A stretch of DNA of 64,000 nt. Source: Candidatus Heimdallarchaeota archaeon (lineage in GTDB: Archaea; Asgardarchaeota; Heimdallarchaeia; JABLTI01). The DNA lies in contig JAHLVW010000108.1 of NCBI GenBank assembly GCA_019058275.1, positions 1 through 64,000 of the forward strand, written 5' to 3'. Shown here piece by piece: positions 1 to 64,000 of the stretch. The notes below the pieces were generated by a model that made no database searches, was not told the DNA's origin, and worked only from the letters and a program-made list of their open reading frames with translations. The position numbers were made by a program, and so were the translations under genes. The first letter of the stretch is position 1; every line of letters starts with the position of its first letter.

Positions 1-1236
1 CCCTTATTTATCCCAGAAGACTATCTCGAGAGGGAAGCAGAGCATTTTGAAGGATTTATTCCAGAAGTAGCTTGGGTAACACATGCAGGTAATAGAAAAC
101 TAGATAGAAAATTAGCTCTTCGTCCAACTTCTGAAACAATCATGTATGAAATGTTTCGCTTATGGATTAGAAGTCACGGTGATTTACCTTTAAAAATAAA
201 TCAATTCTGTAACATTATACGTTTTGATACAAAAGAAACCAAACCTTTGCTTCGAGATCGTGAATTTCTCTGGTCTGAAGGCCATACTTGTCACGCTACA
301 GCAAAAGAAGCTGAAGAACAAGTAAGAGAATCAATGAGAATTTATGAAGCAGTTTACAAAGAGTGTTGTATGTCTTTTTTGATTTTACGAAGACCAAAAT
401 ATGATACTTTTGCTGGAGCTATTTATTCAATAGCCTATGATTGTCCTTTGCCTGATGGCCGAACTTTGCAGATTGGTACAACCCATAATCTAGGTCAAGG
501 TTTTGCTAAAGCCTTTGATATTACATTTCAAGATAAGGATAAACAAAACAAAAATGTCCATCAAACTTGCTATGGTCTTTCTACAAGGTTAGTTGCTGCT
601 ATTGTTGGTATGCATGGTGATGAAAAAGGATTAATTATTCCTCCATTTATTGCACCAATTCAGATTGTTATTGTTCCTATCTATAGAAAAGAGCAAATGA
701 AAAATGTAATCAAAGCCAGTGAGAAAGTAAAAGAAAAACTGATAAAAGCAGGATTACAAGTGGAACTCGACAAAAGAGAAGGTTACACCCCGGGTTGGAA
801 GTTCAATGAATGGGAAGTTCGAGGTGTTCCAATTAGATTGGAACTAGGTCCAAGAGACATTGAAAATAAGCAAGTAGTTCTTGTTCGTCGTGATACTGGT
901 GAGAAACTTTCTGTACCTACAAACAGTGCAGTAAAAGAAGCAAAGAAAATCTTGAAAGAGATACATGATTACATTCAAAAACGAGCTGATAAGCTTCTCG
1001 AAGATAGTATTAACCATCCCAAAGACTATAATGAACTTGTAGAGATACAGAAAACAAAACGGGGGTTCAGTCGAGCTAATTGGTGTGGGGATGAGAAATG
1101 TGCTGAAAAGGTAAAGGATGAAACTGGTGCAGATATCAGAGGTACTCGTGAAGATATCAACGAAAAACCTGATGGAAAATGCATCATTTGTGGTGATAAA
1201 GCGAAAGAAGTAGTTTACATTGCTCCCGCTTATTAA
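1..1236 (+). CDS. proS: Prolyl-tRNA synthetase, archaeal/eukaryotic type (5' end outside window)
   Basis: Frame 1 is open from base 1 (PLFIPEDYLEREAEHFEGF...LALRPTSETIMY). Motif 2 region KPLLRDREFLWSEGHT, anticodon-binding domain PGWKFNEWEVRGVPIRLELGPRD, C-terminal Cys cluster ending APAY. Confidence 0.97.
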   Translation, partial: PLFIPEDYLEREAEHFEGFIPEVAWVTHAGNRKLDRKLALRPTSETIMYEMFRLWIRSHGDLPLKINQFCNIIRFDTKETKPLLRDREFLWSEGHTCHATAKEAEEQVRESMRIYEAVYKECCMSFLILRRPKYDTFAGAIYSIAYDCPLPDGRTLQIGTTHNLGQGFAKAFDITFQDKDKQNKNVHQTCYGLSTRLVAAIVGMHGDEKGLIIPPFIAPIQIVIVPIYRKEQMKNVIKASEKVKEKLIKAGLQVELDKREGYTPGWKFNEWEVRGVPIRLELGPRDIENKQVVLVRRDTGEKLSVPTNSAVKEAKKILKEIHDYIQKRADKLLEDSINHPKDYNELVEIQKTKRGFSRANWCGDEKCAEKVKDETGADIRGTREDINEKPDGKCIICGDKAKEVVYIAPAY

Positions 1237-1321
1237 GCCATTTTTTCTCTTTCTTTTTCTTGAATAGTAATATATAATAAGATTCATAACACAAATAGCT
1301 TAGTTAGCTTTTTACTGAAGG

Positions 1322-1744
1322 ATGTTAAAGATGGTCGAAGACCCAGAAATAAAGAAGAAAATATTCCAAATTCTAAGAGAAATAGGTGAATATACAGATT
1401 TAGAAGCACTTGCAGTTATTAATCGTGAAGGTATGAAAATATCATTCTTCGCAAAGAAAGGTGCTGATCCTGATTTACTTTCAGCTATTTCTGCAGCAAT
1501 TCTCTCAACTGGGGAAAAGGCTGTCTCTATCAATGAACATGGTGAGTTATTAGAAGTATTAGTAAGAGGAGAAAGCGGGTTTACTATACTTACAAATGCT
1601 GGTGATTATATTTTGATAGGTTCGTCATTAGAGCTCAACTCTATGGGCTTAACTATCAGAGTCTTGAGAAAATATGCTCATAAGCTGGAAGAAATTATAT
1701 GCGGAGATAGTGCTGAAGATCTTGGTCCAATAAATGTGGATTAA
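1322..1744 (+). CDS. Roadblock/LC7 (MglB-like) domain protein
   Basis: 140 aa with typical roadblock pattern LAVINREG...LLSAISAAILSTGE...LEVLVRGESG. Confidence 0.88.
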   Translation: MLKMVEDPEIKKKIFQILREIGEYTDLEALAVINREGMKISFFAKKGADPDLLSAISAAILSTGEKAVSINEHGELLEVLVRGESGFTILTNAGDYILIGSSLELNSMGLTIRVLRKYAHKLEEIICGDSAEDLGPINVD

Positions 1745-1767
1745 AAAAATAGTATACGGTTAGATAA

Positions 1768-3042
1768 ATGACTATTCCATTCGAACTTCAAATGATTCAT
1801 AAGCTTTCCGGTGTGCAAGTCTTTTCACATAGGTTTCGAGATGACATTAAGCTTGACCCAACACTAATCTCTGGTTTTGTTTCAGCAGTAATCAATTTCT
1901 CAGAAGAACTAAAACCTTCTGAAGGAAAAGAAATGCTTAAGTTTATCGACAGAGGAGATTTCGTATTACAAGTTGAACCTGGAGAGAAGGTCATAGGGCT
2001 GCTAATTCTAAGTAGCAAGGATCTTTCTTTCAAAGAGAAATTAAAGATACTTGTGAATGAGTTTGAGCGAAAATACCAAGAGCAGTTACTAGAATGGTCT
2101 GGAGTTTCCTCATGTTTCCTTGATTTTGAAGAACAAGTAAAGCAGTTGATTTCCCGAAAACCACTAAGTCCTTACCATATTCCTCAACTAATAGATTCAG
2201 ATCGCGGAGCTAAAAATATTGATGATATCAAATGGGCTATTATTACTAAGATTAATGGTCAAAATGACATCAATTCAATTAGTGAAGAAGTGGACTTAAG
2301 TGTTGAAGTTGTCCAAAGCATAGTTGCTTATTTTGAAGAAGCTGGTTTAGTAAAGACATCCTTCCAGATTTCAGATGATAACGTTTTTGAACTTACGAAA
2401 AAGGGTCTAAATGCTTTAGATAATGGTTCTGAATTCAATCGAGATTTATTGAGTTTTATTGGAGAAAAAGGTTTGGAAATACTATCTACAATAGGTACAG
2501 AGAAATCTTTGAAAGACATCAAATATATTTTGGATGATACTTCAGAAGAGATTTTTGATATTATTGAAAAACTAGTCTCTGAAAGATATCTGGAGATTTT
2601 ACCAAAATGGAAACTTGTTTTAGATAGGAAAGCATTTCAGTATACTGGATCTTTGGAATTCATAGGAGATCTTTTCCAACTAATTTTTGATGAATCTGAT
2701 AATTGGCTAGATAATAGAGAATTGGAACGCTTGAAACGTGACACTTTTGCTTTGTTATTGATTAAAGATGAAGCTGCTTCAAAGCTCATTAGTGATCATC
2801 CTGAGTTTATAATTGATCGAAACAACCTTAAGAGACTACTAAATCAAGTTGGTGATTTAGACAAAGCTTCAAAACGATTAGAGACTCTCTTTAAAGTTTT
2901 ACAAACAAATATTGAAAGACAGATTGGTACTAATCTTACAAAAGATATTTTATCAAGAGTCTCACGTCGTCTTAAAGAAGAGTATTCTGAATTAATTTCA
3001 CAACAAGATGAGCTTACAGATATGTTGAATTGGCTTCATTAA
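1768..3042 (+). CDS. Longin domain plus tandem winged-helix protein, NPRL2-like
   Basis: N-terminal longin-like segment (SGVQVFSHRF...LISGFVSAVINFSEE...F.RKY...WSG). The following PYHIP...IITKINGQNDINSISEEVDL...NVFELT resembles the NPRL2 middle region as remembered. Confidence 0.65.
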   Translation: MTIPFELQMIHKLSGVQVFSHRFRDDIKLDPTLISGFVSAVINFSEELKPSEGKEMLKFIDRGDFVLQVEPGEKVIGLLILSSKDLSFKEKLKILVNEFERKYQEQLLEWSGVSSCFLDFEEQVKQLISRKPLSPYHIPQLIDSDRGAKNIDDIKWAIITKINGQNDINSISEEVDLSVEVVQSIVAYFEEAGLVKTSFQISDDNVFELTKKGLNALDNGSEFNRDLLSFIGEKGLEILSTIGTEKSLKDIKYILDDTSEEIFDIIEKLVSERYLEILPKWKLVLDRKAFQYTGSLEFIGDLFQLIFDESDNWLDNRELERLKRDTFALLLIKDEAASKLISDHPEFIIDRNNLKRLLNQVGDLDKASKRLETLFKVLQTNIERQIGTNLTKDILSRVSRRLKEEYSELISQQDELTDMLNWLH

Positions 3043-3082
3043 AAAATAAGAAAAAAGGTAAATAATCTTTTACCTTGTAGTT

Positions 3083-4297
3083 TTACGCTTGTTTAACGAA
3101 TCTTTCTAATCGATCCATTGCTTCATCAATTAATTCTTCTTGTGATAAAAATACTAAACGGAAATGATCTTTTCCAAATTCCTTATCAAATCCACTTCCA
3201 AAAACAGAAACCACACCTTCTTCTCTGAGAAATGATAGAATGAAATCCTTGTCATCTTTGTATCTTCCGAGTTTCTCGATTTTAGGAAAGACGTAGAATG
3301 CAGCTTCGGGTTTCTCGGTTGAAATGCCTTCTATCTCATTTAATCTCTTGTAGATTAAGTCTCTTCTTTTTCTTAGTTTTTCAACTGTACCATTTATGTG
3401 ATCTTGTGGCCCTTTCAGTGCTTCAACACAACCATATTGTGCTGGAGTGTTTACACATAATCTTAATCTACCAAGCTTAATGATTCCATTGTAGATATCT
3501 CTGATTTTATCATCTGGATCTTGTAGATAGACATAACCAATACGCCAACCAGGCATTAAATATACTTTTGAAAATCCATTCATCATAAAGAGGGGAACAT
3601 CTTTTGCAACTGAAGGCATACCAACAAACTTCTCGTCCATAGTTAATCTATCATAAATTTCATCTGTAATAATTGGGATGTCATGTTCTCCAGCGATATT
3701 GACGATTTCTTTTAAAACCTTCTCTCGATAAACTGCACCTGTTGGGTTATTTGGATTAATAACTAAAATTGCTTTTGTTTTTTCAGAAACTTTCTTTCGG
3801 ATGTCTTCCACATCAGGCTGCCAATTATCATCACTAATGGTTCTATAGGTAACAGCTTCTGCTTGGTAAAATTTGGGAAAAGCAGTATAGGAAGGATAAG
3901 CTGGTCCTGGAATTAAAAGCTCATCTCCTGGATCTAGTAATGACCCTAATAAAAACATAATTCCCTCTGAAATGCCAGCTGTTATATGAACATCTTCAAC
4001 AGCTAAATTCTTAGCTCCATTAATTTTCATTTCTTTCTCAACTATAGCTTCCCGTAATGGAAGGATTCCTTGTGATTCAGAGTAGAAGCTTTTGTTTTCT
4101 TTTGCTGCTTTAATGAAAGCATTAACAATATTCTTTGGTGTTTCAAAATCATACTTATTTGGATCACCAATATTCAACCATATTAGGTCTTTTCCTTTAT
4201 CAGCTAGCTTACGTGCTTCTGCACTCACATCTCTTATAGCATATTCCAATTGTTGTACTCTTGGTGATTGGATGAATTTACCAGACGAGCGAGGCAT
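3083..4297 (-). CDS. Class I/II PLP-dependent aminotransferase (alanine/aspartate aminotransferase-like)
   Basis: LNIGDP, INPNNPTG, DEIY and GFSKVYLMPGWRIG (PLP lysine) motifs. Confidence 0.93.
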   Translation of the reverse strand: MPRSSGKFIQSPRVQQLEYAIRDVSAEARKLADKGKDLIWLNIGDPNKYDFETPKNIVNAFIKAAKENKSFYSESQGILPLREAIVEKEMKINGAKNLAVEDVHITAGISEGIMFLLGSLLDPGDELLIPGPAYPSYTAFPKFYQAEAVTYRTISDDNWQPDVEDIRKKVSEKTKAILVINPNNPTGAVYREKVLKEIVNIAGEHDIPIITDEIYDRLTMDEKFVGMPSVAKDVPLFMMNGFSKVYLMPGWRIGYVYLQDPDDKIRDIYNGIIKLGRLRLCVNTPAQYGCVEALKGPQDHINGTVEKLRKRRDLIYKRLNEIEGISTEKPEAAFYVFPKIEKLGRYKDDKDFILSFLREEGVVSVFGSGFDKEFGKDHFRLVFLSQEELIDEAMDRLERFVKQA

Positions 4298-4505
4298 GTT
4301 TTATTTCACCTTTCTATTATGGTTTTGAATAATATTAATTACTAAAACGAGAAAAAATGCATTTTATTAAATATAAACTATATTATCAGTTAAACAACCT
4401 AAATTATTCATAGTACTACAGAATTCTAATTGGTATTTGAGATTGATGTCAAAATATTTTTATTGGGAACAACGATTTTTTGAAACGACTTGCTGAAAAA
4501 CTTAG

Positions 4506-5144
4506 GTGAGATTTAGATTGTCTGGTGAAGAAGAACGAATCAATCAAATGGTTGAAGATATTGTTGGTAATGCTAAAGTAGAGGCTGATAAAGTACTTGG
4601 TGAATCAAAAAAGCAGACAATGGAAATACTTCAACGTGGAAAAGATGCTGCAGAAAAAGAAAAGATAATGATTGTTGAAAATGAATCAAAAATAATCCTT
4701 GAATTAGAAAAACAGCAAATTGCATCCATTAATCTACAAACCAGAAGAGAAATCTTACAGAAGAAAGAAGAAGAAATCAAAAAGATTTTTGATTTAGCTG
4801 AAGTTGAATTGAAAAACTTTACAAAGAAAGCTGGTTACTCTAAGGTTCTCGAAAGATTAATTATCGAAGCAGGTGCAGCTCTTGACGGTGGCAATTTAGT
4901 AATTAAAATTCGCAAAGAGGATAAGACTAAAATCAAAGATTTAACGACTATCTCAAAAAGCATCACTAAAGTTTGTGGAAATAAATGTTGTTTGAAAATT
5001 TCCAAAGAAATCATTAATACTATTGGTGGAATTGTTCTCCAAACTGAGGATGAATCAATAAGAATTGATAATACTTTTGAAGCTCGATTAGAACAAAAAT
5101 ATCGTTCAATTCGTTCAGAAGTTGCTAAGAAATTATTTGCTTAA
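4506..5144 (+). CDS. atpE: A/V-type ATP synthase subunit E
   Basis: N-terminal coiled coil and C-terminal IGGIVL...IRIDNTFEARL signature. Confidence 0.88.
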   Translation: MRFRLSGEEERINQMVEDIVGNAKVEADKVLGESKKQTMEILQRGKDAAEKEKIMIVENESKIILELEKQQIASINLQTRREILQKKEEEIKKIFDLAEVELKNFTKKAGYSKVLERLIIEAGAALDGGNLVIKIRKEDKTKIKDLTTISKSITKVCGNKCCLKISKEIINTIGGIVLQTEDESIRIDNTFEARLEQKYRSIRSEVAKKLFA

Positions 5145-5267
5145 ATAGATTTCCATGAGTGATTTATTCAATTTCATCTAAAAGAAATGTTTTAAAAACA
5201 ACCTACTATTAACAAAAAGTAGTTCCTCAAATGAAATGACTTATTTGATAACTCGGAGAGTAATGTA

Positions 5268-5870
5268 ATGAATAAGAAAGTTATCCGATTAACAATCATC
5301 TTAACAAGTTTACTTGTTGTAATGTTCATAGTCCAACCAAAGTTAGCAGAAGTTACCGCTGATGATAGATTACTTTTAGCTTTTGATCAACTATCACCAT
5401 CAGGTAATGTTTATCAAGGTGATACAGTTATTTTTGGAGGAACCGTCTTTAATAACCAGACAAGAGATTTACGTTTAATTGAACTTTCAGCAGATGTTTA
5501 TGTGCCAGATAATTTAAGCCTGCCATTCCATTATTACACTCACTCACTTAGAGAGCAAATTACTCGAAATATTCTTGAACCTAATGAGGCAAGAACTCTC
5601 TCCTTTGAAGTAACTATTGGTGATGAATTACCAAAAGCTGAAAATTATACAGTAATCCTAAGTTTGCAATTCATGCAAGCAGATCAAAGCGAAGATGATA
5701 TTACGCCCTATACTTATCAAATCGGAACAAATGCTACTATACACATATTAATTCCAAGAGATGATGCTCCTAAGTACATTTACGCTGTATTTGTATTACT
5801 CCTTTTGGGAATCATCGCATTCATTGTTCTTGGTATAGTCGGCTGGGTTCGGGAAAGAAGAAGTAGTTAA
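5268..5870 (+). CDS. Type I membrane protein, TRAP-alpha (SSR1)-like
   Basis: Signal peptide, beta-sandwich ectodomain (FNNQTRDL...ILEPNEARTLSF...VILSLQF...NATIHI), one C-terminal TM helix and basic tail. Motif order matches TRAP-alpha as remembered. Confidence 0.6.
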   Translation: MNKKVIRLTIILTSLLVVMFIVQPKLAEVTADDRLLLAFDQLSPSGNVYQGDTVIFGGTVFNNQTRDLRLIELSADVYVPDNLSLPFHYYTHSLREQITRNILEPNEARTLSFEVTIGDELPKAENYTVILSLQFMQADQSEDDITPYTYQIGTNATIHILIPRDDAPKYIYAVFVLLLLGIIAFIVLGIVGWVRERRSS

Positions 5871-5894
5871 GTGAATTTTTTTTCTTTTCACTTT

Positions 5895-6899
5895 TTATTT
5901 TACAACTTTTACTGTTTTACCTTGTACATGAACTTGGTATTTGCTCTGATCAATAGTTCTGTAGTAAATCGATAAGCTCGGTAGAAATATTTCCCCTTCT
6001 TTTGTAGGTTTAATTTTGAAAGTTTCAATTACTGTTGATTCATAGTTTAGTTGATCTATGATTCTTCTCGGATACATTGAAATTAGTTTATAATCATAAG
6101 TTGGTGGTAAAGCTACATCCACTACAAAAGCAATTCCTTCCCCAGAATTCGATATTTTAATTTGGATATAACCTTCCTTTTTGCGTTGTAATGGTTGTAA
6201 AATAACATATTCAGCTTTAAGGTTTGGTAAGGCATTTTTCTCAGACGCTAATAGCTCGCCTATTTTTGTCATAGCAAGATGAGGTGGACTAATTCCCTCT
6301 AAAGCATACAATTCAGCTAAATCTTCATAAGCTATGACATCGGAATAGGATGTTAAAATTCCTACTTCAGCTAATAATCCACTAAGCTTCTCTGGGTATA
6401 ACTCTTTCATATCAACACTGATATCGAGCTCTCTATATTCACGACCTCGAATATGCTCCATGTAAACTTGATACCCATGAATACCAAGTTCTATGGTGCT
6501 GATTTTTGTTGGATCACATACTAATGCAATAGCATCATCAAACAAACTTTGCTGATATCGTTGTGTTCTGATATCAACGCTTGATAAGAAGAAACCAAAA
6601 GAAGGATGACTATGAAACCAACCAACAATAACGGTATTTAATTTTTCAGCTTCTTCAGCAATTTTAGGAATAATTGTATAATCAGATATTTCTACAAAAA
6701 TTGAGCTCCCGCTTGTCATAGGAATTGCTTTTATAACTGTAATTGTTTCCTCATCAACAGTTCCTACCAACCAACCAATCACTTCCCTCCAAAACCTATA
6801 TGGTCTATTTGGATTAGCAAACTCTATGACATATCGAAACATGCCATTATAGGCTTCTTGAGTGATAATGACTGATTGTATCATATCTTTCAACTTCAT
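5895..6899 (-). CDS. MPN+/JAMM metalloprotease with C-terminal Ig-like beta-sandwich
   Basis: EVIGWL and VGWFHSHPSFGFFLSSVD give a complete JAMM motif. C-terminal IKISNSG...F.IKPTKEG beta-rich domain. Confidence 0.88.
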   Translation of the reverse strand: MKLKDMIQSVIITQEAYNGMFRYVIEFANPNRPYRFWREVIGWLVGTVDEETITVIKAIPMTSGSSIFVEISDYTIIPKIAEEAEKLNTVIVGWFHSHPSFGFFLSSVDIRTQRYQQSLFDDAIALVCDPTKISTIELGIHGYQVYMEHIRGREYRELDISVDMKELYPEKLSGLLAEVGILTSYSDVIAYEDLAELYALEGISPPHLAMTKIGELLASEKNALPNLKAEYVILQPLQRKKEGYIQIKISNSGEGIAFVVDVALPPTYDYKLISMYPRRIIDQLNYESTVIETFKIKPTKEGEIFLPSLSIYYRTIDQSKYQVHVQGKTVKVVK

Positions 6900-6997
6900 G
6901 AATCCAATTAAACTAAAGGATTTTTTGTTCGAGAGTTCTATTAAGGTTCTGGGATTTATCTCTTTTTAATAATTTCAAATAACCAGTTTACAAATGG

Positions 6998-7645
6998 CTA
7001 TCGGAAGGCATCTATTGTGGGATAAATATCTTCTGTTTTATTTAAAACACTCATATCTGAAGAATGTGCTACTATCCGTTTAAGTGCAGATATCTCGAGA
7101 TAAGGGATTTTCGTTTTTTGGTTCATTGCTATTTCTTTAGCAAGTTTTTCTGCGTCCTCAATTGTTATATGATCCTCTTTGTCTGCTCTTAAGTCTGATT
7201 TATTTCCACAAATAAGTATGGGAATATTTCCTGTATGTCCCCAAATTATGTTGCGCCATTTTGTCATTGAATCAAATGAGAATTTATTTGTGATATCAAA
7301 AACAATTATTGCCCCCTTAGCTCCATTATAAAATTGCGAATGAAGATATGGAAAGTATCTTTGTGATCTCAGATCATATATCTTACCTACTATCTTTGAT
7401 TGAGGGGTTTTCTTGCTTCTTATTAGTGAAATCTCTAGGGATGCAGAGTACCCCCTCTCAGCTATACCGGTTCTTGTTAATGCATGCAATAATGTTGTTT
7501 TTCCGACTTTTGTATTTCCAACTAGAACTACCTTCAAAATATCAGTTGTTGTTTTTTGTGGGATAAATTTTGTTTGAACTTCTGGTTCCATTCTAGTTAG
7601 TCTCCATTTAGGTAAGAGATAGTTTGTCTTTATTATTGATTGCAA
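6998..7645 (-). CDS. Rab/Ras-like small GTPase, degenerate; likely truncated by a premature TAG (frame continues to 6956)
   Basis: GNTKVGKT P-loop, DLRSQ (altered G3), NKSD, EISA. After the TAG at 6998-7000 the frame reads PFVNWLFEIIKKR-stop. Confidence 0.8.
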   Translation of the reverse strand: MQSIIKTNYLLPKWRLTRMEPEVQTKFIPQKTTTDILKVVLVGNTKVGKTTLLHALTRTGIAERGYSASLEISLIRSKKTPQSKIVGKIYDLRSQRYFPYLHSQFYNGAKGAIIVFDITNKFSFDSMTKWRNIIWGHTGNIPILICGNKSDLRADKEDHITIEDAEKLAKEIAMNQKTKIPYLEISALKRIVAHSSDMSVLNKTEDIYPTIDAFR

Positions 7646-7904
7646 ACACTACATTCTTTCTTGTATTTTTAATAATAATTGGTAGTAACAACTAATGTAA
7701 TTACAAGAGGTTTATTGTACTCATAATTTTAAAATTTAATTCAAATTTAATTGTCAACTACATATTTATTATAAGAATATCTTGCTTTCTGAAGTAATAC
7801 CTAGTTCTAAGTTTAACATTTTAGTAAGTAGATTATTTAGTAAGAATAGGAAAATAAAAGATGTCTAATAACAATTTGATGAAATAGAAGTGTGAAAATC
7901 TATT

Positions 7905-8573
7905 ATGAACAAAACAAAAGAAATTACTGTCTTGGAACGTGTTTCTAAGAAAAACGAGGAAATTGTGAAGGAAATTAGAACGATTTTTGGAGAGAATAGT
8001 ATTATTTGTTTTAATATTATGGGGTCACCAGGTAGTGGAAAGACTACTCTTATTGAAAAAACAATTGAAAAGCTCAAAGACAAGAAAACAATTGCTGTTA
8101 TTGAAGGTGATTTAGCAACTACAATTGATGCTGAAAGAATTCGTGAGTATGGTGTTGATGTATTGCAGATTAATACCGGAGGTATGTGCCATCTTGATGC
8201 TCAATTAATAAGAAATGCATTAAGCAAAATGGATCTCTCAGCAATTGATATTCTATTCATTGAAAATGTTGGTAATCTTGTTTGTCCTTCATCACATGAT
8301 TTGGGAGAAGATTATCGAGTAATTTTAGCTAGTGTGCCAGAAGGACCTCATAAACCAAAAAAATACCCAGTAATTTACAAAGAGGCTGATGTTGTAGTAA
8401 TAACAAAAGCTGATATATTAGAGCACTTTCCTGATTTCAGTATTGAGGTATTATTTGGTCATGCAATAGAAATCAAGCCTGATATCAAAACAATAAAGGT
8501 AGCTTTGAAGGGTGAGGATATCCAGATAGATGATTGGGTATATTGGCTGGAGAATGTAGAGCCAAAGAAATAA
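7905..8573 (+). CDS. hypB: Hydrogenase nickel-incorporation GTPase HypB
   Basis: GSPGSGKT, IEGD, INTGGMCHLDA, IENVGNLVCP, KYP and TKAD motifs. Confidence 0.95.
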   Translation: MNKTKEITVLERVSKKNEEIVKEIRTIFGENSIICFNIMGSPGSGKTTLIEKTIEKLKDKKTIAVIEGDLATTIDAERIREYGVDVLQINTGGMCHLDAQLIRNALSKMDLSAIDILFIENVGNLVCPSSHDLGEDYRVILASVPEGPHKPKKYPVIYKEADVVVITKADILEHFPDFSIEVLFGHAIEIKPDIKTIKVALKGEDIQIDDWVYWLENVEPKK

Positions 8574-8618
8574 TTTTTTTCATTCTTGATTTTTCTTGAT
8601 TCTAAATTTCACATATGA

Positions 8619-8927
8619 TTAGTCATCAAATAACATACCTTTGATTAAGTCCTCTCTAAGTTCATCTTTTATCATATTGATAATGCGATCGATTGATTCA
8701 TCTATTACATCCTCTTCAATTTTAGCTATAAATTCTGTGCTTGAGAGTGTTTTGTATAGCTTTTCCATTGCTTTATCAATTGCAGGAATAACTGCTTCAG
8801 CAAACGCAGACAAAAATAAGTTTGTTAAGGCATTTTTGTTAATCCATGGTCGATCAGCATAAATATCTTTCAATTCTTTAGCAGATAGTTGTTTAAACAT
8901 CTTTTTGCTCTCCTTTTTTAGGGTCAA
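8619..8927 (-). CDS. Hypothetical small alpha-helical protein
   Basis: Fills the gap between hypB and the actin-like operon; no recognisable motif. Confidence 0.55.
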   Translation of the reverse strand: MTLKKESKKMFKQLSAKELKDIYADRPWINKNALTNLFLSAFAEAVIPAIDKAMEKLYKTLSSTEFIAKIEEDVIDESIDRIINMIKDELREDLIKGMLFDD

Positions 8928-9019
8928 TTGTACATTTCGAGTTTTGTTTAGGACAATTTGTTATTGGTAACTATAATATGATTAATTTGAAATTCTAATA
9001 ATATAAATTGTTTGAAGGA

Positions 9020-9063
9020 AAAAGCTTTTACTAAAAAGTGTTAAGATGGCAATTCTTTTTAGT
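9020..9063. promoter_or_regulatory. Palindrome AAAAGCTTTT plus 9-bp inverted repeat ACTAAAAAG-N16-CTTTTTAGT upstream of the actin-like operon
   Basis: Seen at 9020-9029 and 9030-9038/9055-9063. Function is inferred only. Confidence 0.3.
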
Positions 9064-9158
9064 CAAGAGCAAGTTTTAATTCATAAAGATTTTATAAGGA
9101 TGACATTGTTTAATTATTAACTGTAAGAAATTTACCCTTTGGGAGATTTGATGAAGAA

Positions 9159-10232
9159 ATGTCTTTACGTCCAACATATAGAGCTATTGGAATTGACCTA
9201 GGTACTTCTACCATTAAGCTCTCCTGTGCTGATCATTTAAAGAAAATACCTTCTATAGTTGGCACCCCACTTGAGGGATGGAAAGGATTCAGTGGTGATT
9301 CGTCGCTTGAAATGAATTTGGTAATAAATGATGGCAATAGAACTTTATACGTTGGAGAGCTTGCTAGACTTCAAAGTGAAATAAAAAGGGAAATTGCTAG
9401 TGAAGGGAAAGTAAAAAGTATAGAAGATGCCGTTTTAGCTATTAAAGCGAGTTTAGCACTTATTTCTGACAAAGATTATGATCAAATAGTTATGGCCACT
9501 GGTGTTCCTGTAGCTTCATCAAAGAAAGAAATGGTCAAACTCGCCAAAGGTTTGAAAGGGAATATGGAAATTAATGTTGAAAATGAAGCTACAGGAGAAA
9601 AAATTAATCGTAAGCTTACAATTAAGCATTGCATAGTTATGCCTGAACCCTTTGGAACGTATTATTATACCTTGAAAACTGAAGGGGAATCAAGAGCTGT
9701 TGATGCTATTGTTATTGATGTAGGTCATGGCTCAACTGATATTTTGACATTATATGAAGGAAGATTAATGCGACAAGCTTCTGGAAGCTTAGAAGAGGCT
9801 ACCGATACATTAACACGTAGGATTGCTCAAGAATTGCAAAATCAAACAGGGAAGATTCTAAGACCCTTTGATCTCATGACATCACTTTCTCAAGGAAAGG
9901 ATGTTTTGACGATTGGAGGTGAACGTTGGGATATACTAGGAATGAAAGAGTATCACATTGAGAATATTGCAGACGTTATTTTAGATGAAGTTAATAGACT
10001 AATAGGAACCTTGCCACCAGATGCAATAATTGAAAAAGTAATTTTGTGTGGTGGAGGAATTCACCTCTTTGGTGATAGATTAAGACAAGGTTTTGAATAC
10101 GCAGGATTATCCGAACACCCAGAGATGTTGATAATGCCTGAAAATCCAGTAATGTCCAATGCCATGGGCTTTGAACTATTTGCTAGAAAATTCATCACAG
10201 ACTTAGGAGATAATGGGCAAAATGAGTTCTAA
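9159..10232 (+). CDS. ParM/StbA-family actin-like ATPase
   Basis: Phosphate-1 IGIDLGTS, YVGELA, connect-1 MPEP, phosphate-2 VIDVGHGSTD, adenosine LCGGG, connect-2 NPVMSNAMGF. Confidence 0.9.
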   Translation: MSLRPTYRAIGIDLGTSTIKLSCADHLKKIPSIVGTPLEGWKGFSGDSSLEMNLVINDGNRTLYVGELARLQSEIKREIASEGKVKSIEDAVLAIKASLALISDKDYDQIVMATGVPVASSKKEMVKLAKGLKGNMEINVENEATGEKINRKLTIKHCIVMPEPFGTYYYTLKTEGESRAVDAIVIDVGHGSTDILTLYEGRLMRQASGSLEEATDTLTRRIAQELQNQTGKILRPFDLMTSLSQGKDVLTIGGERWDILGMKEYHIENIADVILDEVNRLIGTLPPDAIIEKVILCGGGIHLFGDRLRQGFEYAGLSEHPEMLIMPENPVMSNAMGFELFARKFITDLGDNGQNEF

Positions 10233-10878
10233 AAAACCAGCAACTGACAAAACAAAGAAGAGTACATCTAAGTCTAGTACTAAGAAAGATACACAAAAGA
10301 CTAAGAAAACTAAGACTAGCAAGGAAAAAACAAAAGAAGAAGAAACTGAAGAAGAGAAAGGAAAAAGAAGAAGTCTCATTTCAGCTTTAAAGAGAAGTAT
10401 TTCAGTAAAAGGTGGAACACCTATGGGAGCTATCAAAGATCCTATGAATATTGTCATTACTTTAAGTCCTGCAAAACATGTTGATATCATAGAATACATT
10501 GAAGGAAATGTTCCTGCAGGTGGAAGGGCTGAATGGGTTCGTGATTCTATCAGATTGAAAATGCGTATCGAAAAAGGTGTTTATGGATTAAGCACTACTG
10601 GACAAGATATTACACAAAAAGATTCTGAGGAAGCACTTCAAAGTGTATTTGGTCAATTTGCTGAAGTTATGACGAGAGTAATGTCTGATCTCAAAACAAG
10701 CCAACCTGCTCCCAGACAAGTTGAAGCTTCACCAAGACCAGCTCCAAGGGAAAGACCAGTGCGTGGTGGACCACCTCAATTAAGGAAATTAGAGATTGAT
10801 GAGAGTGCTATAGAAGAAGCAAAACCAGATAGACCTTCATTAGACGATGCTATAGGAGCAATTGTTGTCGTGGAATAG
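10213..10878 (+). CDS. ParR-like ribbon-helix-helix protein with Lys-rich N-terminus and disordered C-terminus
   Basis: Overlaps the ParM-like gene. Core IVITLS-KHVDIIEYIEGNVPAGGRAEWVRDSIR has RHH layout and resembles plasmid ParR as remembered. Confidence 0.6.
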   Translation: MGKMSSKKPATDKTKKSTSKSSTKKDTQKTKKTKTSKEKTKEEETEEEKGKRRSLISALKRSISVKGGTPMGAIKDPMNIVITLSPAKHVDIIEYIEGNVPAGGRAEWVRDSIRLKMRIEKGVYGLSTTGQDITQKDSEEALQSVFGQFAEVMTRVMSDLKTSQPAPRQVEASPRPAPRERPVRGGPPQLRKLEIDESAIEEAKPDRPSLDDAIGAIVVVE

Positions 10879-10909
10879 GCTGTGAAAAATAAATAATGAG
10901 TGGAAGAAA

Positions 10910-12025
10910 ATGAAGATTCTATACAAAATTCCTCTAGATACTAAAGATCTATCAAATTTTCTTGAAGATGAAAAGAATTTTCTCATTGGTTTTTTGGGTA
11001 AATTAGAAGAAGTAAATGCAAAACCATTGGCTAAGAAATCAGCTGATTTACTAACAAAATTGAAAGAGGAACTACCTTCTGAAATTGAAATGATATTTCC
11101 ATTAAAAAATCCAAAAAATCAAATTCAGTCACTCCTTTCTATTGCCCAATCTTTTACGACAACATTCAAGAAGGCAAAACTCAAAGATTTTGGTATCAGC
11201 AGCAAGTGGGTTTTATTATCAAATGGATACCTAGGTAGTTTTGTTGAAGAGGATTATGAAATTGCTATATTACTTTATCTTATTGCTGCAATTTATCAAT
11301 CTCGAGCTTTAGCAAATGTTCAAACCAGCCCACAATATCGTTATTATTATATTTCTGCGCTTTCAGCACTATTGGGAGCAATTGAGTTCATGGATAGACT
11401 AACTCCAGATTCTGAACACTATGCTTATGCGTTTTATCAAATGCTGTTGATGCGAAAGCTTGATCTAGAAGCTGAAATAACAAAATCTGAAGCATTTAAT
11501 GCTAGAAAAAAGGGTGATTTTGATCGAGCAGCAAAGCTATTTGCAGGTGCAGCTTCATATCGATTTTCAATGATGAGTTATGAGCTTCCACCGGATTCAG
11601 ATAATAAAGTCAAAATTTACGCTTCAACTGAGCTTGGTATGGCTTGTTTCTACATAGCAGTAGGGTTAACCAATGTAAATGACTCCGAGAAAGCCTATTC
11701 CTATTTGCTTAAAGCAAGAAGCTACTTTGAAAATGCTGCAAAGCTCTCCGAAGATAACACAGATCTCTTAGAATCTGCTAATAAGAGGTTAGAATTAGTT
11801 AATCCATATATTGATCGAATTAAAGATACAATTGAACAAAGTGATATAAAAATTGAGGACATATCTGATCCACAACCACTTATGGTTCACCCAGAACCAA
11901 AACCAATTCTTTCACCCAATGACACAACTCAAGAACAAACTCTAATTTGCTCTAATTGTATCAAAAAAATACCATGGACCGATGTTTGTCCTGAATGTAA
12001 AGAAATCATAATTCCAATTGAATAA
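10910..12025 (+). CDS. Alpha-helical/TPR-like repeat protein with C-terminal Zn ribbon
   Basis: Ala/Tyr-rich helical repeats; C-terminal CSNC...CPEC. Confidence 0.65.
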   Translation: MKILYKIPLDTKDLSNFLEDEKNFLIGFLGKLEEVNAKPLAKKSADLLTKLKEELPSEIEMIFPLKNPKNQIQSLLSIAQSFTTTFKKAKLKDFGISSKWVLLSNGYLGSFVEEDYEIAILLYLIAAIYQSRALANVQTSPQYRYYYISALSALLGAIEFMDRLTPDSEHYAYAFYQMLLMRKLDLEAEITKSEAFNARKKGDFDRAAKLFAGAASYRFSMMSYELPPDSDNKVKIYASTELGMACFYIAVGLTNVNDSEKAYSYLLKARSYFENAAKLSEDNTDLLESANKRLELVNPYIDRIKDTIEQSDIKIEDISDPQPLMVHPEPKPILSPNDTTQEQTLICSNCIKKIPWTDVCPECKEIIIPIE

Positions 12026-12051
12026 AAGTCAAAATACTAAGAGGTCTTGCA

Positions 12052-12783
12052 TTGCTTATACACAAGTATCGAACTATTAGGTCCTTAAAGATCTGTTATT
12101 GGGGACCCAGCATGTCAGGAAAAACCTTTACTGTAACAGCAATTAAAGTCATGAAATCTTTAGAGAATCCTAAAAGTGTTTTCGATTTTGTAACAGTAGC
12201 AGATCAAGAAACAGGTCGAACTGTTTTCTTTGACCAAGCAGTTTTTGGGTTTGGTAATAAACCAGAAACTAATGAATTCTTGTTTAAAATCCATGTTTTT
12301 ACAACTGCAGGACAAAAAAGACTCAAAGAAACACGTAAAGTTGTGTTACAGGGAATTCGTGGTCTAGTTCTTGTAGTTGATGCTGATTTAGATAATTGGG
12401 AACAGAATATTTGGTCATTACGAGAATTAAAGGAACTAAAAGGAAACGATATTAAAGAACAGAAAATTCCCTGTACTGTTTTTGTAAATAAACAAGATCT
12501 TCCTTGGGGAAGGAAAATTTCTCACAGACATGTTGAGCAGCTTTTTAAAGCAGCGGAAGTATCGGATCTCTTTCCTGAGCTTAAGGGGTGTGTCTTTGGT
12601 GGCTCTTGTCAGCAAGCAAGAGATGACTTGGAACATCTCCTAAGAACTACTCCGAGAGATCTAATCCTTAACTCAAAAGGACAATTAAAACGGGAATTTC
12701 GACCAAAATCATTCAATCCGCTTATAAAATCACTTGAGAATATTGTAAAGCAGGTAATTAAGAAACAATTATTAGAAAAGTAG
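12052..12783 (+). CDS. MglA-family small GTPase
   Basis: KICYWGPSMSGKT, GRTVFFD, TTAGQ, RKVVLQG, NKQD match the MglA-type pattern. Confidence 0.85.
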   Translation: MLIHKYRTIRSLKICYWGPSMSGKTFTVTAIKVMKSLENPKSVFDFVTVADQETGRTVFFDQAVFGFGNKPETNEFLFKIHVFTTAGQKRLKETRKVVLQGIRGLVLVVDADLDNWEQNIWSLRELKELKGNDIKEQKIPCTVFVNKQDLPWGRKISHRHVEQLFKAAEVSDLFPELKGCVFGGSCQQARDDLEHLLRTTPRDLILNSKGQLKREFRPKSFNPLIKSLENIVKQVIKKQLLEK

Positions 12784-12975
12784 CATTTTTATCTAAAAAC
12801 ATAAGAATTAGCTCAAAGTATGCAACAATCGGTAATTATTAGTATTTGTTATGAAAAATCTGTTAAAGTATACTATATTTATATTTGAATTGCTAAGAAG
12901 TATATACAAGTGAAAAAATTCGACAAAAAGCAGGCTCTCACATAAATAGACCATTTGTAAAGGGATTGTGTAACT

Positions 12976-15900
12976 ATGTTTAAGAAATTCTTCTCTTGGT
13001 TGAAGAGACTCTTCAAAAGAAAGGAAAAAGAAGAAGTAATAGTAGAAACTCTCGAGATTACTGAAGTACTAGAAGAAGAGGAAATTGCAATTGAAGAATA
13101 TAGTCCAGATATTTTTCAAGTTGGAGAAGATGAAAGACAGCTTTTTGAAGAAGAAATGGAGCTTGAACAACAAGTTAGAGAGCTAAAAAGGGATAAAGAA
13201 ACCATTCAAAACATAGAACAATTACTTGATCAAATTACATCTGAAAAAGATATTTTTAAGATATTAGGAGCAGATGATTTTTGGAATGCAACAGCATACT
13301 GCACTACTGTTCGAGAGAAATTTGCTAAAGCTAAAGAAGATAAGGATGAAGAGCAACAACTCAAGCACTTTTGGCGTACAAACAAAATGTATATGCGTTC
13401 TCTGGAAGCTTATCGAGATGCAATAGCTAAAAGTGATATGCTAAGAGCTCGAGTAATGCTTCTAAATATTCGAATGCTCTATGATGTATTAATAGGAATG
13501 CATAAATTGAGTCAAAAGGTTATACCCAAACCACAAACTTTGGATATAGAAATGCGTAAAGAATATGTGAAAGATGTTCTTGTCGAAATCTTGGAAAAGA
13601 GTACTTTCCCTTTAAGCATTAAAGAAATCATTGATGAGGTAAGAAAAAGCGAATTAAAATCGGTTTTAGAGCTCTTCACTGAAGAATCCACTCAATTCTA
13701 TTTAGAATCACTTGTTGAGGATGAATTCATCAAGCAAATTAAAAGGTATATTGAGATTGCACCACCACCATTACCAAATATAACTCCAGAAATGAGTGAG
13801 TTAATACCAGAAGCAATCTTTGAGTATACCTACGCTCCTGATGTTAAAATGTATCGCAGAGAGGACATTGGCAGAGAAGAGCTGTCTGCTCTCTTTCCAC
13901 CTGAAATTTACAAAGGATTGCAAGAAAGAGGTTTTTATCGTATTGGAGATGTTCAGGGTCGTTTGGATGAACTTCAAAAGGTCTTACTTGAGGAATTAGA
14001 ATTTGAGCCGGATATGACTACTATTTCGATTGGTATATTAAGTGAACGCTTAGGACGTCTTGATTCAATACAACAAACACAATTAACTCAGAGATCACTA
14101 ATTGAAAAACGAAGGCTAACTCAAGCGAAGGTTGAAGAAGTCGGTAATATAGAAAGTGAAACACAAGAAGCAGAAATTCAGTCTGTGAAAGCTGAAAGAA
14201 AAGAGATCATCATGAACATAATAAATCAAGATATAATTAATTCACCAATACCTCGTCCTTATCAGCTAGAAGCATACTATATGTTCAAGGGTGATAATTA
14301 TAATGCAAGTATTATTGATTCTCCAACAGGTTCTGGTAAAACATTAATGGGAATGATGTGTATCCAGGACTGGTTAAGAACATTAAGAAAAGATGAATCA
14401 ATTTTAGTTCTTGTACCTACACTAAACTATCAATCACAGTGGGTTGATTCCATTTGCTTCAATGAGATTGGTTTGCAAATTTCTTCAAACTTTGTTTTCT
14501 CTGGAACAATTACCCAACTTGAGAATTTCATATCGAAAACACGTGAGATCCCACCAATTATTATTCTTACTTATACCTCACTTGCTCAAGTTCTCGGAGC
14601 TAAAACTAAAAAGGAACGAGAGCTTAAACAATTGATAAATTGGTTAGGTATTCGTAATGTTCTCTTTGACGAAGCTCATAAAATAGTTGAACAAGAAGCA
14701 AGTGCTACTTATCAAGTAGCTAAAAGACTTGTTAAACTATATAAGGGTGCACATATTGAGAATTTTATTGGTTTCTCCGGAACTGCTAAAGCTTATGAGA
14801 AAGATTTCAAACGTTTAGGATTAAAACTAATTTATATTGTTCCTGAGAAAGAACTTGTTTTACACGGATTTGTTGCTCCTATTGCTGAATTAGGTGTAAC
14901 CTTTGCTTACTCCGGTAGAGAGAAAGCTATTCGAGAGATTCACAATGAAATTAAGGTAAATATGAAACAGCTTTGGAGTTATTTCGGTTACAATAACATG
15001 CGACGCCAATTTCAAAAGATATCAATGAATGAACGTCTATTTATTTGTAAAGAACTTCTAGGAATGTATCAAAGTTACAGAAGTGATATCGTTACTGAGA
15101 AACTAAAACTAAAATTTGCAGAATGGGCACCAAGTAGAGAGAAAGGTCCACTAACATTAAATGATGTGAATCTAGTTCAAGCAGTTCAGATTTATAATGG
15201 ATGGTCTGATATTTCGTTAGCTTATAATTCAAATCACACTAATTCGGCTCGTGAAATAGTTGAAGAAACAGATGAGCTCATTATGCGTTTAGAACAACTA
15301 ATTCGAATACCTAGTTTGCAAAAAATGATAACAAGTGAGAAATATGGAAAAAGAATGCTTAAATGTAACACTCTTTACAATATTAGAAAGGAGAGTAAGA
15401 ATCGAAGAGAAGCGATCAAGAAAGTAAGAGATATTATGTGTTCTACAATGGTTGGAATCTACAGAGCACTCGACGTATGGGCTAGAACCAAAATTGGTGA
15501 AGGAAGAGTAGGAACGCTACAATCAATAATTAATGCAGAAGAAGAAATTAGAGATGTTAAGGGGGTAGTAATATTTGATAGAGGACGAACAATAAAAACT
15601 GAAAGTGAAACTGATATTGGATCTCCTGGTTTTTCTGGTGTAGGTGGAAGCTTTGCACAAAGCTTAGGAACTAATATTATCAAATACAATCCTATTGCTG
15701 TTCAATCCTCTGAAATGTATATTAGCTCTAATCCGAATTTGGAAAAGCCATTACAAGTTATGATGGCTGACTTTATTCGTAATGAAGTAATTGTGGATAA
15801 ACTAACTGAAAGGATTTTCATGGAAATTATTTATGAATTGCCTTTCCAAGATCAGCTTAGCAATTTCATTTATTTGACATTCAAAGAATTAATGGTAAGT

Positions 15901-17166
15901 TATGCTTCAACTTTGAAGAAAGTTTTTCGAGCTAGATATGGGGAATTTTCCAAGAAGGTTTTCCAACCATTAAGTGAATTCATAAATGAGATGGTAATTC
16001 TTGATGCAAATATAGCACTAGCAGTTAACTTGCTAAAAGATCGTATAGATAATCCATCGATAAGGATTAATAACATAGTGCTAATGCTTTTTGACTATGC
16101 AATTATCGCTCGTAAAATAGAATTTGCTAAGAAGAAAACATTACAGACAGCTTCAGGTGAATTACAAGATTATTATTCACTAAATATGCCTTCTGGTAGA
16201 CAGAAACAATTAATCTATGATCTTGTTTCTGACTTTCTTGATTCAGAAGAGCTACCTATTCAATTGGTTTTTGTTTCTTCCTGGGCAAGAACTGGATGGG
16301 ATGTTAGGACGCCTGACATTTTAATAGATGCAACAGCAACCCGAGATGTAACTGCTTGGCAGCAATTACGTGGAAGAGCTATGCGAGCTCTAGAAAGTTG
16401 GACTATTGAATGTTATAGTACAATTGCAATTCTTTTGGGTAAAAGTGGTAGTGCGAATAAGGTAATCCAAAGATTACCAATAGAGATGCAAAAAAATTTC
16501 AGGAAGATTAGAGAGGAATTTGCTCCAAAGGAAGAATTGAATGAAGAAATGATTGAACTTCTACATAATTCTATAGATGAAGCAAAAATTACTTCGGAAG
16601 ATAAAGTTGCATTAAAAATCAAAGTGAATTCTGGGAAGGTAAATAAATTATCAACAACAGAGAGAATGAAATTAATCATTTATCTTATGCTTGCTAAGAA
16701 TAAAGTTGCTCATATTTTTGAGATGGTTAAAGCGTCAGGTTCAACCAGACAAGTAGAATTAGACAAAGGAACCGGAACTTGGAGAAGGAAAGCTTCAATC
16801 GCTAAAAAACATAGAGATGAACCACTCTTACCAGTTCCAGGATCTGAAAGAAGAAGAGGTAAATATATTGCACCTTTAATCTATGCAAAAGATCCAACTG
16901 CAGATACCCCTTTAGAAGTACGTTCTACACTTAAGAATCTCTTACATAATCTAGATGAAGATTTATTGGATAATTGGGTTCTTTCACTGATTGAGGAAGG
17001 AGATACGCAACAACGTTTAACGGTGGATTCTGAAACTGAACGTGAGCGTGAAGATCTAGAAGCACTTGCTCGAGATGAAAAGATAACAGCACGACTAGAA
17101 ATAGATGGTGTAACAGAAGATTTATTGAAAGATTTCTTAAGTAAAATAGACTCTGTTGAGTTTTAG
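12976..17166 (+). CDS. Large superfamily 2 (DEAH) helicase-like protein
   Basis: PRPYQ, SPTGSGKT, LVPT, FDEAH, SGT, ARTGWD and QLRGRAMR motifs; long N-terminal region and large inserts. Confidence 0.85.
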   Translation: MFKKFFSWLKRLFKRKEKEEVIVETLEITEVLEEEEIAIEEYSPDIFQVGEDERQLFEEEMELEQQVRELKRDKETIQNIEQLLDQITSEKDIFKILGADDFWNATAYCTTVREKFAKAKEDKDEEQQLKHFWRTNKMYMRSLEAYRDAIAKSDMLRARVMLLNIRMLYDVLIGMHKLSQKVIPKPQTLDIEMRKEYVKDVLVEILEKSTFPLSIKEIIDEVRKSELKSVLELFTEESTQFYLESLVEDEFIKQIKRYIEIAPPPLPNITPEMSELIPEAIFEYTYAPDVKMYRREDIGREELSALFPPEIYKGLQERGFYRIGDVQGRLDELQKVLLEELEFEPDMTTISIGILSERLGRLDSIQQTQLTQRSLIEKRRLTQAKVEEVGNIESETQEAEIQSVKAERKEIIMNIINQDIINSPIPRPYQLEAYYMFKGDNYNASIIDSPTGSGKTLMGMMCIQDWLRTLRKDESILVLVPTLNYQSQWVDSICFNEIGLQISSNFVFSGTITQLENFISKTREIPPIIILTYTSLAQVLGAKTKKERELKQLINWLGIRNVLFDEAHKIVEQEASATYQVAKRLVKLYKGAHIENFIGFSGTAKAYEKDFKRLGLKLIYIVPEKELVLHGFVAPIAELGVTFAYSGREKAIREIHNEIKVNMKQLWSYFGYNNMRRQFQKISMNERLFICKELLGMYQSYRSDIVTEKLKLKFAEWAPSREKGPLTLNDVNLVQAVQIYNGWSDISLAYNSNHTNSAREIVEETDELIMRLEQLIRIPSLQKMITSEKYGKRMLKCNTLYNIRKESKNRREAIKKVRDIMCSTMVGIYRALDVWARTKIGEGRVGTLQSIINAEEEIRDVKGVVIFDRGRTIKTESETDIGSPGFSGVGGSFAQSLGTNIIKYNPIAVQSSEMYISSNPNLEKPLQVMMADFIRNEVIVDKLTERIFMEIIYELPFQDQLSNFIYLTFKELMVSYASTLKKVFRARYGEFSKKVFQPLSEFINEMVILDANIALAVNLLKDRIDNPSIRINNIVLMLFDYAIIARKIEFAKKKTLQTASGELQDYYSLNMPSGRQKQLIYDLVSDFLDSEELPIQLVFVSSWARTGWDVRTPDILIDATATRDVTAWQQLRGRAMRALESWTIECYSTIAILLGKSGSANKVIQRLPIEMQKNFRKIREEFAPKEELNEEMIELLHNSIDEAKITSEDKVALKIKVNSGKVNKLSTTERMKLIIYLMLAKNKVAHIFEMVKASGSTRQVELDKGTGTWRRKASIAKKHRDEPLLPVPGSERRRGKYIAPLIYAKDPTADTPLEVRSTLKNLLHNLDEDLLDNWVLSLIEEGDTQQRLTVDSETEREREDLEALARDEKITARLEIDGVTEDLLKDFLSKIDSVEF

Positions 17167-17190
17167 TATTTCCTCAACAGATTAACATTT

Positions 17191-17574
17191 TTAACTTGAA
17201 TTCTTTGCAAAGAAAAGAATCTTAGGTCTTCCTCGTTTATTAGTACGAACAGGCTTTTTCTCTACTTGCCCTTTCATGATTAGTTTAGCTAAGATATCGT
17301 ATAAAGTAGTTCTTGGCATATTAGTTAAAGATGCTAACGTATTCCTTGTAATAGGTCCTTTTTCTAACAAGATTTTAACTAAGAACTCCTCTATAGGTAC
17401 CTGTTTCATATCAAGCTTTTCTTCACCATATACGAAGGCTGTTCTTTGACTATAAACGATTTGATTATTCGAGACTTCCGTCTCTTCTAATTGCTTTCGG
17501 ATTAGTTTACTTATTTCCTCATTAATACTATATTCCTCGTTCACAATACATTCCCTCTCATATTGTTTATCCAT
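17191..17574 (-). CDS. Winged-helix (TrmB-like) DNA-binding protein
   Basis: GPITRNTLASLTNMPRTTLYDILAKL..KG.V...RGRP. Confidence 0.8.
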   Translation of the reverse strand: MDKQYERECIVNEEYSINEEISKLIRKQLEETEVSNNQIVYSQRTAFVYGEEKLDMKQVPIEEFLVKILLEKGPITRNTLASLTNMPRTTLYDILAKLIMKGQVEKKPVRTNKRGRPKILFFAKNSS

Positions 17575-17740
17575 CTTACTACATTTTAGTGAATAATAAA
17601 CCTTATGCGATATATCGATAATATAAATTTTTTTGGTATATTATACATTTAATATATTACTTCATCTGTTTTATTAATATAATGCATTTCAAAACTCTTT
17701 TAATCCTTTTTGAATAAAGAGACTTAAGGTAAATTAGAGT

Positions 17741-18154
17741 GTGACAAATCTGAAAGGGCAGAATATCGATTTCTCTACTAGAATTATTAATCCTAAAAAG
17801 AGAAATTCTTCATCTGGCAATAAAAAAGATTATAAGAATATCTCAGGTGATTTTGTAGAATTCAAAGCTAGTGTAATAAAAAAAGATAAGCTTGATAAAA
17901 TATCACAACTTCAAGGAACAAATGTTATTTTCAGTATTGCTAAAATTTCCAAATGGTCTTGGGAAGAAAAGAAACCTGCTGTCTGCATGATTTGTAAGTT
18001 AGCATTAAAATCTGGGCAAAATGTTGCCCGTTGCCCAATGTGTCATTCACTCTTTCATAACGAACATGTTTTCGAGTGGTTAAAAATAAAAGGGAAATGT
18101 CCTGTTTGTTTGCAAAGTTTACACCCTGGAGGAACAGAGGAAGTTAAACTTTAA
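17741..18154 (+). CDS. RING-finger protein (putative E3 ubiquitin ligase)
   Basis: CMIC...CPMCHSLFHNEHVFEWL...KCPVC. Confidence 0.85.
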   Translation: MTNLKGQNIDFSTRIINPKKRNSSSGNKKDYKNISGDFVEFKASVIKKDKLDKISQLQGTNVIFSIAKISKWSWEEKKPAVCMICKLALKSGQNVARCPMCHSLFHNEHVFEWLKIKGKCPVCLQSLHPGGTEEVKL

Positions 18155-18193
18155 TAGTTGTTTTAGAAAGATAAAGAAAAGAGCTGTTAGATT

Positions 18194-18826
18194 ATGAGTA
18201 AAAATCCAAAAACCAAACAAAAATTCAATATTGATGTGATAAAAACACCAGAAGGTCATGTACCAACTGTTGATAGCTTTCACAAAGTAATTGATGGGTT
18301 ATTTGGTGAAGTATTAGATACCAGAAAAGATATTGCTAAATTAATTCCAAATTTGGAAAACGAGCTTGGTAATCTCAGAGAAATTTTAGCCCAACAAATG
18401 GTTCTTTTTGAGATCATTAATGATAATATCTTTAAGCTAGAAAAGGAAATTAAAGCCCAAGATAAAAAAATAACTAAAATTCAGAAAACAACAACCGATT
18501 TGAGTGTAGGTGGACAAACAGAAGCAGATCTCACGGAAGAAACTAAAAAAGCATTAGCTAAACTTGTTCGTCGTGAGTTACAAATAGGAACCAAACCAAT
18601 TTATGATTCATTAAAAATGCTTGAGAATGAAATATCAAAATCAAGTGCTGCCACCTTGAAAAAAGTCGAGAAGCAACTTGATAACATAAAGGATCAAATT
18701 GATGATTTATCCTCAAAATCAGAGCTACAAATGTTGGAAATATTAGAAAGCGTTAATCAGGAACCAATTAAAAGACAAACCAAATCATCAGCAACACGTA
18801 CAACTAAGAAGAGATTAACTTCTTAA
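18194..18826 (+). CDS. Hypothetical coiled-coil protein
   Basis: Heptad-rich 210 aa ORF following the RING gene. Confidence 0.6.
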   Translation: MSKNPKTKQKFNIDVIKTPEGHVPTVDSFHKVIDGLFGEVLDTRKDIAKLIPNLENELGNLREILAQQMVLFEIINDNIFKLEKEIKAQDKKITKIQKTTTDLSVGGQTEADLTEETKKALAKLVRRELQIGTKPIYDSLKMLENEISKSSAATLKKVEKQLDNIKDQIDDLSSKSELQMLEILESVNQEPIKRQTKSSATRTTKKRLTS

Positions 18827-18960
18827 CAGAAATGATTATTCAGAAAGATAATACTAATTATTTTTCAAAATTAGTAGAAAAAAAAAATAAAGTATGATTG
18901 GTTTTCTAGTATAGTGTAGAATCTGGGTTAGTTAAAATAGGAGGGGCAAAAAAAAACCCC

Positions 18961-19383
18961 TTAAGAAATTTCTAGAACAGAAATATCGACTTTAGAAACG
19001 CCGTCAATATCAGCTAATTCTTCTTTAATTGTCTCCATATTCACATTCTTAAATTCTTTCGAATCAATATAACCTTCGTATACACAACTTTCTTGTGTAA
19101 AGCATAATCCTGTAGAATACAGGGTTTTTATTCCGGCTTTCATAAATAATGAACCCATTTTCTTTAAGAAGTCTGGACTTAGTTTTCCAATCTCAATTCC
19201 CACTTTGTAAACTTTGTCACTTGTCGTGGGAATAATTCTAATAATTTTGGTACTTGGTGCAAGTATCATAACCGCAAAATTTCCTTCTTCAGGTTTTAAT
19301 GCGTCTAAAAATGTCTGGGGTAATTGGATAGGTTGCCCTACTTCAAGCTTACACATCTTTGCTACAGTTACTTCTGTTGTCAT
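18961..19383 (-). CDS. AbrB-like N-terminus plus ACT-like domain, putative regulator
   Basis: IQLPQTFLDAL swapped-hairpin-like start; C-terminal ACT-like ...IKEELADIDGVSKVDI. Confidence 0.55.
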   Translation of the reverse strand: MTTEVTVAKMCKLEVGQPIQLPQTFLDALKPEEGNFAVMILAPSTKIIRIIPTTSDKVYKVGIEIGKLSPDFLKKMGSLFMKAGIKTLYSTGLCFTQESCVYEGYIDSKEFKNVNMETIKEELADIDGVSKVDISVLEIS

Positions 19384-19481
19384 TACTGCCTCTCCTTCAT
19401 AAGGGGAATTTAATAATATTATCTCATTAAATTAATCCCTTTGGTGTATATATAATTTACTTTTTGACACCTTTTTAGCAA

Positions 19482-28328: not shown

Positions 28329-28532
28329 AAAGAAGTGTGCAAGTAAATAAGAAAAAGAAAAAAGACGAAAAAAAGAACATGCAAACAAAAAAGAACAAAA
28401 AAAGTAATTATTCACCTATTTTTATAACAATTCTTCAAATAATATGAGTAATATTCGGTTATTTCTAACTTGTCATTGAGGTATTTTAATCTTTTATTAT
28501 AGTTTAGAAATGAAAAAAAGGAATAAAAATGA

Positions 28533-29552
28533 TTAAGATAAGCCAAGATGTATTTCTCTTCGTTTCTGGTAATCACTTGGGAAGTGATTTTGAATAAAAA
28601 TACTTTTGATAGTTATTTCCTTTTTTAGAGCATCAATGATATTGAGAACGTTTTCATTTTCAGCGCCCCAGATGAATAGATTAACTCCAGTTTGTGCTCG
28701 ATCTTGAAATTCCTTTACGAAATTTAGATTTTTTAATAGGGGTTGATATTCAGGGTCGTCAACTGCAGAAGGATAAGCAGTCCAAGCAGATAAATGAATA
28801 GTTGGTGTTCCATACTTACCAATTACATCAATATCTTGACCAAATTGAATTAGAGCTCCTCTTCTGCCATCTAATGTGGGGTCAATATCTATAGTGAAAT
28901 TAGCATCTAATCCACCTTTAGCAATTAATGATTCAGATATCTTTGCCAAAATAGCCTCTAAAGCATCTTTACGCCATTGCAACCAATGACCCAATAATTG
29001 ATTGTCTTGTTGAATGTCACTTAAAGAGAATATACGTTCTATACCATATCTTTCTGAAAATCTTCTACAACAATTCTCACAAAAACTATATTCTTCGTGT
29101 GGAAAACGAATATTATCATAGACGATTCCTTGTACAGGAAATCCAATAATTTCAGTCGTTATTGATTTTAGGTAATTTACATAGGAGGTTTTGAAAGGGT
29201 CAACAAAATTAACATTGGGGTTTCCTCCATCTTTAATGGCTGAATAGCCAAGATTTTTTGCTAGAAAAGAATCTGCTAAACCATTGATAAATCCATAAAC
29301 TTTGATTCCTATAGAATCCGCTATAGTAGAAAATGTTGAGAAGAATTCGTTGGTTTCACGATCAGTTGGGGCTGTAGCACTTCGATAATGTACAAACCCT
29401 GAAGTAGATTTACCAACAACTGCAACTTCGCTCAAAAAACCACCATTTTCTGCTAAAAATTCATCTGGGCTTTGTTTAAGAAAAGCTGGTTCTATTACAG
29501 GAATTAAATTGTGACTTGAAATCGTTCGGATATCCATTTGGTTTTCCCACAC
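28533..29552 (-). CDS. Glycoside hydrolase-like TIM-barrel protein (GHL10/DUF187-like)
   Basis: DPF..SYVNYL...GIVYDNIRFP...FCENC...WLQWR pattern. Confidence 0.65.
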   Translation of the reverse strand: MWENQMDIRTISSHNLIPVIEPAFLKQSPDEFLAENGGFLSEVAVVGKSTSGFVHYRSATAPTDRETNEFFSTFSTIADSIGIKVYGFINGLADSFLAKNLGYSAIKDGGNPNVNFVDPFKTSYVNYLKSITTEIIGFPVQGIVYDNIRFPHEEYSFCENCCRRFSERYGIERIFSLSDIQQDNQLLGHWLQWRKDALEAILAKISESLIAKGGLDANFTIDIDPTLDGRRGALIQFGQDIDVIGKYGTPTIHLSAWTAYPSAVDDPEYQPLLKNLNFVKEFQDRAQTGVNLFIWGAENENVLNIIDALKKEITIKSIFIQNHFPSDYQKRREIHLGLS

Positions 29553-29709
29553 ATAAATAAGATTATGCTAAACAAAAAAAGGTTTTTATGGAATTTAATC
29601 TTTTTCTTCTGAGCTTTTTGGTTATTTTAGAATAAAAAGTAACAAATATTTTGAATTTTAAAGAAATGTAAAGAAATCAAGGATTACTTCCTTGATTCAT
29701 TCATGTAAC

Positions 29710-30021
29710 CTATTTAGCTTTCTCACTGGTTTCTTCTACACTTTCGAAGTCTTCTAAATCGATTGGTGCGGGAGGTGGTGTTCTTGCCATTGTCCAACCA
29801 ATCCAAGCAGCTATGCATAAAACGACGATCATTGCTAAAAGAATTGGAGCAGTTAATAATATAATCGTAATCTGTGGGTCTATAAATGGATCTGAAGCGT
29901 TCCAATCAATAATTCCCCAAATCGTAAAGGTACCCCATAGACCTAGTATTGCTAACGAAAGCACAAAAATTGAATATCCTGCGATTTTATCCTTCATTTT
30001 TTCCAGTCCTTTGAAATTCAA
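29710..30021 (-). CDS. Small archaeal membrane protein (two TM helices)
   Basis: Two hydrophobic segments, then WIGWTMARTPPP and an acidic tail. Confidence 0.7.
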   Translation of the reverse strand: MNFKGLEKMKDKIAGYSIFVLSLAILGLWGTFTIWGIIDWNASDPFIDPQITIILLTAPILLAMIVVLCIAAWIGWTMARTPPPAPIDLEDFESVEETSEKAK

Positions 30022-30167
30022 TAATTTACTAAGAGCATTTGAACGATAGTTTTTATAATTATTTCGTTTTGATAAATATTTCTGATAGATTAAAGTTATT
30101 TTTCATTATGAAAAATGAACTTTCTCGAATTCCTTTAAGGAAATCCGAGATTTATTCTTTGTTCTTG

Positions 30168-31190
30168 TTAACCAAATAATGAACCCATACCTGAATCCTC
30201 TTCTTCCTCTTCGTCTTCCTCAGTTGTAGCTGCTGTTGTTTCTGTAGTTACTGTTTCAGCAGGAGCTGTTCCACCAGCTGACTGAGCTGCAGAAAGGATT
30301 TCAGTAGGAATGACACTTGGGTCTTTATTGGCAATTAATTTTGCTAAACTCATTGCTTCTAGTTGAGATTTGGCTAGAATGTTACTTGCTGTTTCAGGTG
30401 TAATAAAGTTTGATTCAACTGCTAAGCTTAAAGCTTCTCTTTGGGTTCTACCAAGTAGTTCTGGTAAGTTGTCTTTTGTTGGAATGGCTGCTTCAATTGA
30501 AAGTGCATAGGCATTCTGGTGTGCCTTGACTAGGTTATTCATAATTTCATCGAAGTCAACAATTAATTCATCGTGTTTGAGTAATGTTCCACTGCTAAAC
30601 ATAACATCAACAGATAATCCGGCATCAAATGGTTCTACACCCAATCTGCCTAGAACATTTGCTAATGTTCTTGATACTTTTTCTCCAGATCGGCAAACAA
30701 CTGAATCTTCAATGATTTTTATTGTACCACCTTCAATTCTAGTTTTTAATCCAATTGATTGTAATTCACCAATTACAGGTCCTGGTGCAAATCCAGTATC
30801 TCGAGCAGTTATGACGACATCTTTAGTAGCAATTTGTCCCTCTTTTGCTGCGGTTGGTATCTTCTTTTTCTCGAGAAAATTAGCGATTCTGAAAGGATTG
30901 TCATTTGTAAGAATGAAAGCACATGAACCATTAATATAATCTAAAAGTTTGGAGAAGCCTTTGTTTTTCTTTGAAACTTCATTTAGAGCTAATCGCATCA
31001 AAGTATTTTTAGCAATTTTTAGAGACGCTTCACCACGAAGGTCTTGTCTTAATCTTTGAATCGTTCTTGAAGCAATGTTTTCTACTTTAGTAATTCCAAC
31101 ACTTTTGTATTGTTGGAGCAAGTCAATTAGTTCGGCTAATTGTTTTTGTTTTGCTAAGCTAGGTTCGTGTTGATATGCTGATTTACTCAT
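30168..31190 (-). CDS. rplP0: 50S ribosomal protein uL10 (P0)
   Basis: KNTLM, TGFAPGP, acidic hinge and GMGSLFG C-terminus. Confidence 0.97.
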   Translation of the reverse strand: MSKSAYQHEPSLAKQKQLAELIDLLQQYKSVGITKVENIASRTIQRLRQDLRGEASLKIAKNTLMRLALNEVSKKNKGFSKLLDYINGSCAFILTNDNPFRIANFLEKKKIPTAAKEGQIATKDVVITARDTGFAPGPVIGELQSIGLKTRIEGGTIKIIEDSVVCRSGEKVSRTLANVLGRLGVEPFDAGLSVDVMFSSGTLLKHDELIVDFDEIMNNLVKAHQNAYALSIEAAIPTKDNLPELLGRTQREALSLAVESNFITPETASNILAKSQLEAMSLAKLIANKDPSVIPTEILSAAQSAGGTAPAETVTTETTAATTEEDEEEEEDSGMGSLFG

Positions 31191-31191
31191 T

Positions 31192-31839
31192 TTAGTGCAC
31201 CTCGATTTTCATAGAGTTACCCATAGTAGTTTTTATGGTAACAGATCTAATGTTTTGTATACCTTTTTCTAGCTTGCCTTCTAAAGCATGAATTATGGCT
31301 TCAATGTTCTCAGCCACTTCTTTATTACCCATTTTTACAGTTCCTACTTTTGTAAGAACAACTGGATTCTCTTTAATCCTTAACTTTGAGGTTCTAGTAA
31401 ACCTGGTAAGTAAGGTAGGAATGTCAGCATTAGGTACAATTGGTTGTGGCATTTTTCCTCTAGGAGCCAAATACTTCCCAAGAAATCTTGCAATGAGTGG
31501 CATTAGAGGAGGTTCAGCTAAAAAGAAATCATGTTTTTTTGCTAGTTTCCTGATTTCTTTAGGGGTTTTACCTATAGCCTCTAATTCTGTTCGTCCAAGA
31601 ACAGTTTTTATCCCAGCGCTTCTTGCTCTTACAGCAAGTTCACCACCTGCAAAAATAGCTACAGATGGTTTCTTTCTAAAAGCGTGGGGCAAGGTTGTTT
31701 GGAAGTTGAAACGGTTGCTAGGAATTTTAAGATCTAAATCTCTGAAGTTAATTGCGAGATCGATGCTCTCAACGAACTTCCTCTTTTTAGATTCTTTCTT
31801 TAACTTAGCAACTTGTTCAGTTAATTTATTTATATCCAT
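31192..31839 (-). CDS. rpl1: 50S ribosomal protein uL1
   Basis: RKFVESIDL, LGKYLAPRGKMP, KTTMG. Confidence 0.97.
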   Translation of the reverse strand: MDINKLTEQVAKLKKESKKRKFVESIDLAINFRDLDLKIPSNRFNFQTTLPHAFRKKPSVAIFAGGELAVRARSAGIKTVLGRTELEAIGKTPKEIRKLAKKHDFFLAEPPLMPLIARFLGKYLAPRGKMPQPIVPNADIPTLLTRFTRTSKLRIKENPVVLTKVGTVKMGNKEVAENIEAIIHALEGKLEKGIQNIRSVTIKTTMGNSMKIEVH

Positions 31840-32011
31840 ATTTATCCGCTTCTGTCAATTTTGGTTTTCCATCTTTTTGGTAAGCCATGCACCAAAGAAA
31901 TCTTCTTTAATTTGTATGGGCATGGTGACAGTAATTCGCGATGTAAGAAATAGGGACAAATGTTGTATTATTAAATATTACTATCATTTATGGGAATAAA
32001 AGTAAATAATC

Positions 32012-32869
32012 CTAGCTGGTTTTTTGCAACAAACTAAAGAATGCTGCGAAATCTAATAAAGCATTAGTATCAACAATAAAATACTTCCAACCTTGTCCAA
32101 GAATAACTTTGCCAAAATTTTCAGCAAGCTCAGCTTTAGTTACGAACCAATATCGTTGAATGCTTTTATCCTCAATATGACTACTGAATATTTTCAGAAG
32201 AGATTGTAATTTCCTTTGATCTTGTTTTACCTCATCAAAATTTTCTCTTTCGAGTGTTATGGATATTGATGCTTCTACTATCAAATCAGATTGCTTTTTC
32301 CCAGTTTTTGTTGTAATATCTAAACTTACTCTGCCATAAGATAGATGCGAATAAAAATCACGCAAGAGAACTACTAAATCATTTTTTTCTTCCTCAGAAT
32401 CATAGAATATTGTAGTTAAAGACAAATATGATTTCCTAATAGATGTAATCTCAAAAAGCCTTGGAGATACTTCATTAATTGACTTTGGAATTTTCTCGAG
32501 TAATTCCTTTAGTACCCCCTGTGTATCTAGAAGTTTAATCTTTAAATTCACTTCAGCAAGAAAGCGTACTAAATTAGTTACAAATCGCTTTGTTTTAAAA
32601 GCAAGATCTTTAGTAGCTTGACTAGATAAGTAAGCAAACATCAACAATACTGGTTTGTTTTCTGAATCTCTATCAAAGAAGATAGTACATCTATCCATTT
32701 TTGGGAATAGAAGATTAAATAATTGTCCATTCATTTTTTCAGGGAATTTACTGTTTTCATCCCAATTTTGTGTTGGAATTATTTGAATGGGAACAATAAT
32801 TGATTTCTTCTTTGAATCTTGAAGAAGAATCCCACTCTTTAATGCCTGAGCATTTCTTAAAGACATCAT
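32012..32869 (-). CDS. Hypothetical protein abutting nob1
   Basis: ATG immediately follows the nob1 stop; no motif recognised. Confidence 0.65.
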   Translation of the reverse strand: MMSLRNAQALKSGILLQDSKKKSIIVPIQIIPTQNWDENSKFPEKMNGQLFNLLFPKMDRCTIFFDRDSENKPVLLMFAYLSSQATKDLAFKTKRFVTNLVRFLAEVNLKIKLLDTQGVLKELLEKIPKSINEVSPRLFEITSIRKSYLSLTTIFYDSEEEKNDLVVLLRDFYSHLSYGRVSLDITTKTGKKQSDLIVEASISITLERENFDEVKQDQRKLQSLLKIFSSHIEDKSIQRYWFVTKAELAENFGKVILGQGWKYFIVDTNALLDFAAFFSLLQKTS

Positions 32870-33433
32870 TCATCCTCTTTTTCTTTTCATTTTTTTCTTT
32901 TGGGTTTTTCTTACCATTTCTGTTCCGCATTCAATGCAGTTTTTGGTTTTTTCTTTGCTTTTTGCACCACAACCAGGACATTGCCAATGATATTTATGTA
33001 AAGAGGTTATACCTTTCCAATGTATTCCCTTACAAGGTATACCAATGTAATTTGCTAAATTCTGAATGTCATAATCATCACTTAGAATTATCACAAAAGT
33101 ACATTGCATCTGTAACTTTTTCGCAATTGCAAGAACAGACAAATCACATTCCGAGAGTTCTTGTAAATCACCGGTTTCAGATGCCTTTTGCTTAATATCT
33201 AATAATGATTTATTATCGGGTGCAAGTACTTTCAGTTCCTTGTATAATAACGCTTCTTCAATAATTGCTTCTCCTTTTAACATCCCCCTTACTTCATCTA
33301 AAACACAGTCAGGGATATATTTGATTCCAGGAATGTTATGTGTCAAGACACCGTTATAAATAGCAGATGCGTCTAAAACAATGTTGTCCTTTTTCTTTGA
33401 TTTCTTAGATGTGTTGGCTTCGTTCTCTTTCAA
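32870..33433 (-). CDS. nob1: Nob1-family rRNA-processing endonuclease (PIN plus Zn ribbon)
   Basis: VLDASA, ETGD..LS.CD, SDDYDIQN, CPGC...CIECG. Confidence 0.9.
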   Translation of the reverse strand: MKENEANTSKKSKKKDNIVLDASAIYNGVLTHNIPGIKYIPDCVLDEVRGMLKGEAIIEEALLYKELKVLAPDNKSLLDIKQKASETGDLQELSECDLSVLAIAKKLQMQCTFVIILSDDYDIQNLANYIGIPCKGIHWKGITSLHKYHWQCPGCGAKSKEKTKNCIECGTEMVRKTQKKKMKRKRG

Positions 33434-33454
33434 TTAAACACTCTCAGCATCAGC

Positions 33455-34294
33455 TTAAAAATTAAGTTTATCCTGTAAACGATTAAAGAATCCATGTTCA
33501 GGGAATCGAATAAAAGCTGTTTCATTTTGAGCTTTTGTAATTTCTAAAATTGATCCATCAATAAATTTAGCCTCTAAAATCCCATCGTTAATGACAACGG
33601 CTTCTCCATCAAAGGACTCAGGAACGGTAATTATTATTTTTGCTTCACCAGGAACGACAAATGGTCTAATTCGTCTCGATACGCTGTTTACCGGAACAAT
33701 TTGCATTGCTTTAATTCGTGGTTCAATAATAGAACCGCCTGCAGAGAGAGCATAAGCTGTTGAACCTACAGGAGTGGACACGAGTAAACCATCTAGTAAG
33801 TGAGTGCCTAAATTATAATCATTTACTGTAATATTTAAACGACATATTTGAGCACTGAGCTTATTTGTAGCATAAGATTCATTCAGAGCAGTAGGTAATG
33901 TTTTCCCATCTAAAGTAACTTTTAATCGCATGCATTTCTCTAAAACAAAATCTCCTTTTAAAACACGATCTATGCCTTTACTACTCCCATTAAGAGTAGC
34001 TGTAGTAAGAAAACCCAGATAACCAGCATTAATACCAAATAAGGGTACCTCATTTGAATATCTGGATGCCCAGAGCATAGTTCCATCACCACCTAAAGCA
34101 ATAACTAAATCGAACTCGTGGATTTCTTCCATGTTTACAGGTTTTTCATAATTGAATTTACTAGCAAAAGACTCATTTAAGTAAACATCCAAACCATGTT
34201 TCTGTGTTAAAAGGTCTATTACCTTTTGACATTCTTTTTTGTGTCTTCCTTTTGGTAAACGTGAAACAACTGCTATCTTATTGAATTGTATCAT
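33455..34294 (-). CDS. nadK: NAD kinase
   Basis: GGDGT, GINAGYLGFL, ALNE, DGLLVSTPVGSTAYALSAGG. Confidence 0.95.
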   Translation of the reverse strand: MIQFNKIAVVSRLPKGRHKKECQKVIDLLTQKHGLDVYLNESFASKFNYEKPVNMEEIHEFDLVIALGGDGTMLWASRYSNEVPLFGINAGYLGFLTTATLNGSSKGIDRVLKGDFVLEKCMRLKVTLDGKTLPTALNESYATNKLSAQICRLNITVNDYNLGTHLLDGLLVSTPVGSTAYALSAGGSIIEPRIKAMQIVPVNSVSRRIRPFVVPGEAKIIITVPESFDGEAVVINDGILEAKFIDGSILEITKAQNETAFIRFPEHGFFNRLQDKLNF

Positions 34295-34436
34295 GATGAA
34301 TCATCAACACTATGGAAGCTTGTACAAAAGAAGATAGAAAAACAACTAATAATCTTTCGTATGTTTATTTATAAAAATAAAGCTATGTGATGGAAATTCT
34401 TTTTTACTGTAGATTATTTGAAAATTACTTATTGTA

Positions 34437-34571
34437 GGGCAGGTGTTCTAGGGTTTTGGATTGAATTCCAAAACGGAAAACACGGTATGATACTTCGTTC
34501 GGGTGTAAAATAGACGTACTATTTATAGAAACACGAAGTGGTCGAGGGTTCAAATCTCTCCCTGCCCACCA
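34437..34571 (+). tRNA. tRNA-Pro(CGG) with two introns (34452-34480 at 15/16; 34504-34532 at 37/38), CCA encoded
   Basis: Acceptor GGGCAGG/CCTGCCC, anticodon stem CTTCG/CGAAG, loop TT-CGG-GA after splicing, T-arm GAGGG-TTCAAAT-CTCTC, ACCA end. Both introns form hairpins. Confidence 0.88.
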
Positions 34572-34575
34572 AAAA

Positions 34576-35436
34576 CTATTCATTGTTTTTATTCATTAAT
34601 TGTTCAATTTTCAAAATAGTTGGCTCAACAGTTTCCAACAATGAATTATTTGTAGATTTAAAAACAAGTAGAGCATTTTTTAGATACTTTAGAGCTTCCT
34701 CTAGATTACCTTCATCATATTTTTTTAGACCAAGGTTTAAGAGCAGATCACCAAATTCTTCCTCATGGTCATCTGGTAGTTTAAATGAAAACTGCTTACT
34801 GAAACGTCTAGCAATAACAAAACTCTTCATAGCATCATCATATTTACCCATTTTGTTTAGAATCTTTGATTGATCAATTGCTATATTTATTACCAATTGA
34901 GGATCTTTACATTTCTTAGCTAGTTCTAATGCTTCTTCTAACATACCAATTGCTTTCTCAGCATCATCATCTTTTTTGTAGACTATAATTGCTAGGTTTT
35001 TCAGGCCTCTTGCCAATCCTTTTTTGTCTGGAGTTCCTTTTCTGAGCTTAAGTGCTTTTGTTTGGTACTCTTCTGCATATTTTAGCTCATTCTGTAACAT
35101 GAAGCTGATAGCAATTTCGTCATAGCAGTCAGCCATACCAATTCTATGACCATAGTTCTTGAAGGCTAAATAAGCTCTTTTGTAGAGATTTCTAGATTCA
35201 ATCATCTTACCTTTGTTAAAGTATATTGCACCCAAAATCCTTTGAATATCAGCGAGAATGACATGTTCAGTAGTATGGCGATAAAACTCAAGTGCTTTGT
35301 TTAGTTCATTATAGGTGTCTTCTACGTTTCCAGCTTCATATGCCTTTTTTCCTTGCATGAAATGTACGGCTGCCTCCTCTTTTTGTTTCTTTTTGGACAT
35401 TTCGCGCACCAGTTCTCGTTGAGATGATTCTTTCAA
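34576..35436 (-). CDS. Tetratricopeptide-repeat protein
   Basis: Repeated A..Y..AL / LG..Y helices; likely ATG start at MSKKKQ. Confidence 0.85.
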   Translation of the reverse strand: MKESSQRELVREMSKKKQKEEAAVHFMQGKKAYEAGNVEDTYNELNKALEFYRHTTEHVILADIQRILGAIYFNKGKMIESRNLYKRAYLAFKNYGHRIGMADCYDEIAISFMLQNELKYAEEYQTKALKLRKGTPDKKGLARGLKNLAIIVYKKDDDAEKAIGMLEEALELAKKCKDPQLVINIAIDQSKILNKMGKYDDAMKSFVIARRFSKQFSFKLPDDHEEEFGDLLLNLGLKKYDEGNLEEALKYLKNALLVFKSTNNSLLETVEPTILKIEQLMNKNNE

Positions 35437-35538
35437 GAAAGACTCTAAATCATACTATTACAACCAGTATTATTAAACAATTTATTAATAATTCTTTTAA
35501 TTGAAAGTTGGCTTAAAAGAACTGAAAAAACTAATCTG

Positions 35539-36654
35539 GTGGTATTACATTTGGCTTCTAAACTAGAATTAAAACGTCCATCCTTACATTTGGATTATTT
35601 TAGCGATTATAAAGATAGGATTTGTCAAGTATTAACGTGGCATCATCCTACAGATAGAAGATTATGCATTGTAAAGTATGATATTGGTTCAAGTTTTTGG
35701 ATATCTCGAGAGACTGGAATTCAATATACGAGAATTCTGAAAAGTTATAGCTTAGAAGGACAAATTGATAACTTACTTTTGGTGAAAAAAATAGAACCAA
35801 GTTATGTTTATCATAGCATAGTTTATGGTGTTGATTTCCTTGCTGTACCAAATGAAAGAATCAAACAATACTATTATCCAGAAGAAAGGTTAGGGGAGAT
35901 ATTAGCAACCTCTGATGATGATTTAGATGAAATTGAGCTTAAGGTAAAGGTACTTGCTGATTTACTTAATAAGCATCTTAAAATCCCTATGAAAAACATG
36001 GGGATAACTGGCTCCATTCTTTGGAAAGGGCAAACAGAAAAATCAGATATTGATTTTATGATTTATGGGAACGAATATGCTCAAGATTTTAACGAAAAAT
36101 TTCCTATTCTATATGAAAAGAATCCTGAGATTCAACCAATGTCTCCTGAGAAAACAAAGAGATATGAAGAAAGCGCTGCAAGAAAATCTGGAATTTCAAG
36201 CAAATTAACTAGAAAGTACATTTCTCGGAAAAGATGGCTATCAGTTTTTGGCGATACGAATCTATCGATTATCTTTAGTCCTTTATCATCAGAGCTACCT
36301 TTTGCTTATGGTGACCAGATTTTTACTCCAATCGAAGCAGTAGATGTTGAATGCTTTGTTACTAATGCTGCCTTTGGTAGTGTATACCCAAGTATTTACG
36401 AGATTACAGATTGTAAACTATTATCTACTAACAAAGTAAAATTAGACTCTCCTCTAGAAAGAATACTTTCCTTCGAAGGAGCCTTAACTGGATTCTTCAA
36501 AAATAATGATAAGATAGTAGTTCGGGGATTATTGGAAAAGGTAGTTGACAAAAAAAACAATCGTCAATTTTATCAAATTCTTTTGGGAACACAGGAATGC
36601 TCAGGAAATGAATTTATTTTATATCCTGAGGATTACTTACAGCTTAAAAAATAG
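35539..36654 (+). CDS. Predicted archaeal nucleotidyltransferase
   Basis: GITGSIL...SDIDFMIYG pol-beta-type motif; C-terminal VVRGLLEKV. Confidence 0.8.
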   Translation: MVLHLASKLELKRPSLHLDYFSDYKDRICQVLTWHHPTDRRLCIVKYDIGSSFWISRETGIQYTRILKSYSLEGQIDNLLLVKKIEPSYVYHSIVYGVDFLAVPNERIKQYYYPEERLGEILATSDDDLDEIELKVKVLADLLNKHLKIPMKNMGITGSILWKGQTEKSDIDFMIYGNEYAQDFNEKFPILYEKNPEIQPMSPEKTKRYEESAARKSGISSKLTRKYISRKRWLSVFGDTNLSIIFSPLSSELPFAYGDQIFTPIEAVDVECFVTNAAFGSVYPSIYEITDCKLLSTNKVKLDSPLERILSFEGALTGFFKNNDKIVVRGLLEKVVDKKNNRQFYQILLGTQECSGNEFILYPEDYLQLKK

Positions 36655-36707
36655 GTGTTTAGATAGTTTTAGAAGAAGAAATGTAAGGAAAGAAAACTTG
36701 GTCTATC

Positions 36708-38160
36708 CTAAGATTTCTTGCGAGTTCGCCCAACTCCACGAATAGAGGAACTTTCGTTTAATGTTTGACTGTATGTCGCAAAAAACTTCTCTCGAAAATC
36801 TTTCAAGAGTCGTTGCCTGACCACAAAGCGTTTTTGTGATAGCGAAAGGATTACCAAGAATCGTTGCATGATATTAACTGCCCCATTGATATCTCGGTCA
36901 ATAACTAATCCGCATGAATCATAATGTATAACTCGTTCTGATAATGCTCTTATTTTCTTTTCCATACAATAACAACATCTTTTTGTTGTTCTTCTCTCGC
37001 TGATTTTTATTACCTTCTTACCTACAAGTTTTTCCTTGTAGGTTAAAAATCCAGCAAACCTTGAAAGACAACCAGTGTTGTGTTGAGTCCTATGTCTACT
37101 TTTAGTGTTCTTCATATCTCTTTGTTCACTTTTACTCATTTGTTTAACTTGCAAATCTCCGATGATAATGGTATTTGCTTTAGTATTCTCAATGATTTTT
37201 TTACTCATCTTGTGCTGAAAATCTTTTTGCTGATTGGCTTGTTTCCTAAATGTTTTAGTTAATTTATTATGATACCAAAACCACTGATTAGAATATTTTT
37301 TACAATGATCTTTTTTTGATTGTAATTCCTATATTTTTGGTTGCTAATATTTATCCACACGATTGTTTTCAATAGTAATAGATTTTCCAGCGTGACTATT
37401 GACTGATGCTATAAGATTTATGACTCCCAAATCAATCGCTTGGTAGATACCATTGTCTTGATAAGTAGGTGTCTATTCTTCATAAATGATTGAGATATAG
37501 AATTCCTTTGTTTTATGAACTTGAAAGATGGTTACTTGTTTAATTATTTTATTGGTAAAATCAAACTTATCATGTAATTGGAATGTTAGTGCAACCTTTT
37601 TTGTTTCTTTCGTAGGATAGAAATGATTGAAGGTTATTTGATTGCCAATAATCTTGAAACCTAATTGGTTGTAAACTATTGTAGTGAAGTACTTCTTGGA
37701 CTTAGGTCGTGGTGGGTTAGCATCAGCATATCCTTTGTTTCTTAAGACAAAAAACGATTTGAAATCGGCGTTTAATTGTCTTAAAGTCATTTGTAATGTT
37801 TTAGCATAATTCTGCTGGTATCGTGGATATGTTTGTCTTAGTTGAGGTAATTTATTTTGTTGATCTATGTAAATAGGCATTTTCTCTTGCTGATCCTTTG
37901 GTAAATCTTTGTTTCGCTCCCACCATTCCTTTCGTTCTTTGAGAGCAAAATAGTATATTAATCGACAATTCTCTGCTAATGCCCAGAGAACTTCTTGTTG
38001 TTCAAGGTGTAGGAAGGATTTTAAGCTTACATGTAAGTAGTTTTGGTCTATTCTTTGTTTCCCTTATCTGCTCGATAACCTTGTCTATGTCATCTTGTGA
38101 AATATCTGCAAGTAATATTTTGTGTGCATTTTTTATCGATAGGTTGTTCTTACGAGTCAT
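36708..38160 (-). pseudogene. tnpB: IS200/IS605-family TnpB pseudogene
   Basis: Reconstructed with one extra base near 38006 and TAG stops at 37473, 37344 and 37329: LWALAENCRLIY, AIDLG, IIIGDL, TTKRCC, DRDINGAVNI. Confidence 0.9.
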
Positions 38161-38274
38161 TTTTTGTCAGTATAATATATATTCAGCTTAGTATATAGCT
38201 ATTATTTAAAGAGATTACCGAAAGTAATAATCTAATGCTTAAATAAATAATTAAGCAATTAATATATTGTACAG

Positions 38275-39957
38275 TTGTACAAAGGGGCATTTAAGAAAGG
38301 AAAACAGTACTACTATCTCAGGAGAAGCATGATGATTAAGTTCTTGCACTGGCGAACAGATCCATTGCTTTTAGATCACACACAAATTGTACAAAATAAT
38401 TGGTTAACTGCAAATGAATTACTAGAAGCAGATCAAGGTGAGAAATTCATACAATCTAACGGACAGCTTCATCTCTATCCAATTATGGTTCGAAAAATTG
38501 ATTTTATATCGGGAGAACGCATTTTACAGTCATTCCCCTATATTTTATTAGATTAAACTTGGATTGCTAAGATTAGAAAGCAATCGCTTACTCTAGCAGA
38601 AAAGGTTCATCACTATTTTACTGGATCAAATATTTCAAGGTCTATATGTAGCTGGCAAAAGAGAATCATTTCCTATCTAGAAGAACAAGACCGACTCCCC
38701 TTTCCTCTTTTCCGGTTATTTAACTCCTGGGAAGAGTTATTTCAAGGAAAACAATTCATACAATTTCAATCTGCTCGAGGGGAAGTTTTCCAGCTACCAC
38801 TATACCTCACAGAAGACCTCGCTTATCTTACAGGTGTTATTATGGGAGATGGACATCTTGCTAATTATTTCATTAATATTATTGATTCTTCAAAGGAACA
38901 TACTAAAAATTTAACTAAATTACTGGAAGAGTTATTTCACTCACGAACAGAATTTTTTGCACAACAAAATGCTAACGCTTGGAATGTCAACCTTCTAGGG
39001 AAATAGCTTGTTCGCTTCTTTAATTTCCTTTCCGGACAACCGATTAATGCACATAAATATCCCCACCTTTGTGAACCAAAGGTTTTTTGTAATACTAACC
39101 TCTTTCGAGCAGCTTTTTGGCGAGGATTAATGGATGCAGATGGTGGGTATAAGTCTACCATAGGATTTGGTACAGCTTCCAAACAATTACTGAATGATTT
39201 TTCATGTTATTTATCACAATACAACATTCAACATCGTTTCTATACTCAAACAGTGTTTGGAGGGGCTACTTACAGTCTTAATGTTGCGGGTTCCTCGAGA
39301 CTGCAATTTGCTCTGTTAATTGGTACATCTCATCCACAAAAGGAGCATGAATTGCAAAGACTTTTAGCTCGCAAAGTCTATCGCTTTTCTCCCCGTCCCC
39401 ATACTTTAAGAAATCATGATTATTGGAAAGGACAAATCATTGATTATAATGCTGAGAAATTACTTGATAGTTTTTTTGATATCTCTTTGGTTCCCAATTT
39501 AAGCGTCTCAAACTTAGGAGCTTATATTCATTCTTTACGTAAAGGACATAGACATACTCAATTGGAATTAGCTAAAGAAATCAACATAACCCAAACTATG
39601 CTTTCAAAATATGAATTAAATGATACAACAATTCCCATAGCTGATTTACTCCAAATTTTTTCTTTTTACAAAATTTCACTATTATCATTTCTCTCAAAAT
39701 ACTCAAAATTGCATCTCCATTCCCGATGTTCTCATTGTTTACTAGATACCCAACCCAACAAGTTATTACTCCAATTACTTTGTGGGTTAGAATTTAAAGA
39801 GCAAGGATATATTCTGATAATTGGGCAAGCATAAAAGTTAGTGGAACAATATAAAAAAGATATCAGTAAATATTTTTCAATAAATGTTCCCTCTAGGAGA
39901 TTTAACAATTCAGTTCTAAGTACTTTTGTAAGAGAATTCTTCATACTTAGGAAGTAA
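38275..39957 (+). pseudogene. Double-motif LAGLIDADG endonuclease-like gene fused to XRE-type HTH, three in-frame stops
   Basis: Single frame with stops at 38554, 39004 and 39832; LAYLTGVIMGDG and FWRGLMDADG; HTH LRKGHRHTQLELAKEINITQTMLSKYE. Confidence 0.82.
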
Positions 39958-40269
39958 TTGTTTTGATTTTTGAAAATAAAATACTCAAAACTTTAACTCC
40001 AATATAATCAGAAAGGAACATCTTTTTTTCTGCCGTTTATAAAGGATTACTTTTGGTAGCTTTTTTTAGTGCTTTTTAAAGAAAAATCGACAAAAAAATT
40101 TATCTCAATTCGAAGAAACTAACTAAAAATCAAAAGAGTAAATAAAGAAGAAACTGTTTTATTGGAAAAAAAGGAATATGAAGATATTAAACCTAATAAA
40201 TACCGTGAAAGAAAACTTATTATTATCCTATGTAGCAATTTTATTTCGGAATAGGAAGGAGAACAAAAA

Positions 40270-40632
40270 ATGTCAGAAAAATTAGTAAATACAGCATCTG
40301 AATTTCGTGATGAAATACCGGAACTAGAAGGTCTACTTATAGGAAAAATAGATGGTACAAAATTATGGGGAGATACTCTTAAGGATCTTAATCATGAGTT
40401 TATTCTCTCAAGTGCATCTGTTGCTGCAAGAGCAACTAAAAAAATTAGTGAAGCCATAGATAAGAAAACTATTAAGCAAATTGATATTGAAATCGATGGA
40501 GGTTATGTTACGATAATCATTTTAAAGAAAGCAATTGTCCTAGGCTTTTATGGTGAAGATGCAAGAGCGCAATTGGGTATCATAAAGAAGAACTTGGGAA
40601 TCTTTGCTAAGAAAATTGAGAAGTTAATTTGA
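40270..40632 (+). CDS. Roadblock/LC7 domain protein
   Basis: IPELEGLLIGKIDG...QIDIEIDGG...AQLGII. Confidence 0.8.
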   Translation: MSEKLVNTASEFRDEIPELEGLLIGKIDGTKLWGDTLKDLNHEFILSSASVAARATKKISEAIDKKTIKQIDIEIDGGYVTIIILKKAIVLGFYGEDARAQLGIIKKNLGIFAKKIEKLI

Positions 40633-40895
40633 TTTATACTTCCTTTTTTCATTCCTTATTATTTTGTAAAGAAAGTTCGCTATTATAAAGATACAACCTA
40701 GATAATACAGTACTTTTTTGATAAGAATTCAATTCAATCAAACAAAGGTCTCGAAAGAAATTAAAACAAGCTGTAACTTTGCTAACAATTATAGCTTTAA
40801 GAGAATAATATTATTATTAATAGTAAACGAAAGAAAATATTGTCGGTGAGGAGAATATCCCACATGATGGACTGTAAGCAGGTGAACAAACTCTG

Positions 40896-43800
40896 GTGCA
40901 CATTAAGCGTTTAGTTCTTGAAAATTTCAAGAGCTATGGAAGACGCAAAATAACACTTAATTTTAATATAGGATTAACAGTTATTAGTGGTCCAAATGGT
41001 TGTGGGAAATCTAACATTTCTGATGCTATTCAGTTTGTTATAGGGCAGCTAAGCTCTAAAACTATTAGAAGCGAAAAATTAGCTGGGGTTATTTTTTCAG
41101 GAACAAAGGAGGGGCACAAAACTGCTCCTAATTCCAGAGTTACATTAGTTTTAGATAATTCAGCAGAACCAAAGGTAATACCAATATCGACAGATGAAGT
41201 CCATATAAGCAGAAAAGTCTTCTTGGATGGAAGGAGTGAGTATTACTTAAATGGTTCAAGAATAACAAGAAATGAAATCATTGATACTATTGCTATGTGT
41301 GGAATTGCAATTGATGGATACAACGTCATTCGTCAAGGTGAAATAGCAAATTTCGCAAATATGTCTCCATTACAAGTTCGAGGACTTTTTGAGGAAATTG
41401 CTGGAATAGCTTCCTATGATGAGAAGAAAGAAAAAGCTCAGAAAAATCTTGATGTTGCTAGAACAAAACTAAGAATCGCAACAGTTCGACTTGAAGAATC
41501 AATGAAAAATCTCGCTCGGTTAGAGAAGGAAAAGGAAGATGCTCTTAGGTATCAAGAGTTAAAAGTTCAAATAAAAAATACTGAAGCAAAACTTATTCAC
41601 GTTAGAATAAAACAACTTAATGATAGAGTGAAAGAAGTAGAAAGTAGCATTAGCAATTTGAAGGAGCAACAAAAAAATTCTCAAACAACTATAGAGCAAA
41701 TTGAAGCTGGTATAAAATCATATGATGATATGATACAAGAAGCAAAAGAGAAAGTAAAAGATGCTACTACTGAAACTTTCAACACGTTAAGTAAAAAGAT
41801 TGAAGGATTGACAAAGAACCTTTCTGAGGAATCTTCTAAGAAAACTCAAATCGTTACTGGATTGGAAACTTTAATTGGTCAGAAAGAGACTGTTGAGAAT
41901 CAGCTAGAAAGCATTTTCGAGGAGAATTCGGACTTAGAAACGTATTCTTCATCTACGAAGCAACAATTAGATGGTGCTGATGTTACATTACAGAAAATAC
42001 AGGAAGAGTTAGATCTCAAACGAAATATGCTTGATACTTCAAAAAGCAGTGAAATTATGGATCAGCTTGAAGAAATTCGATCGAATAGTACTGAAATGAA
42101 TAAGAGAAAAGCTGAGTATGAATCACAGTTAGCTATATACAATAATAATTTGAATATTAATAACTCACGAATAGATGAAAAAGAGAAAAGAGTTGTAGAA
42201 GTAGCTGGTATTTTGGCTACATTCCTTAGCAGGAAAGCAAAATATTTGGAAGAGATTTCAAAATACGATACATTGGTGAGAGATCTCAATCTTAAGGTTG
42301 GGGAACTTAAAGAGGAACTTGAAACTGTTGAACAAGAAATAGATGATAATGAGCATAATTTAAGAGAAAAAGCTCTTGATGTGAGGAGAATTCAAACAGA
42401 AGTTACTACAACTAAGAAAATAATGGAAAAAGTAGCAAGCAGAGATAAAGGAATTAAATTACTGTTAAAAGCAAGGGATGAAAAGAAAATAAAGGGAGTT
42501 TTTGGAACGGTTGGTGGACTTTGTAAAACACATCCAAAATACTCCATAGCTCTTAATGTTACAGCAGGTAACAGAACAGATTTCATTGTTGTTGAATCAG
42601 ATGAAGTTGCTGCTCAGTGTATGATGATGGTTAAGAAAGCTAAAGCAGGTAGAGTTAATTTATTACCATTAAATAAAATCAGACCAATGGTTATTGATCC
42701 TGATACTAAGGATAAAGGAGTTATAGGTAGAGCAATTGATCTTGTAGAATTTGATGAAAAATATCGAAAAGCAATCGAATTTGTTTTTGGTCAGACATTG
42801 ATTGTTAAGAATCTTGATGCTGCGAGAAGAATTGGGTTTAATTATCGTTCAGTTACTTTAGATGGCGATGTTGTTAATCCTTCAGGATTAATGACTGGTG
42901 GATTCTATAAGGGGAGAGATAGAACAAGAATTTCTTTGATAATTGAGGATGAAGAAAAATTACCTAAGCTTCAAAAAGAATTTAATGAACTTCAAGAAGA
43001 AAGAAAACGATTGTTGGAATACCGATCTGAAGTTGCTAGTGAATTAAATGATGACTTACTCCCTCAATTGAATGATGTAATCAAGAATCGAGATTTACGT
43101 CAACGAGATATTAAGATAATCGAAGAAGAGATAGAGATTCGAAGTGAAGAAAATCTAACAATTCAAAAAGAGCTTGAAGAACTTACCAAGGAATATGAAG
43201 AAATAGAAGTAAAGATCGAAGAATTACTTTCTGCTCGCAAAGATGTTAGCATTACTTTGGAATCCCTACTTGAAGCTGAGATTAAACTCAAAAATGAGCT
43301 CAAAACTAGTGGTGTTCAAATAACAATAGAAGAAATAAAGACAAAGGAAATGCAACAGAAGGAAATCGCTGAAATAATTAATAACCTAAAAATGGAGCAA
43401 TTCAAAACATCTTCTGATTTGAAAAAGAATCTAAAATTAGTTAATGATATGAAAAAGCAAATTGAGGGAATAGAAAAGAAAGAACCTGATATAAAAGAGG
43501 AAATAGCTAAAATTCAAACAATTATTGATGGTTTACAAAAAGAATTAGATGACAATAAAGTTCGAAGAGATGAGCTGTTTTCATTAATCGAAAAGAGTCA
43601 AAATGAGCAAGAAAAACTTGAGCAGGAACAAAGAAGATTAAGAGAACAGCTTGAAGACGAACGACAAAATCAAAGTCAGAATATCTTGCAAATTGACAGA
43701 CTAATTAATGAAAAAGCAAATGCTGGAAAGCAGATTCAGGAATTTGAAGAGCTTGCTACTGAGAGGGACTTGCCATATATTTTTGCTGAAGATGAAGTTA

Positions 43801-44510
43801 TCGATGTGGAAGTTTTAAAGGAAGTAATGAATGGGCTAAAGATCGAATTAGAAAGCCTCCCTGAAATAAACATGAAAGCAGTTTCCCAATATGATGAAGA
43901 ACAGGAACTAAATAATGAGCTCTTTGGAAAGAGAAAGCTAGTTGAAAAAGACTTTGAAGCAATCAGTCAAGCAATAAATGATATTGAAAGTGAAAAGCGT
44001 GATAAGTTCATGGGTGTTTTCAATAGTATCTCCAAAGACTTTAACCGAATCTTCGGAATTTTATCTCCAGATGGTAGAGCTAAGGTTGAGCTTGAAGATC
44101 CGGATGATCCTTTCGGTGGAGGTGTTAATATCATGGCTAATCCTGGTGGTAAGAAGATTACAAGCATGCTTTCGTTATCTGGTGGTGAGAAATCTTTGAC
44201 TGCATTAGCAATGATTTTTGCAGTGCAAAGATATAAACCAGCACCCTTCTATGTTTTAGATGAAATTGACGCTTTCTTGGACTTAAATAATGTATACAAA
44301 GTAGCTACCCTTGTTAGAGAAATGAGCCGTAATACTCAAATTATTATTATCAGCTTAAGAGCACCAATGATTGCTGCAGCAGAGAAAATCTTTGGGGTTA
44401 CTGCAGGAGAAGATCGTATATCGCAAATAGTTTCTGTATCCCTTGATGAAATCATGAAAATTGTTGAGAAAACAGACCTACCATCAGAAGCAGAAGTTTA
44501 TGATTATTAG
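40896..44510 (+). CDS. smc: Chromosome segregation protein SMC
   Basis: NFKSY, GPNGCGKSN, hinge GDVVNPSGLMTGG, LSGGEKS, LDEID. Confidence 0.97.
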   Translation: MHIKRLVLENFKSYGRRKITLNFNIGLTVISGPNGCGKSNISDAIQFVIGQLSSKTIRSEKLAGVIFSGTKEGHKTAPNSRVTLVLDNSAEPKVIPISTDEVHISRKVFLDGRSEYYLNGSRITRNEIIDTIAMCGIAIDGYNVIRQGEIANFANMSPLQVRGLFEEIAGIASYDEKKEKAQKNLDVARTKLRIATVRLEESMKNLARLEKEKEDALRYQELKVQIKNTEAKLIHVRIKQLNDRVKEVESSISNLKEQQKNSQTTIEQIEAGIKSYDDMIQEAKEKVKDATTETFNTLSKKIEGLTKNLSEESSKKTQIVTGLETLIGQKETVENQLESIFEENSDLETYSSSTKQQLDGADVTLQKIQEELDLKRNMLDTSKSSEIMDQLEEIRSNSTEMNKRKAEYESQLAIYNNNLNINNSRIDEKEKRVVEVAGILATFLSRKAKYLEEISKYDTLVRDLNLKVGELKEELETVEQEIDDNEHNLREKALDVRRIQTEVTTTKKIMEKVASRDKGIKLLLKARDEKKIKGVFGTVGGLCKTHPKYSIALNVTAGNRTDFIVVESDEVAAQCMMMVKKAKAGRVNLLPLNKIRPMVIDPDTKDKGVIGRAIDLVEFDEKYRKAIEFVFGQTLIVKNLDAARRIGFNYRSVTLDGDVVNPSGLMTGGFYKGRDRTRISLIIEDEEKLPKLQKEFNELQEERKRLLEYRSEVASELNDDLLPQLNDVIKNRDLRQRDIKIIEEEIEIRSEENLTIQKELEELTKEYEEIEVKIEELLSARKDVSITLESLLEAEIKLKNELKTSGVQITIEEIKTKEMQQKEIAEIINNLKMEQFKTSSDLKKNLKLVNDMKKQIEGIEKKEPDIKEEIAKIQTIIDGLQKELDDNKVRRDELFSLIEKSQNEQEKLEQEQRRLREQLEDERQNQSQNILQIDRLINEKANAGKQIQEFEELATERDLPYIFAEDEVIDVEVLKEVMNGLKIELESLPEINMKAVSQYDEEQELNNELFGKRKLVEKDFEAISQAINDIESEKRDKFMGVFNSISKDFNRIFGILSPDGRAKVELEDPDDPFGGGVNIMANPGGKKITSMLSLSGGEKSLTALAMIFAVQRYKPAPFYVLDEIDAFLDLNNVYKVATLVREMSRNTQIIIISLRAPMIAAAEKIFGVTAGEDRISQIVSVSLDEIMKIVEKTDLPSEAEVYDY

Positions 44511-44575
44511 GATAACAAATAATTGATAAGTAAATAAAGGAATCATAGAGAAAGACAAGTAACGGAGCAAAGAAA

Positions 44576-45511
44576 ATGGTACAAAAGGATTTAGACCTAT
44601 CCATTACACAAACAATAGTGGATGAAGAATATCCTTTTTGGCTTCGTGCACCATTTCGACTTCTTACTGATGTGACACAATTTAGAAAAGTTGATCCTTG
44701 GGATCTGGAAATTGCTGAGCTGATTACTAATTTTGTTAGTAACATGAAACTCTTGGATGACATTAATTTTCCAGTACTTGGCAGAGCAATTCTGTCAGCA
44801 GCAATTCTCTATCGTTCAAAAGTCACCGATCTAATTAAGATAATCGAAGAAACTGATGAAAAATCTGAAGGTTTAGATACTTTAGGATTTGACATCCCTG
44901 AGATAGCTCCATCATATCACTTGTCACAAAGACCAGTCACATTTAATGAATTGGTTTTTGCTTTTCAAGGTTTACTAAAACAAGAAAGTCGTTATAAACA
45001 TAGATTAGCTATAAACAAACAAAAAGCTCTTATTCAACCTTTACACATCCCTGCTGAACCTATTCAAATTATAGATGAAGAATCAACAAAAATAGCCAAA
45101 CTGAAAAAAGATGTTTATGAAAAGATTGTCAGATTATTCAATCAATACAAAAGACCAATTCGTTTTGAAGAACTTCTTTTACCAAATATTAATCGAATAT
45201 CAGTAATACGAACTTTTATGTGTATTCTCTTTTTAGGGTTCGAATTAAAAGCACAAATATTTCAAGATGAGGATTTTGGACAAATAACATTGGTTCCAAT
45301 AAGAGATAATGAAGAAGAGTTCCTTGGTGGATTGGAGAAAGTTATAAAGAAGAAGCTAATGGAAGGAATTCCTTCTGAGGGAAGCGTTTCCGTTTCTGAA
45401 ATTGATATTAATGATGATTTAATGGAGGAAACTGATCTTCTATTTCATGAGAATTTCGATGAAACTGAAGACATTAATCTAAGTGAATCATCTGATAAGA
45501 ATGAAGAATAA
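44576..45511 (+). CDS. scpA: Kleisin ScpA
   Basis: DPWDLEI, GRAILSAAILYRSK, RPVTFNEL, C-terminal F..ILFL...Q..DFG.I; directly after smc. Confidence 0.88.
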   Translation: MVQKDLDLSITQTIVDEEYPFWLRAPFRLLTDVTQFRKVDPWDLEIAELITNFVSNMKLLDDINFPVLGRAILSAAILYRSKVTDLIKIIEETDEKSEGLDTLGFDIPEIAPSYHLSQRPVTFNELVFAFQGLLKQESRYKHRLAINKQKALIQPLHIPAEPIQIIDEESTKIAKLKKDVYEKIVRLFNQYKRPIRFEELLLPNINRISVIRTFMCILFLGFELKAQIFQDEDFGQITLVPIRDNEEEFLGGLEKVIKKKLMEGIPSEGSVSVSEIDINDDLMEETDLLFHENFDETEDINLSESSDKNEE

Positions 45512-45553
45512 AACATAATGCTATCTTATTTCTAAAGAAGAATAAAGAGAGAA

Positions 45554-45748
45554 CTATGCGGTAGTGAATAGTTTCAATATATATGGTCCAGCTAATACTA
45601 GAATAATCAATACAGCAGCAAAGATCATTACTGCATAAGGACCTATTTTTACGCCTGGAGTATCTTCTTCAAAGAACCTAATTAAACCTGCACCAGTAGC
45701 AGGCATTGCTCCTCCGCTTTCACCTGATCTTTTTGTTCTACGACTCAT
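45554..45748 (-). CDS. secG: Preprotein translocase Sec61-beta
   Basis: MPATGAGLIRFFEEDTPGVKIGP plus one TM helix. Confidence 0.92.
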   Translation of the reverse strand: MSRRTKRSGESGGAMPATGAGLIRFFEEDTPGVKIGPYAVMIFAAVLIILVLAGPYILKLFTTA

Positions 45749-45957
45749 TGTTAAAATCACTTCAAGCTGATTATTATTGTTGATTCATTTTCTTATCCCC
45801 CTTTAAAATTTTCTGATATTCTTGTGAATAAATCATAATTAATCTATTTTAGTATGGTGGTTCTTGTAGAAGCTAATAACAAATGGAAAAACACCCTTAA
45901 AAGTCTAAATAACTATGTATTAACAATTTAGAATGTGCGAATAATTGAGGTAGTATT

Positions 45958-46908
45958 ATGAAACTGGAAAAAGCTTCTTCAGTTACAAAATCGATTTTAA
46001 ATGAAGTTAGCAAGATTATTGTTGGCAAGGACTTAGTCCTTGAAAGAGTTTTAATAGGAGTTTTAGCAAAAGGGAACCTTTTATTGGAAGATGTACCTGG
46101 TCTTGCTAAAACAATGATGATCAAAGCATTTGCACAGGCAATGAAGTGTAAATTTACAAGAGTACAATGTACTCCTGATTTGTTACCTGCTGATGTAACT
46201 GGATCCACAATTTACAATCAAAAAGATCAAGAATTTTCTTTTAGACAAGGTCCAGTTTTTACTAATCTCCTGTTAGTTGATGAAATTAACCGGGCATCAC
46301 CGAAAACGCAATCTGCACTTTTGGAAGCGATGCAAGAACAACATGTTACTATTGATGGTATCACCTATTCACTACCCCAACCATTTCATGTTTTAGCAAC
46401 ACAAAACCCCATTGAATTTGAAGGAACATTCCCACTTCCAGAAGCTCAACTAGATAGATTCATAATGAGAATTGGTGTTGGTTATCCGGATGCTGTAGAA
46501 GAGATAGAAATTCTAAATCGTAGAATTGCTCGGAAAAAAGAGGAATTTGAATTAGCAGCTATTACAAATGCAAAGCAATTACTAGTAATTCAAAATGTTG
46601 TTGAAGATATACATGTTGACGATAGAATAAAAGAATACATAGTTGAAATTGTTAGAAGAACAAGAGATAATGAACGAATAGATATTGGATCAAGTCCTCG
46701 AGGTAGTTTAGCGTTACTACATCTCTCAAGAGCAAGTGCAGTTATTAATGGAAGAGATTTTGTAAATCCTGATGATGTGAAAAAAGTAGTTATTCCAGCT
46801 CTTAGTCATAGAATTATCCTAAGTACGGGAAGTTGGTTGACTGGAATCAATCCAGAAGACATTGTTGCAAGGGAATTATCGAAAATTAAAGCCCCTCGTT
46901 TAGATTAA
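45958..46908 (+). CDS. moxR: MoxR-family AAA+ ATPase
   Basis: EDVPGLAKT, TPDLLPADVTG, DEINRASPKTQSALLEAM, ATQNPIE, PEAQLDRF. Confidence 0.96.
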   Translation: MKLEKASSVTKSILNEVSKIIVGKDLVLERVLIGVLAKGNLLLEDVPGLAKTMMIKAFAQAMKCKFTRVQCTPDLLPADVTGSTIYNQKDQEFSFRQGPVFTNLLLVDEINRASPKTQSALLEAMQEQHVTIDGITYSLPQPFHVLATQNPIEFEGTFPLPEAQLDRFIMRIGVGYPDAVEEIEILNRRIARKKEEFELAAITNAKQLLVIQNVVEDIHVDDRIKEYIVEIVRRTRDNERIDIGSSPRGSLALLHLSRASAVINGRDFVNPDDVKKVVIPALSHRIILSTGSWLTGINPEDIVARELSKIKAPRLD

Positions 46909-46946
46909 AATAATATTATAGCCAATACAGGAGTGAAATTGAAGTA

Positions 46947-48236
46947 ATGTTTTCACCAAAAATTCGGTGGACTTTATCAACATTTTTCATTATTTTACTT
47001 TTAGGTATTGGATTTCAAAGTTGGGTATTTCTTATTGCTTTAGTGCCAATTACAATATTAATTATCTCTTATTTCATCTCAACACCACCAGAAAAGGTTG
47101 AATTAGAAATTATTAGGGAATTAGAACAAACAAGATTTGAAGAGGGTGAACATGTTGAGGTTTCACTAAGGATTAGGAATATTGGAACTCAAGCAATTGA
47201 CATGTTGGAAATTATAGATGTTTTACCTTTGCAAGTTAGTTTGAAAAAAAGTAGCAATCATTTGATAACATCATTAGATATAGGAGAAGAAACCCAATTC
47301 AGGTATGTAGTAAGCTGTGACTATCGAGGTAGGTGGAAATTAGGACCTACACATGTTCGTGCTCGGAATTTTATAGATTCAGCTTATTCAGTGGAATCAT
47401 ATGAAGAAACAGTAACTGACTTTGTAATTATACCTAATTTCGAAAAAATACGAGATATGCCTTTTAGAACAAAATATCCAAAGATTTCAGATGGACCTTT
47501 TCATTCTAAACTAAAAGGTGAAGGTTTGGATTTTTCTGGTGTACGAGAGTATTCTAGTGCAGATTCACTTGGAAGAATAAACTGGTCTGCTACTGCAAAA
47601 TATGGTAAATTATTCACCAATGTGTATGAATTATTTAGAACTGCTGATTTGCTATTAGTACTAGATGCAACTGAAAGGACTGCTTCCATATTAGATGAAC
47701 AAATAAAGGCAGTACTATCATTAAGCGAACATTTTCTAAAGTACAAATGCAGAGTAGGTTTAATAGTAATTCGAGATTCTGTTGACCGTTTTAATTTAAG
47801 CTCTTCAAGACAGCAGCTAGTGAAATTCACTGAAATGCTTATTGATGTTCAAGCTACCAAAGTTGTTAGCTATAATATTTTACGAAACCGAATAAGAAAT
47901 AACTTGGAACACTATTTTCCTATGAATTGTCTTACAATAATTATTTCACCTTTAATTCAATCAACTATAAACAAATTATTAATTGATGTTGCAAGAAGAA
48001 GAAAAAATAGCTTCTTCTTAGTACCATCCATCGTTTCTTCAGAATGGAGATATATAAAGAACAATGAGGATACTGCCAATCTATTAGTTCATCAAAACTT
48101 GCTAATTAGAAGGCAGATGGAACTCACAAAGGTAATTCAAGAAGGACTAGTTATTTTTGAATGGGATGTATCAATTCCATTAAGTGTTTTTATGAACAAG
48201 CTAAAGCAAATAGCCACAAGAAGAGGGAGAAGATAA
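46947..48236 (+). CDS. DUF58 (VWA-like) membrane protein
   Basis: GLDFSGVREY..D....INWSATAK; N-terminal TM helices. Confidence 0.9.
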   Translation: MFSPKIRWTLSTFFIILLLGIGFQSWVFLIALVPITILIISYFISTPPEKVELEIIRELEQTRFEEGEHVEVSLRIRNIGTQAIDMLEIIDVLPLQVSLKKSSNHLITSLDIGEETQFRYVVSCDYRGRWKLGPTHVRARNFIDSAYSVESYEETVTDFVIIPNFEKIRDMPFRTKYPKISDGPFHSKLKGEGLDFSGVREYSSADSLGRINWSATAKYGKLFTNVYELFRTADLLLVLDATERTASILDEQIKAVLSLSEHFLKYKCRVGLIVIRDSVDRFNLSSSRQQLVKFTEMLIDVQATKVVSYNILRNRIRNNLEHYFPMNCLTIIISPLIQSTINKLLIDVARRRKNSFFLVPSIVSSEWRYIKNNEDTANLLVHQNLLIRRQMELTKVIQEGLVIFEWDVSIPLSVFMNKLKQIATRRGRR

Positions 48237-49021
48237 TGAGTAAAAGGGAAGAGCAAACTGAAACCAGTAATTCACAAGAAAAATCTAATGAGTATATTGA
48301 AGGGAGTAAAGTTGAATATATGGTTGATGGACAGCAGCTAAAAGAAGTTGTTAAAGCAAAAGCTGGATATAATGAATTATATGATAGAAAAGTAAGAAAT
48401 TTACAGATAATTGCTTTAGTAATGGTTTTGATGATAACATTCATTGCACCTTTGAGATTACTTGATTCTCGAACTTATGTTGATTTTACTGCGATAGGTT
48501 TCATTATTGCAGGACTTGTGCCATCAATTATAGCTATTTTTGATATTATTGGTGGTCGAAAATTTGCTCTCTACCTATCAGTAGTAATCTATGGTGCATG
48601 GATCATGGTTCTTTCAACTCAATTCTGGGAAATCATTCTTTTAATAACTGCGCTAATAATCTATTATGAGATTACTAGGATTTTGTTGATAATACATCCA
48701 TTGCTGAAAAACATTGAATCAATAGCTAAAGGTGGAGCATATTATCATGCAAATGTGTTTTTAGGTAGGTATTTTAGATACTTTCTGAAATTCTCTGGAC
48801 TACTTATTGGTTCATCGTTTGTCTTAGGTGTTCTAGGATGGTATGTGTTTGAACCACTACAAAGTGATATTATATTTTCAGTATTCATGATTATATGCTT
48901 GATCACATTAATCATTGTTAGTAGAAAAACTCTAACCCCTGATATCGAGAAAATAATTCTTGAGGAAGAGAGAGAAAGACTAGAAGATAATTTAGCTAGA
49001 TCACATTCAAAATACTCTTAG
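48236..49021 (+). CDS. Multi-pass membrane protein of the MoxR operon
   Basis: TAATG overlap with the DUF58 gene; several TM segments. Confidence 0.75.
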   Translation: MSKREEQTETSNSQEKSNEYIEGSKVEYMVDGQQLKEVVKAKAGYNELYDRKVRNLQIIALVMVLMITFIAPLRLLDSRTYVDFTAIGFIIAGLVPSIIAIFDIIGGRKFALYLSVVIYGAWIMVLSTQFWEIILLITALIIYYEITRILLIIHPLLKNIESIAKGGAYYHANVFLGRYFRYFLKFSGLLIGSSFVLGVLGWYVFEPLQSDIIFSVFMIICLITLIIVSRKTLTPDIEKIILEEERERLEDNLARSHSKYS

Positions 49022-49031
49022 AGAAATATGC

Positions 49032-49619
49032 TTAATTTATTGTATCGATAGCACTTCTAAAATTGTGAATAACAGTAGCAAGTTCCAAATAGAATTTTTC
49101 ATCCTCTGGACGATTACCACTTCTAATAATACTTATTATTGGACCAAAAACCCTATCTAAAAAAGATGGTTCAGGAATAACCATTCGTAACCAAGTATTA
49201 ATATCATAAAGAAATTCAACTGCATTTTCATTTGGCACTTCTTGAAAAAGTAATTCTTTATCTTGAAGTAAATTTTCTAACTCACTTTCACTCAAACCTT
49301 TTCTTAACATAAGATAATCTAGCATATCTCTATGTACAGACCTGCAAATACTGTTATTTGTAATTGATAGTAGTTCCCCTCTTCTGCTAAAATGCTGAAA
49401 AGACAAGCTCACTCGAGGGATAATTTTATAGTAGGAAATACGAGACCATTTTTTATGACTTCTTGTTTGTTTACCCAATTCACGGAAGATGATGATGAAT
49501 ATGAATATAATACTAATGAAGAAAATGATTAGCCAACTTTCTTGCATGAAATGTTCCAATCCACTAGCTATCCTCATCAACTCCTTTCTTTGGTTTTTTC
49601 TTTTCTGTAGCCTCATCAT
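49032..49619 (-). CDS. Membrane-anchored hypothetical protein
   Basis: One TM helix; true start probably near 49547-49559. Confidence 0.65.
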   Translation of the reverse strand: MMRLQKRKNQRKELMRIASGLEHFMQESWLIIFFISIIFIFIIIFRELGKQTRSHKKWSRISYYKIIPRVSLSFQHFSRRGELLSITNNSICRSVHRDMLDYLMLRKGLSESELENLLQDKELLFQEVPNENAVEFLYDINTWLRMVIPEPSFLDRVFGPIISIIRSGNRPEDEKFYLELATVIHNFRSAIDTIN

Positions 49620-51129
49620 CGATCAATTTATCTTCAATAATGTAGTCGCTAGGTTTCTTATCCTCAGGCAAAGTAGTTTTTCTGATATTAGTTGTAATGG
49701 AATCAAGATAGATTTCAGCTTTATCAGAATTTTTAGCTGAAATTTCATGCTCGCTATATCGAGCTTCTTCATATAAATCTGTTAAATCTTCCAGTGATTC
49801 ATCTGGTAAATCAAATTTCTCTTTCGTTGATTTTTCAAAGTCCCCAGGAGTCATATTTCGTTCAGATTTAGCTCCATGATCAATTAAATCGTATGATGCT
49901 TTATGATAAGCCCGTATTACTCTTTTACGATGATCTGTTGCAGTTGCTGTTGGTAACCACCGCTTATCACTATCTAAAATTTGTTCATGAAATTCATCCC
50001 CACGTTTTCTAAAGAAATCAATTCCAACAAAAACTACAGCTACGATGATAAATACGCCTGATATTACTAGCAAAACTGTTGAGATGACTGGTTTATTAAG
50101 TCCAGTAAACCCGCCACCAGTATCTGGACTTGATGTAGGGAGAGGTCCAGTCTGATTACCAGTTGGTGAGATTGATGTTTGATTATCAGTAGTAGGATCA
50201 GGAGATGTTGTATTTGTAGGAGTAGTTGTAGGTTCAATTTTTGGAGTTAATTCGCGCAAGAAATTAACCAGATAACCATAGCCAAAACCAATTATAACTG
50301 CTAAAACCAATGGTACGATAAACCTAGTCCAACTTCCTTCTGAGAAAACTAATCTGAAAAGGTAGAAGAGAAGAACTAAACCTAAAGTAGCAAAAGGCAT
50401 ATACAAAGCAATTCGTGTGAAAATATTATTTGAGTCCGATCGAGGTAAACCAGTAAAATAATCACTCCACCCATTTGAACCAACGTAATCTGAAACATGA
50501 ACCCAATCTAATTGATGTAAATTATACCAGTACAAAACCAGTGCATCAGATGTTGTAAATTCACTATCAAAAGCTCTCAGTTTAAATTCATCGTTAATAA
50601 AAACGCTAAAGGTATTATTTGTTGCACGAACAACTTTCACTTTGTAATTTGTTATCGCCTCGGGTTTAAAGAATGTTGAATTTAGAGTTACCTCTGAACC
50701 AGCTCCATTAATCTTTACTAATGCTAGATCCTCTCCAATTTCAAATACAAGTTTGTAACCTTTTGTTGGTATATAGTAGTAATCTTCATCTTGTTCTAAT
50801 GAAACAAAAATGATTGATGCTGAACCAGAACCATAATATCTCAAATCCCATTCCCATTCACCATATGCAACACCGCTTTCATGATAAGCCCAATTAAGAT
50901 CCGGTGATCTTGCAACATATCTACCTTCCTCTCCTATAAAATTCCCTTGTGTAACATGCCAATCACTGGTATCAGAATCGAAAAGGTATTTGGTAGAAAA
51001 AGCAACAGTAACAACTGAGATTGTTAAGAAGAATGCAACTATTAGGAATTTCTTATCTATTTTGAATCCTGAGCTAGAAGTTTTTTCTCCTTGTTTCTTA
51101 TGACCCTCTTCCATGGTTTCTTCAGACAT
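49564..51129 (-). CDS. DUF4129-domain membrane protein with beta-sandwich ectodomain
   Basis: VIRAY...TPGDF...LTDLYEEARYSEHEIS; Thr/Pro-rich linker; several TMs. Confidence 0.82.
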   Translation of the reverse strand: MSEETMEEGHKKQGEKTSSSGFKIDKKFLIVAFFLTISVVTVAFSTKYLFDSDTSDWHVTQGNFIGEEGRYVARSPDLNWAYHESGVAYGEWEWDLRYYGSGSASIIFVSLEQDEDYYYIPTKGYKLVFEIGEDLALVKINGAGSEVTLNSTFFKPEAITNYKVKVVRATNNTFSVFINDEFKLRAFDSEFTTSDALVLYWYNLHQLDWVHVSDYVGSNGWSDYFTGLPRSDSNNIFTRIALYMPFATLGLVLLFYLFRLVFSEGSWTRFIVPLVLAVIIGFGYGYLVNFLRELTPKIEPTTTPTNTTSPDPTTDNQTSISPTGNQTGPLPTSSPDTGGGFTGLNKPVISTVLLVISGVFIIVAVVFVGIDFFRKRGDEFHEQILDSDKRWLPTATATDHRKRVIRAYHKASYDLIDHGAKSERNMTPGDFEKSTKEKFDLPDESLEDLTDLYEEARYSEHEISAKNSDKAEIYLDSITTNIRKTTLPEDKKPSDYIIEDKLIDDEATEKKKPKKGVDEDS

Positions 51130-51203
51130 TACTTAAGCACCAATAAATTCTCATGATACTATGTGTGAACATAGTATATTTATTCTTTTGAATAGTTTGA
51201 AAA

Positions 51204-51647
51204 TTAAAAAAGTGGATAAAGTGATGCTAAGAGAACTATTGGATTGTAACTTGTGGAAGAGGTCATTTCAAAAATGAATGTGTTATCTGAAATTCTTTTC
51301 ATTTTAGCGATTTTATTCTTTTTATACAAGATATAGTGATGGGAGGATTTTGAGAAGCACTTTAATTCATCAATAGTATCTTCAACTGATTTCCAAGTTA
51401 GCATATTTGTAGATTTTATTTGTGAAAGTGTTGATTTAAGGGCTATATTGTCAGCTGATAATTTGTAATTTACGACATTCTCTAACTCTCTTACTGTTAT
51501 TTGAGCTTGAGTGTTTTCAAAAAGAAAAATGGCAGAATTATTTAGCATAGGTTTAATTTTACCTGCCTTTTTGTAGCTGCCATTATCTTCTTTGGATAGT
51601 AACCATTGGTCACCAATTGAAGTTATTTTTATTTTCACAGGTATCAC
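51204..51647 (-). CDS. Hypothetical beta-rich protein
   Basis: GTG start overlaps the reconstructed stop of the DUF4139 gene. Confidence 0.55.
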   Translation of the reverse strand: MIPVKIKITSIGDQWLLSKEDNGSYKKAGKIKPMLNNSAIFLFENTQAQITVRELENVVNYKLSADNIALKSTLSQIKSTNMLTWKSVEDTIDELKCFSKSSHHYILYKKNKIAKMKRISDNTFIFEMTSSTSYNPIVLLASLYPLF

Positions 51648-53232
51648 GGCAATGGTGGGTTGATATCAAAATCTTTTTCCCATTCTACTTCATATTTGTA
51701 ATAATTTTCTTCTCAGCATCTGGTCTTACTTTTAGTTCCCAGGTGTAAATACCTAGTGTATCACTGACCGGTTCTACATTTGCAGTGAAACCCTTCACCT
51801 TGATTCTTTCTGATCTGGAGTAAGGAATTACATCCTTAATTGTTATTTGAGATGGTTCCTTTCGATAATTGCTTAAAACAAGCTCATACTCATAAGAGAC
51901 AGCTCTCTTTCCTTTCACTAAGCCAGCTTTCTCTTTTACTCGCTCTAAGAGTTTCTTCTTAGCAGTAATCTTCAGTTCTTCCCTTGCACCAAGCTTGAAT
52001 TCCTCTCGAGGAGCTATTCTATTAATGTAGGTTTCACCTATAAATTCTCCATCTGCATATATTTTGGCATTTCCTCCAAGGATGACTGCATCACCATTTA
52101 TGATTTTATCTTGAGCAATTACACCAAGAGCATCAGATGCAGCCCAATAGAATTCTTTTTCAGATTTCAATTCATGGGTTGTTAGAGTAACTGGATGATT
52201 ATTGCCATCAGAAGGAATAGTCCATTTTCCTGATATCTCAAAGCTTTGGACACCAGATGGACTTTCTACGAGTTCTGCAGTAGGTTCAACCATAGGTTCC
52301 ATACCATAATCAGCCAATTCCATAGCTTCTTCTTTTTCTTGTAAAGCCATAGGAGCCATTTTCTTCGCTTTCAGGGATCTTCGTGGTGCAGGAGGTGGCC
52401 TATAAGGATCATAAATATCTATGTAATATGGAGTGGGGTCTATGGCTCTAAGTGGTTTGAACACTGCAGTTGAAATTTCAAGTGAAACTTTAATCCAGTC
52501 TTCAAGAGTTCTATTTACTATTTGAGCCATGCCCTTCAAAATAGCTTTATCAGTTTTAAGATCTACATCATAGCTAGGTTCCCAGCTAACACCAGTAGTT
52601 TGATATGAAAGTTCAAAAATAAAAGGACCTGCTTGACTAACTTCTACAGCAATAGCAATTTCATATGTTTGTTCAACATGAGATTGATTGCGATACTCAT
52701 TAATTTTGGCTTGCAAAGTGTTCAGTTTCTTTGTTACTTCTTCAATATCATTCTTGAGTTTCTGCACCCTTTTCATATACTCATCATTTCTTTTTGTTTC
52801 AAAAACAATAAACTCAGAAAGTGTTGCTAGTTGTGTTTCACCAGAAGCTAACCACTGTGGATATTCTTCTGAGAATCTCGAACTTAATACTTTCATTCGT
52901 TCGTTTTGATGGGTGGTAAATTCCAGTTGCTTTTGCAAGGATTGAAGATTTTTTTGTAATTTCTCTTCGTCTTGTAAGAGTTTGTTTAATACCTCGTGGG
53001 AAACTTCTTCTTGATAAACAGTTTCTATATCAATTGCTCCTAACGAGCCTTTACCTTTCCCTGAAATCCTTACACTATCTTTGTACAGGTTTTTGGTTAA
53101 ACCAGTAACACTTACTTGTTGAAATCCTTTTTTCAATTCAACTTTACCTGAGCGGAAAACTCTTGCTCCATCCAAGTAGACAACAACTCTATCAATTGTT
53201 GTTTTTAAAACAGTATAATTTTTTTCAGTCAT
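51644..53232 (-). CDS. DUF4140/DUF4139 (MuiA-like) protein with apparent 1-bp deletion near the 3' end
   Basis: VVVYLDGARV, SWEPSYD, LSNY...D.IP.S; the shifted frame continues YKYEVEWEKDFDINPPLP to TGA at 51644-51646. Confidence 0.85.
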
Positions 53233-53389
53233 GAAATATCCCTTCTAATTTGATGTCTCAGCTAATACGCTTTCGGTCAAAAAACCTTTCGAAATAAGAA
53301 TTCAAGTATAAGAAAAGTTTTAACTTTCAACAATAGGTTAATATAACCTATTTATTTATGCTAATCAGCATACAATTGTTGGTGTTAAG

Positions 53390-53860
53390 ATGGGAAATTT
53401 CATTGAGAAAAACTATCAGATACTATCAATAGCAGGATTCATAGTGATAGTTCTGGTAATTACAGGGGGACTAATCTTTGGTCCTTTTAATGAAATTCTA
53501 CCTGAAACTTTGCGTGAGAAACTAGGTTATCCAGCAGAACATCCAAATTTGGAAACAGAAATTAACGTACAGTTAATTGTAGATTTTAATGGATTTCATG
53601 AAAACATCAATGAAACGATTCTGTTTGGAATTAATCAAACAGCTACAGCTTACTCCATTTTAACTGTTGCAAATTTAACTGTAAAAGTAAGGGAATACAA
53701 TAACGGGTATTATGTTGAAGCCATTGAAGGAATTGAAGAAAATTCCAATTATTCTTGGTTTTACAAAGTGGATGGGGAAGCTGGAGCTATTGCTTCAAAC
53801 AGATATGATTTGCGTGCAAATAACACCACATTTGTTCAATGGATGTATCAAAGCTATTGA
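53390..53860 (+). CDS. DUF4430 (transcobalamin-beta-like) membrane-anchored binding protein
   Basis: TAYSIL...GYYVEAIEGI...WFYKVDG...W.Y. Confidence 0.8.
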   Translation: MGNFIEKNYQILSIAGFIVIVLVITGGLIFGPFNEILPETLREKLGYPAEHPNLETEINVQLIVDFNGFHENINETILFGINQTATAYSILTVANLTVKVREYNNGYYVEAIEGIEENSNYSWFYKVDGEAGAIASNRYDLRANNTTFVQWMYQSY

Positions 53861-53869
53861 AAAGAAGGA

Positions 53870-54601
53870 TTGGAAGACATGTATAAATTGAAAAGAAAAA
53901 CGATTATTGGAATATTAACTCTAATCATTAGTGGTTCACTGTTTAGTTCTTTTATGGTGAATAATAACGTATCAGCTAGTTTTCCAGGTGATTTCTATCA
54001 TGGAGAGAATTTCACGTGGAGTATTGATAACATTTCTGAAGGTGTGAATGTTTGGTATAATTTTACTAGTTATGATGATATTGCTAATTGGAATGCTACA
54101 ACTAATGGCTTAATAACATATGAAGTAACAAATTCTAAAATAATCAATGAAGAAGAGTATTTAGTAGGAAACTTAAATATTGGAAATTTATCACTTGTCA
54201 CAGATAATAGAGATATTGGTATTAATTTAGCATTATCAGTTTATCCATGGTATGGTGGTTTAATATCATTAGAAGATGATTGGGATGGATTAGCTACTCT
54301 CATAAATACTATTGGTACATCTTCAATCTATACTGTTGAAGATGTAATTTTAGATCCACATATTGAAGCAAAGAAAATTACTTACAATGATGGTTTCCAA
54401 CAAAGCGAGTTAGTTTATGAGAATAATACTGGTATTTTGATGTCCACAAATACATCAGCAGGAAACTTTTGGTTACAAATGCATTTAACTCAATCATCAA
54501 TTCCAATTCCCTCAGAAACACAAAGCTTTCCTGTTTATTCAGCAATTATTATCTCGAGCATCTCATTTATCCTTGTCATACATCGACAAAAGAAAAAATA
54601 G
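53870..54601 (+). CDS. Secreted protein with C-terminal membrane anchor
   Basis: Signal peptide, YENNTGIL, C-terminal TM plus basic tail. Confidence 0.7.
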   Translation: MEDMYKLKRKTIIGILTLIISGSLFSSFMVNNNVSASFPGDFYHGENFTWSIDNISEGVNVWYNFTSYDDIANWNATTNGLITYEVTNSKIINEEEYLVGNLNIGNLSLVTDNRDIGINLALSVYPWYGGLISLEDDWDGLATLINTIGTSSIYTVEDVILDPHIEAKKITYNDGFQQSELVYENNTGILMSTNTSAGNFWLQMHLTQSSIPIPSETQSFPVYSAIIISSISFILVIHRQKKK

Positions 54602-54629
54602 TACCATCAAACAAATAGGAAGACTGCAA

Positions 54630-55304
54630 GTGAAAAGTAATTCAAGTCTTAGTGAAAAGCAATCTTCAGAACCTATTGCTAATGATGTTGCAGTTGAAAC
54701 TAAAATACAAGAAGCAGATGATTTACCTTTCACAGAATTAAGACTTGATGAATATACGCCAAAAAAAGCAACTCTAAAAGTTGCCTTACTAGCAATCTTT
54801 ACAGCACTGGGTCCAGCATTATCCATTTCCTTTATTTGGTTTCCTTATTTTGAATTAATGACATTAACAATTTTCATTGCTGGAATAGTACTTGGTTTCC
54901 TTTATGGTTCAGCTGTTGCATTGCTTTCAGCAACATTATATGAAATAATATCAATGGTTGCTATTGGTCCAGGATTCGTTGTTTTTCCATTCAAATTGAT
55001 TGTTTACCTTTTGATCGCTTTAATTGGAGCATTCATCGGGAAAACAACGCCTACTAAAACAACTTACTTCTGGAGATTCTTTTTAGGAGTTACTGGAGGA
55101 CTTCTAACTGTTCTTTATGATTTGGTAGTTAATATTGGAATGGTGCTTTTTTTGGAACTAACATTTACAAGCTACTTTATTGTCTTATTAACAGGATTGC
55201 CTGTAACAGCTGCTAAAGTCGGAGTGAATATAACACTATTTGCTTTCATCCCAGACATCCTGAATAGAGCTTTGTCTCCTTTGTTGCTTCGAGTAGAAGG
55301 ATAA
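54630..55304 (+). CDS. ECF transporter S component (CbrT-like)
   Basis: About six TMs; VALLAIFTAL...PYFELMT...G..LG..YG; GTG 54630 preferred. Confidence 0.75.
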   Translation: MKSNSSLSEKQSSEPIANDVAVETKIQEADDLPFTELRLDEYTPKKATLKVALLAIFTALGPALSISFIWFPYFELMTLTIFIAGIVLGFLYGSAVALLSATLYEIISMVAIGPGFVVFPFKLIVYLLIALIGAFIGKTTPTKTTYFWRFFLGVTGGLLTVLYDLVVNIGMVLFLELTFTSYFIVLLTGLPVTAAKVGVNITLFAFIPDILNRALSPLLLRVEG

Positions 55305-55618
55305 GATTTGAGTTCCAACATTTTTTGATTGATGATTGTTTGCTGATCCAAATACGAATCTGAATTTTTGAAAGCAAGAAGATAAAATAATACAATGTAT
55401 AGTAGAAAATTACTCAAAAAAGCAATCCAATGATAAAAAAGGAAAGAATGAAAACTATTTTAAAGTTAAATTAGATATTTAGTTAATACTTAAAAATAGA
55501 AAACTTATCTTGATTATTGCTTTAAAGGCAATTTTCAAATATTAATTAAAACAATAACAATTGTTTAATATTTATAGATAAAGAAAATAATGGCGGAATT
55601 TGTTTCGGAGACAGAAAA

Positions 55619-56776
55619 ATGAGCGATTTATCATTTGAAGAAGAGATGCGCCCTCCAGAAGAAGAAGGCATTTTACTTGATGTCCGTGGCATCAGAACTT
55701 ATTTCTTTACAGAAGAAGGCATTGTAAAAGCACTTGAGAATGTCGGTTATAAAGTATATGAATCAAAAACACTTGGTATTGTAGGCGAATCTGGTTGTGG
55801 TAAATCAGTCAGTGCCCTTTCCGTTATGGGTATTGTACCCGACCCCCCTGGAAAAATTATTGAAGGTGAAGTTTGGTTCAGAGGAGAAGATTTGAGAAAG
55901 AAATCAGATGCTGAAATGAGAACCATTCGTGGTAACAAAATAGCTATGATTTTCCAAGATCCTATGACCTCTCTTAATCCCGTTCTCACAGTAGGAGATC
56001 AAATCATGGAAGCTATTAGACTACACCAAGAAGTAGATCTTCAAACTGCAAGAGAAAATTCTATCAAGATTATGGACCTGGTAGGTATCCCGAGTGCTGC
56101 TGATAGAATTGATGATTATCCATTTATGTTCTCTGGAGGTATGAGGCAAAGAGTTATGATTGCTATGGCTCTCTCATGCAACCCAGAATTACTTATTGCT
56201 GATGAACCAACAACTGCTTTGGATGTAACTATTCAAGCACAAATTTTGAACATTTTCAAAGCTATTCGTAATGAGTTTAACATGTCAATCATGCTTATTA
56301 CTCACGATCTTGGTGTTATTGCAGAACTTTGCGATTACACGACAGTTATGTATGCAGGATACATTGTTGAATACGCTACTACTATTGAGTTATATAAGAA
56401 TCCAATGCATCCTTACACTATTGCCCTACTTGGAGCAATTCCAAAACCAGAAACACGAAAGGATGATGACTTAACAATCATTCCTGGATCTATTCCAAAC
56501 CTAATAGAGCCACCTGCAGGATGTCGTTTCCATCCAAGGTGTACACATACAATGGAACAATGTAAAACAGATATTCCACTGATAAGGCAAGTTGCCCCAC
56601 ATCATACTGTCAGATGTCACCTCTTCAATAAATATCCAGTTGCTGAGGTAGAAGAGTACACTGCTAAACTGCGCGAGATCTATCATGAAGACCAATTACA
56701 AGCAATCGAAGATAGAAAATTCGATAATCGTATGAGAAAGCTCATTAATCGCTTTAAAAGAGAAAAGCAAGAATGA
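55619..56776 (+). CDS. oppD: Oligopeptide/dipeptide ABC transporter ATPase (OppD/DppD)
   Basis: [41 protein letters not shown]; no permeases adjacent. Confidence 0.93.
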
Positions 56777-56813
56777 AAATGATAGTAAGCTAATTTTTTA
56801 GCTCATCATTTTC
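56775..56813 (+). terminator. Stem-loop after oppD
   Basis: GAAAATGAT...AGCTAA-TTT-TTAGCT...ATCATTTTC. Confidence 0.45.
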
Positions 56814-56927
56814 CTTTATTCCGCCTTAAAATTCTTTATTAAAAACAGCTGGTTTTATGCGAAAAAGTTAATTGCTACTTATGTCATACTATTTGAAAAC
56901 GTAAATTAGAAATAATCTAAAAAGAAG

Positions 56928-57137
56928 ATGGTTAAAAACATGGTTAAAATACCTCGGGTGAATCGCTATGAGTGTGCTGGATGTTCACTATGCGTTATTG
57001 CATTACCTGAAGTATTTAGGTTAACACCAGATGGTTTTTCCGAAGTTTATGCTCCAAATAGCGCAAACAATGATGAGGTTCAGAAGGTTATTGATGACTG
57101 TCCTGTTAATTGCGTTCATTGGTTTGATAAAAATTAA
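56928..57137 (+). CDS. Monocluster ferredoxin
   Basis: CAGCSLC...PEVF...CPVNC. Confidence 0.9.
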   Translation: MVKNMVKIPRVNRYECAGCSLCVIALPEVFRLTPDGFSEVYAPNSANNDEVQKVIDDCPVNCVHWFDKN

Positions 57138-57208
57138 GTAGCTTAATTTGACTTTTTATACAGCAAAATATCAAAGTTATTTTTATAAGAAAAAGAAATG
57201 AAAGGATA

Positions 57209-57508
57209 TTACCCAGTTCTTAAGATTATATGATAGCCAAATTTGGTTTTTACAAGACCAGATAATTTACCCTTTTCTAAAGCAAAAGCAGCTTTTTCGA
57301 ATTCTTTAACCATCTGTCCACGACCAAATTCACCTAAATTTCCACCTTTTTTCTTTGAAGGGCAAATGGAATTTTCTCTAGCTAATTTCGAAAAGAGGTT
57401 AGGTAATTGTTTTGGGTTTGTGGACTTTAGCTGATTTAACAGTTCTTCAGCCTTAGAGTGCTTTTCTACTAGTATATGTGAGGTTTTTATTTTACTCATA
57501 ACTATCAA
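57209..57508 (-). CDS. ppiC: Parvulin-type peptidyl-prolyl isomerase
   Basis: SHILV, SICPSKKKGGNLG, GQMVKEFE, TKFGYHII. Confidence 0.95.
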   Translation of the reverse strand: MIVMSKIKTSHILVEKHSKAEELLNQLKSTNPKQLPNLFSKLARENSICPSKKKGGNLGEFGRGQMVKEFEKAAFALEKGKLSGLVKTKFGYHIILRTG

Positions 57509-57582
57509 TCCAATGATTTGTTTTGAGATAAAAAATCTCTAGTTTACATCTGTTACTCAGAAAGAATTGCTTTAATAATCTA

Positions 57583-57607
57583 TTCGTAAATTTCTGTAAT
57601 TTACGAA
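57583..57607. promoter_or_regulatory. Perfect 10-bp inverted repeat TTCGTAAATT-N5-AATTTACGAA in the divergent ppiC/hypE region
   Basis: Seen directly; operator role inferred. Confidence 0.45.
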
Positions 57608-57687
57608 AGTAAGGAAAACACTAATTATTCTAAATTTTCTGTGTTAGCTAACCTCAAAATTCATTTGTGGAGATAGCTAGCTAGTAG

Positions 57688-58722
57688 ATGATGAAGATGA
57701 AACCCGAATTTGTTGAGATAGCCCATGGTGCTGGTGGTACCAAAATGGACGAGCTTCTCGAAATAGTGATGAAGAATATAACATTGCGAAACATTGGCAA
57801 TGGTATAGGGCTAGATGAAAAAGATGATGGAGCAACAATAGAAATTGGCAAAAAGCGTATAGTTACTTCTATTGATGGACATACAGTACATCCAATTTTC
57901 TTCCCTGGAGGAGATCTCGGACAATTAGCGATAACAGGTACAATAAATGATATTAGCGTTATGGGAGGCAAACCTTTAGCTATTTTATCCAGTATAATTA
58001 TTGAAGAAGGATTTCCAATTGATAATTTAATAAAAATTGTTGATTCTATTGCTGTTACAGCTGAAGAAAATAACGTGGCTATCATTGCAGGTGATACTAA
58101 GGTGATGCCTAGAGGAACTTTGGATCAAATGATTGTTGTAACTGCGGGTATAGGCATTATCGAATCTGAGGAATTGGATATTCGAGATTCAAACCTAAAA
58201 CCGGGTCATAAGATTATTATTTCTGGAACCGTTGGTGATCATGGCATTGCGTTAATGGCAGGAAGAGAAGGAATTTCTTTTGAAACAGAACTTGTCTCAG
58301 ATGTCGCTTCAGTTCATGATATAGTTAATGCAGCATTACAAGTAGGAGGTATAGTTGCAATGAAAGATCCTACTCGTGGTGGTTTAGCATCAGCTTTAAA
58401 TGAATTTGCTGAAAAGTCCAACGTTAGTCTATGGTTAGAAGATGAGAAAATACCAATCGATCCAGCAGTAAATGCTGCAAGTGAAATGTTAGGGTTAGAA
58501 CCTCTTGGAGTAACTTGTGAAGGAAGAGTCCTTTTTGGTGTAGAAAATGATAAAGCTCAAGAGGTATTAAAGGCTATTAAAAAGCTACCAAATGGTAAAA
58601 ACGCTGAAATAATAGGAGAGGTAAAAGCTGATAGACCTGGATATGTTCTATCAAAGACCATTGTTGGCGGACATAGAATTATTGAGAAACCATTTGGAGA
58701 ACAAATACCAAGAGTGTGTTAA
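57688..58722 (+). CDS. hypE: Hydrogenase maturation protein HypE
   Basis: HGAGG, FFPGGDLG, GDTKV, DPTRGG, C-terminal PRVC. Confidence 0.96.
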   Translation: MMKMKPEFVEIAHGAGGTKMDELLEIVMKNITLRNIGNGIGLDEKDDGATIEIGKKRIVTSIDGHTVHPIFFPGGDLGQLAITGTINDISVMGGKPLAILSSIIIEEGFPIDNLIKIVDSIAVTAEENNVAIIAGDTKVMPRGTLDQMIVVTAGIGIIESEELDIRDSNLKPGHKIIISGTVGDHGIALMAGREGISFETELVSDVASVHDIVNAALQVGGIVAMKDPTRGGLASALNEFAEKSNVSLWLEDEKIPIDPAVNAASEMLGLEPLGVTCEGRVLFGVENDKAQEVLKAIKKLPNGKNAEIIGEVKADRPGYVLSKTIVGGHRIIEKPFGEQIPRVC

Positions 58723-58879
58723 AACTAAGATTTTAGGATTAGATTAATAGAAGAGACAAATCCTAAATATAGTAGAGAGAAAAGATAATCATAAAAAGTC
58801 TTTTTAATACACATATTATTGATTAATGTTAATAACCAAAGCAATCTAATGTTCAAATTATACAATAGGAGGAAGCAAT

Positions 58880-59722
58880 TTGAAAGTATCAGATGTAATG
58901 ACTGTAAATCCAGTATGTGTAAAAGTACCAGGTACAAGAGAAGATCTGTTTGAACTAATTCGAAAAACAAATCTCACAAGTTTCCCTGTAATAAAGGGTG
59001 AAACAAATGAATTAATTGGCATTGTAACAGAAACTGATATAGTAAATAAGCCTTCAGAAACACAACTTGCACTTTTGATGACTAAAAATCCAATAACTGT
59101 TGCACCAAAGGATCTTATTGCAAATGTAGTCAAAATTCTTTCCGAAAATAATTTTCGTCAATTGCCTGTTGTTAAAGTAAAGAAGGTAGCTGGGATGATA
59201 ACAATTGGTGATATAATTGCCAAAGTAATTGCTTTAGCTTCCTCTGATAAAACAATAAACGAGTACATGACCAGCAATGTTTTATGCTTATGGCAAGAAA
59301 CACCTTTATCAGTTAGTCAGAGAATTATGGAATTTGCTGGTTCAGAAGCAGCCATGATTTTTGATGATAAAGCAAACATGATAGGCATTGTCACAATGAT
59401 TGATTTTGTTAAATTCTTTGATTCCACAAACAGTGAAAAACGTAGTGAAATGACTGCTGGAGAAGGTAAAGAAGGTAGTTGGGATGCTGTCTCAACAATT
59501 ATTATTCATACAAAAGACCTCACCTTACCAAATGTTCCTGTAAAAGAAATCATGACAAAGGATGTTATAACTACCTTTAGCAAAGCTACTATAAGCGATG
59601 TGGCTAAGAAAATGCATCGAATGGAGCTTTATCAAATGCCAGTAGTTAATGCCAAAGGAGAATTTGTTGGATTAATTCGTGATTTTGATTTGCTAAAAGC
59701 CTATGTTGAGATGAGTGAATAA
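58880..59722 (+). CDS. CBS-domain protein (four CBS repeats)
   Basis: VSDVMT, LPVV, VKEIMTKDV repeats. Confidence 0.92.
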   Translation: MKVSDVMTVNPVCVKVPGTREDLFELIRKTNLTSFPVIKGETNELIGIVTETDIVNKPSETQLALLMTKNPITVAPKDLIANVVKILSENNFRQLPVVKVKKVAGMITIGDIIAKVIALASSDKTINEYMTSNVLCLWQETPLSVSQRIMEFAGSEAAMIFDDKANMIGIVTMIDFVKFFDSTNSEKRSEMTAGEGKEGSWDAVSTIIIHTKDLTLPNVPVKEIMTKDVITTFSKATISDVAKKMHRMELYQMPVVNAKGEFVGLIRDFDLLKAYVEMSE

Positions 59723-59863
59723 AATCTTTAAACATCCTCAATTCTTTTTATTTTACGCTGTTTTTCTATTAAAATCTCAGAGAATAACAGAAAAAGATAT
59801 ATTTCTTAAGGGTGATGAAACCTCTATCACAATATATACATTGACTACAAAGGTGATCTAATA

Positions 59864-60154
59864 TTGTCCAAAAGCAAAGCAACCGGTAGCGTTGTCTTCA
59901 TAGGGTCTAAGCCCGTTATGTCATATGTCCTTGCGTGCATTACCCAGCTCAACGAAGGCAACCAAAAACTAATCTTAAAAGCTCGTGGAAGGGCAATCAG
60001 TCGTGCTGTTGATACTGCTGAAATTATACGACATCGTTTTGTTACTGATGCAGTTATCAAAGAGATTAAAATCAGTACAGAACAGATTGAACGAAGTGAA
60101 GGCGGCACAGCCAACGTCTCCGCAATAGAGATAACCATAAGCAAAAAGAAATAA
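59864..60154 (+). CDS. albA: Chromatin protein Alba
   Basis: [30 protein letters not shown]. Confidence 0.97.
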
Positions 60155-60219
60155 GCTTCACCGCTAAACACAGTTGACATTCGACCGTGTGTTTAATTCT
60201 TTTTCTTTTTTTTTCTGAA

Positions 60220-61494
60220 TTATTTATCAAGTAAATCGTCAACGCTGCTAATAATTAAAGGAACTACTAACTCATCTCTCCCTAAAGAACCATGAGTTGC
60301 ATTTAATCCTAAATTATAAACTTGATCGAAATCACCCGAATGACCAAAAAAGATTGAAGCGTTTTCCCCGAGAATTATCTGAACATCACCAATTCTTTCT
60401 ATGACTTCTAGACTGTCTGCACCCTTCCCCATGAGTTTAGGATATTCTTTTGGTGTAACAACAATTCCTTTATTGCCTATTTTCTCACTGAACCAATCAA
60501 CAACTTCATCATGTTTTCCATCTTGCGAATACAAATGTATTACTCTACCACTTCTACCTCGAGTTTTCAGAAGATCATATAATTCTTCCTCGTCTTCAGA
60601 TGAAACAACAACCTTTTGATCTTCGATTAAATTCTCTTGTCCATGATCAGCCATTATTATCACTGCTGTTTTTGATGCTATTTTTGAATCAAGTCTCTCA
60701 AGCATTTTGAATAGAAGTTGCTCAACATTTTCAACTTCATCTCTAAATACTTGGCTATTAGTTGTATAACGGTGAGATATGGCATCAATGGAACCTATGT
60801 AAATATCCAAGAGTCTTCTAGCTGATGTTGATGTTTCAAGAATTCTTTGAGCAGCAGCAAAACAATCAACATAGCTTGAATAACCCATTGAAATTGGCTT
60901 TTTATAAAGGAGATGGGATAAACCACTGTTAGCAATATGAGCATCTATTAGACCTACATGACTGATACTTGGATCATTGGCAATTGGAAAATCACACCAT
61001 AACCAATTCTTGACATTAATACCAATACTTGGCAAATCAGTAATACTATTTTTTGTTCTTAATGTCAATGTATCAACAACAGTATCGATTTCAGCAAATC
61101 TGATTTTCTGACCAACAATGCCATGATTAATTGGCATTTCACCAAATCGCAAGGAAGCAATACATGTGCTAGTTATTGTTGGAAAAACAGATGAAAGAGT
61201 CAACCCATTCGAATCAAAATTTTTTTTCATCAAATTAGAATAATTCAAAAATTGATCAATACCTAAAGCATCTAGAACAATGAATAAGATATTAGAAATC
61301 TCTTTTTCTTGGAGTTTTCGCCAAGCTTCTTTTTTACTTAGATGGTCTATGAGAACTTTGTTTTTTGGATATTTTCGACCAAATAGAGTTAAAGCTGTAG
61401 GAAGAATCTTTGAAATATTCAAATCCAAATCTGGATAAAAAAGATCAGTTCTACCTTGAATCGGTTTTAAAGGAAAAGATTCTTCAAACAACAT
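60220..61494 (-). CDS. Alkaline-phosphatase superfamily / type I phosphodiesterase-like protein
   Basis: VLDALG, SVFPTIT, DAISH, ADHG, THGSL...VPL. Confidence 0.85.
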   Translation of the reverse strand: MLFEESFPLKPIQGRTDLFYPDLDLNISKILPTALTLFGRKYPKNKVLIDHLSKKEAWRKLQEKEISNILFIVLDALGIDQFLNYSNLMKKNFDSNGLTLSSVFPTITSTCIASLRFGEMPINHGIVGQKIRFAEIDTVVDTLTLRTKNSITDLPSIGINVKNWLWCDFPIANDPSISHVGLIDAHIANSGLSHLLYKKPISMGYSSYVDCFAAAQRILETSTSARRLLDIYIGSIDAISHRYTTNSQVFRDEVENVEQLLFKMLERLDSKIASKTAVIIMADHGQENLIEDQKVVVSSEDEEELYDLLKTRGRSGRVIHLYSQDGKHDEVVDWFSEKIGNKGIVVTPKEYPKLMGKGADSLEVIERIGDVQIILGENASIFFGHSGDFDQVYNLGLNATHGSLGRDELVVPLIISSVDDLLDK

Positions 61495-61611
61495 AATTCA
61501 CATCAATAGGCATTAGAATAAAGAATTCATACTCTTTATTCAATTTTTTCCCAAAAATTTGGAATGATTTTCAAATAATCTTTAATAAGCAATATTCTTT
61601 TCTAATACTTC

Positions 61612-63723
61612 ATGTACCAAAAAATTTTCAAGTTAGTATCAAAAGAATTCTCAGGTAAAAGTGCTAAAGAATTGATTGGTGGTATTGCCAACTTTCACCG
61701 AATCCAATCATCACCAGGATTTCGAGCTGCAGCAAAATACAGTCAGGAAAAACTCATGGAGTACAAAATACCCAATGTTAAAACTCATTCATATCCTGCA
61801 AATGGAAATAATACCTTTTGGGGTTCTCCTGTTCCAAAAGAATGGAGTATTGAAAGTGCTTCTTTGGATCTTATAGAACCAAAAGGAAATGAGAAAAGTT
61901 TATGCCGATTTTTTGAGAATCCTTGTTCAGTTATCCAACGATCTAAGACAACACCATCTGAAGGAATTACTGGCGAAGTAATCTTCCTACCTCGAGGATT
62001 AGAAGAAAAGGAAATGAGAAAATACGATCTGAAAGGGAAATTTATCTTAACAGATGATCCTAGCTTAAAGAAGCTAAGGCTTATTGCTGTAGGTAAATTG
62101 GGTGCTGCAGGTATAATTTATGACCTTGTAAGTGAACTTAAACCAATAAGAACAAGAGCTAATTTTCCAACTGCTAGAAGGTATACTTCATTCTGGTATG
62201 GTACTAAGGGAAACGAAGGGGATGCATTAGGTTTTGTCTTATCTGCACAGCAAGGTGATGAATTAAGAAAGCTAATAGCGAAAACTGAAAAGGAAAATGA
62301 GAAGCTGACCAAGGATGGGAAACCAACAAAGCAAGTTAAAGTTCATGCTAAAGTAAAATCCAGTTTTTATAATGGGGAAATGGAGGTTGTTGATTTCTCC
62401 ATTCCTGGGAAAGAAAAGGGGAAAGAAGTACTTGCAGTAGCTCATCTTTGTCATCCTAAACCTAGCGCAGTGGACAATGCTTCTGGTTGTGGAATACTAA
62501 TTGAAACTGCAAGAATCTTAAATGATTTAATTGAAAGTGGAAAACTGGAACGACCAAAAAGAGGAATTAGATTTTTGCTAATGGCGGAATTTACTGGAAC
62601 ATATTGTTATTTAGCGTCAAATGAAGAAAAAATCAAGGAATTTGTTGCAGGGATAAATCTCGACATGGTAGGCGCTGATCAAACTATTGGTGGTGGTCGA
62701 ACATTGATTATGGAGAGAACACACAATGCATGTCCATCTTATGTGAACGATGTCTTAAGTGGCATTTTAGATGAAGCTAGTAGAGAAGTAAGTAATTTCC
62801 AAAATACTGGTGCAACTGCTATGTTCAAATTCGCCAATGATCAACCATTTTCCGGTGGTTCGGATCATATGGTTTTAGGACATCCAGATGTAGGTGTTGG
62901 CACTCCAATGTTTATTCAGTGGCCTGATAGATATTATCATACTGGAGAAGATACAATTGAGAAAGTTTCACCTGAGATAGTTCATTTAATTGGTTCACTT
63001 ACAGCAACATATTGTTATTTCTTAGCTAATGCTGAACTTCCTGAAATATTACGAGTTATTAGAGAAGTTGCAACTAAAGGCAAAGAAAGAATAACTAAAT
63101 TAAGTAGAAAAATAATCGATGAACTATTTACAAATATTGAAGAAAAGAAAGAGAAAGAACAATTAGTTGTGACTACCCTAGAAAGTGTTGATACTAAATT
63201 TAATTTTAGAAAGAACATCGAGCTACAAGCGCTTGATACAGTTAAAGTGTTACTATCTGATAAAAAAGAGATTGCTAAAGCAGAGGAACTAATTGATGAA
63301 ATGAAGAAAGCAATTGGTACATATGTTGAAAACGAAATCAATCAAACAAAGAGTACGATAAAAACTATCTCAGAATCAATGAAAATAAAACCAGAACAAC
63401 TACCAAAGAAAGAAAAAGATAAACATGAATTGCGAGCTGAAAAAACCATTGCTAAAAAGACCATTACAGGACCTCTTTCAAGTTTGAATTTAGGAGATCT
63501 CTTATACAAAGATATGGTCAAAATGAACAAAATATCTGAAGAGTATAAAGGGATGTATCCTGTTATTTCATCCGCACTCTTTTGGATCGATGGAAAACGA
63601 ACAATAGCAGAAGTTGCTAAGCTAGTAGAAAATGATATAGGAAAAACAAGCATTTCATATATTTTGAAAATGTTAGAATTCTACAAAGTGCATGGAATAG
63701 TTGAATTTCTCGAGAAAAAATAG
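61612..63723 (+). CDS. M28-family metallopeptidase (DUF4910-like) with C-terminal winged helix
   Basis: AHLCH, DNASG, NLDMVG, GSDH, YHT.ED, IDGKRTI. Confidence 0.88.
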   Translation: MYQKIFKLVSKEFSGKSAKELIGGIANFHRIQSSPGFRAAAKYSQEKLMEYKIPNVKTHSYPANGNNTFWGSPVPKEWSIESASLDLIEPKGNEKSLCRFFENPCSVIQRSKTTPSEGITGEVIFLPRGLEEKEMRKYDLKGKFILTDDPSLKKLRLIAVGKLGAAGIIYDLVSELKPIRTRANFPTARRYTSFWYGTKGNEGDALGFVLSAQQGDELRKLIAKTEKENEKLTKDGKPTKQVKVHAKVKSSFYNGEMEVVDFSIPGKEKGKEVLAVAHLCHPKPSAVDNASGCGILIETARILNDLIESGKLERPKRGIRFLLMAEFTGTYCYLASNEEKIKEFVAGINLDMVGADQTIGGGRTLIMERTHNACPSYVNDVLSGILDEASREVSNFQNTGATAMFKFANDQPFSGGSDHMVLGHPDVGVGTPMFIQWPDRYYHTGEDTIEKVSPEIVHLIGSLTATYCYFLANAELPEILRVIREVATKGKERITKLSRKIIDELFTNIEEKKEKEQLVVTTLESVDTKFNFRKNIELQALDTVKVLLSDKKEIAKAEELIDEMKKAIGTYVENEINQTKSTIKTISESMKIKPEQLPKKEKDKHELRAEKTIAKKTITGPLSSLNLGDLLYKDMVKMNKISEEYKGMYPVISSALFWIDGKRTIAEVAKLVENDIGKTSISYILKMLEFYKVHGIVEFLEKK

Positions 63724-63746
63724 AAAGTTGGTAGATTTTAGAATTA

Positions 63747-63881
63747 CTACCCACTTGTTGGTTCGAATTCTCCTTCTACTCCAACTGGAGCTACAGTATT
63801 CCTTACAGCAAATCCACCTGCTATTAACATGGAGAGTACCATGATTATGACAGATACTACTTATACATTGAGCTTTCTCAT
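63747..63881 (-). pseudogene. 44-codon signal-peptide mini-gene with internal TAA (63861-63863)
   Basis: MRKLNV*VVSVIIMVLSMLIAGGFAVRNTVAPVGVEGEFEPTSG; ATG lies 2 nt after the stop of a similar upstream mini-ORF. Confidence 0.45.
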
Positions 63882-64000
63882 AGCTATCCGCCACCGCCTG
63901 TTCCAGCATCTCCCTGACCGAAGCCACTTGGGGAGAGTACTTCCTTCACTCCTAACCCTATGAGGAGAGAGAGGACCAACAGTGCTAAAGATACTATTTG

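What the first reader, a model, noticed from the sequence alone, without database searches (positions are those of the whole stretch)
9159..10878. Chromosomal ParM-ParR-like pair in an Asgard-type genome
Seen: an actin-fold ATPase with all five motifs in ParM/StbA style overlaps a gene whose core (IIEYIEGNVPAGGRAEWVRDSIR) has ribbon-helix-helix layout, flanked by a Lys-rich N-tail and ending in a short amphipathic acidic segment (SLDDAIGAIVVVE). Known: type II partition systems use ParM plus an RHH ParR whose C-terminal helix binds the filament, and are mostly plasmid-borne. Inference: a domesticated ParMR module, since both genes are intact and have no mobile-element neighbours, acting in DNA segregation or positioning. 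It would be distinct from Lokiactin.
Basis: partly seen in the sequence, partly recalled or inferred. Interest (0 to 1): 0.75.

Follow-up and report, generated by a model that had tools for sequence, protein, structure and literature searches.

The report
Heimdall archaeal ParM–ParR-like filament operon
One family of Heimdall-group Asgard archaea keeps on its chromosome a plasmid-partition-style actin-like filament gene, overlapped by a ParR-like adaptor gene and followed by an MglA-type switch GTPase; this would be a second, non-Lokiactin filament system in close relatives of eukaryotes, and its cargo (DNA or membrane) is not known.

Summary
ORF 9159-10232 is an intact ParM/Ta0583-type actin-fold ATPase. 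ORF 10213-10878 overlaps it and has the described Lys-rich tail, core and invariant C-terminal peptide.

The ParR-like reading is supported. The core folds (AF2, pLDDT 84-95) as strand-helix-helix. Its two best structural matches among 48,161 PDB chains are the ParR proteins of pSK41 and pB171, and most other matches are RHH proteins.

- **Conservation:** the pair occurs in 12/12 genomes of one Heimdall family and in none of 388 other Asgard genomes searched. It has no mobile-element neighbours and is under purifying selection.
- **Operon:** it is the head of a four-gene operon. The other two genes encode a helical/Zn-ribbon protein and an MglA-type GTPase.
- **Origin:** the ATPase arose by duplication within an Asgard-specific ALP clade, not by recent plasmid capture.
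- **Tail motif:** a similar C-terminal tail sits on an unrelated protein beside the ALP of a second family.
- **Function:** DNA segregation is not shown, and no parC-like repeats were found. A CorMR-like repurposed cytoskeleton remains a live rival.

The scan found this module before on sister genomes. I classify it as a new variant of a known kind.

The parts
9037..9099 (+). Two conserved upstream blocks (9037-9062 and 9076-9099, the second with a TATA-like TTTTATAA at 9090-9097). They are a candidate promoter/operator. There is no iteron array.
   Evidence: The alignment of upstream regions from 8 genomes shows these blocks, plus a GGGAG Shine-Dalgarno site at 9141-9145. No repeated k-mers or tandem repeats were found.
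9159..10232 (+). Actin-like ATPase (ALP) of ParM/StbA/Ta0583 type, 357 aa, paralogue 'A' of three in this genome.
   Evidence: Pfam ALP_N 5.5e-15 and MreB-like_C 4.9e-14. Best PDB sequence hits are Ta0583 (2e-7), Dh-cParM1 (2e-6) and CorM (7.5e-5). All five motifs are present. Orthologues are 76-98% identical. dN/dS is about 0.05.
10213..10878 (+). ParR-like adaptor, 221 aa (likely true start 10222). It has a Lys-rich tail, a basic helix, an RHH-like core, a long helix, a Pro/Arg linker and an invariant C-terminal tail.
   Evidence: No Pfam or NCBIfam match. 79 homologues, all from Heimdall/Asgard MAGs. Alignment A1. Present in 12/12 genomes of family f1 and in no other of 400 Asgard genomes. 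dN/dS is about 0.21.
10213..10410 (+). Lys/Ser/Thr-rich disordered N-tail (aa 1-45, net +10) and conserved basic helix KRRSLISALKRSIS (aa 46-66).
   Evidence: Composition and charge. AF2 helix 46-63. R52, L55, I56, R61 and I63 are invariant within the family. This region is absent from the distant relatives P0201/P0203/P0204.
10441..10575 (+). Ribbon-helix-helix-type core (aa 77-121: strand MNIVITLS, helix VDIIEYIEGN, helix AGGRAEWVRDSIRLKMRIEK).
   Evidence: AF2 model of aa 74-167 with pLDDT 84-95 over this part. VIA-align rank 1 is 2q2k_B (pSK41 ParR): Z 5.3, rmsd 1.4 A, 44/44 residues. Rank 2 is 2jd3_B (pB171 ParR): Z 4.6, 29% identity. Most other matches are RHH proteins. The Foldseek top hit is 2jd3_A. 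A gapless profile match to 8 RHH_1 domains of the same genome lands in register, z = 4.0, 0/2000 shuffles.
10708..10821 (+). Pro/Arg-rich flexible linker (aa 166-203) holding the conserved GGPPQL[KR]K motif (aa 185-192).
   Evidence: pLDDT is below 60. It has 7 Pro and 7 K/R. G185, P188 and K192 are invariant even in the distant relatives.
10822..10875 (+). Invariant C-terminal tail KPDRPSLDDAIGAIVVVE (aa 204-221). It is the inferred docking peptide for the ALP filament.
   Evidence: P205, R207, P208, L210, D211 and D212 are invariant across all relatives, including those at 25-31% identity. The motif LD[DN][AV][IM] in the last 16 aa occurs in only 2 of 7,502 ORFs of this genome. It recurs at the C-terminus of an unrelated 190-aa protein beside the ALP of family f2.
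10910..12025 (+). 371-aa helical-repeat protein with a C-terminal CxxC...CxxC zinc ribbon. It is the third gene of the operon.
   Evidence: 31-nt spacer with no terminator. Weak DUF2225 and TPR_2 matches in 8/8 orthologues. CSNC at 347 and CPEC at 360. Specific to family f1. dN/dS is about 0.11.
12052..12783 (+). MglA-type small GTPase, 243 aa, with a C-terminal extension. It is the fourth gene of the operon.
   Evidence: Best PDB hits are MglA of M. xanthus (3e-15) and T. thermophilus (6e-14), far ahead of Arf-like proteins (1.6e-6). G1 is GPSMSGKT, G3 is TTAGQ (Thr in place of Asp, the MglA hallmark, PMC3000849) and G4 is NKQD. A full-length homologue lies beside the ALP of family f2 (28% identity, E 1e-31).
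12976..17166 (+). 1,396-aa SF2 helicase (DEAD/ResIII/SNF2-like). It is a family-specific neighbour that probably has its own promoter. Its membership in the module is uncertain.
   Evidence: Pfam DEAD 9.5e-14 and ResIII 3.4e-12. The upstream spacer is 192 nt. It is found downstream in all f1 genomes, and otherwise in only one genome of the class, on a 3.8-kb contig.

Best explanation
This is a chromosomally fixed ParMR-type filament-plus-adaptor module. It heads a four-gene operon in one family of Heimdall-group Asgard archaea.

Shown here:
- Gene 1 is an intact ParM/Ta0583-type actin-fold ATPase.
- Gene 2 overlaps it, so the two are probably translationally coupled. It encodes a protein whose core is predicted to fold as a ribbon-helix-helix, most like the ParR centromere-binding proteins.
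- The adaptor ends, after a flexible Pro/Arg linker, in an invariant 18-residue tail.
- The pair always occurs with a helical/Zn-ribbon protein and an MglA-type GTPase.
- All four genes are under purifying selection.

Inferred:
- The ATPase polymerises with ATP.
- The adaptor dimerises through the RHH and docks its C-terminal tail on the filament, as ParR does on ParM.
- The RHH, together with the Lys-rich tail and basic helix, holds the cargo. The cargo is most likely DNA or chromatin, so that filament growth positions or separates it.
- The MglA-type GTPase and the helical/Zn-ribbon protein decide where and when this happens.

Sub-confidences: filament-plus-ParR-like-adaptor identity about 0.8; tail docks on the ALP about 0.65; cargo is DNA about 0.4; the GTPase regulates the filament about 0.4. 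The overall figure given is for the statement as a whole, with DNA as the most likely but unproven cargo.
For: ATPase family:
- Pfam ALP_N and MreB-like_C are above their cut-offs.
- PDB hits are Ta0583, Dh-cParM1 and CorM.
- It is about 25% identical over more than 90% of its length to more than 1,100 plasmid ParM/StbA genes.
- All five motifs are present.

Adaptor fold:
- The AF2 core has pLDDT 84-95.
- The top two of 48,161 PDB chains are ParR of pSK41 (Z 5.3, rmsd 1.4 A over 44/44 residues; identity of 2Q2K checked in PMC3074162) and ParR of pB171 (Z 4.6). RHH proteins fill most of the remaining list.
- The Foldseek top hit is also pB171 ParR.
- The profile match to genuine RHH_1 domains is in register (z = 4.0).

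Pairing:
- The genes overlap, and the gene order is identical in 12/12 family genomes.
- The adaptor is found only where clade-A ALP is found.
- A second, distant adaptor relative (GF308_06805) lies two genes from a different ALP paralogue (GF308_06815) on one contig.

Tail:
- It is invariant across relatives at 25-31% identity and near-unique in the genome.
- It recurs on a non-homologous protein beside the f2 ALP.

GTPase link:
- Homologous MglA-type GTPases sit beside ALPs of two different clades, in different gene orders.
- Precedents are MglA-MreB (PMC4508894) and MglA-TPR protein (PMC3983030).

Selection: dN/dS is 0.05-0.21 for the four genes.
Against: - No parC-like repeat array lies upstream, inside or downstream of the operon.
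- The adaptor matches no ParR or RHH sequence family. hhalign gives only 12% probability.
- The fold-search Z-scores are low in absolute terms (5.3 and 4.6) because the domain is only 44 residues long, and the model is a monomer with an unpaired strand.
- The outward-facing strand residues (N79, V81, T83) are not basic.
- No multimer prediction could be run, so the tail-ALP contact is not shown.
- The chromosomal CorR also has an RHH yet does not bind DNA.
- The GTPase family is present in 81/83 genomes of the class, many of which lack the ALP, so it is not dedicated to the filament.
- All synteny inside family f1 could be phylogenetic inertia.
Confidence: 0.55

Rival explanations
1. CorMR-like repurposed cytoskeleton. 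The ParR-like adaptor no longer binds DNA. Instead it tethers the filaments to the membrane through its Lys-rich tail and basic helix, for cell shape, protrusions or polarity. The MglA-type GTPase sets the position.
For: - The chromosomal ParMR of Anabaena works this way: no parC, an RHH that fails to bind DNA, and a C-terminal peptide that binds CorM.
- No iterons were found here either.
- CorM is among the three PDB sequence hits of the ATPase.
- MglA systems act at membranes and poles (PMC4508894, PMC3983030).
- In family f2 the ALP lies next to phospholipid-synthesis genes.
Against: - The N-terminus (MSSKK plus a K/S/T-rich tail) has no hydrophobic face, and none of the top amphipathic windows lies in aa 1-66.
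- The distant relatives lack the basic N-terminal region but keep the RHH core. The conserved cargo-binding part is therefore the RHH itself.
- R105 at the start of helix 2, the usual phosphate-contact region of RHH proteins, is invariant.
Confidence: 0.22
2. The second gene is only an RHH transcriptional autoregulator of the operon. It is not a filament adaptor, and its conserved tail serves another partner, such as the Zn-ribbon protein or the GTPase.
For: - Many RHH proteins are small repressors.
- Two conserved blocks lie in the promoter region and could be an operator.
- No direct evidence exists for a tail-ALP contact.
Against: - A 100-residue extension ending in an invariant peptide on a flexible linker is the ParR/CorR layout, not that of a simple repressor.
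- The same tail motif sits on an unrelated protein next to an ALP in family f2. There the Zn-ribbon protein was not found with the window's protein as query at E 1e-5.
- A second adaptor relative again lies near an ALP.
Confidence: 0.1
3. A decaying relic of an integrated plasmid or virus partition cassette with no host function.
For: - The ALP paralogue, adaptor, Zn-ribbon protein and large helicase are all specific to one family.
- ParMR systems are typically plasmid-borne (PMC12270681).
Against: - All genes are intact in 12/12 genomes, with dN/dS of 0.05-0.21.
- No integrase, transposase or replication gene lies within about 10 kb.
- Base composition equals the surroundings.
- The ATPase nests inside an Asgard-specific clade, far from plasmid ParMs (stem 4.5 substitutions per site).
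- No relative was found on IMG/VR viral contigs or PLSDB plasmids.
Confidence: 0.03

Closest known systems
ParMRC type II plasmid partition systems (R1, pB171, pSK41)
   Same: - An actin-fold ATPase of the ParM/StbA/ALP superfamily, followed by an overlapping gene.
- That gene's product has an RHH core whose best structural matches are pSK41 and pB171 ParR.
- The adaptor ends in a conserved C-terminal peptide.
   Different: - The module is chromosomal and archaeal, and no parC iterons were found.
- The ATPase is only about 25% identical to plasmid ParMs and scores 64 bits against a 417-bit cut-off for the NCBIfam ParM equivalog.
- The RHH is preceded by a 75-residue Lys-rich tail plus a basic helix, rather than sitting at the N-terminus.
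- The adaptor has no sequence match to any ParR.
- The operon also encodes a helical/Zn-ribbon protein and an MglA-type GTPase.
CorMR of Anabaena (bioRxiv 10.1101/2025.06.27.661541) and bacterial chromosome-encoded cParMR cassettes (PMC12270681)
   Same: - A chromosomal, vertically inherited ParMR-like pair without parC.
- The adaptor has an RHH, a long helix, a disordered linker and a C-terminal filament-binding peptide.
- CorM and Dh-cParM1 are among the three PDB sequence hits of the ATPase.
   Different: - It has no N-terminal amphipathic membrane helix, but a Lys-rich tail instead.
- There is no MinC link; an MglA-type GTPase and a Zn-ribbon protein share the operon.
- The host is archaeal.
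- The function is untested.
Ta0583 of Thermoplasma acidophilum (archaeal ParM-like actin homologue, PDB 2fsj)
   Same: It is the best solved-structure sequence match (E 2e-7 over aa 10-339) and has the same Pfam MreB-like_C domain. It is also archaeal and chromosomal.
   Different: The identity is low. I know of no ParR-like partner for Ta0583 (from my own knowledge, not checked here). The Asgard ALPs form their own clade with up to four paralogues per genome.
MglA-MreB connection in Myxococcus xanthus (PMC4508894) and the MglA-TPR protein Bd2492 in Bdellovibrio (PMC3983030)
   Same: An MglA-family GTPase (TxxGQ G3 motif, best PDB hits MglA) is genetically linked to an actin-like filament protein and to a helical-repeat protein.
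   Different: - The actin here is ParM-type, not MreB.
- The linkage is by operon only.
- No MglB/Roadblock gene is in the operon.
- The GTPase has an extra C-terminal extension of about 60 residues.

Membership tests
ParM/StbA/ALP actin-like ATPases (Pfam ALP_N PF17989 + MreB-like_C PF21522) | Domain models scored above the curated cut-offs. | tested here: met
   ALP_N 56.3 bits (cut-off 26.3) and MreB-like_C 53.4 bits (cut-off 27.8).
ParM/StbA/ALP actin-like ATPases | Five actin-fold nucleotide-binding motifs intact. | tested here: met
   Phosphate 1, connect 1, phosphate 2, adenosine and connect 2 were all found. They are invariant in alignment A7.
ParM/StbA/ALP actin-like ATPases | Equivalog of plasmid segregation protein ParM (NCBIfam PRK13917). 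| tested here: not met
   64 bits against a cut-off of 417. A tree separates the Asgard ALPs from plasmid ParM/PRTRC-D by a stem of 4.5 substitutions per site.
ParM/StbA/ALP actin-like ATPases | Nucleotide-dependent polymerisation into filaments. | not testable with these tools
   Needs purified protein.
ParR (type II centromere-binding adaptor) | Ribbon-helix-helix DNA-binding fold. | tested here: met
   This rests on a predicted structure only. The core has pLDDT 84-95. The best matches are ParR of pSK41 (Z 5.3, rmsd 1.4 A, 44/44) and ParR of pB171 (Z 4.6), followed mostly by RHH proteins. The profile match to RHH_1 domains is in register, z = 4.0. The strand is unpaired because only a monomer could be modelled.
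ParR (type II centromere-binding adaptor) | Encoded directly downstream of, and co-expressed with, the filament ATPase. | tested here: met
   11-20 nt overlap in all 12 genomes.
ParR (type II centromere-binding adaptor) | C-terminal peptide that binds the filament. | tested here: inconclusive
   An invariant C-terminal tail on a flexible linker exists and recurs beside another ALP. Binding could not be modelled or assayed.
ParR (type II centromere-binding adaptor) | Cognate parC array of iterated repeats next to the operon. | tested here: not met
   No repeated k-mers, tandem repeats or conserved iterons were found in the upstream regions of 8 genomes or within 5000-19000 of the window. A site elsewhere in the genome is not excluded.
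ParR (type II centromere-binding adaptor) | Sequence membership in a described ParR/RHH family. | tested here: not met
   No Pfam, NCBIfam or PDB-sequence match, even at E = 10. No tblastn match in 72,556 plasmids.
CorMR (chromosomal ParMR repurposed as a membrane cytoskeleton) | N-terminal amphipathic membrane-binding helix on the adaptor. | tested here: not met
   The N-terminus is K/S/T-rich, and none of the eight most amphipathic 14-residue windows lies in aa 1-66. Electrostatic membrane binding by the Lys tail is not excluded.
CorMR (chromosomal ParMR repurposed as a membrane cytoskeleton) | Chromosomal, vertically inherited, no parC. | tested here: met
Lokiactin / crenactin / eukaryote-like actins | Pfam Actin (PF00022) above the cut-off over the whole fold. 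| tested here: not met
   26.1 bits against a cut-off of 27, covering only aa 169-230.
MglA family GTPase (fourth gene of the operon) | Thr in place of Asp in the G3 motif (TxxGQ), and closest similarity to MglA. | tested here: met
   TTAGQ at 84-88. MglA E-values of 3e-15 to 6e-14, against 1.6e-6 for the best Arf-like protein. The hallmark is taken from PMC3000849.
MglA family GTPase (fourth gene of the operon) | Cognate MglB/Roadblock GAP encoded alongside. | not tested
No such gene is in the operon.

The most novel reading that the evidence does not exclude
A Heimdall lineage uses an actin-like (ParM-type) filament to move or separate its chromosome or chromatin. A ParR-like RHH adaptor with a histone-tail-like Lys-rich arm couples the cargo to the filament, and an MglA-type GTPase switches it in space and time. 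This would be a filament-driven, GTPase-controlled DNA-segregation apparatus in close archaeal relatives of eukaryotes. The short C-terminal LDD[AV]I-type tail would be a portable docking peptide that different Asgard proteins use to engage ALP filaments.
Probability: 0.17. Interest if true: 0.88.

Novelty: new variant of a known kind. Interest (0 to 1): 0.6.

Why it matters
How Asgard archaea organise and segregate their contents is almost unknown. Work on their cytoskeleton has centred on Lokiactin and its eukaryote-like regulators. This locus shows that some Heimdall archaea also keep a second actin-like system of the bacterial-plasmid type, with up to three or four paralogues per genome.

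One paralogue has a dedicated ParR-like adaptor and shares an operon with an MglA-type switch GTPase. I found no paper describing an archaeal ParM-ParR pair or an Asgard ALP-MglA link.

The parts are small, soluble-looking and easy to express. Polymerisation, tail docking, and DNA versus membrane binding can all be tested directly. Together with CorMR, the locus adds an independent case of a partition machine fixed on a chromosome.

Tried and rejected
- **Sequence searches of the adaptor.** Pfam, NCBIfam and PDB sequences gave nothing real, even at E = 10. The single GST hit (E 0.19) is chance.
- **Fold search with the full-length adaptor model** (pLDDT 60). It gave only generic helical hairpins. 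Only the trimmed core gave RHH/ParR matches.
- **hhalign of the core against 8 own-genome RHH domains.** Probability 12%, and the alignment put helix 1 out of register. It was replaced by a gapless profile test. The first version of that script timed out.
- **Search for parC-like repeats.** None found.
- **Context of the distant adaptor relatives P0201/P0203/P0204.**
  - Both metagenome scans were empty.
  - Genome contigs and 400 Asgard genomes hold only the f1 orthologues.
  - The last homologue search found only P0204 itself.
  - The second ALP-adaptor pairing therefore rests on NCBI locus tags alone.
- **One 980-aa hit of the profile search** (P0205) is an SH3b-repeat amidase and was rejected as spurious.
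- **The second ORF in the genome with the tail motif** (C36:84381-84911) is a dCMP-deaminase-type enzyme 8 kb from ALP paralogue B. I judged it coincidence.
- **Paralogues B and C.** Neither has an adaptor-like neighbour.
- **Homology between the adaptor and the f2 190-aa protein** was rejected (hhalign probability 0.5%).
- **Bro1 (ALIX) fold of the third gene, reported by earlier notes.** No BRO1 or ALIX match appeared by sequence or profile.
- **Viral and plasmid origin.** No relatives were found.
Full report
**What is there**

The two ORFs are exactly as reported: 9159-10232 (+, 357 aa) and 10213-10878 (+, 221 aa). They overlap by 20 nt. Orthologues all begin with MSSKK, so the true start is probably the ATG at 10222, which gives an 11-nt overlap. 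An AGGAG site lies at 10204-10208. Base composition (33-35% G+C) is the same as the rest of the window.

**The ATPase**

- It matches Pfam ALP_N (5.5e-15, 56.3 bits, cut-off 26.3) and MreB-like_C (4.9e-14, 53.4 bits, cut-off 27.8).
- The Pfam Actin model matches only aa 169-230 and stays below its cut-off.
- NCBIfam ParM (PRK13917) scores 64 bits against a cut-off of 417. The protein is therefore a superfamily member, not a ParM equivalog.
- The only solved structures found by sequence are Ta0583 (2e-7), the chromosome-encoded Dh-cParM1 (2e-6) and CorM (7.5e-5).
- More than 1,100 plasmid ParM/StbA genes align at about 25% identity over more than 90% of the length.
- All five actin-fold motifs are intact.

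So does the statement that it is distinct from Lokiactin.

**The partner**

It has no Pfam, NCBIfam or PDB-sequence match, even at E = 10. It has 79 homologues, all from Heimdall/Asgard MAGs. The alignment shows a fixed architecture:

1. a variable Lys/Ser/Thr-rich tail (aa 1-45, net +10);
2. a conserved basic helix, KRRSLISALKRSIS;
3. a strand-helix-helix core, MNIVITLSPAKHVDIIEYIEGNVPAGGRAEWVRDSIRLKMRIEKG;
4. a long helix containing GQFAEVMT;
5. a Pro/Arg-rich linker with a conserved GGPPQL[KR]K motif;
6. the nearly invariant tail KPDRPSLDDAIGAIVVVE.

**Is the core a ribbon-helix-helix?**

The full-length AF2 model was poor (pLDDT 60), and its fold searches gave only generic hairpins. A model of aa 74-167 alone has pLDDT 84-95 over the first 50 residues. 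It shows an extended segment (MNIVITLS) followed by two helices, which is the shape of an RHH monomer before the strands pair in a dimer.

- Aligned against 48,161 representative PDB chains, the best match is 2q2k_B (Z 5.3, rmsd 1.4 A over 44 of 44 residues). PMC3074162 identifies 2Q2K as the pSK41 ParR-DNA complex.
- The second match is 2jd3_B, ParR of pB171 (Z 4.6, 56 residues, 29% identity).
- Most of the remaining list consists of RHH proteins: NikR, YiiF, TacA, CopA, CdbA, PutA, ParD, AmrZ, ORF56, RelB, omega and TraM.
- Foldseek, an independent method, also puts pB171 ParR first, though without significance (E 1.4).
- A gapless profile comparison with the eight genuine RHH_1 domains of this same genome scores best at exactly the in-register offset, with z = 4.0 and 0 of 2,000 column shuffles reaching it.

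The Z-scores are low in absolute terms, as they must be for a 44-residue domain. hhalign alone gave 12%. Even so, the agreement of these tests makes an RHH of ParR type the best reading.

**Conservation and distribution**

- The partner is found in 12 of 12 genomes of one (anonymised) family, f1, which spans two genera. It is found in none of the other 71 genomes of the class or the other 388 of the phylum.
- In every case the order is ALP, partner (overlapping), a 371-aa protein, then a 243-aa GTPase, with spacers of 18-90 nt. A 1,396-aa helicase follows after about 150-190 nt.
- No terminator-like site lies between the first four genes.
- dN/dS (NG86, with dS near saturation) is 0.05, 0.21, 0.11 and 0.08 for the four genes.
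- Within about 10 kb the neighbours are V-ATPase subunit E, an aminotransferase, a JAB protein, a Ras-family GTPase, HypB, TrmB/ArsR regulators, a RING protein and ribosomal protein L10e. There is no integrase or transposase.
- No relative of either protein was found on IMG/VR viral contigs. The partner has no match on PLSDB plasmids.

The locus is therefore chromosomal, stable and maintained by selection.

**Origin of the ATPase**

- This genome has three paralogues: ours, one on C36 at 58% identity and one on C107 at 51%. The other two have no partner-like neighbour.
- Across 301 Asgard genomes the family is patchy (54 genomes): three copies in f1, one in f2, and some in five other families.
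- In a tree, the Asgard ALPs are separated from plasmid ParM and PRTRC-D by a stem of 4.5 substitutions per site.
- Within the Asgard clade, ours (A) sits on a long stem of 0.76. It lies beside clades B and C, a Loki/Hel clade, an f2-type clade and a further long-stemmed clade D (quick search, SH-aLRT support only).
- The ATPase therefore arose by duplication inside an Asgard-specific family, not by recent capture of a plasmid system.

**A second pairing**

A profile search of 1.84 billion representatives found only three more distant relatives of the partner: P0201, P0203 and P0204, at 25-31% identity. They keep the RHH-like core, the GQF helix, the PxLKK motif and the KP[DE]RPxLDD tail, but lack the Lys-rich region.

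P0204 is GF308_06805. The clade-D ALP P0194 is GF308_06815, on the same 31.9-kb contig. The same MAG also holds the clade-A pair GF308_13885/13890. I could not fetch that contig, so this rests on locus tags. It suggests that ALP and adaptor duplicated together.

**The tail**

The motif LD[DN][AV][IM] within the last 16 residues occurs in only 2 of 7,502 ORFs (60 aa or longer) of this genome. One is the partner. The other is a deaminase-type enzyme, which I judged to be coincidence.

In family f2, 12 of 19 ALP loci encode, divergently beside the ALP, a 185-193-aa protein that ends in TPYELAKISLDNVIQF. This protein shows no detectable homology to the partner (hhalign 0.5%). A near-unique tail recurring at the extreme C-terminus of an unrelated ALP neighbour is the best indirect evidence that the tail is the filament-docking element.

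**The rest of the operon**

- **Fourth gene.** It is an MglA-family GTPase. Its best PDB hits are MglA of M. xanthus (3e-15) and T. thermophilus (6e-14), against 1.6e-6 for the best Arf-like protein. Its motifs are G1 GPSMSGKT, G3 TTAGQ (with the MglA-typical Thr, PMC3000849) and G4 NKQD.
- **GTPase-ALP linkage.** In f2 the single ALP lies next to, or one gene from, a full-length homologue of this GTPase (28% identity, E 1e-31), in a different gene order. The GTPase family is, however, present in 81 of 83 genomes of the class, with 2-3 paralogues each, including families without the ALP. The link is therefore suggestive, not exclusive. Known precedents are MglA binding MreB (PMC4508894) and MglA binding a TPR protein (PMC3983030).
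- **Third gene.** It is a helical protein with weak DUF2225 and TPR_2 matches in 8/8 orthologues and a C-terminal CxxC...CxxC ribbon. It is f1-specific. Earlier notes on sister genomes report a Bro1 (ALIX) fold for it. I found no sequence support and could not test the fold.
- **Helicase.** It is also f1-specific.

**What is not there**

No parC-like array was found. The 231-nt upstream region has no iterated repeats. Upstream regions of eight genomes share no k-mer present three or more times. Tandem Repeats Finder finds nothing relevant in 5000-19000. What is conserved upstream is two blocks (9037-9062 and 9076-9099, the second TATA-like) and a GGGAG site. These look like a promoter, perhaps with an operator.

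**Interpretation**

The module is of ParMR type: a filament ATPase plus an RHH adaptor with a C-terminal docking tail. I give this about 0.8.

Whether the cargo is DNA is open.

- For DNA: the RHH is the part conserved even in the distant relatives, R105 at the start of helix 2 is invariant, and f1 adds a strongly basic tail.
- Against DNA: no centromere repeats were found, the outward-facing strand residues are not basic, and there is the CorR precedent. CorR is a chromosomal ParR homologue with an RHH that does not bind DNA and instead tethers filaments to the membrane. Unlike CorR, this adaptor has no N-terminal amphipathic helix.

I put DNA or chromatin cargo at about 0.4, a membrane tether at about 0.2, and a mere autoregulator at about 0.1.

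**Novelty**

NCBI already names the ATPase 'ParM/StbA family protein', while the partner is 'hypothetical' everywhere. I found no paper on an archaeal ParM-ParR pair or an Asgard ALP-MglA link in the held library. The closest published systems are CorMR and the bacterial cParMR cassettes.

The same module has been noted and followed up by this scan on sister genomes. My reading agrees with those notes on the main points. It adds the ParR fold matches, the tail-rarity count, the selection figures and the ALP tree.

**Limits**

- No multimer prediction was possible.
- The ALP tree is a quick search with long branches.
- Synteny within one family is not independent evidence.
- The look-up of encoding contigs and the Atlas were closed.

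Noticed in passing
L072-L090 (family f2 ALP loci), e.g. L072:654-1226(-), L089:605-1168(-): A 185-193-aa protein without Pfam hits is encoded divergently beside the single ALP of family f2. It ends in an invariant TPYELAKISLDNVIQF, which echoes the adaptor's tail. An MglA-type GTPase lies on its other side, and CDP-alcohol phosphatidyltransferase and phosphatidylserine decarboxylase genes are convergent with the ALP.
   Followed up: partly
window 12976-17166: A 1,396-aa SF2 helicase (DEAD/ResIII, weak SNF2 and AAA_34 matches) with a long acidic coiled N-terminal region. It is specific to family f1 and always lies downstream of the operon. The only other copy in the class (80% identity) is on a 3.8-kb contig of an f4 genome, which looks like mis-binning.
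   Followed up: partly
window 8619-8927 (-): A small 102-aa gene with no family match lies divergent from the ALP. It is conserved at the same place in the sister genomes (MFKQLSAKELKEIYA...).
   Followed up: no
window 10279-10373: The DNA coding for the Lys/Glu-rich tail forms an imperfect 37-nt x 2 tandem repeat. The tail length varies widely among orthologues (195-287 aa proteins), as expected for a region that grows by slippage.
   Followed up: no
window 10765-10794 (aa 185-194 of the adaptor): A GGPPQL[KR]K[VLM]E motif is conserved even in the relatives at 25-31% identity. From memory it recalls the LKK[TV] stretch of WH2 actin-binding motifs, but here it precedes rather than follows the hydrophobic tail. 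This was not tested.
   Followed up: no
G183:C17:20619-22772 and G138:C128 (other Asgard families): Two ALP genes (50% and 36% identical to the window's) lie head to head about 120 nt apart in G183. A similar close pair lies on G138:C128. These may be a heteromeric or duplicated filament system.
   Followed up: no
G000:C107:17166-18545 (L003:36-1415): ALP paralogue C is preceded, 68 nt upstream on the same strand, by a 459-aa multi-pass membrane protein with a basic C-terminal tail and no Pfam match.
   Followed up: no
G000:C36:73605-74153 (-): Near ALP paralogue B lies an Arf-like protein (Pfam Arf 1.5e-7 over its C-terminal half only). Its N-terminus seems to lack a normal P-loop, and it ends in a Lys-rich tail. 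It may be a pseudo-GTPase.
   Followed up: no
window 5895-7645 and 17741-18154: A JAB/MPN protein with a weak TRAP-beta-like C-terminal part, a Ras-family GTPase (Pfam Ras 6.9e-26) and a RING-finger protein (zf-RING_2 2.7e-7) flank the operon. These are eukaryote-signature-type genes typical of Asgard genomes.
   Followed up: no
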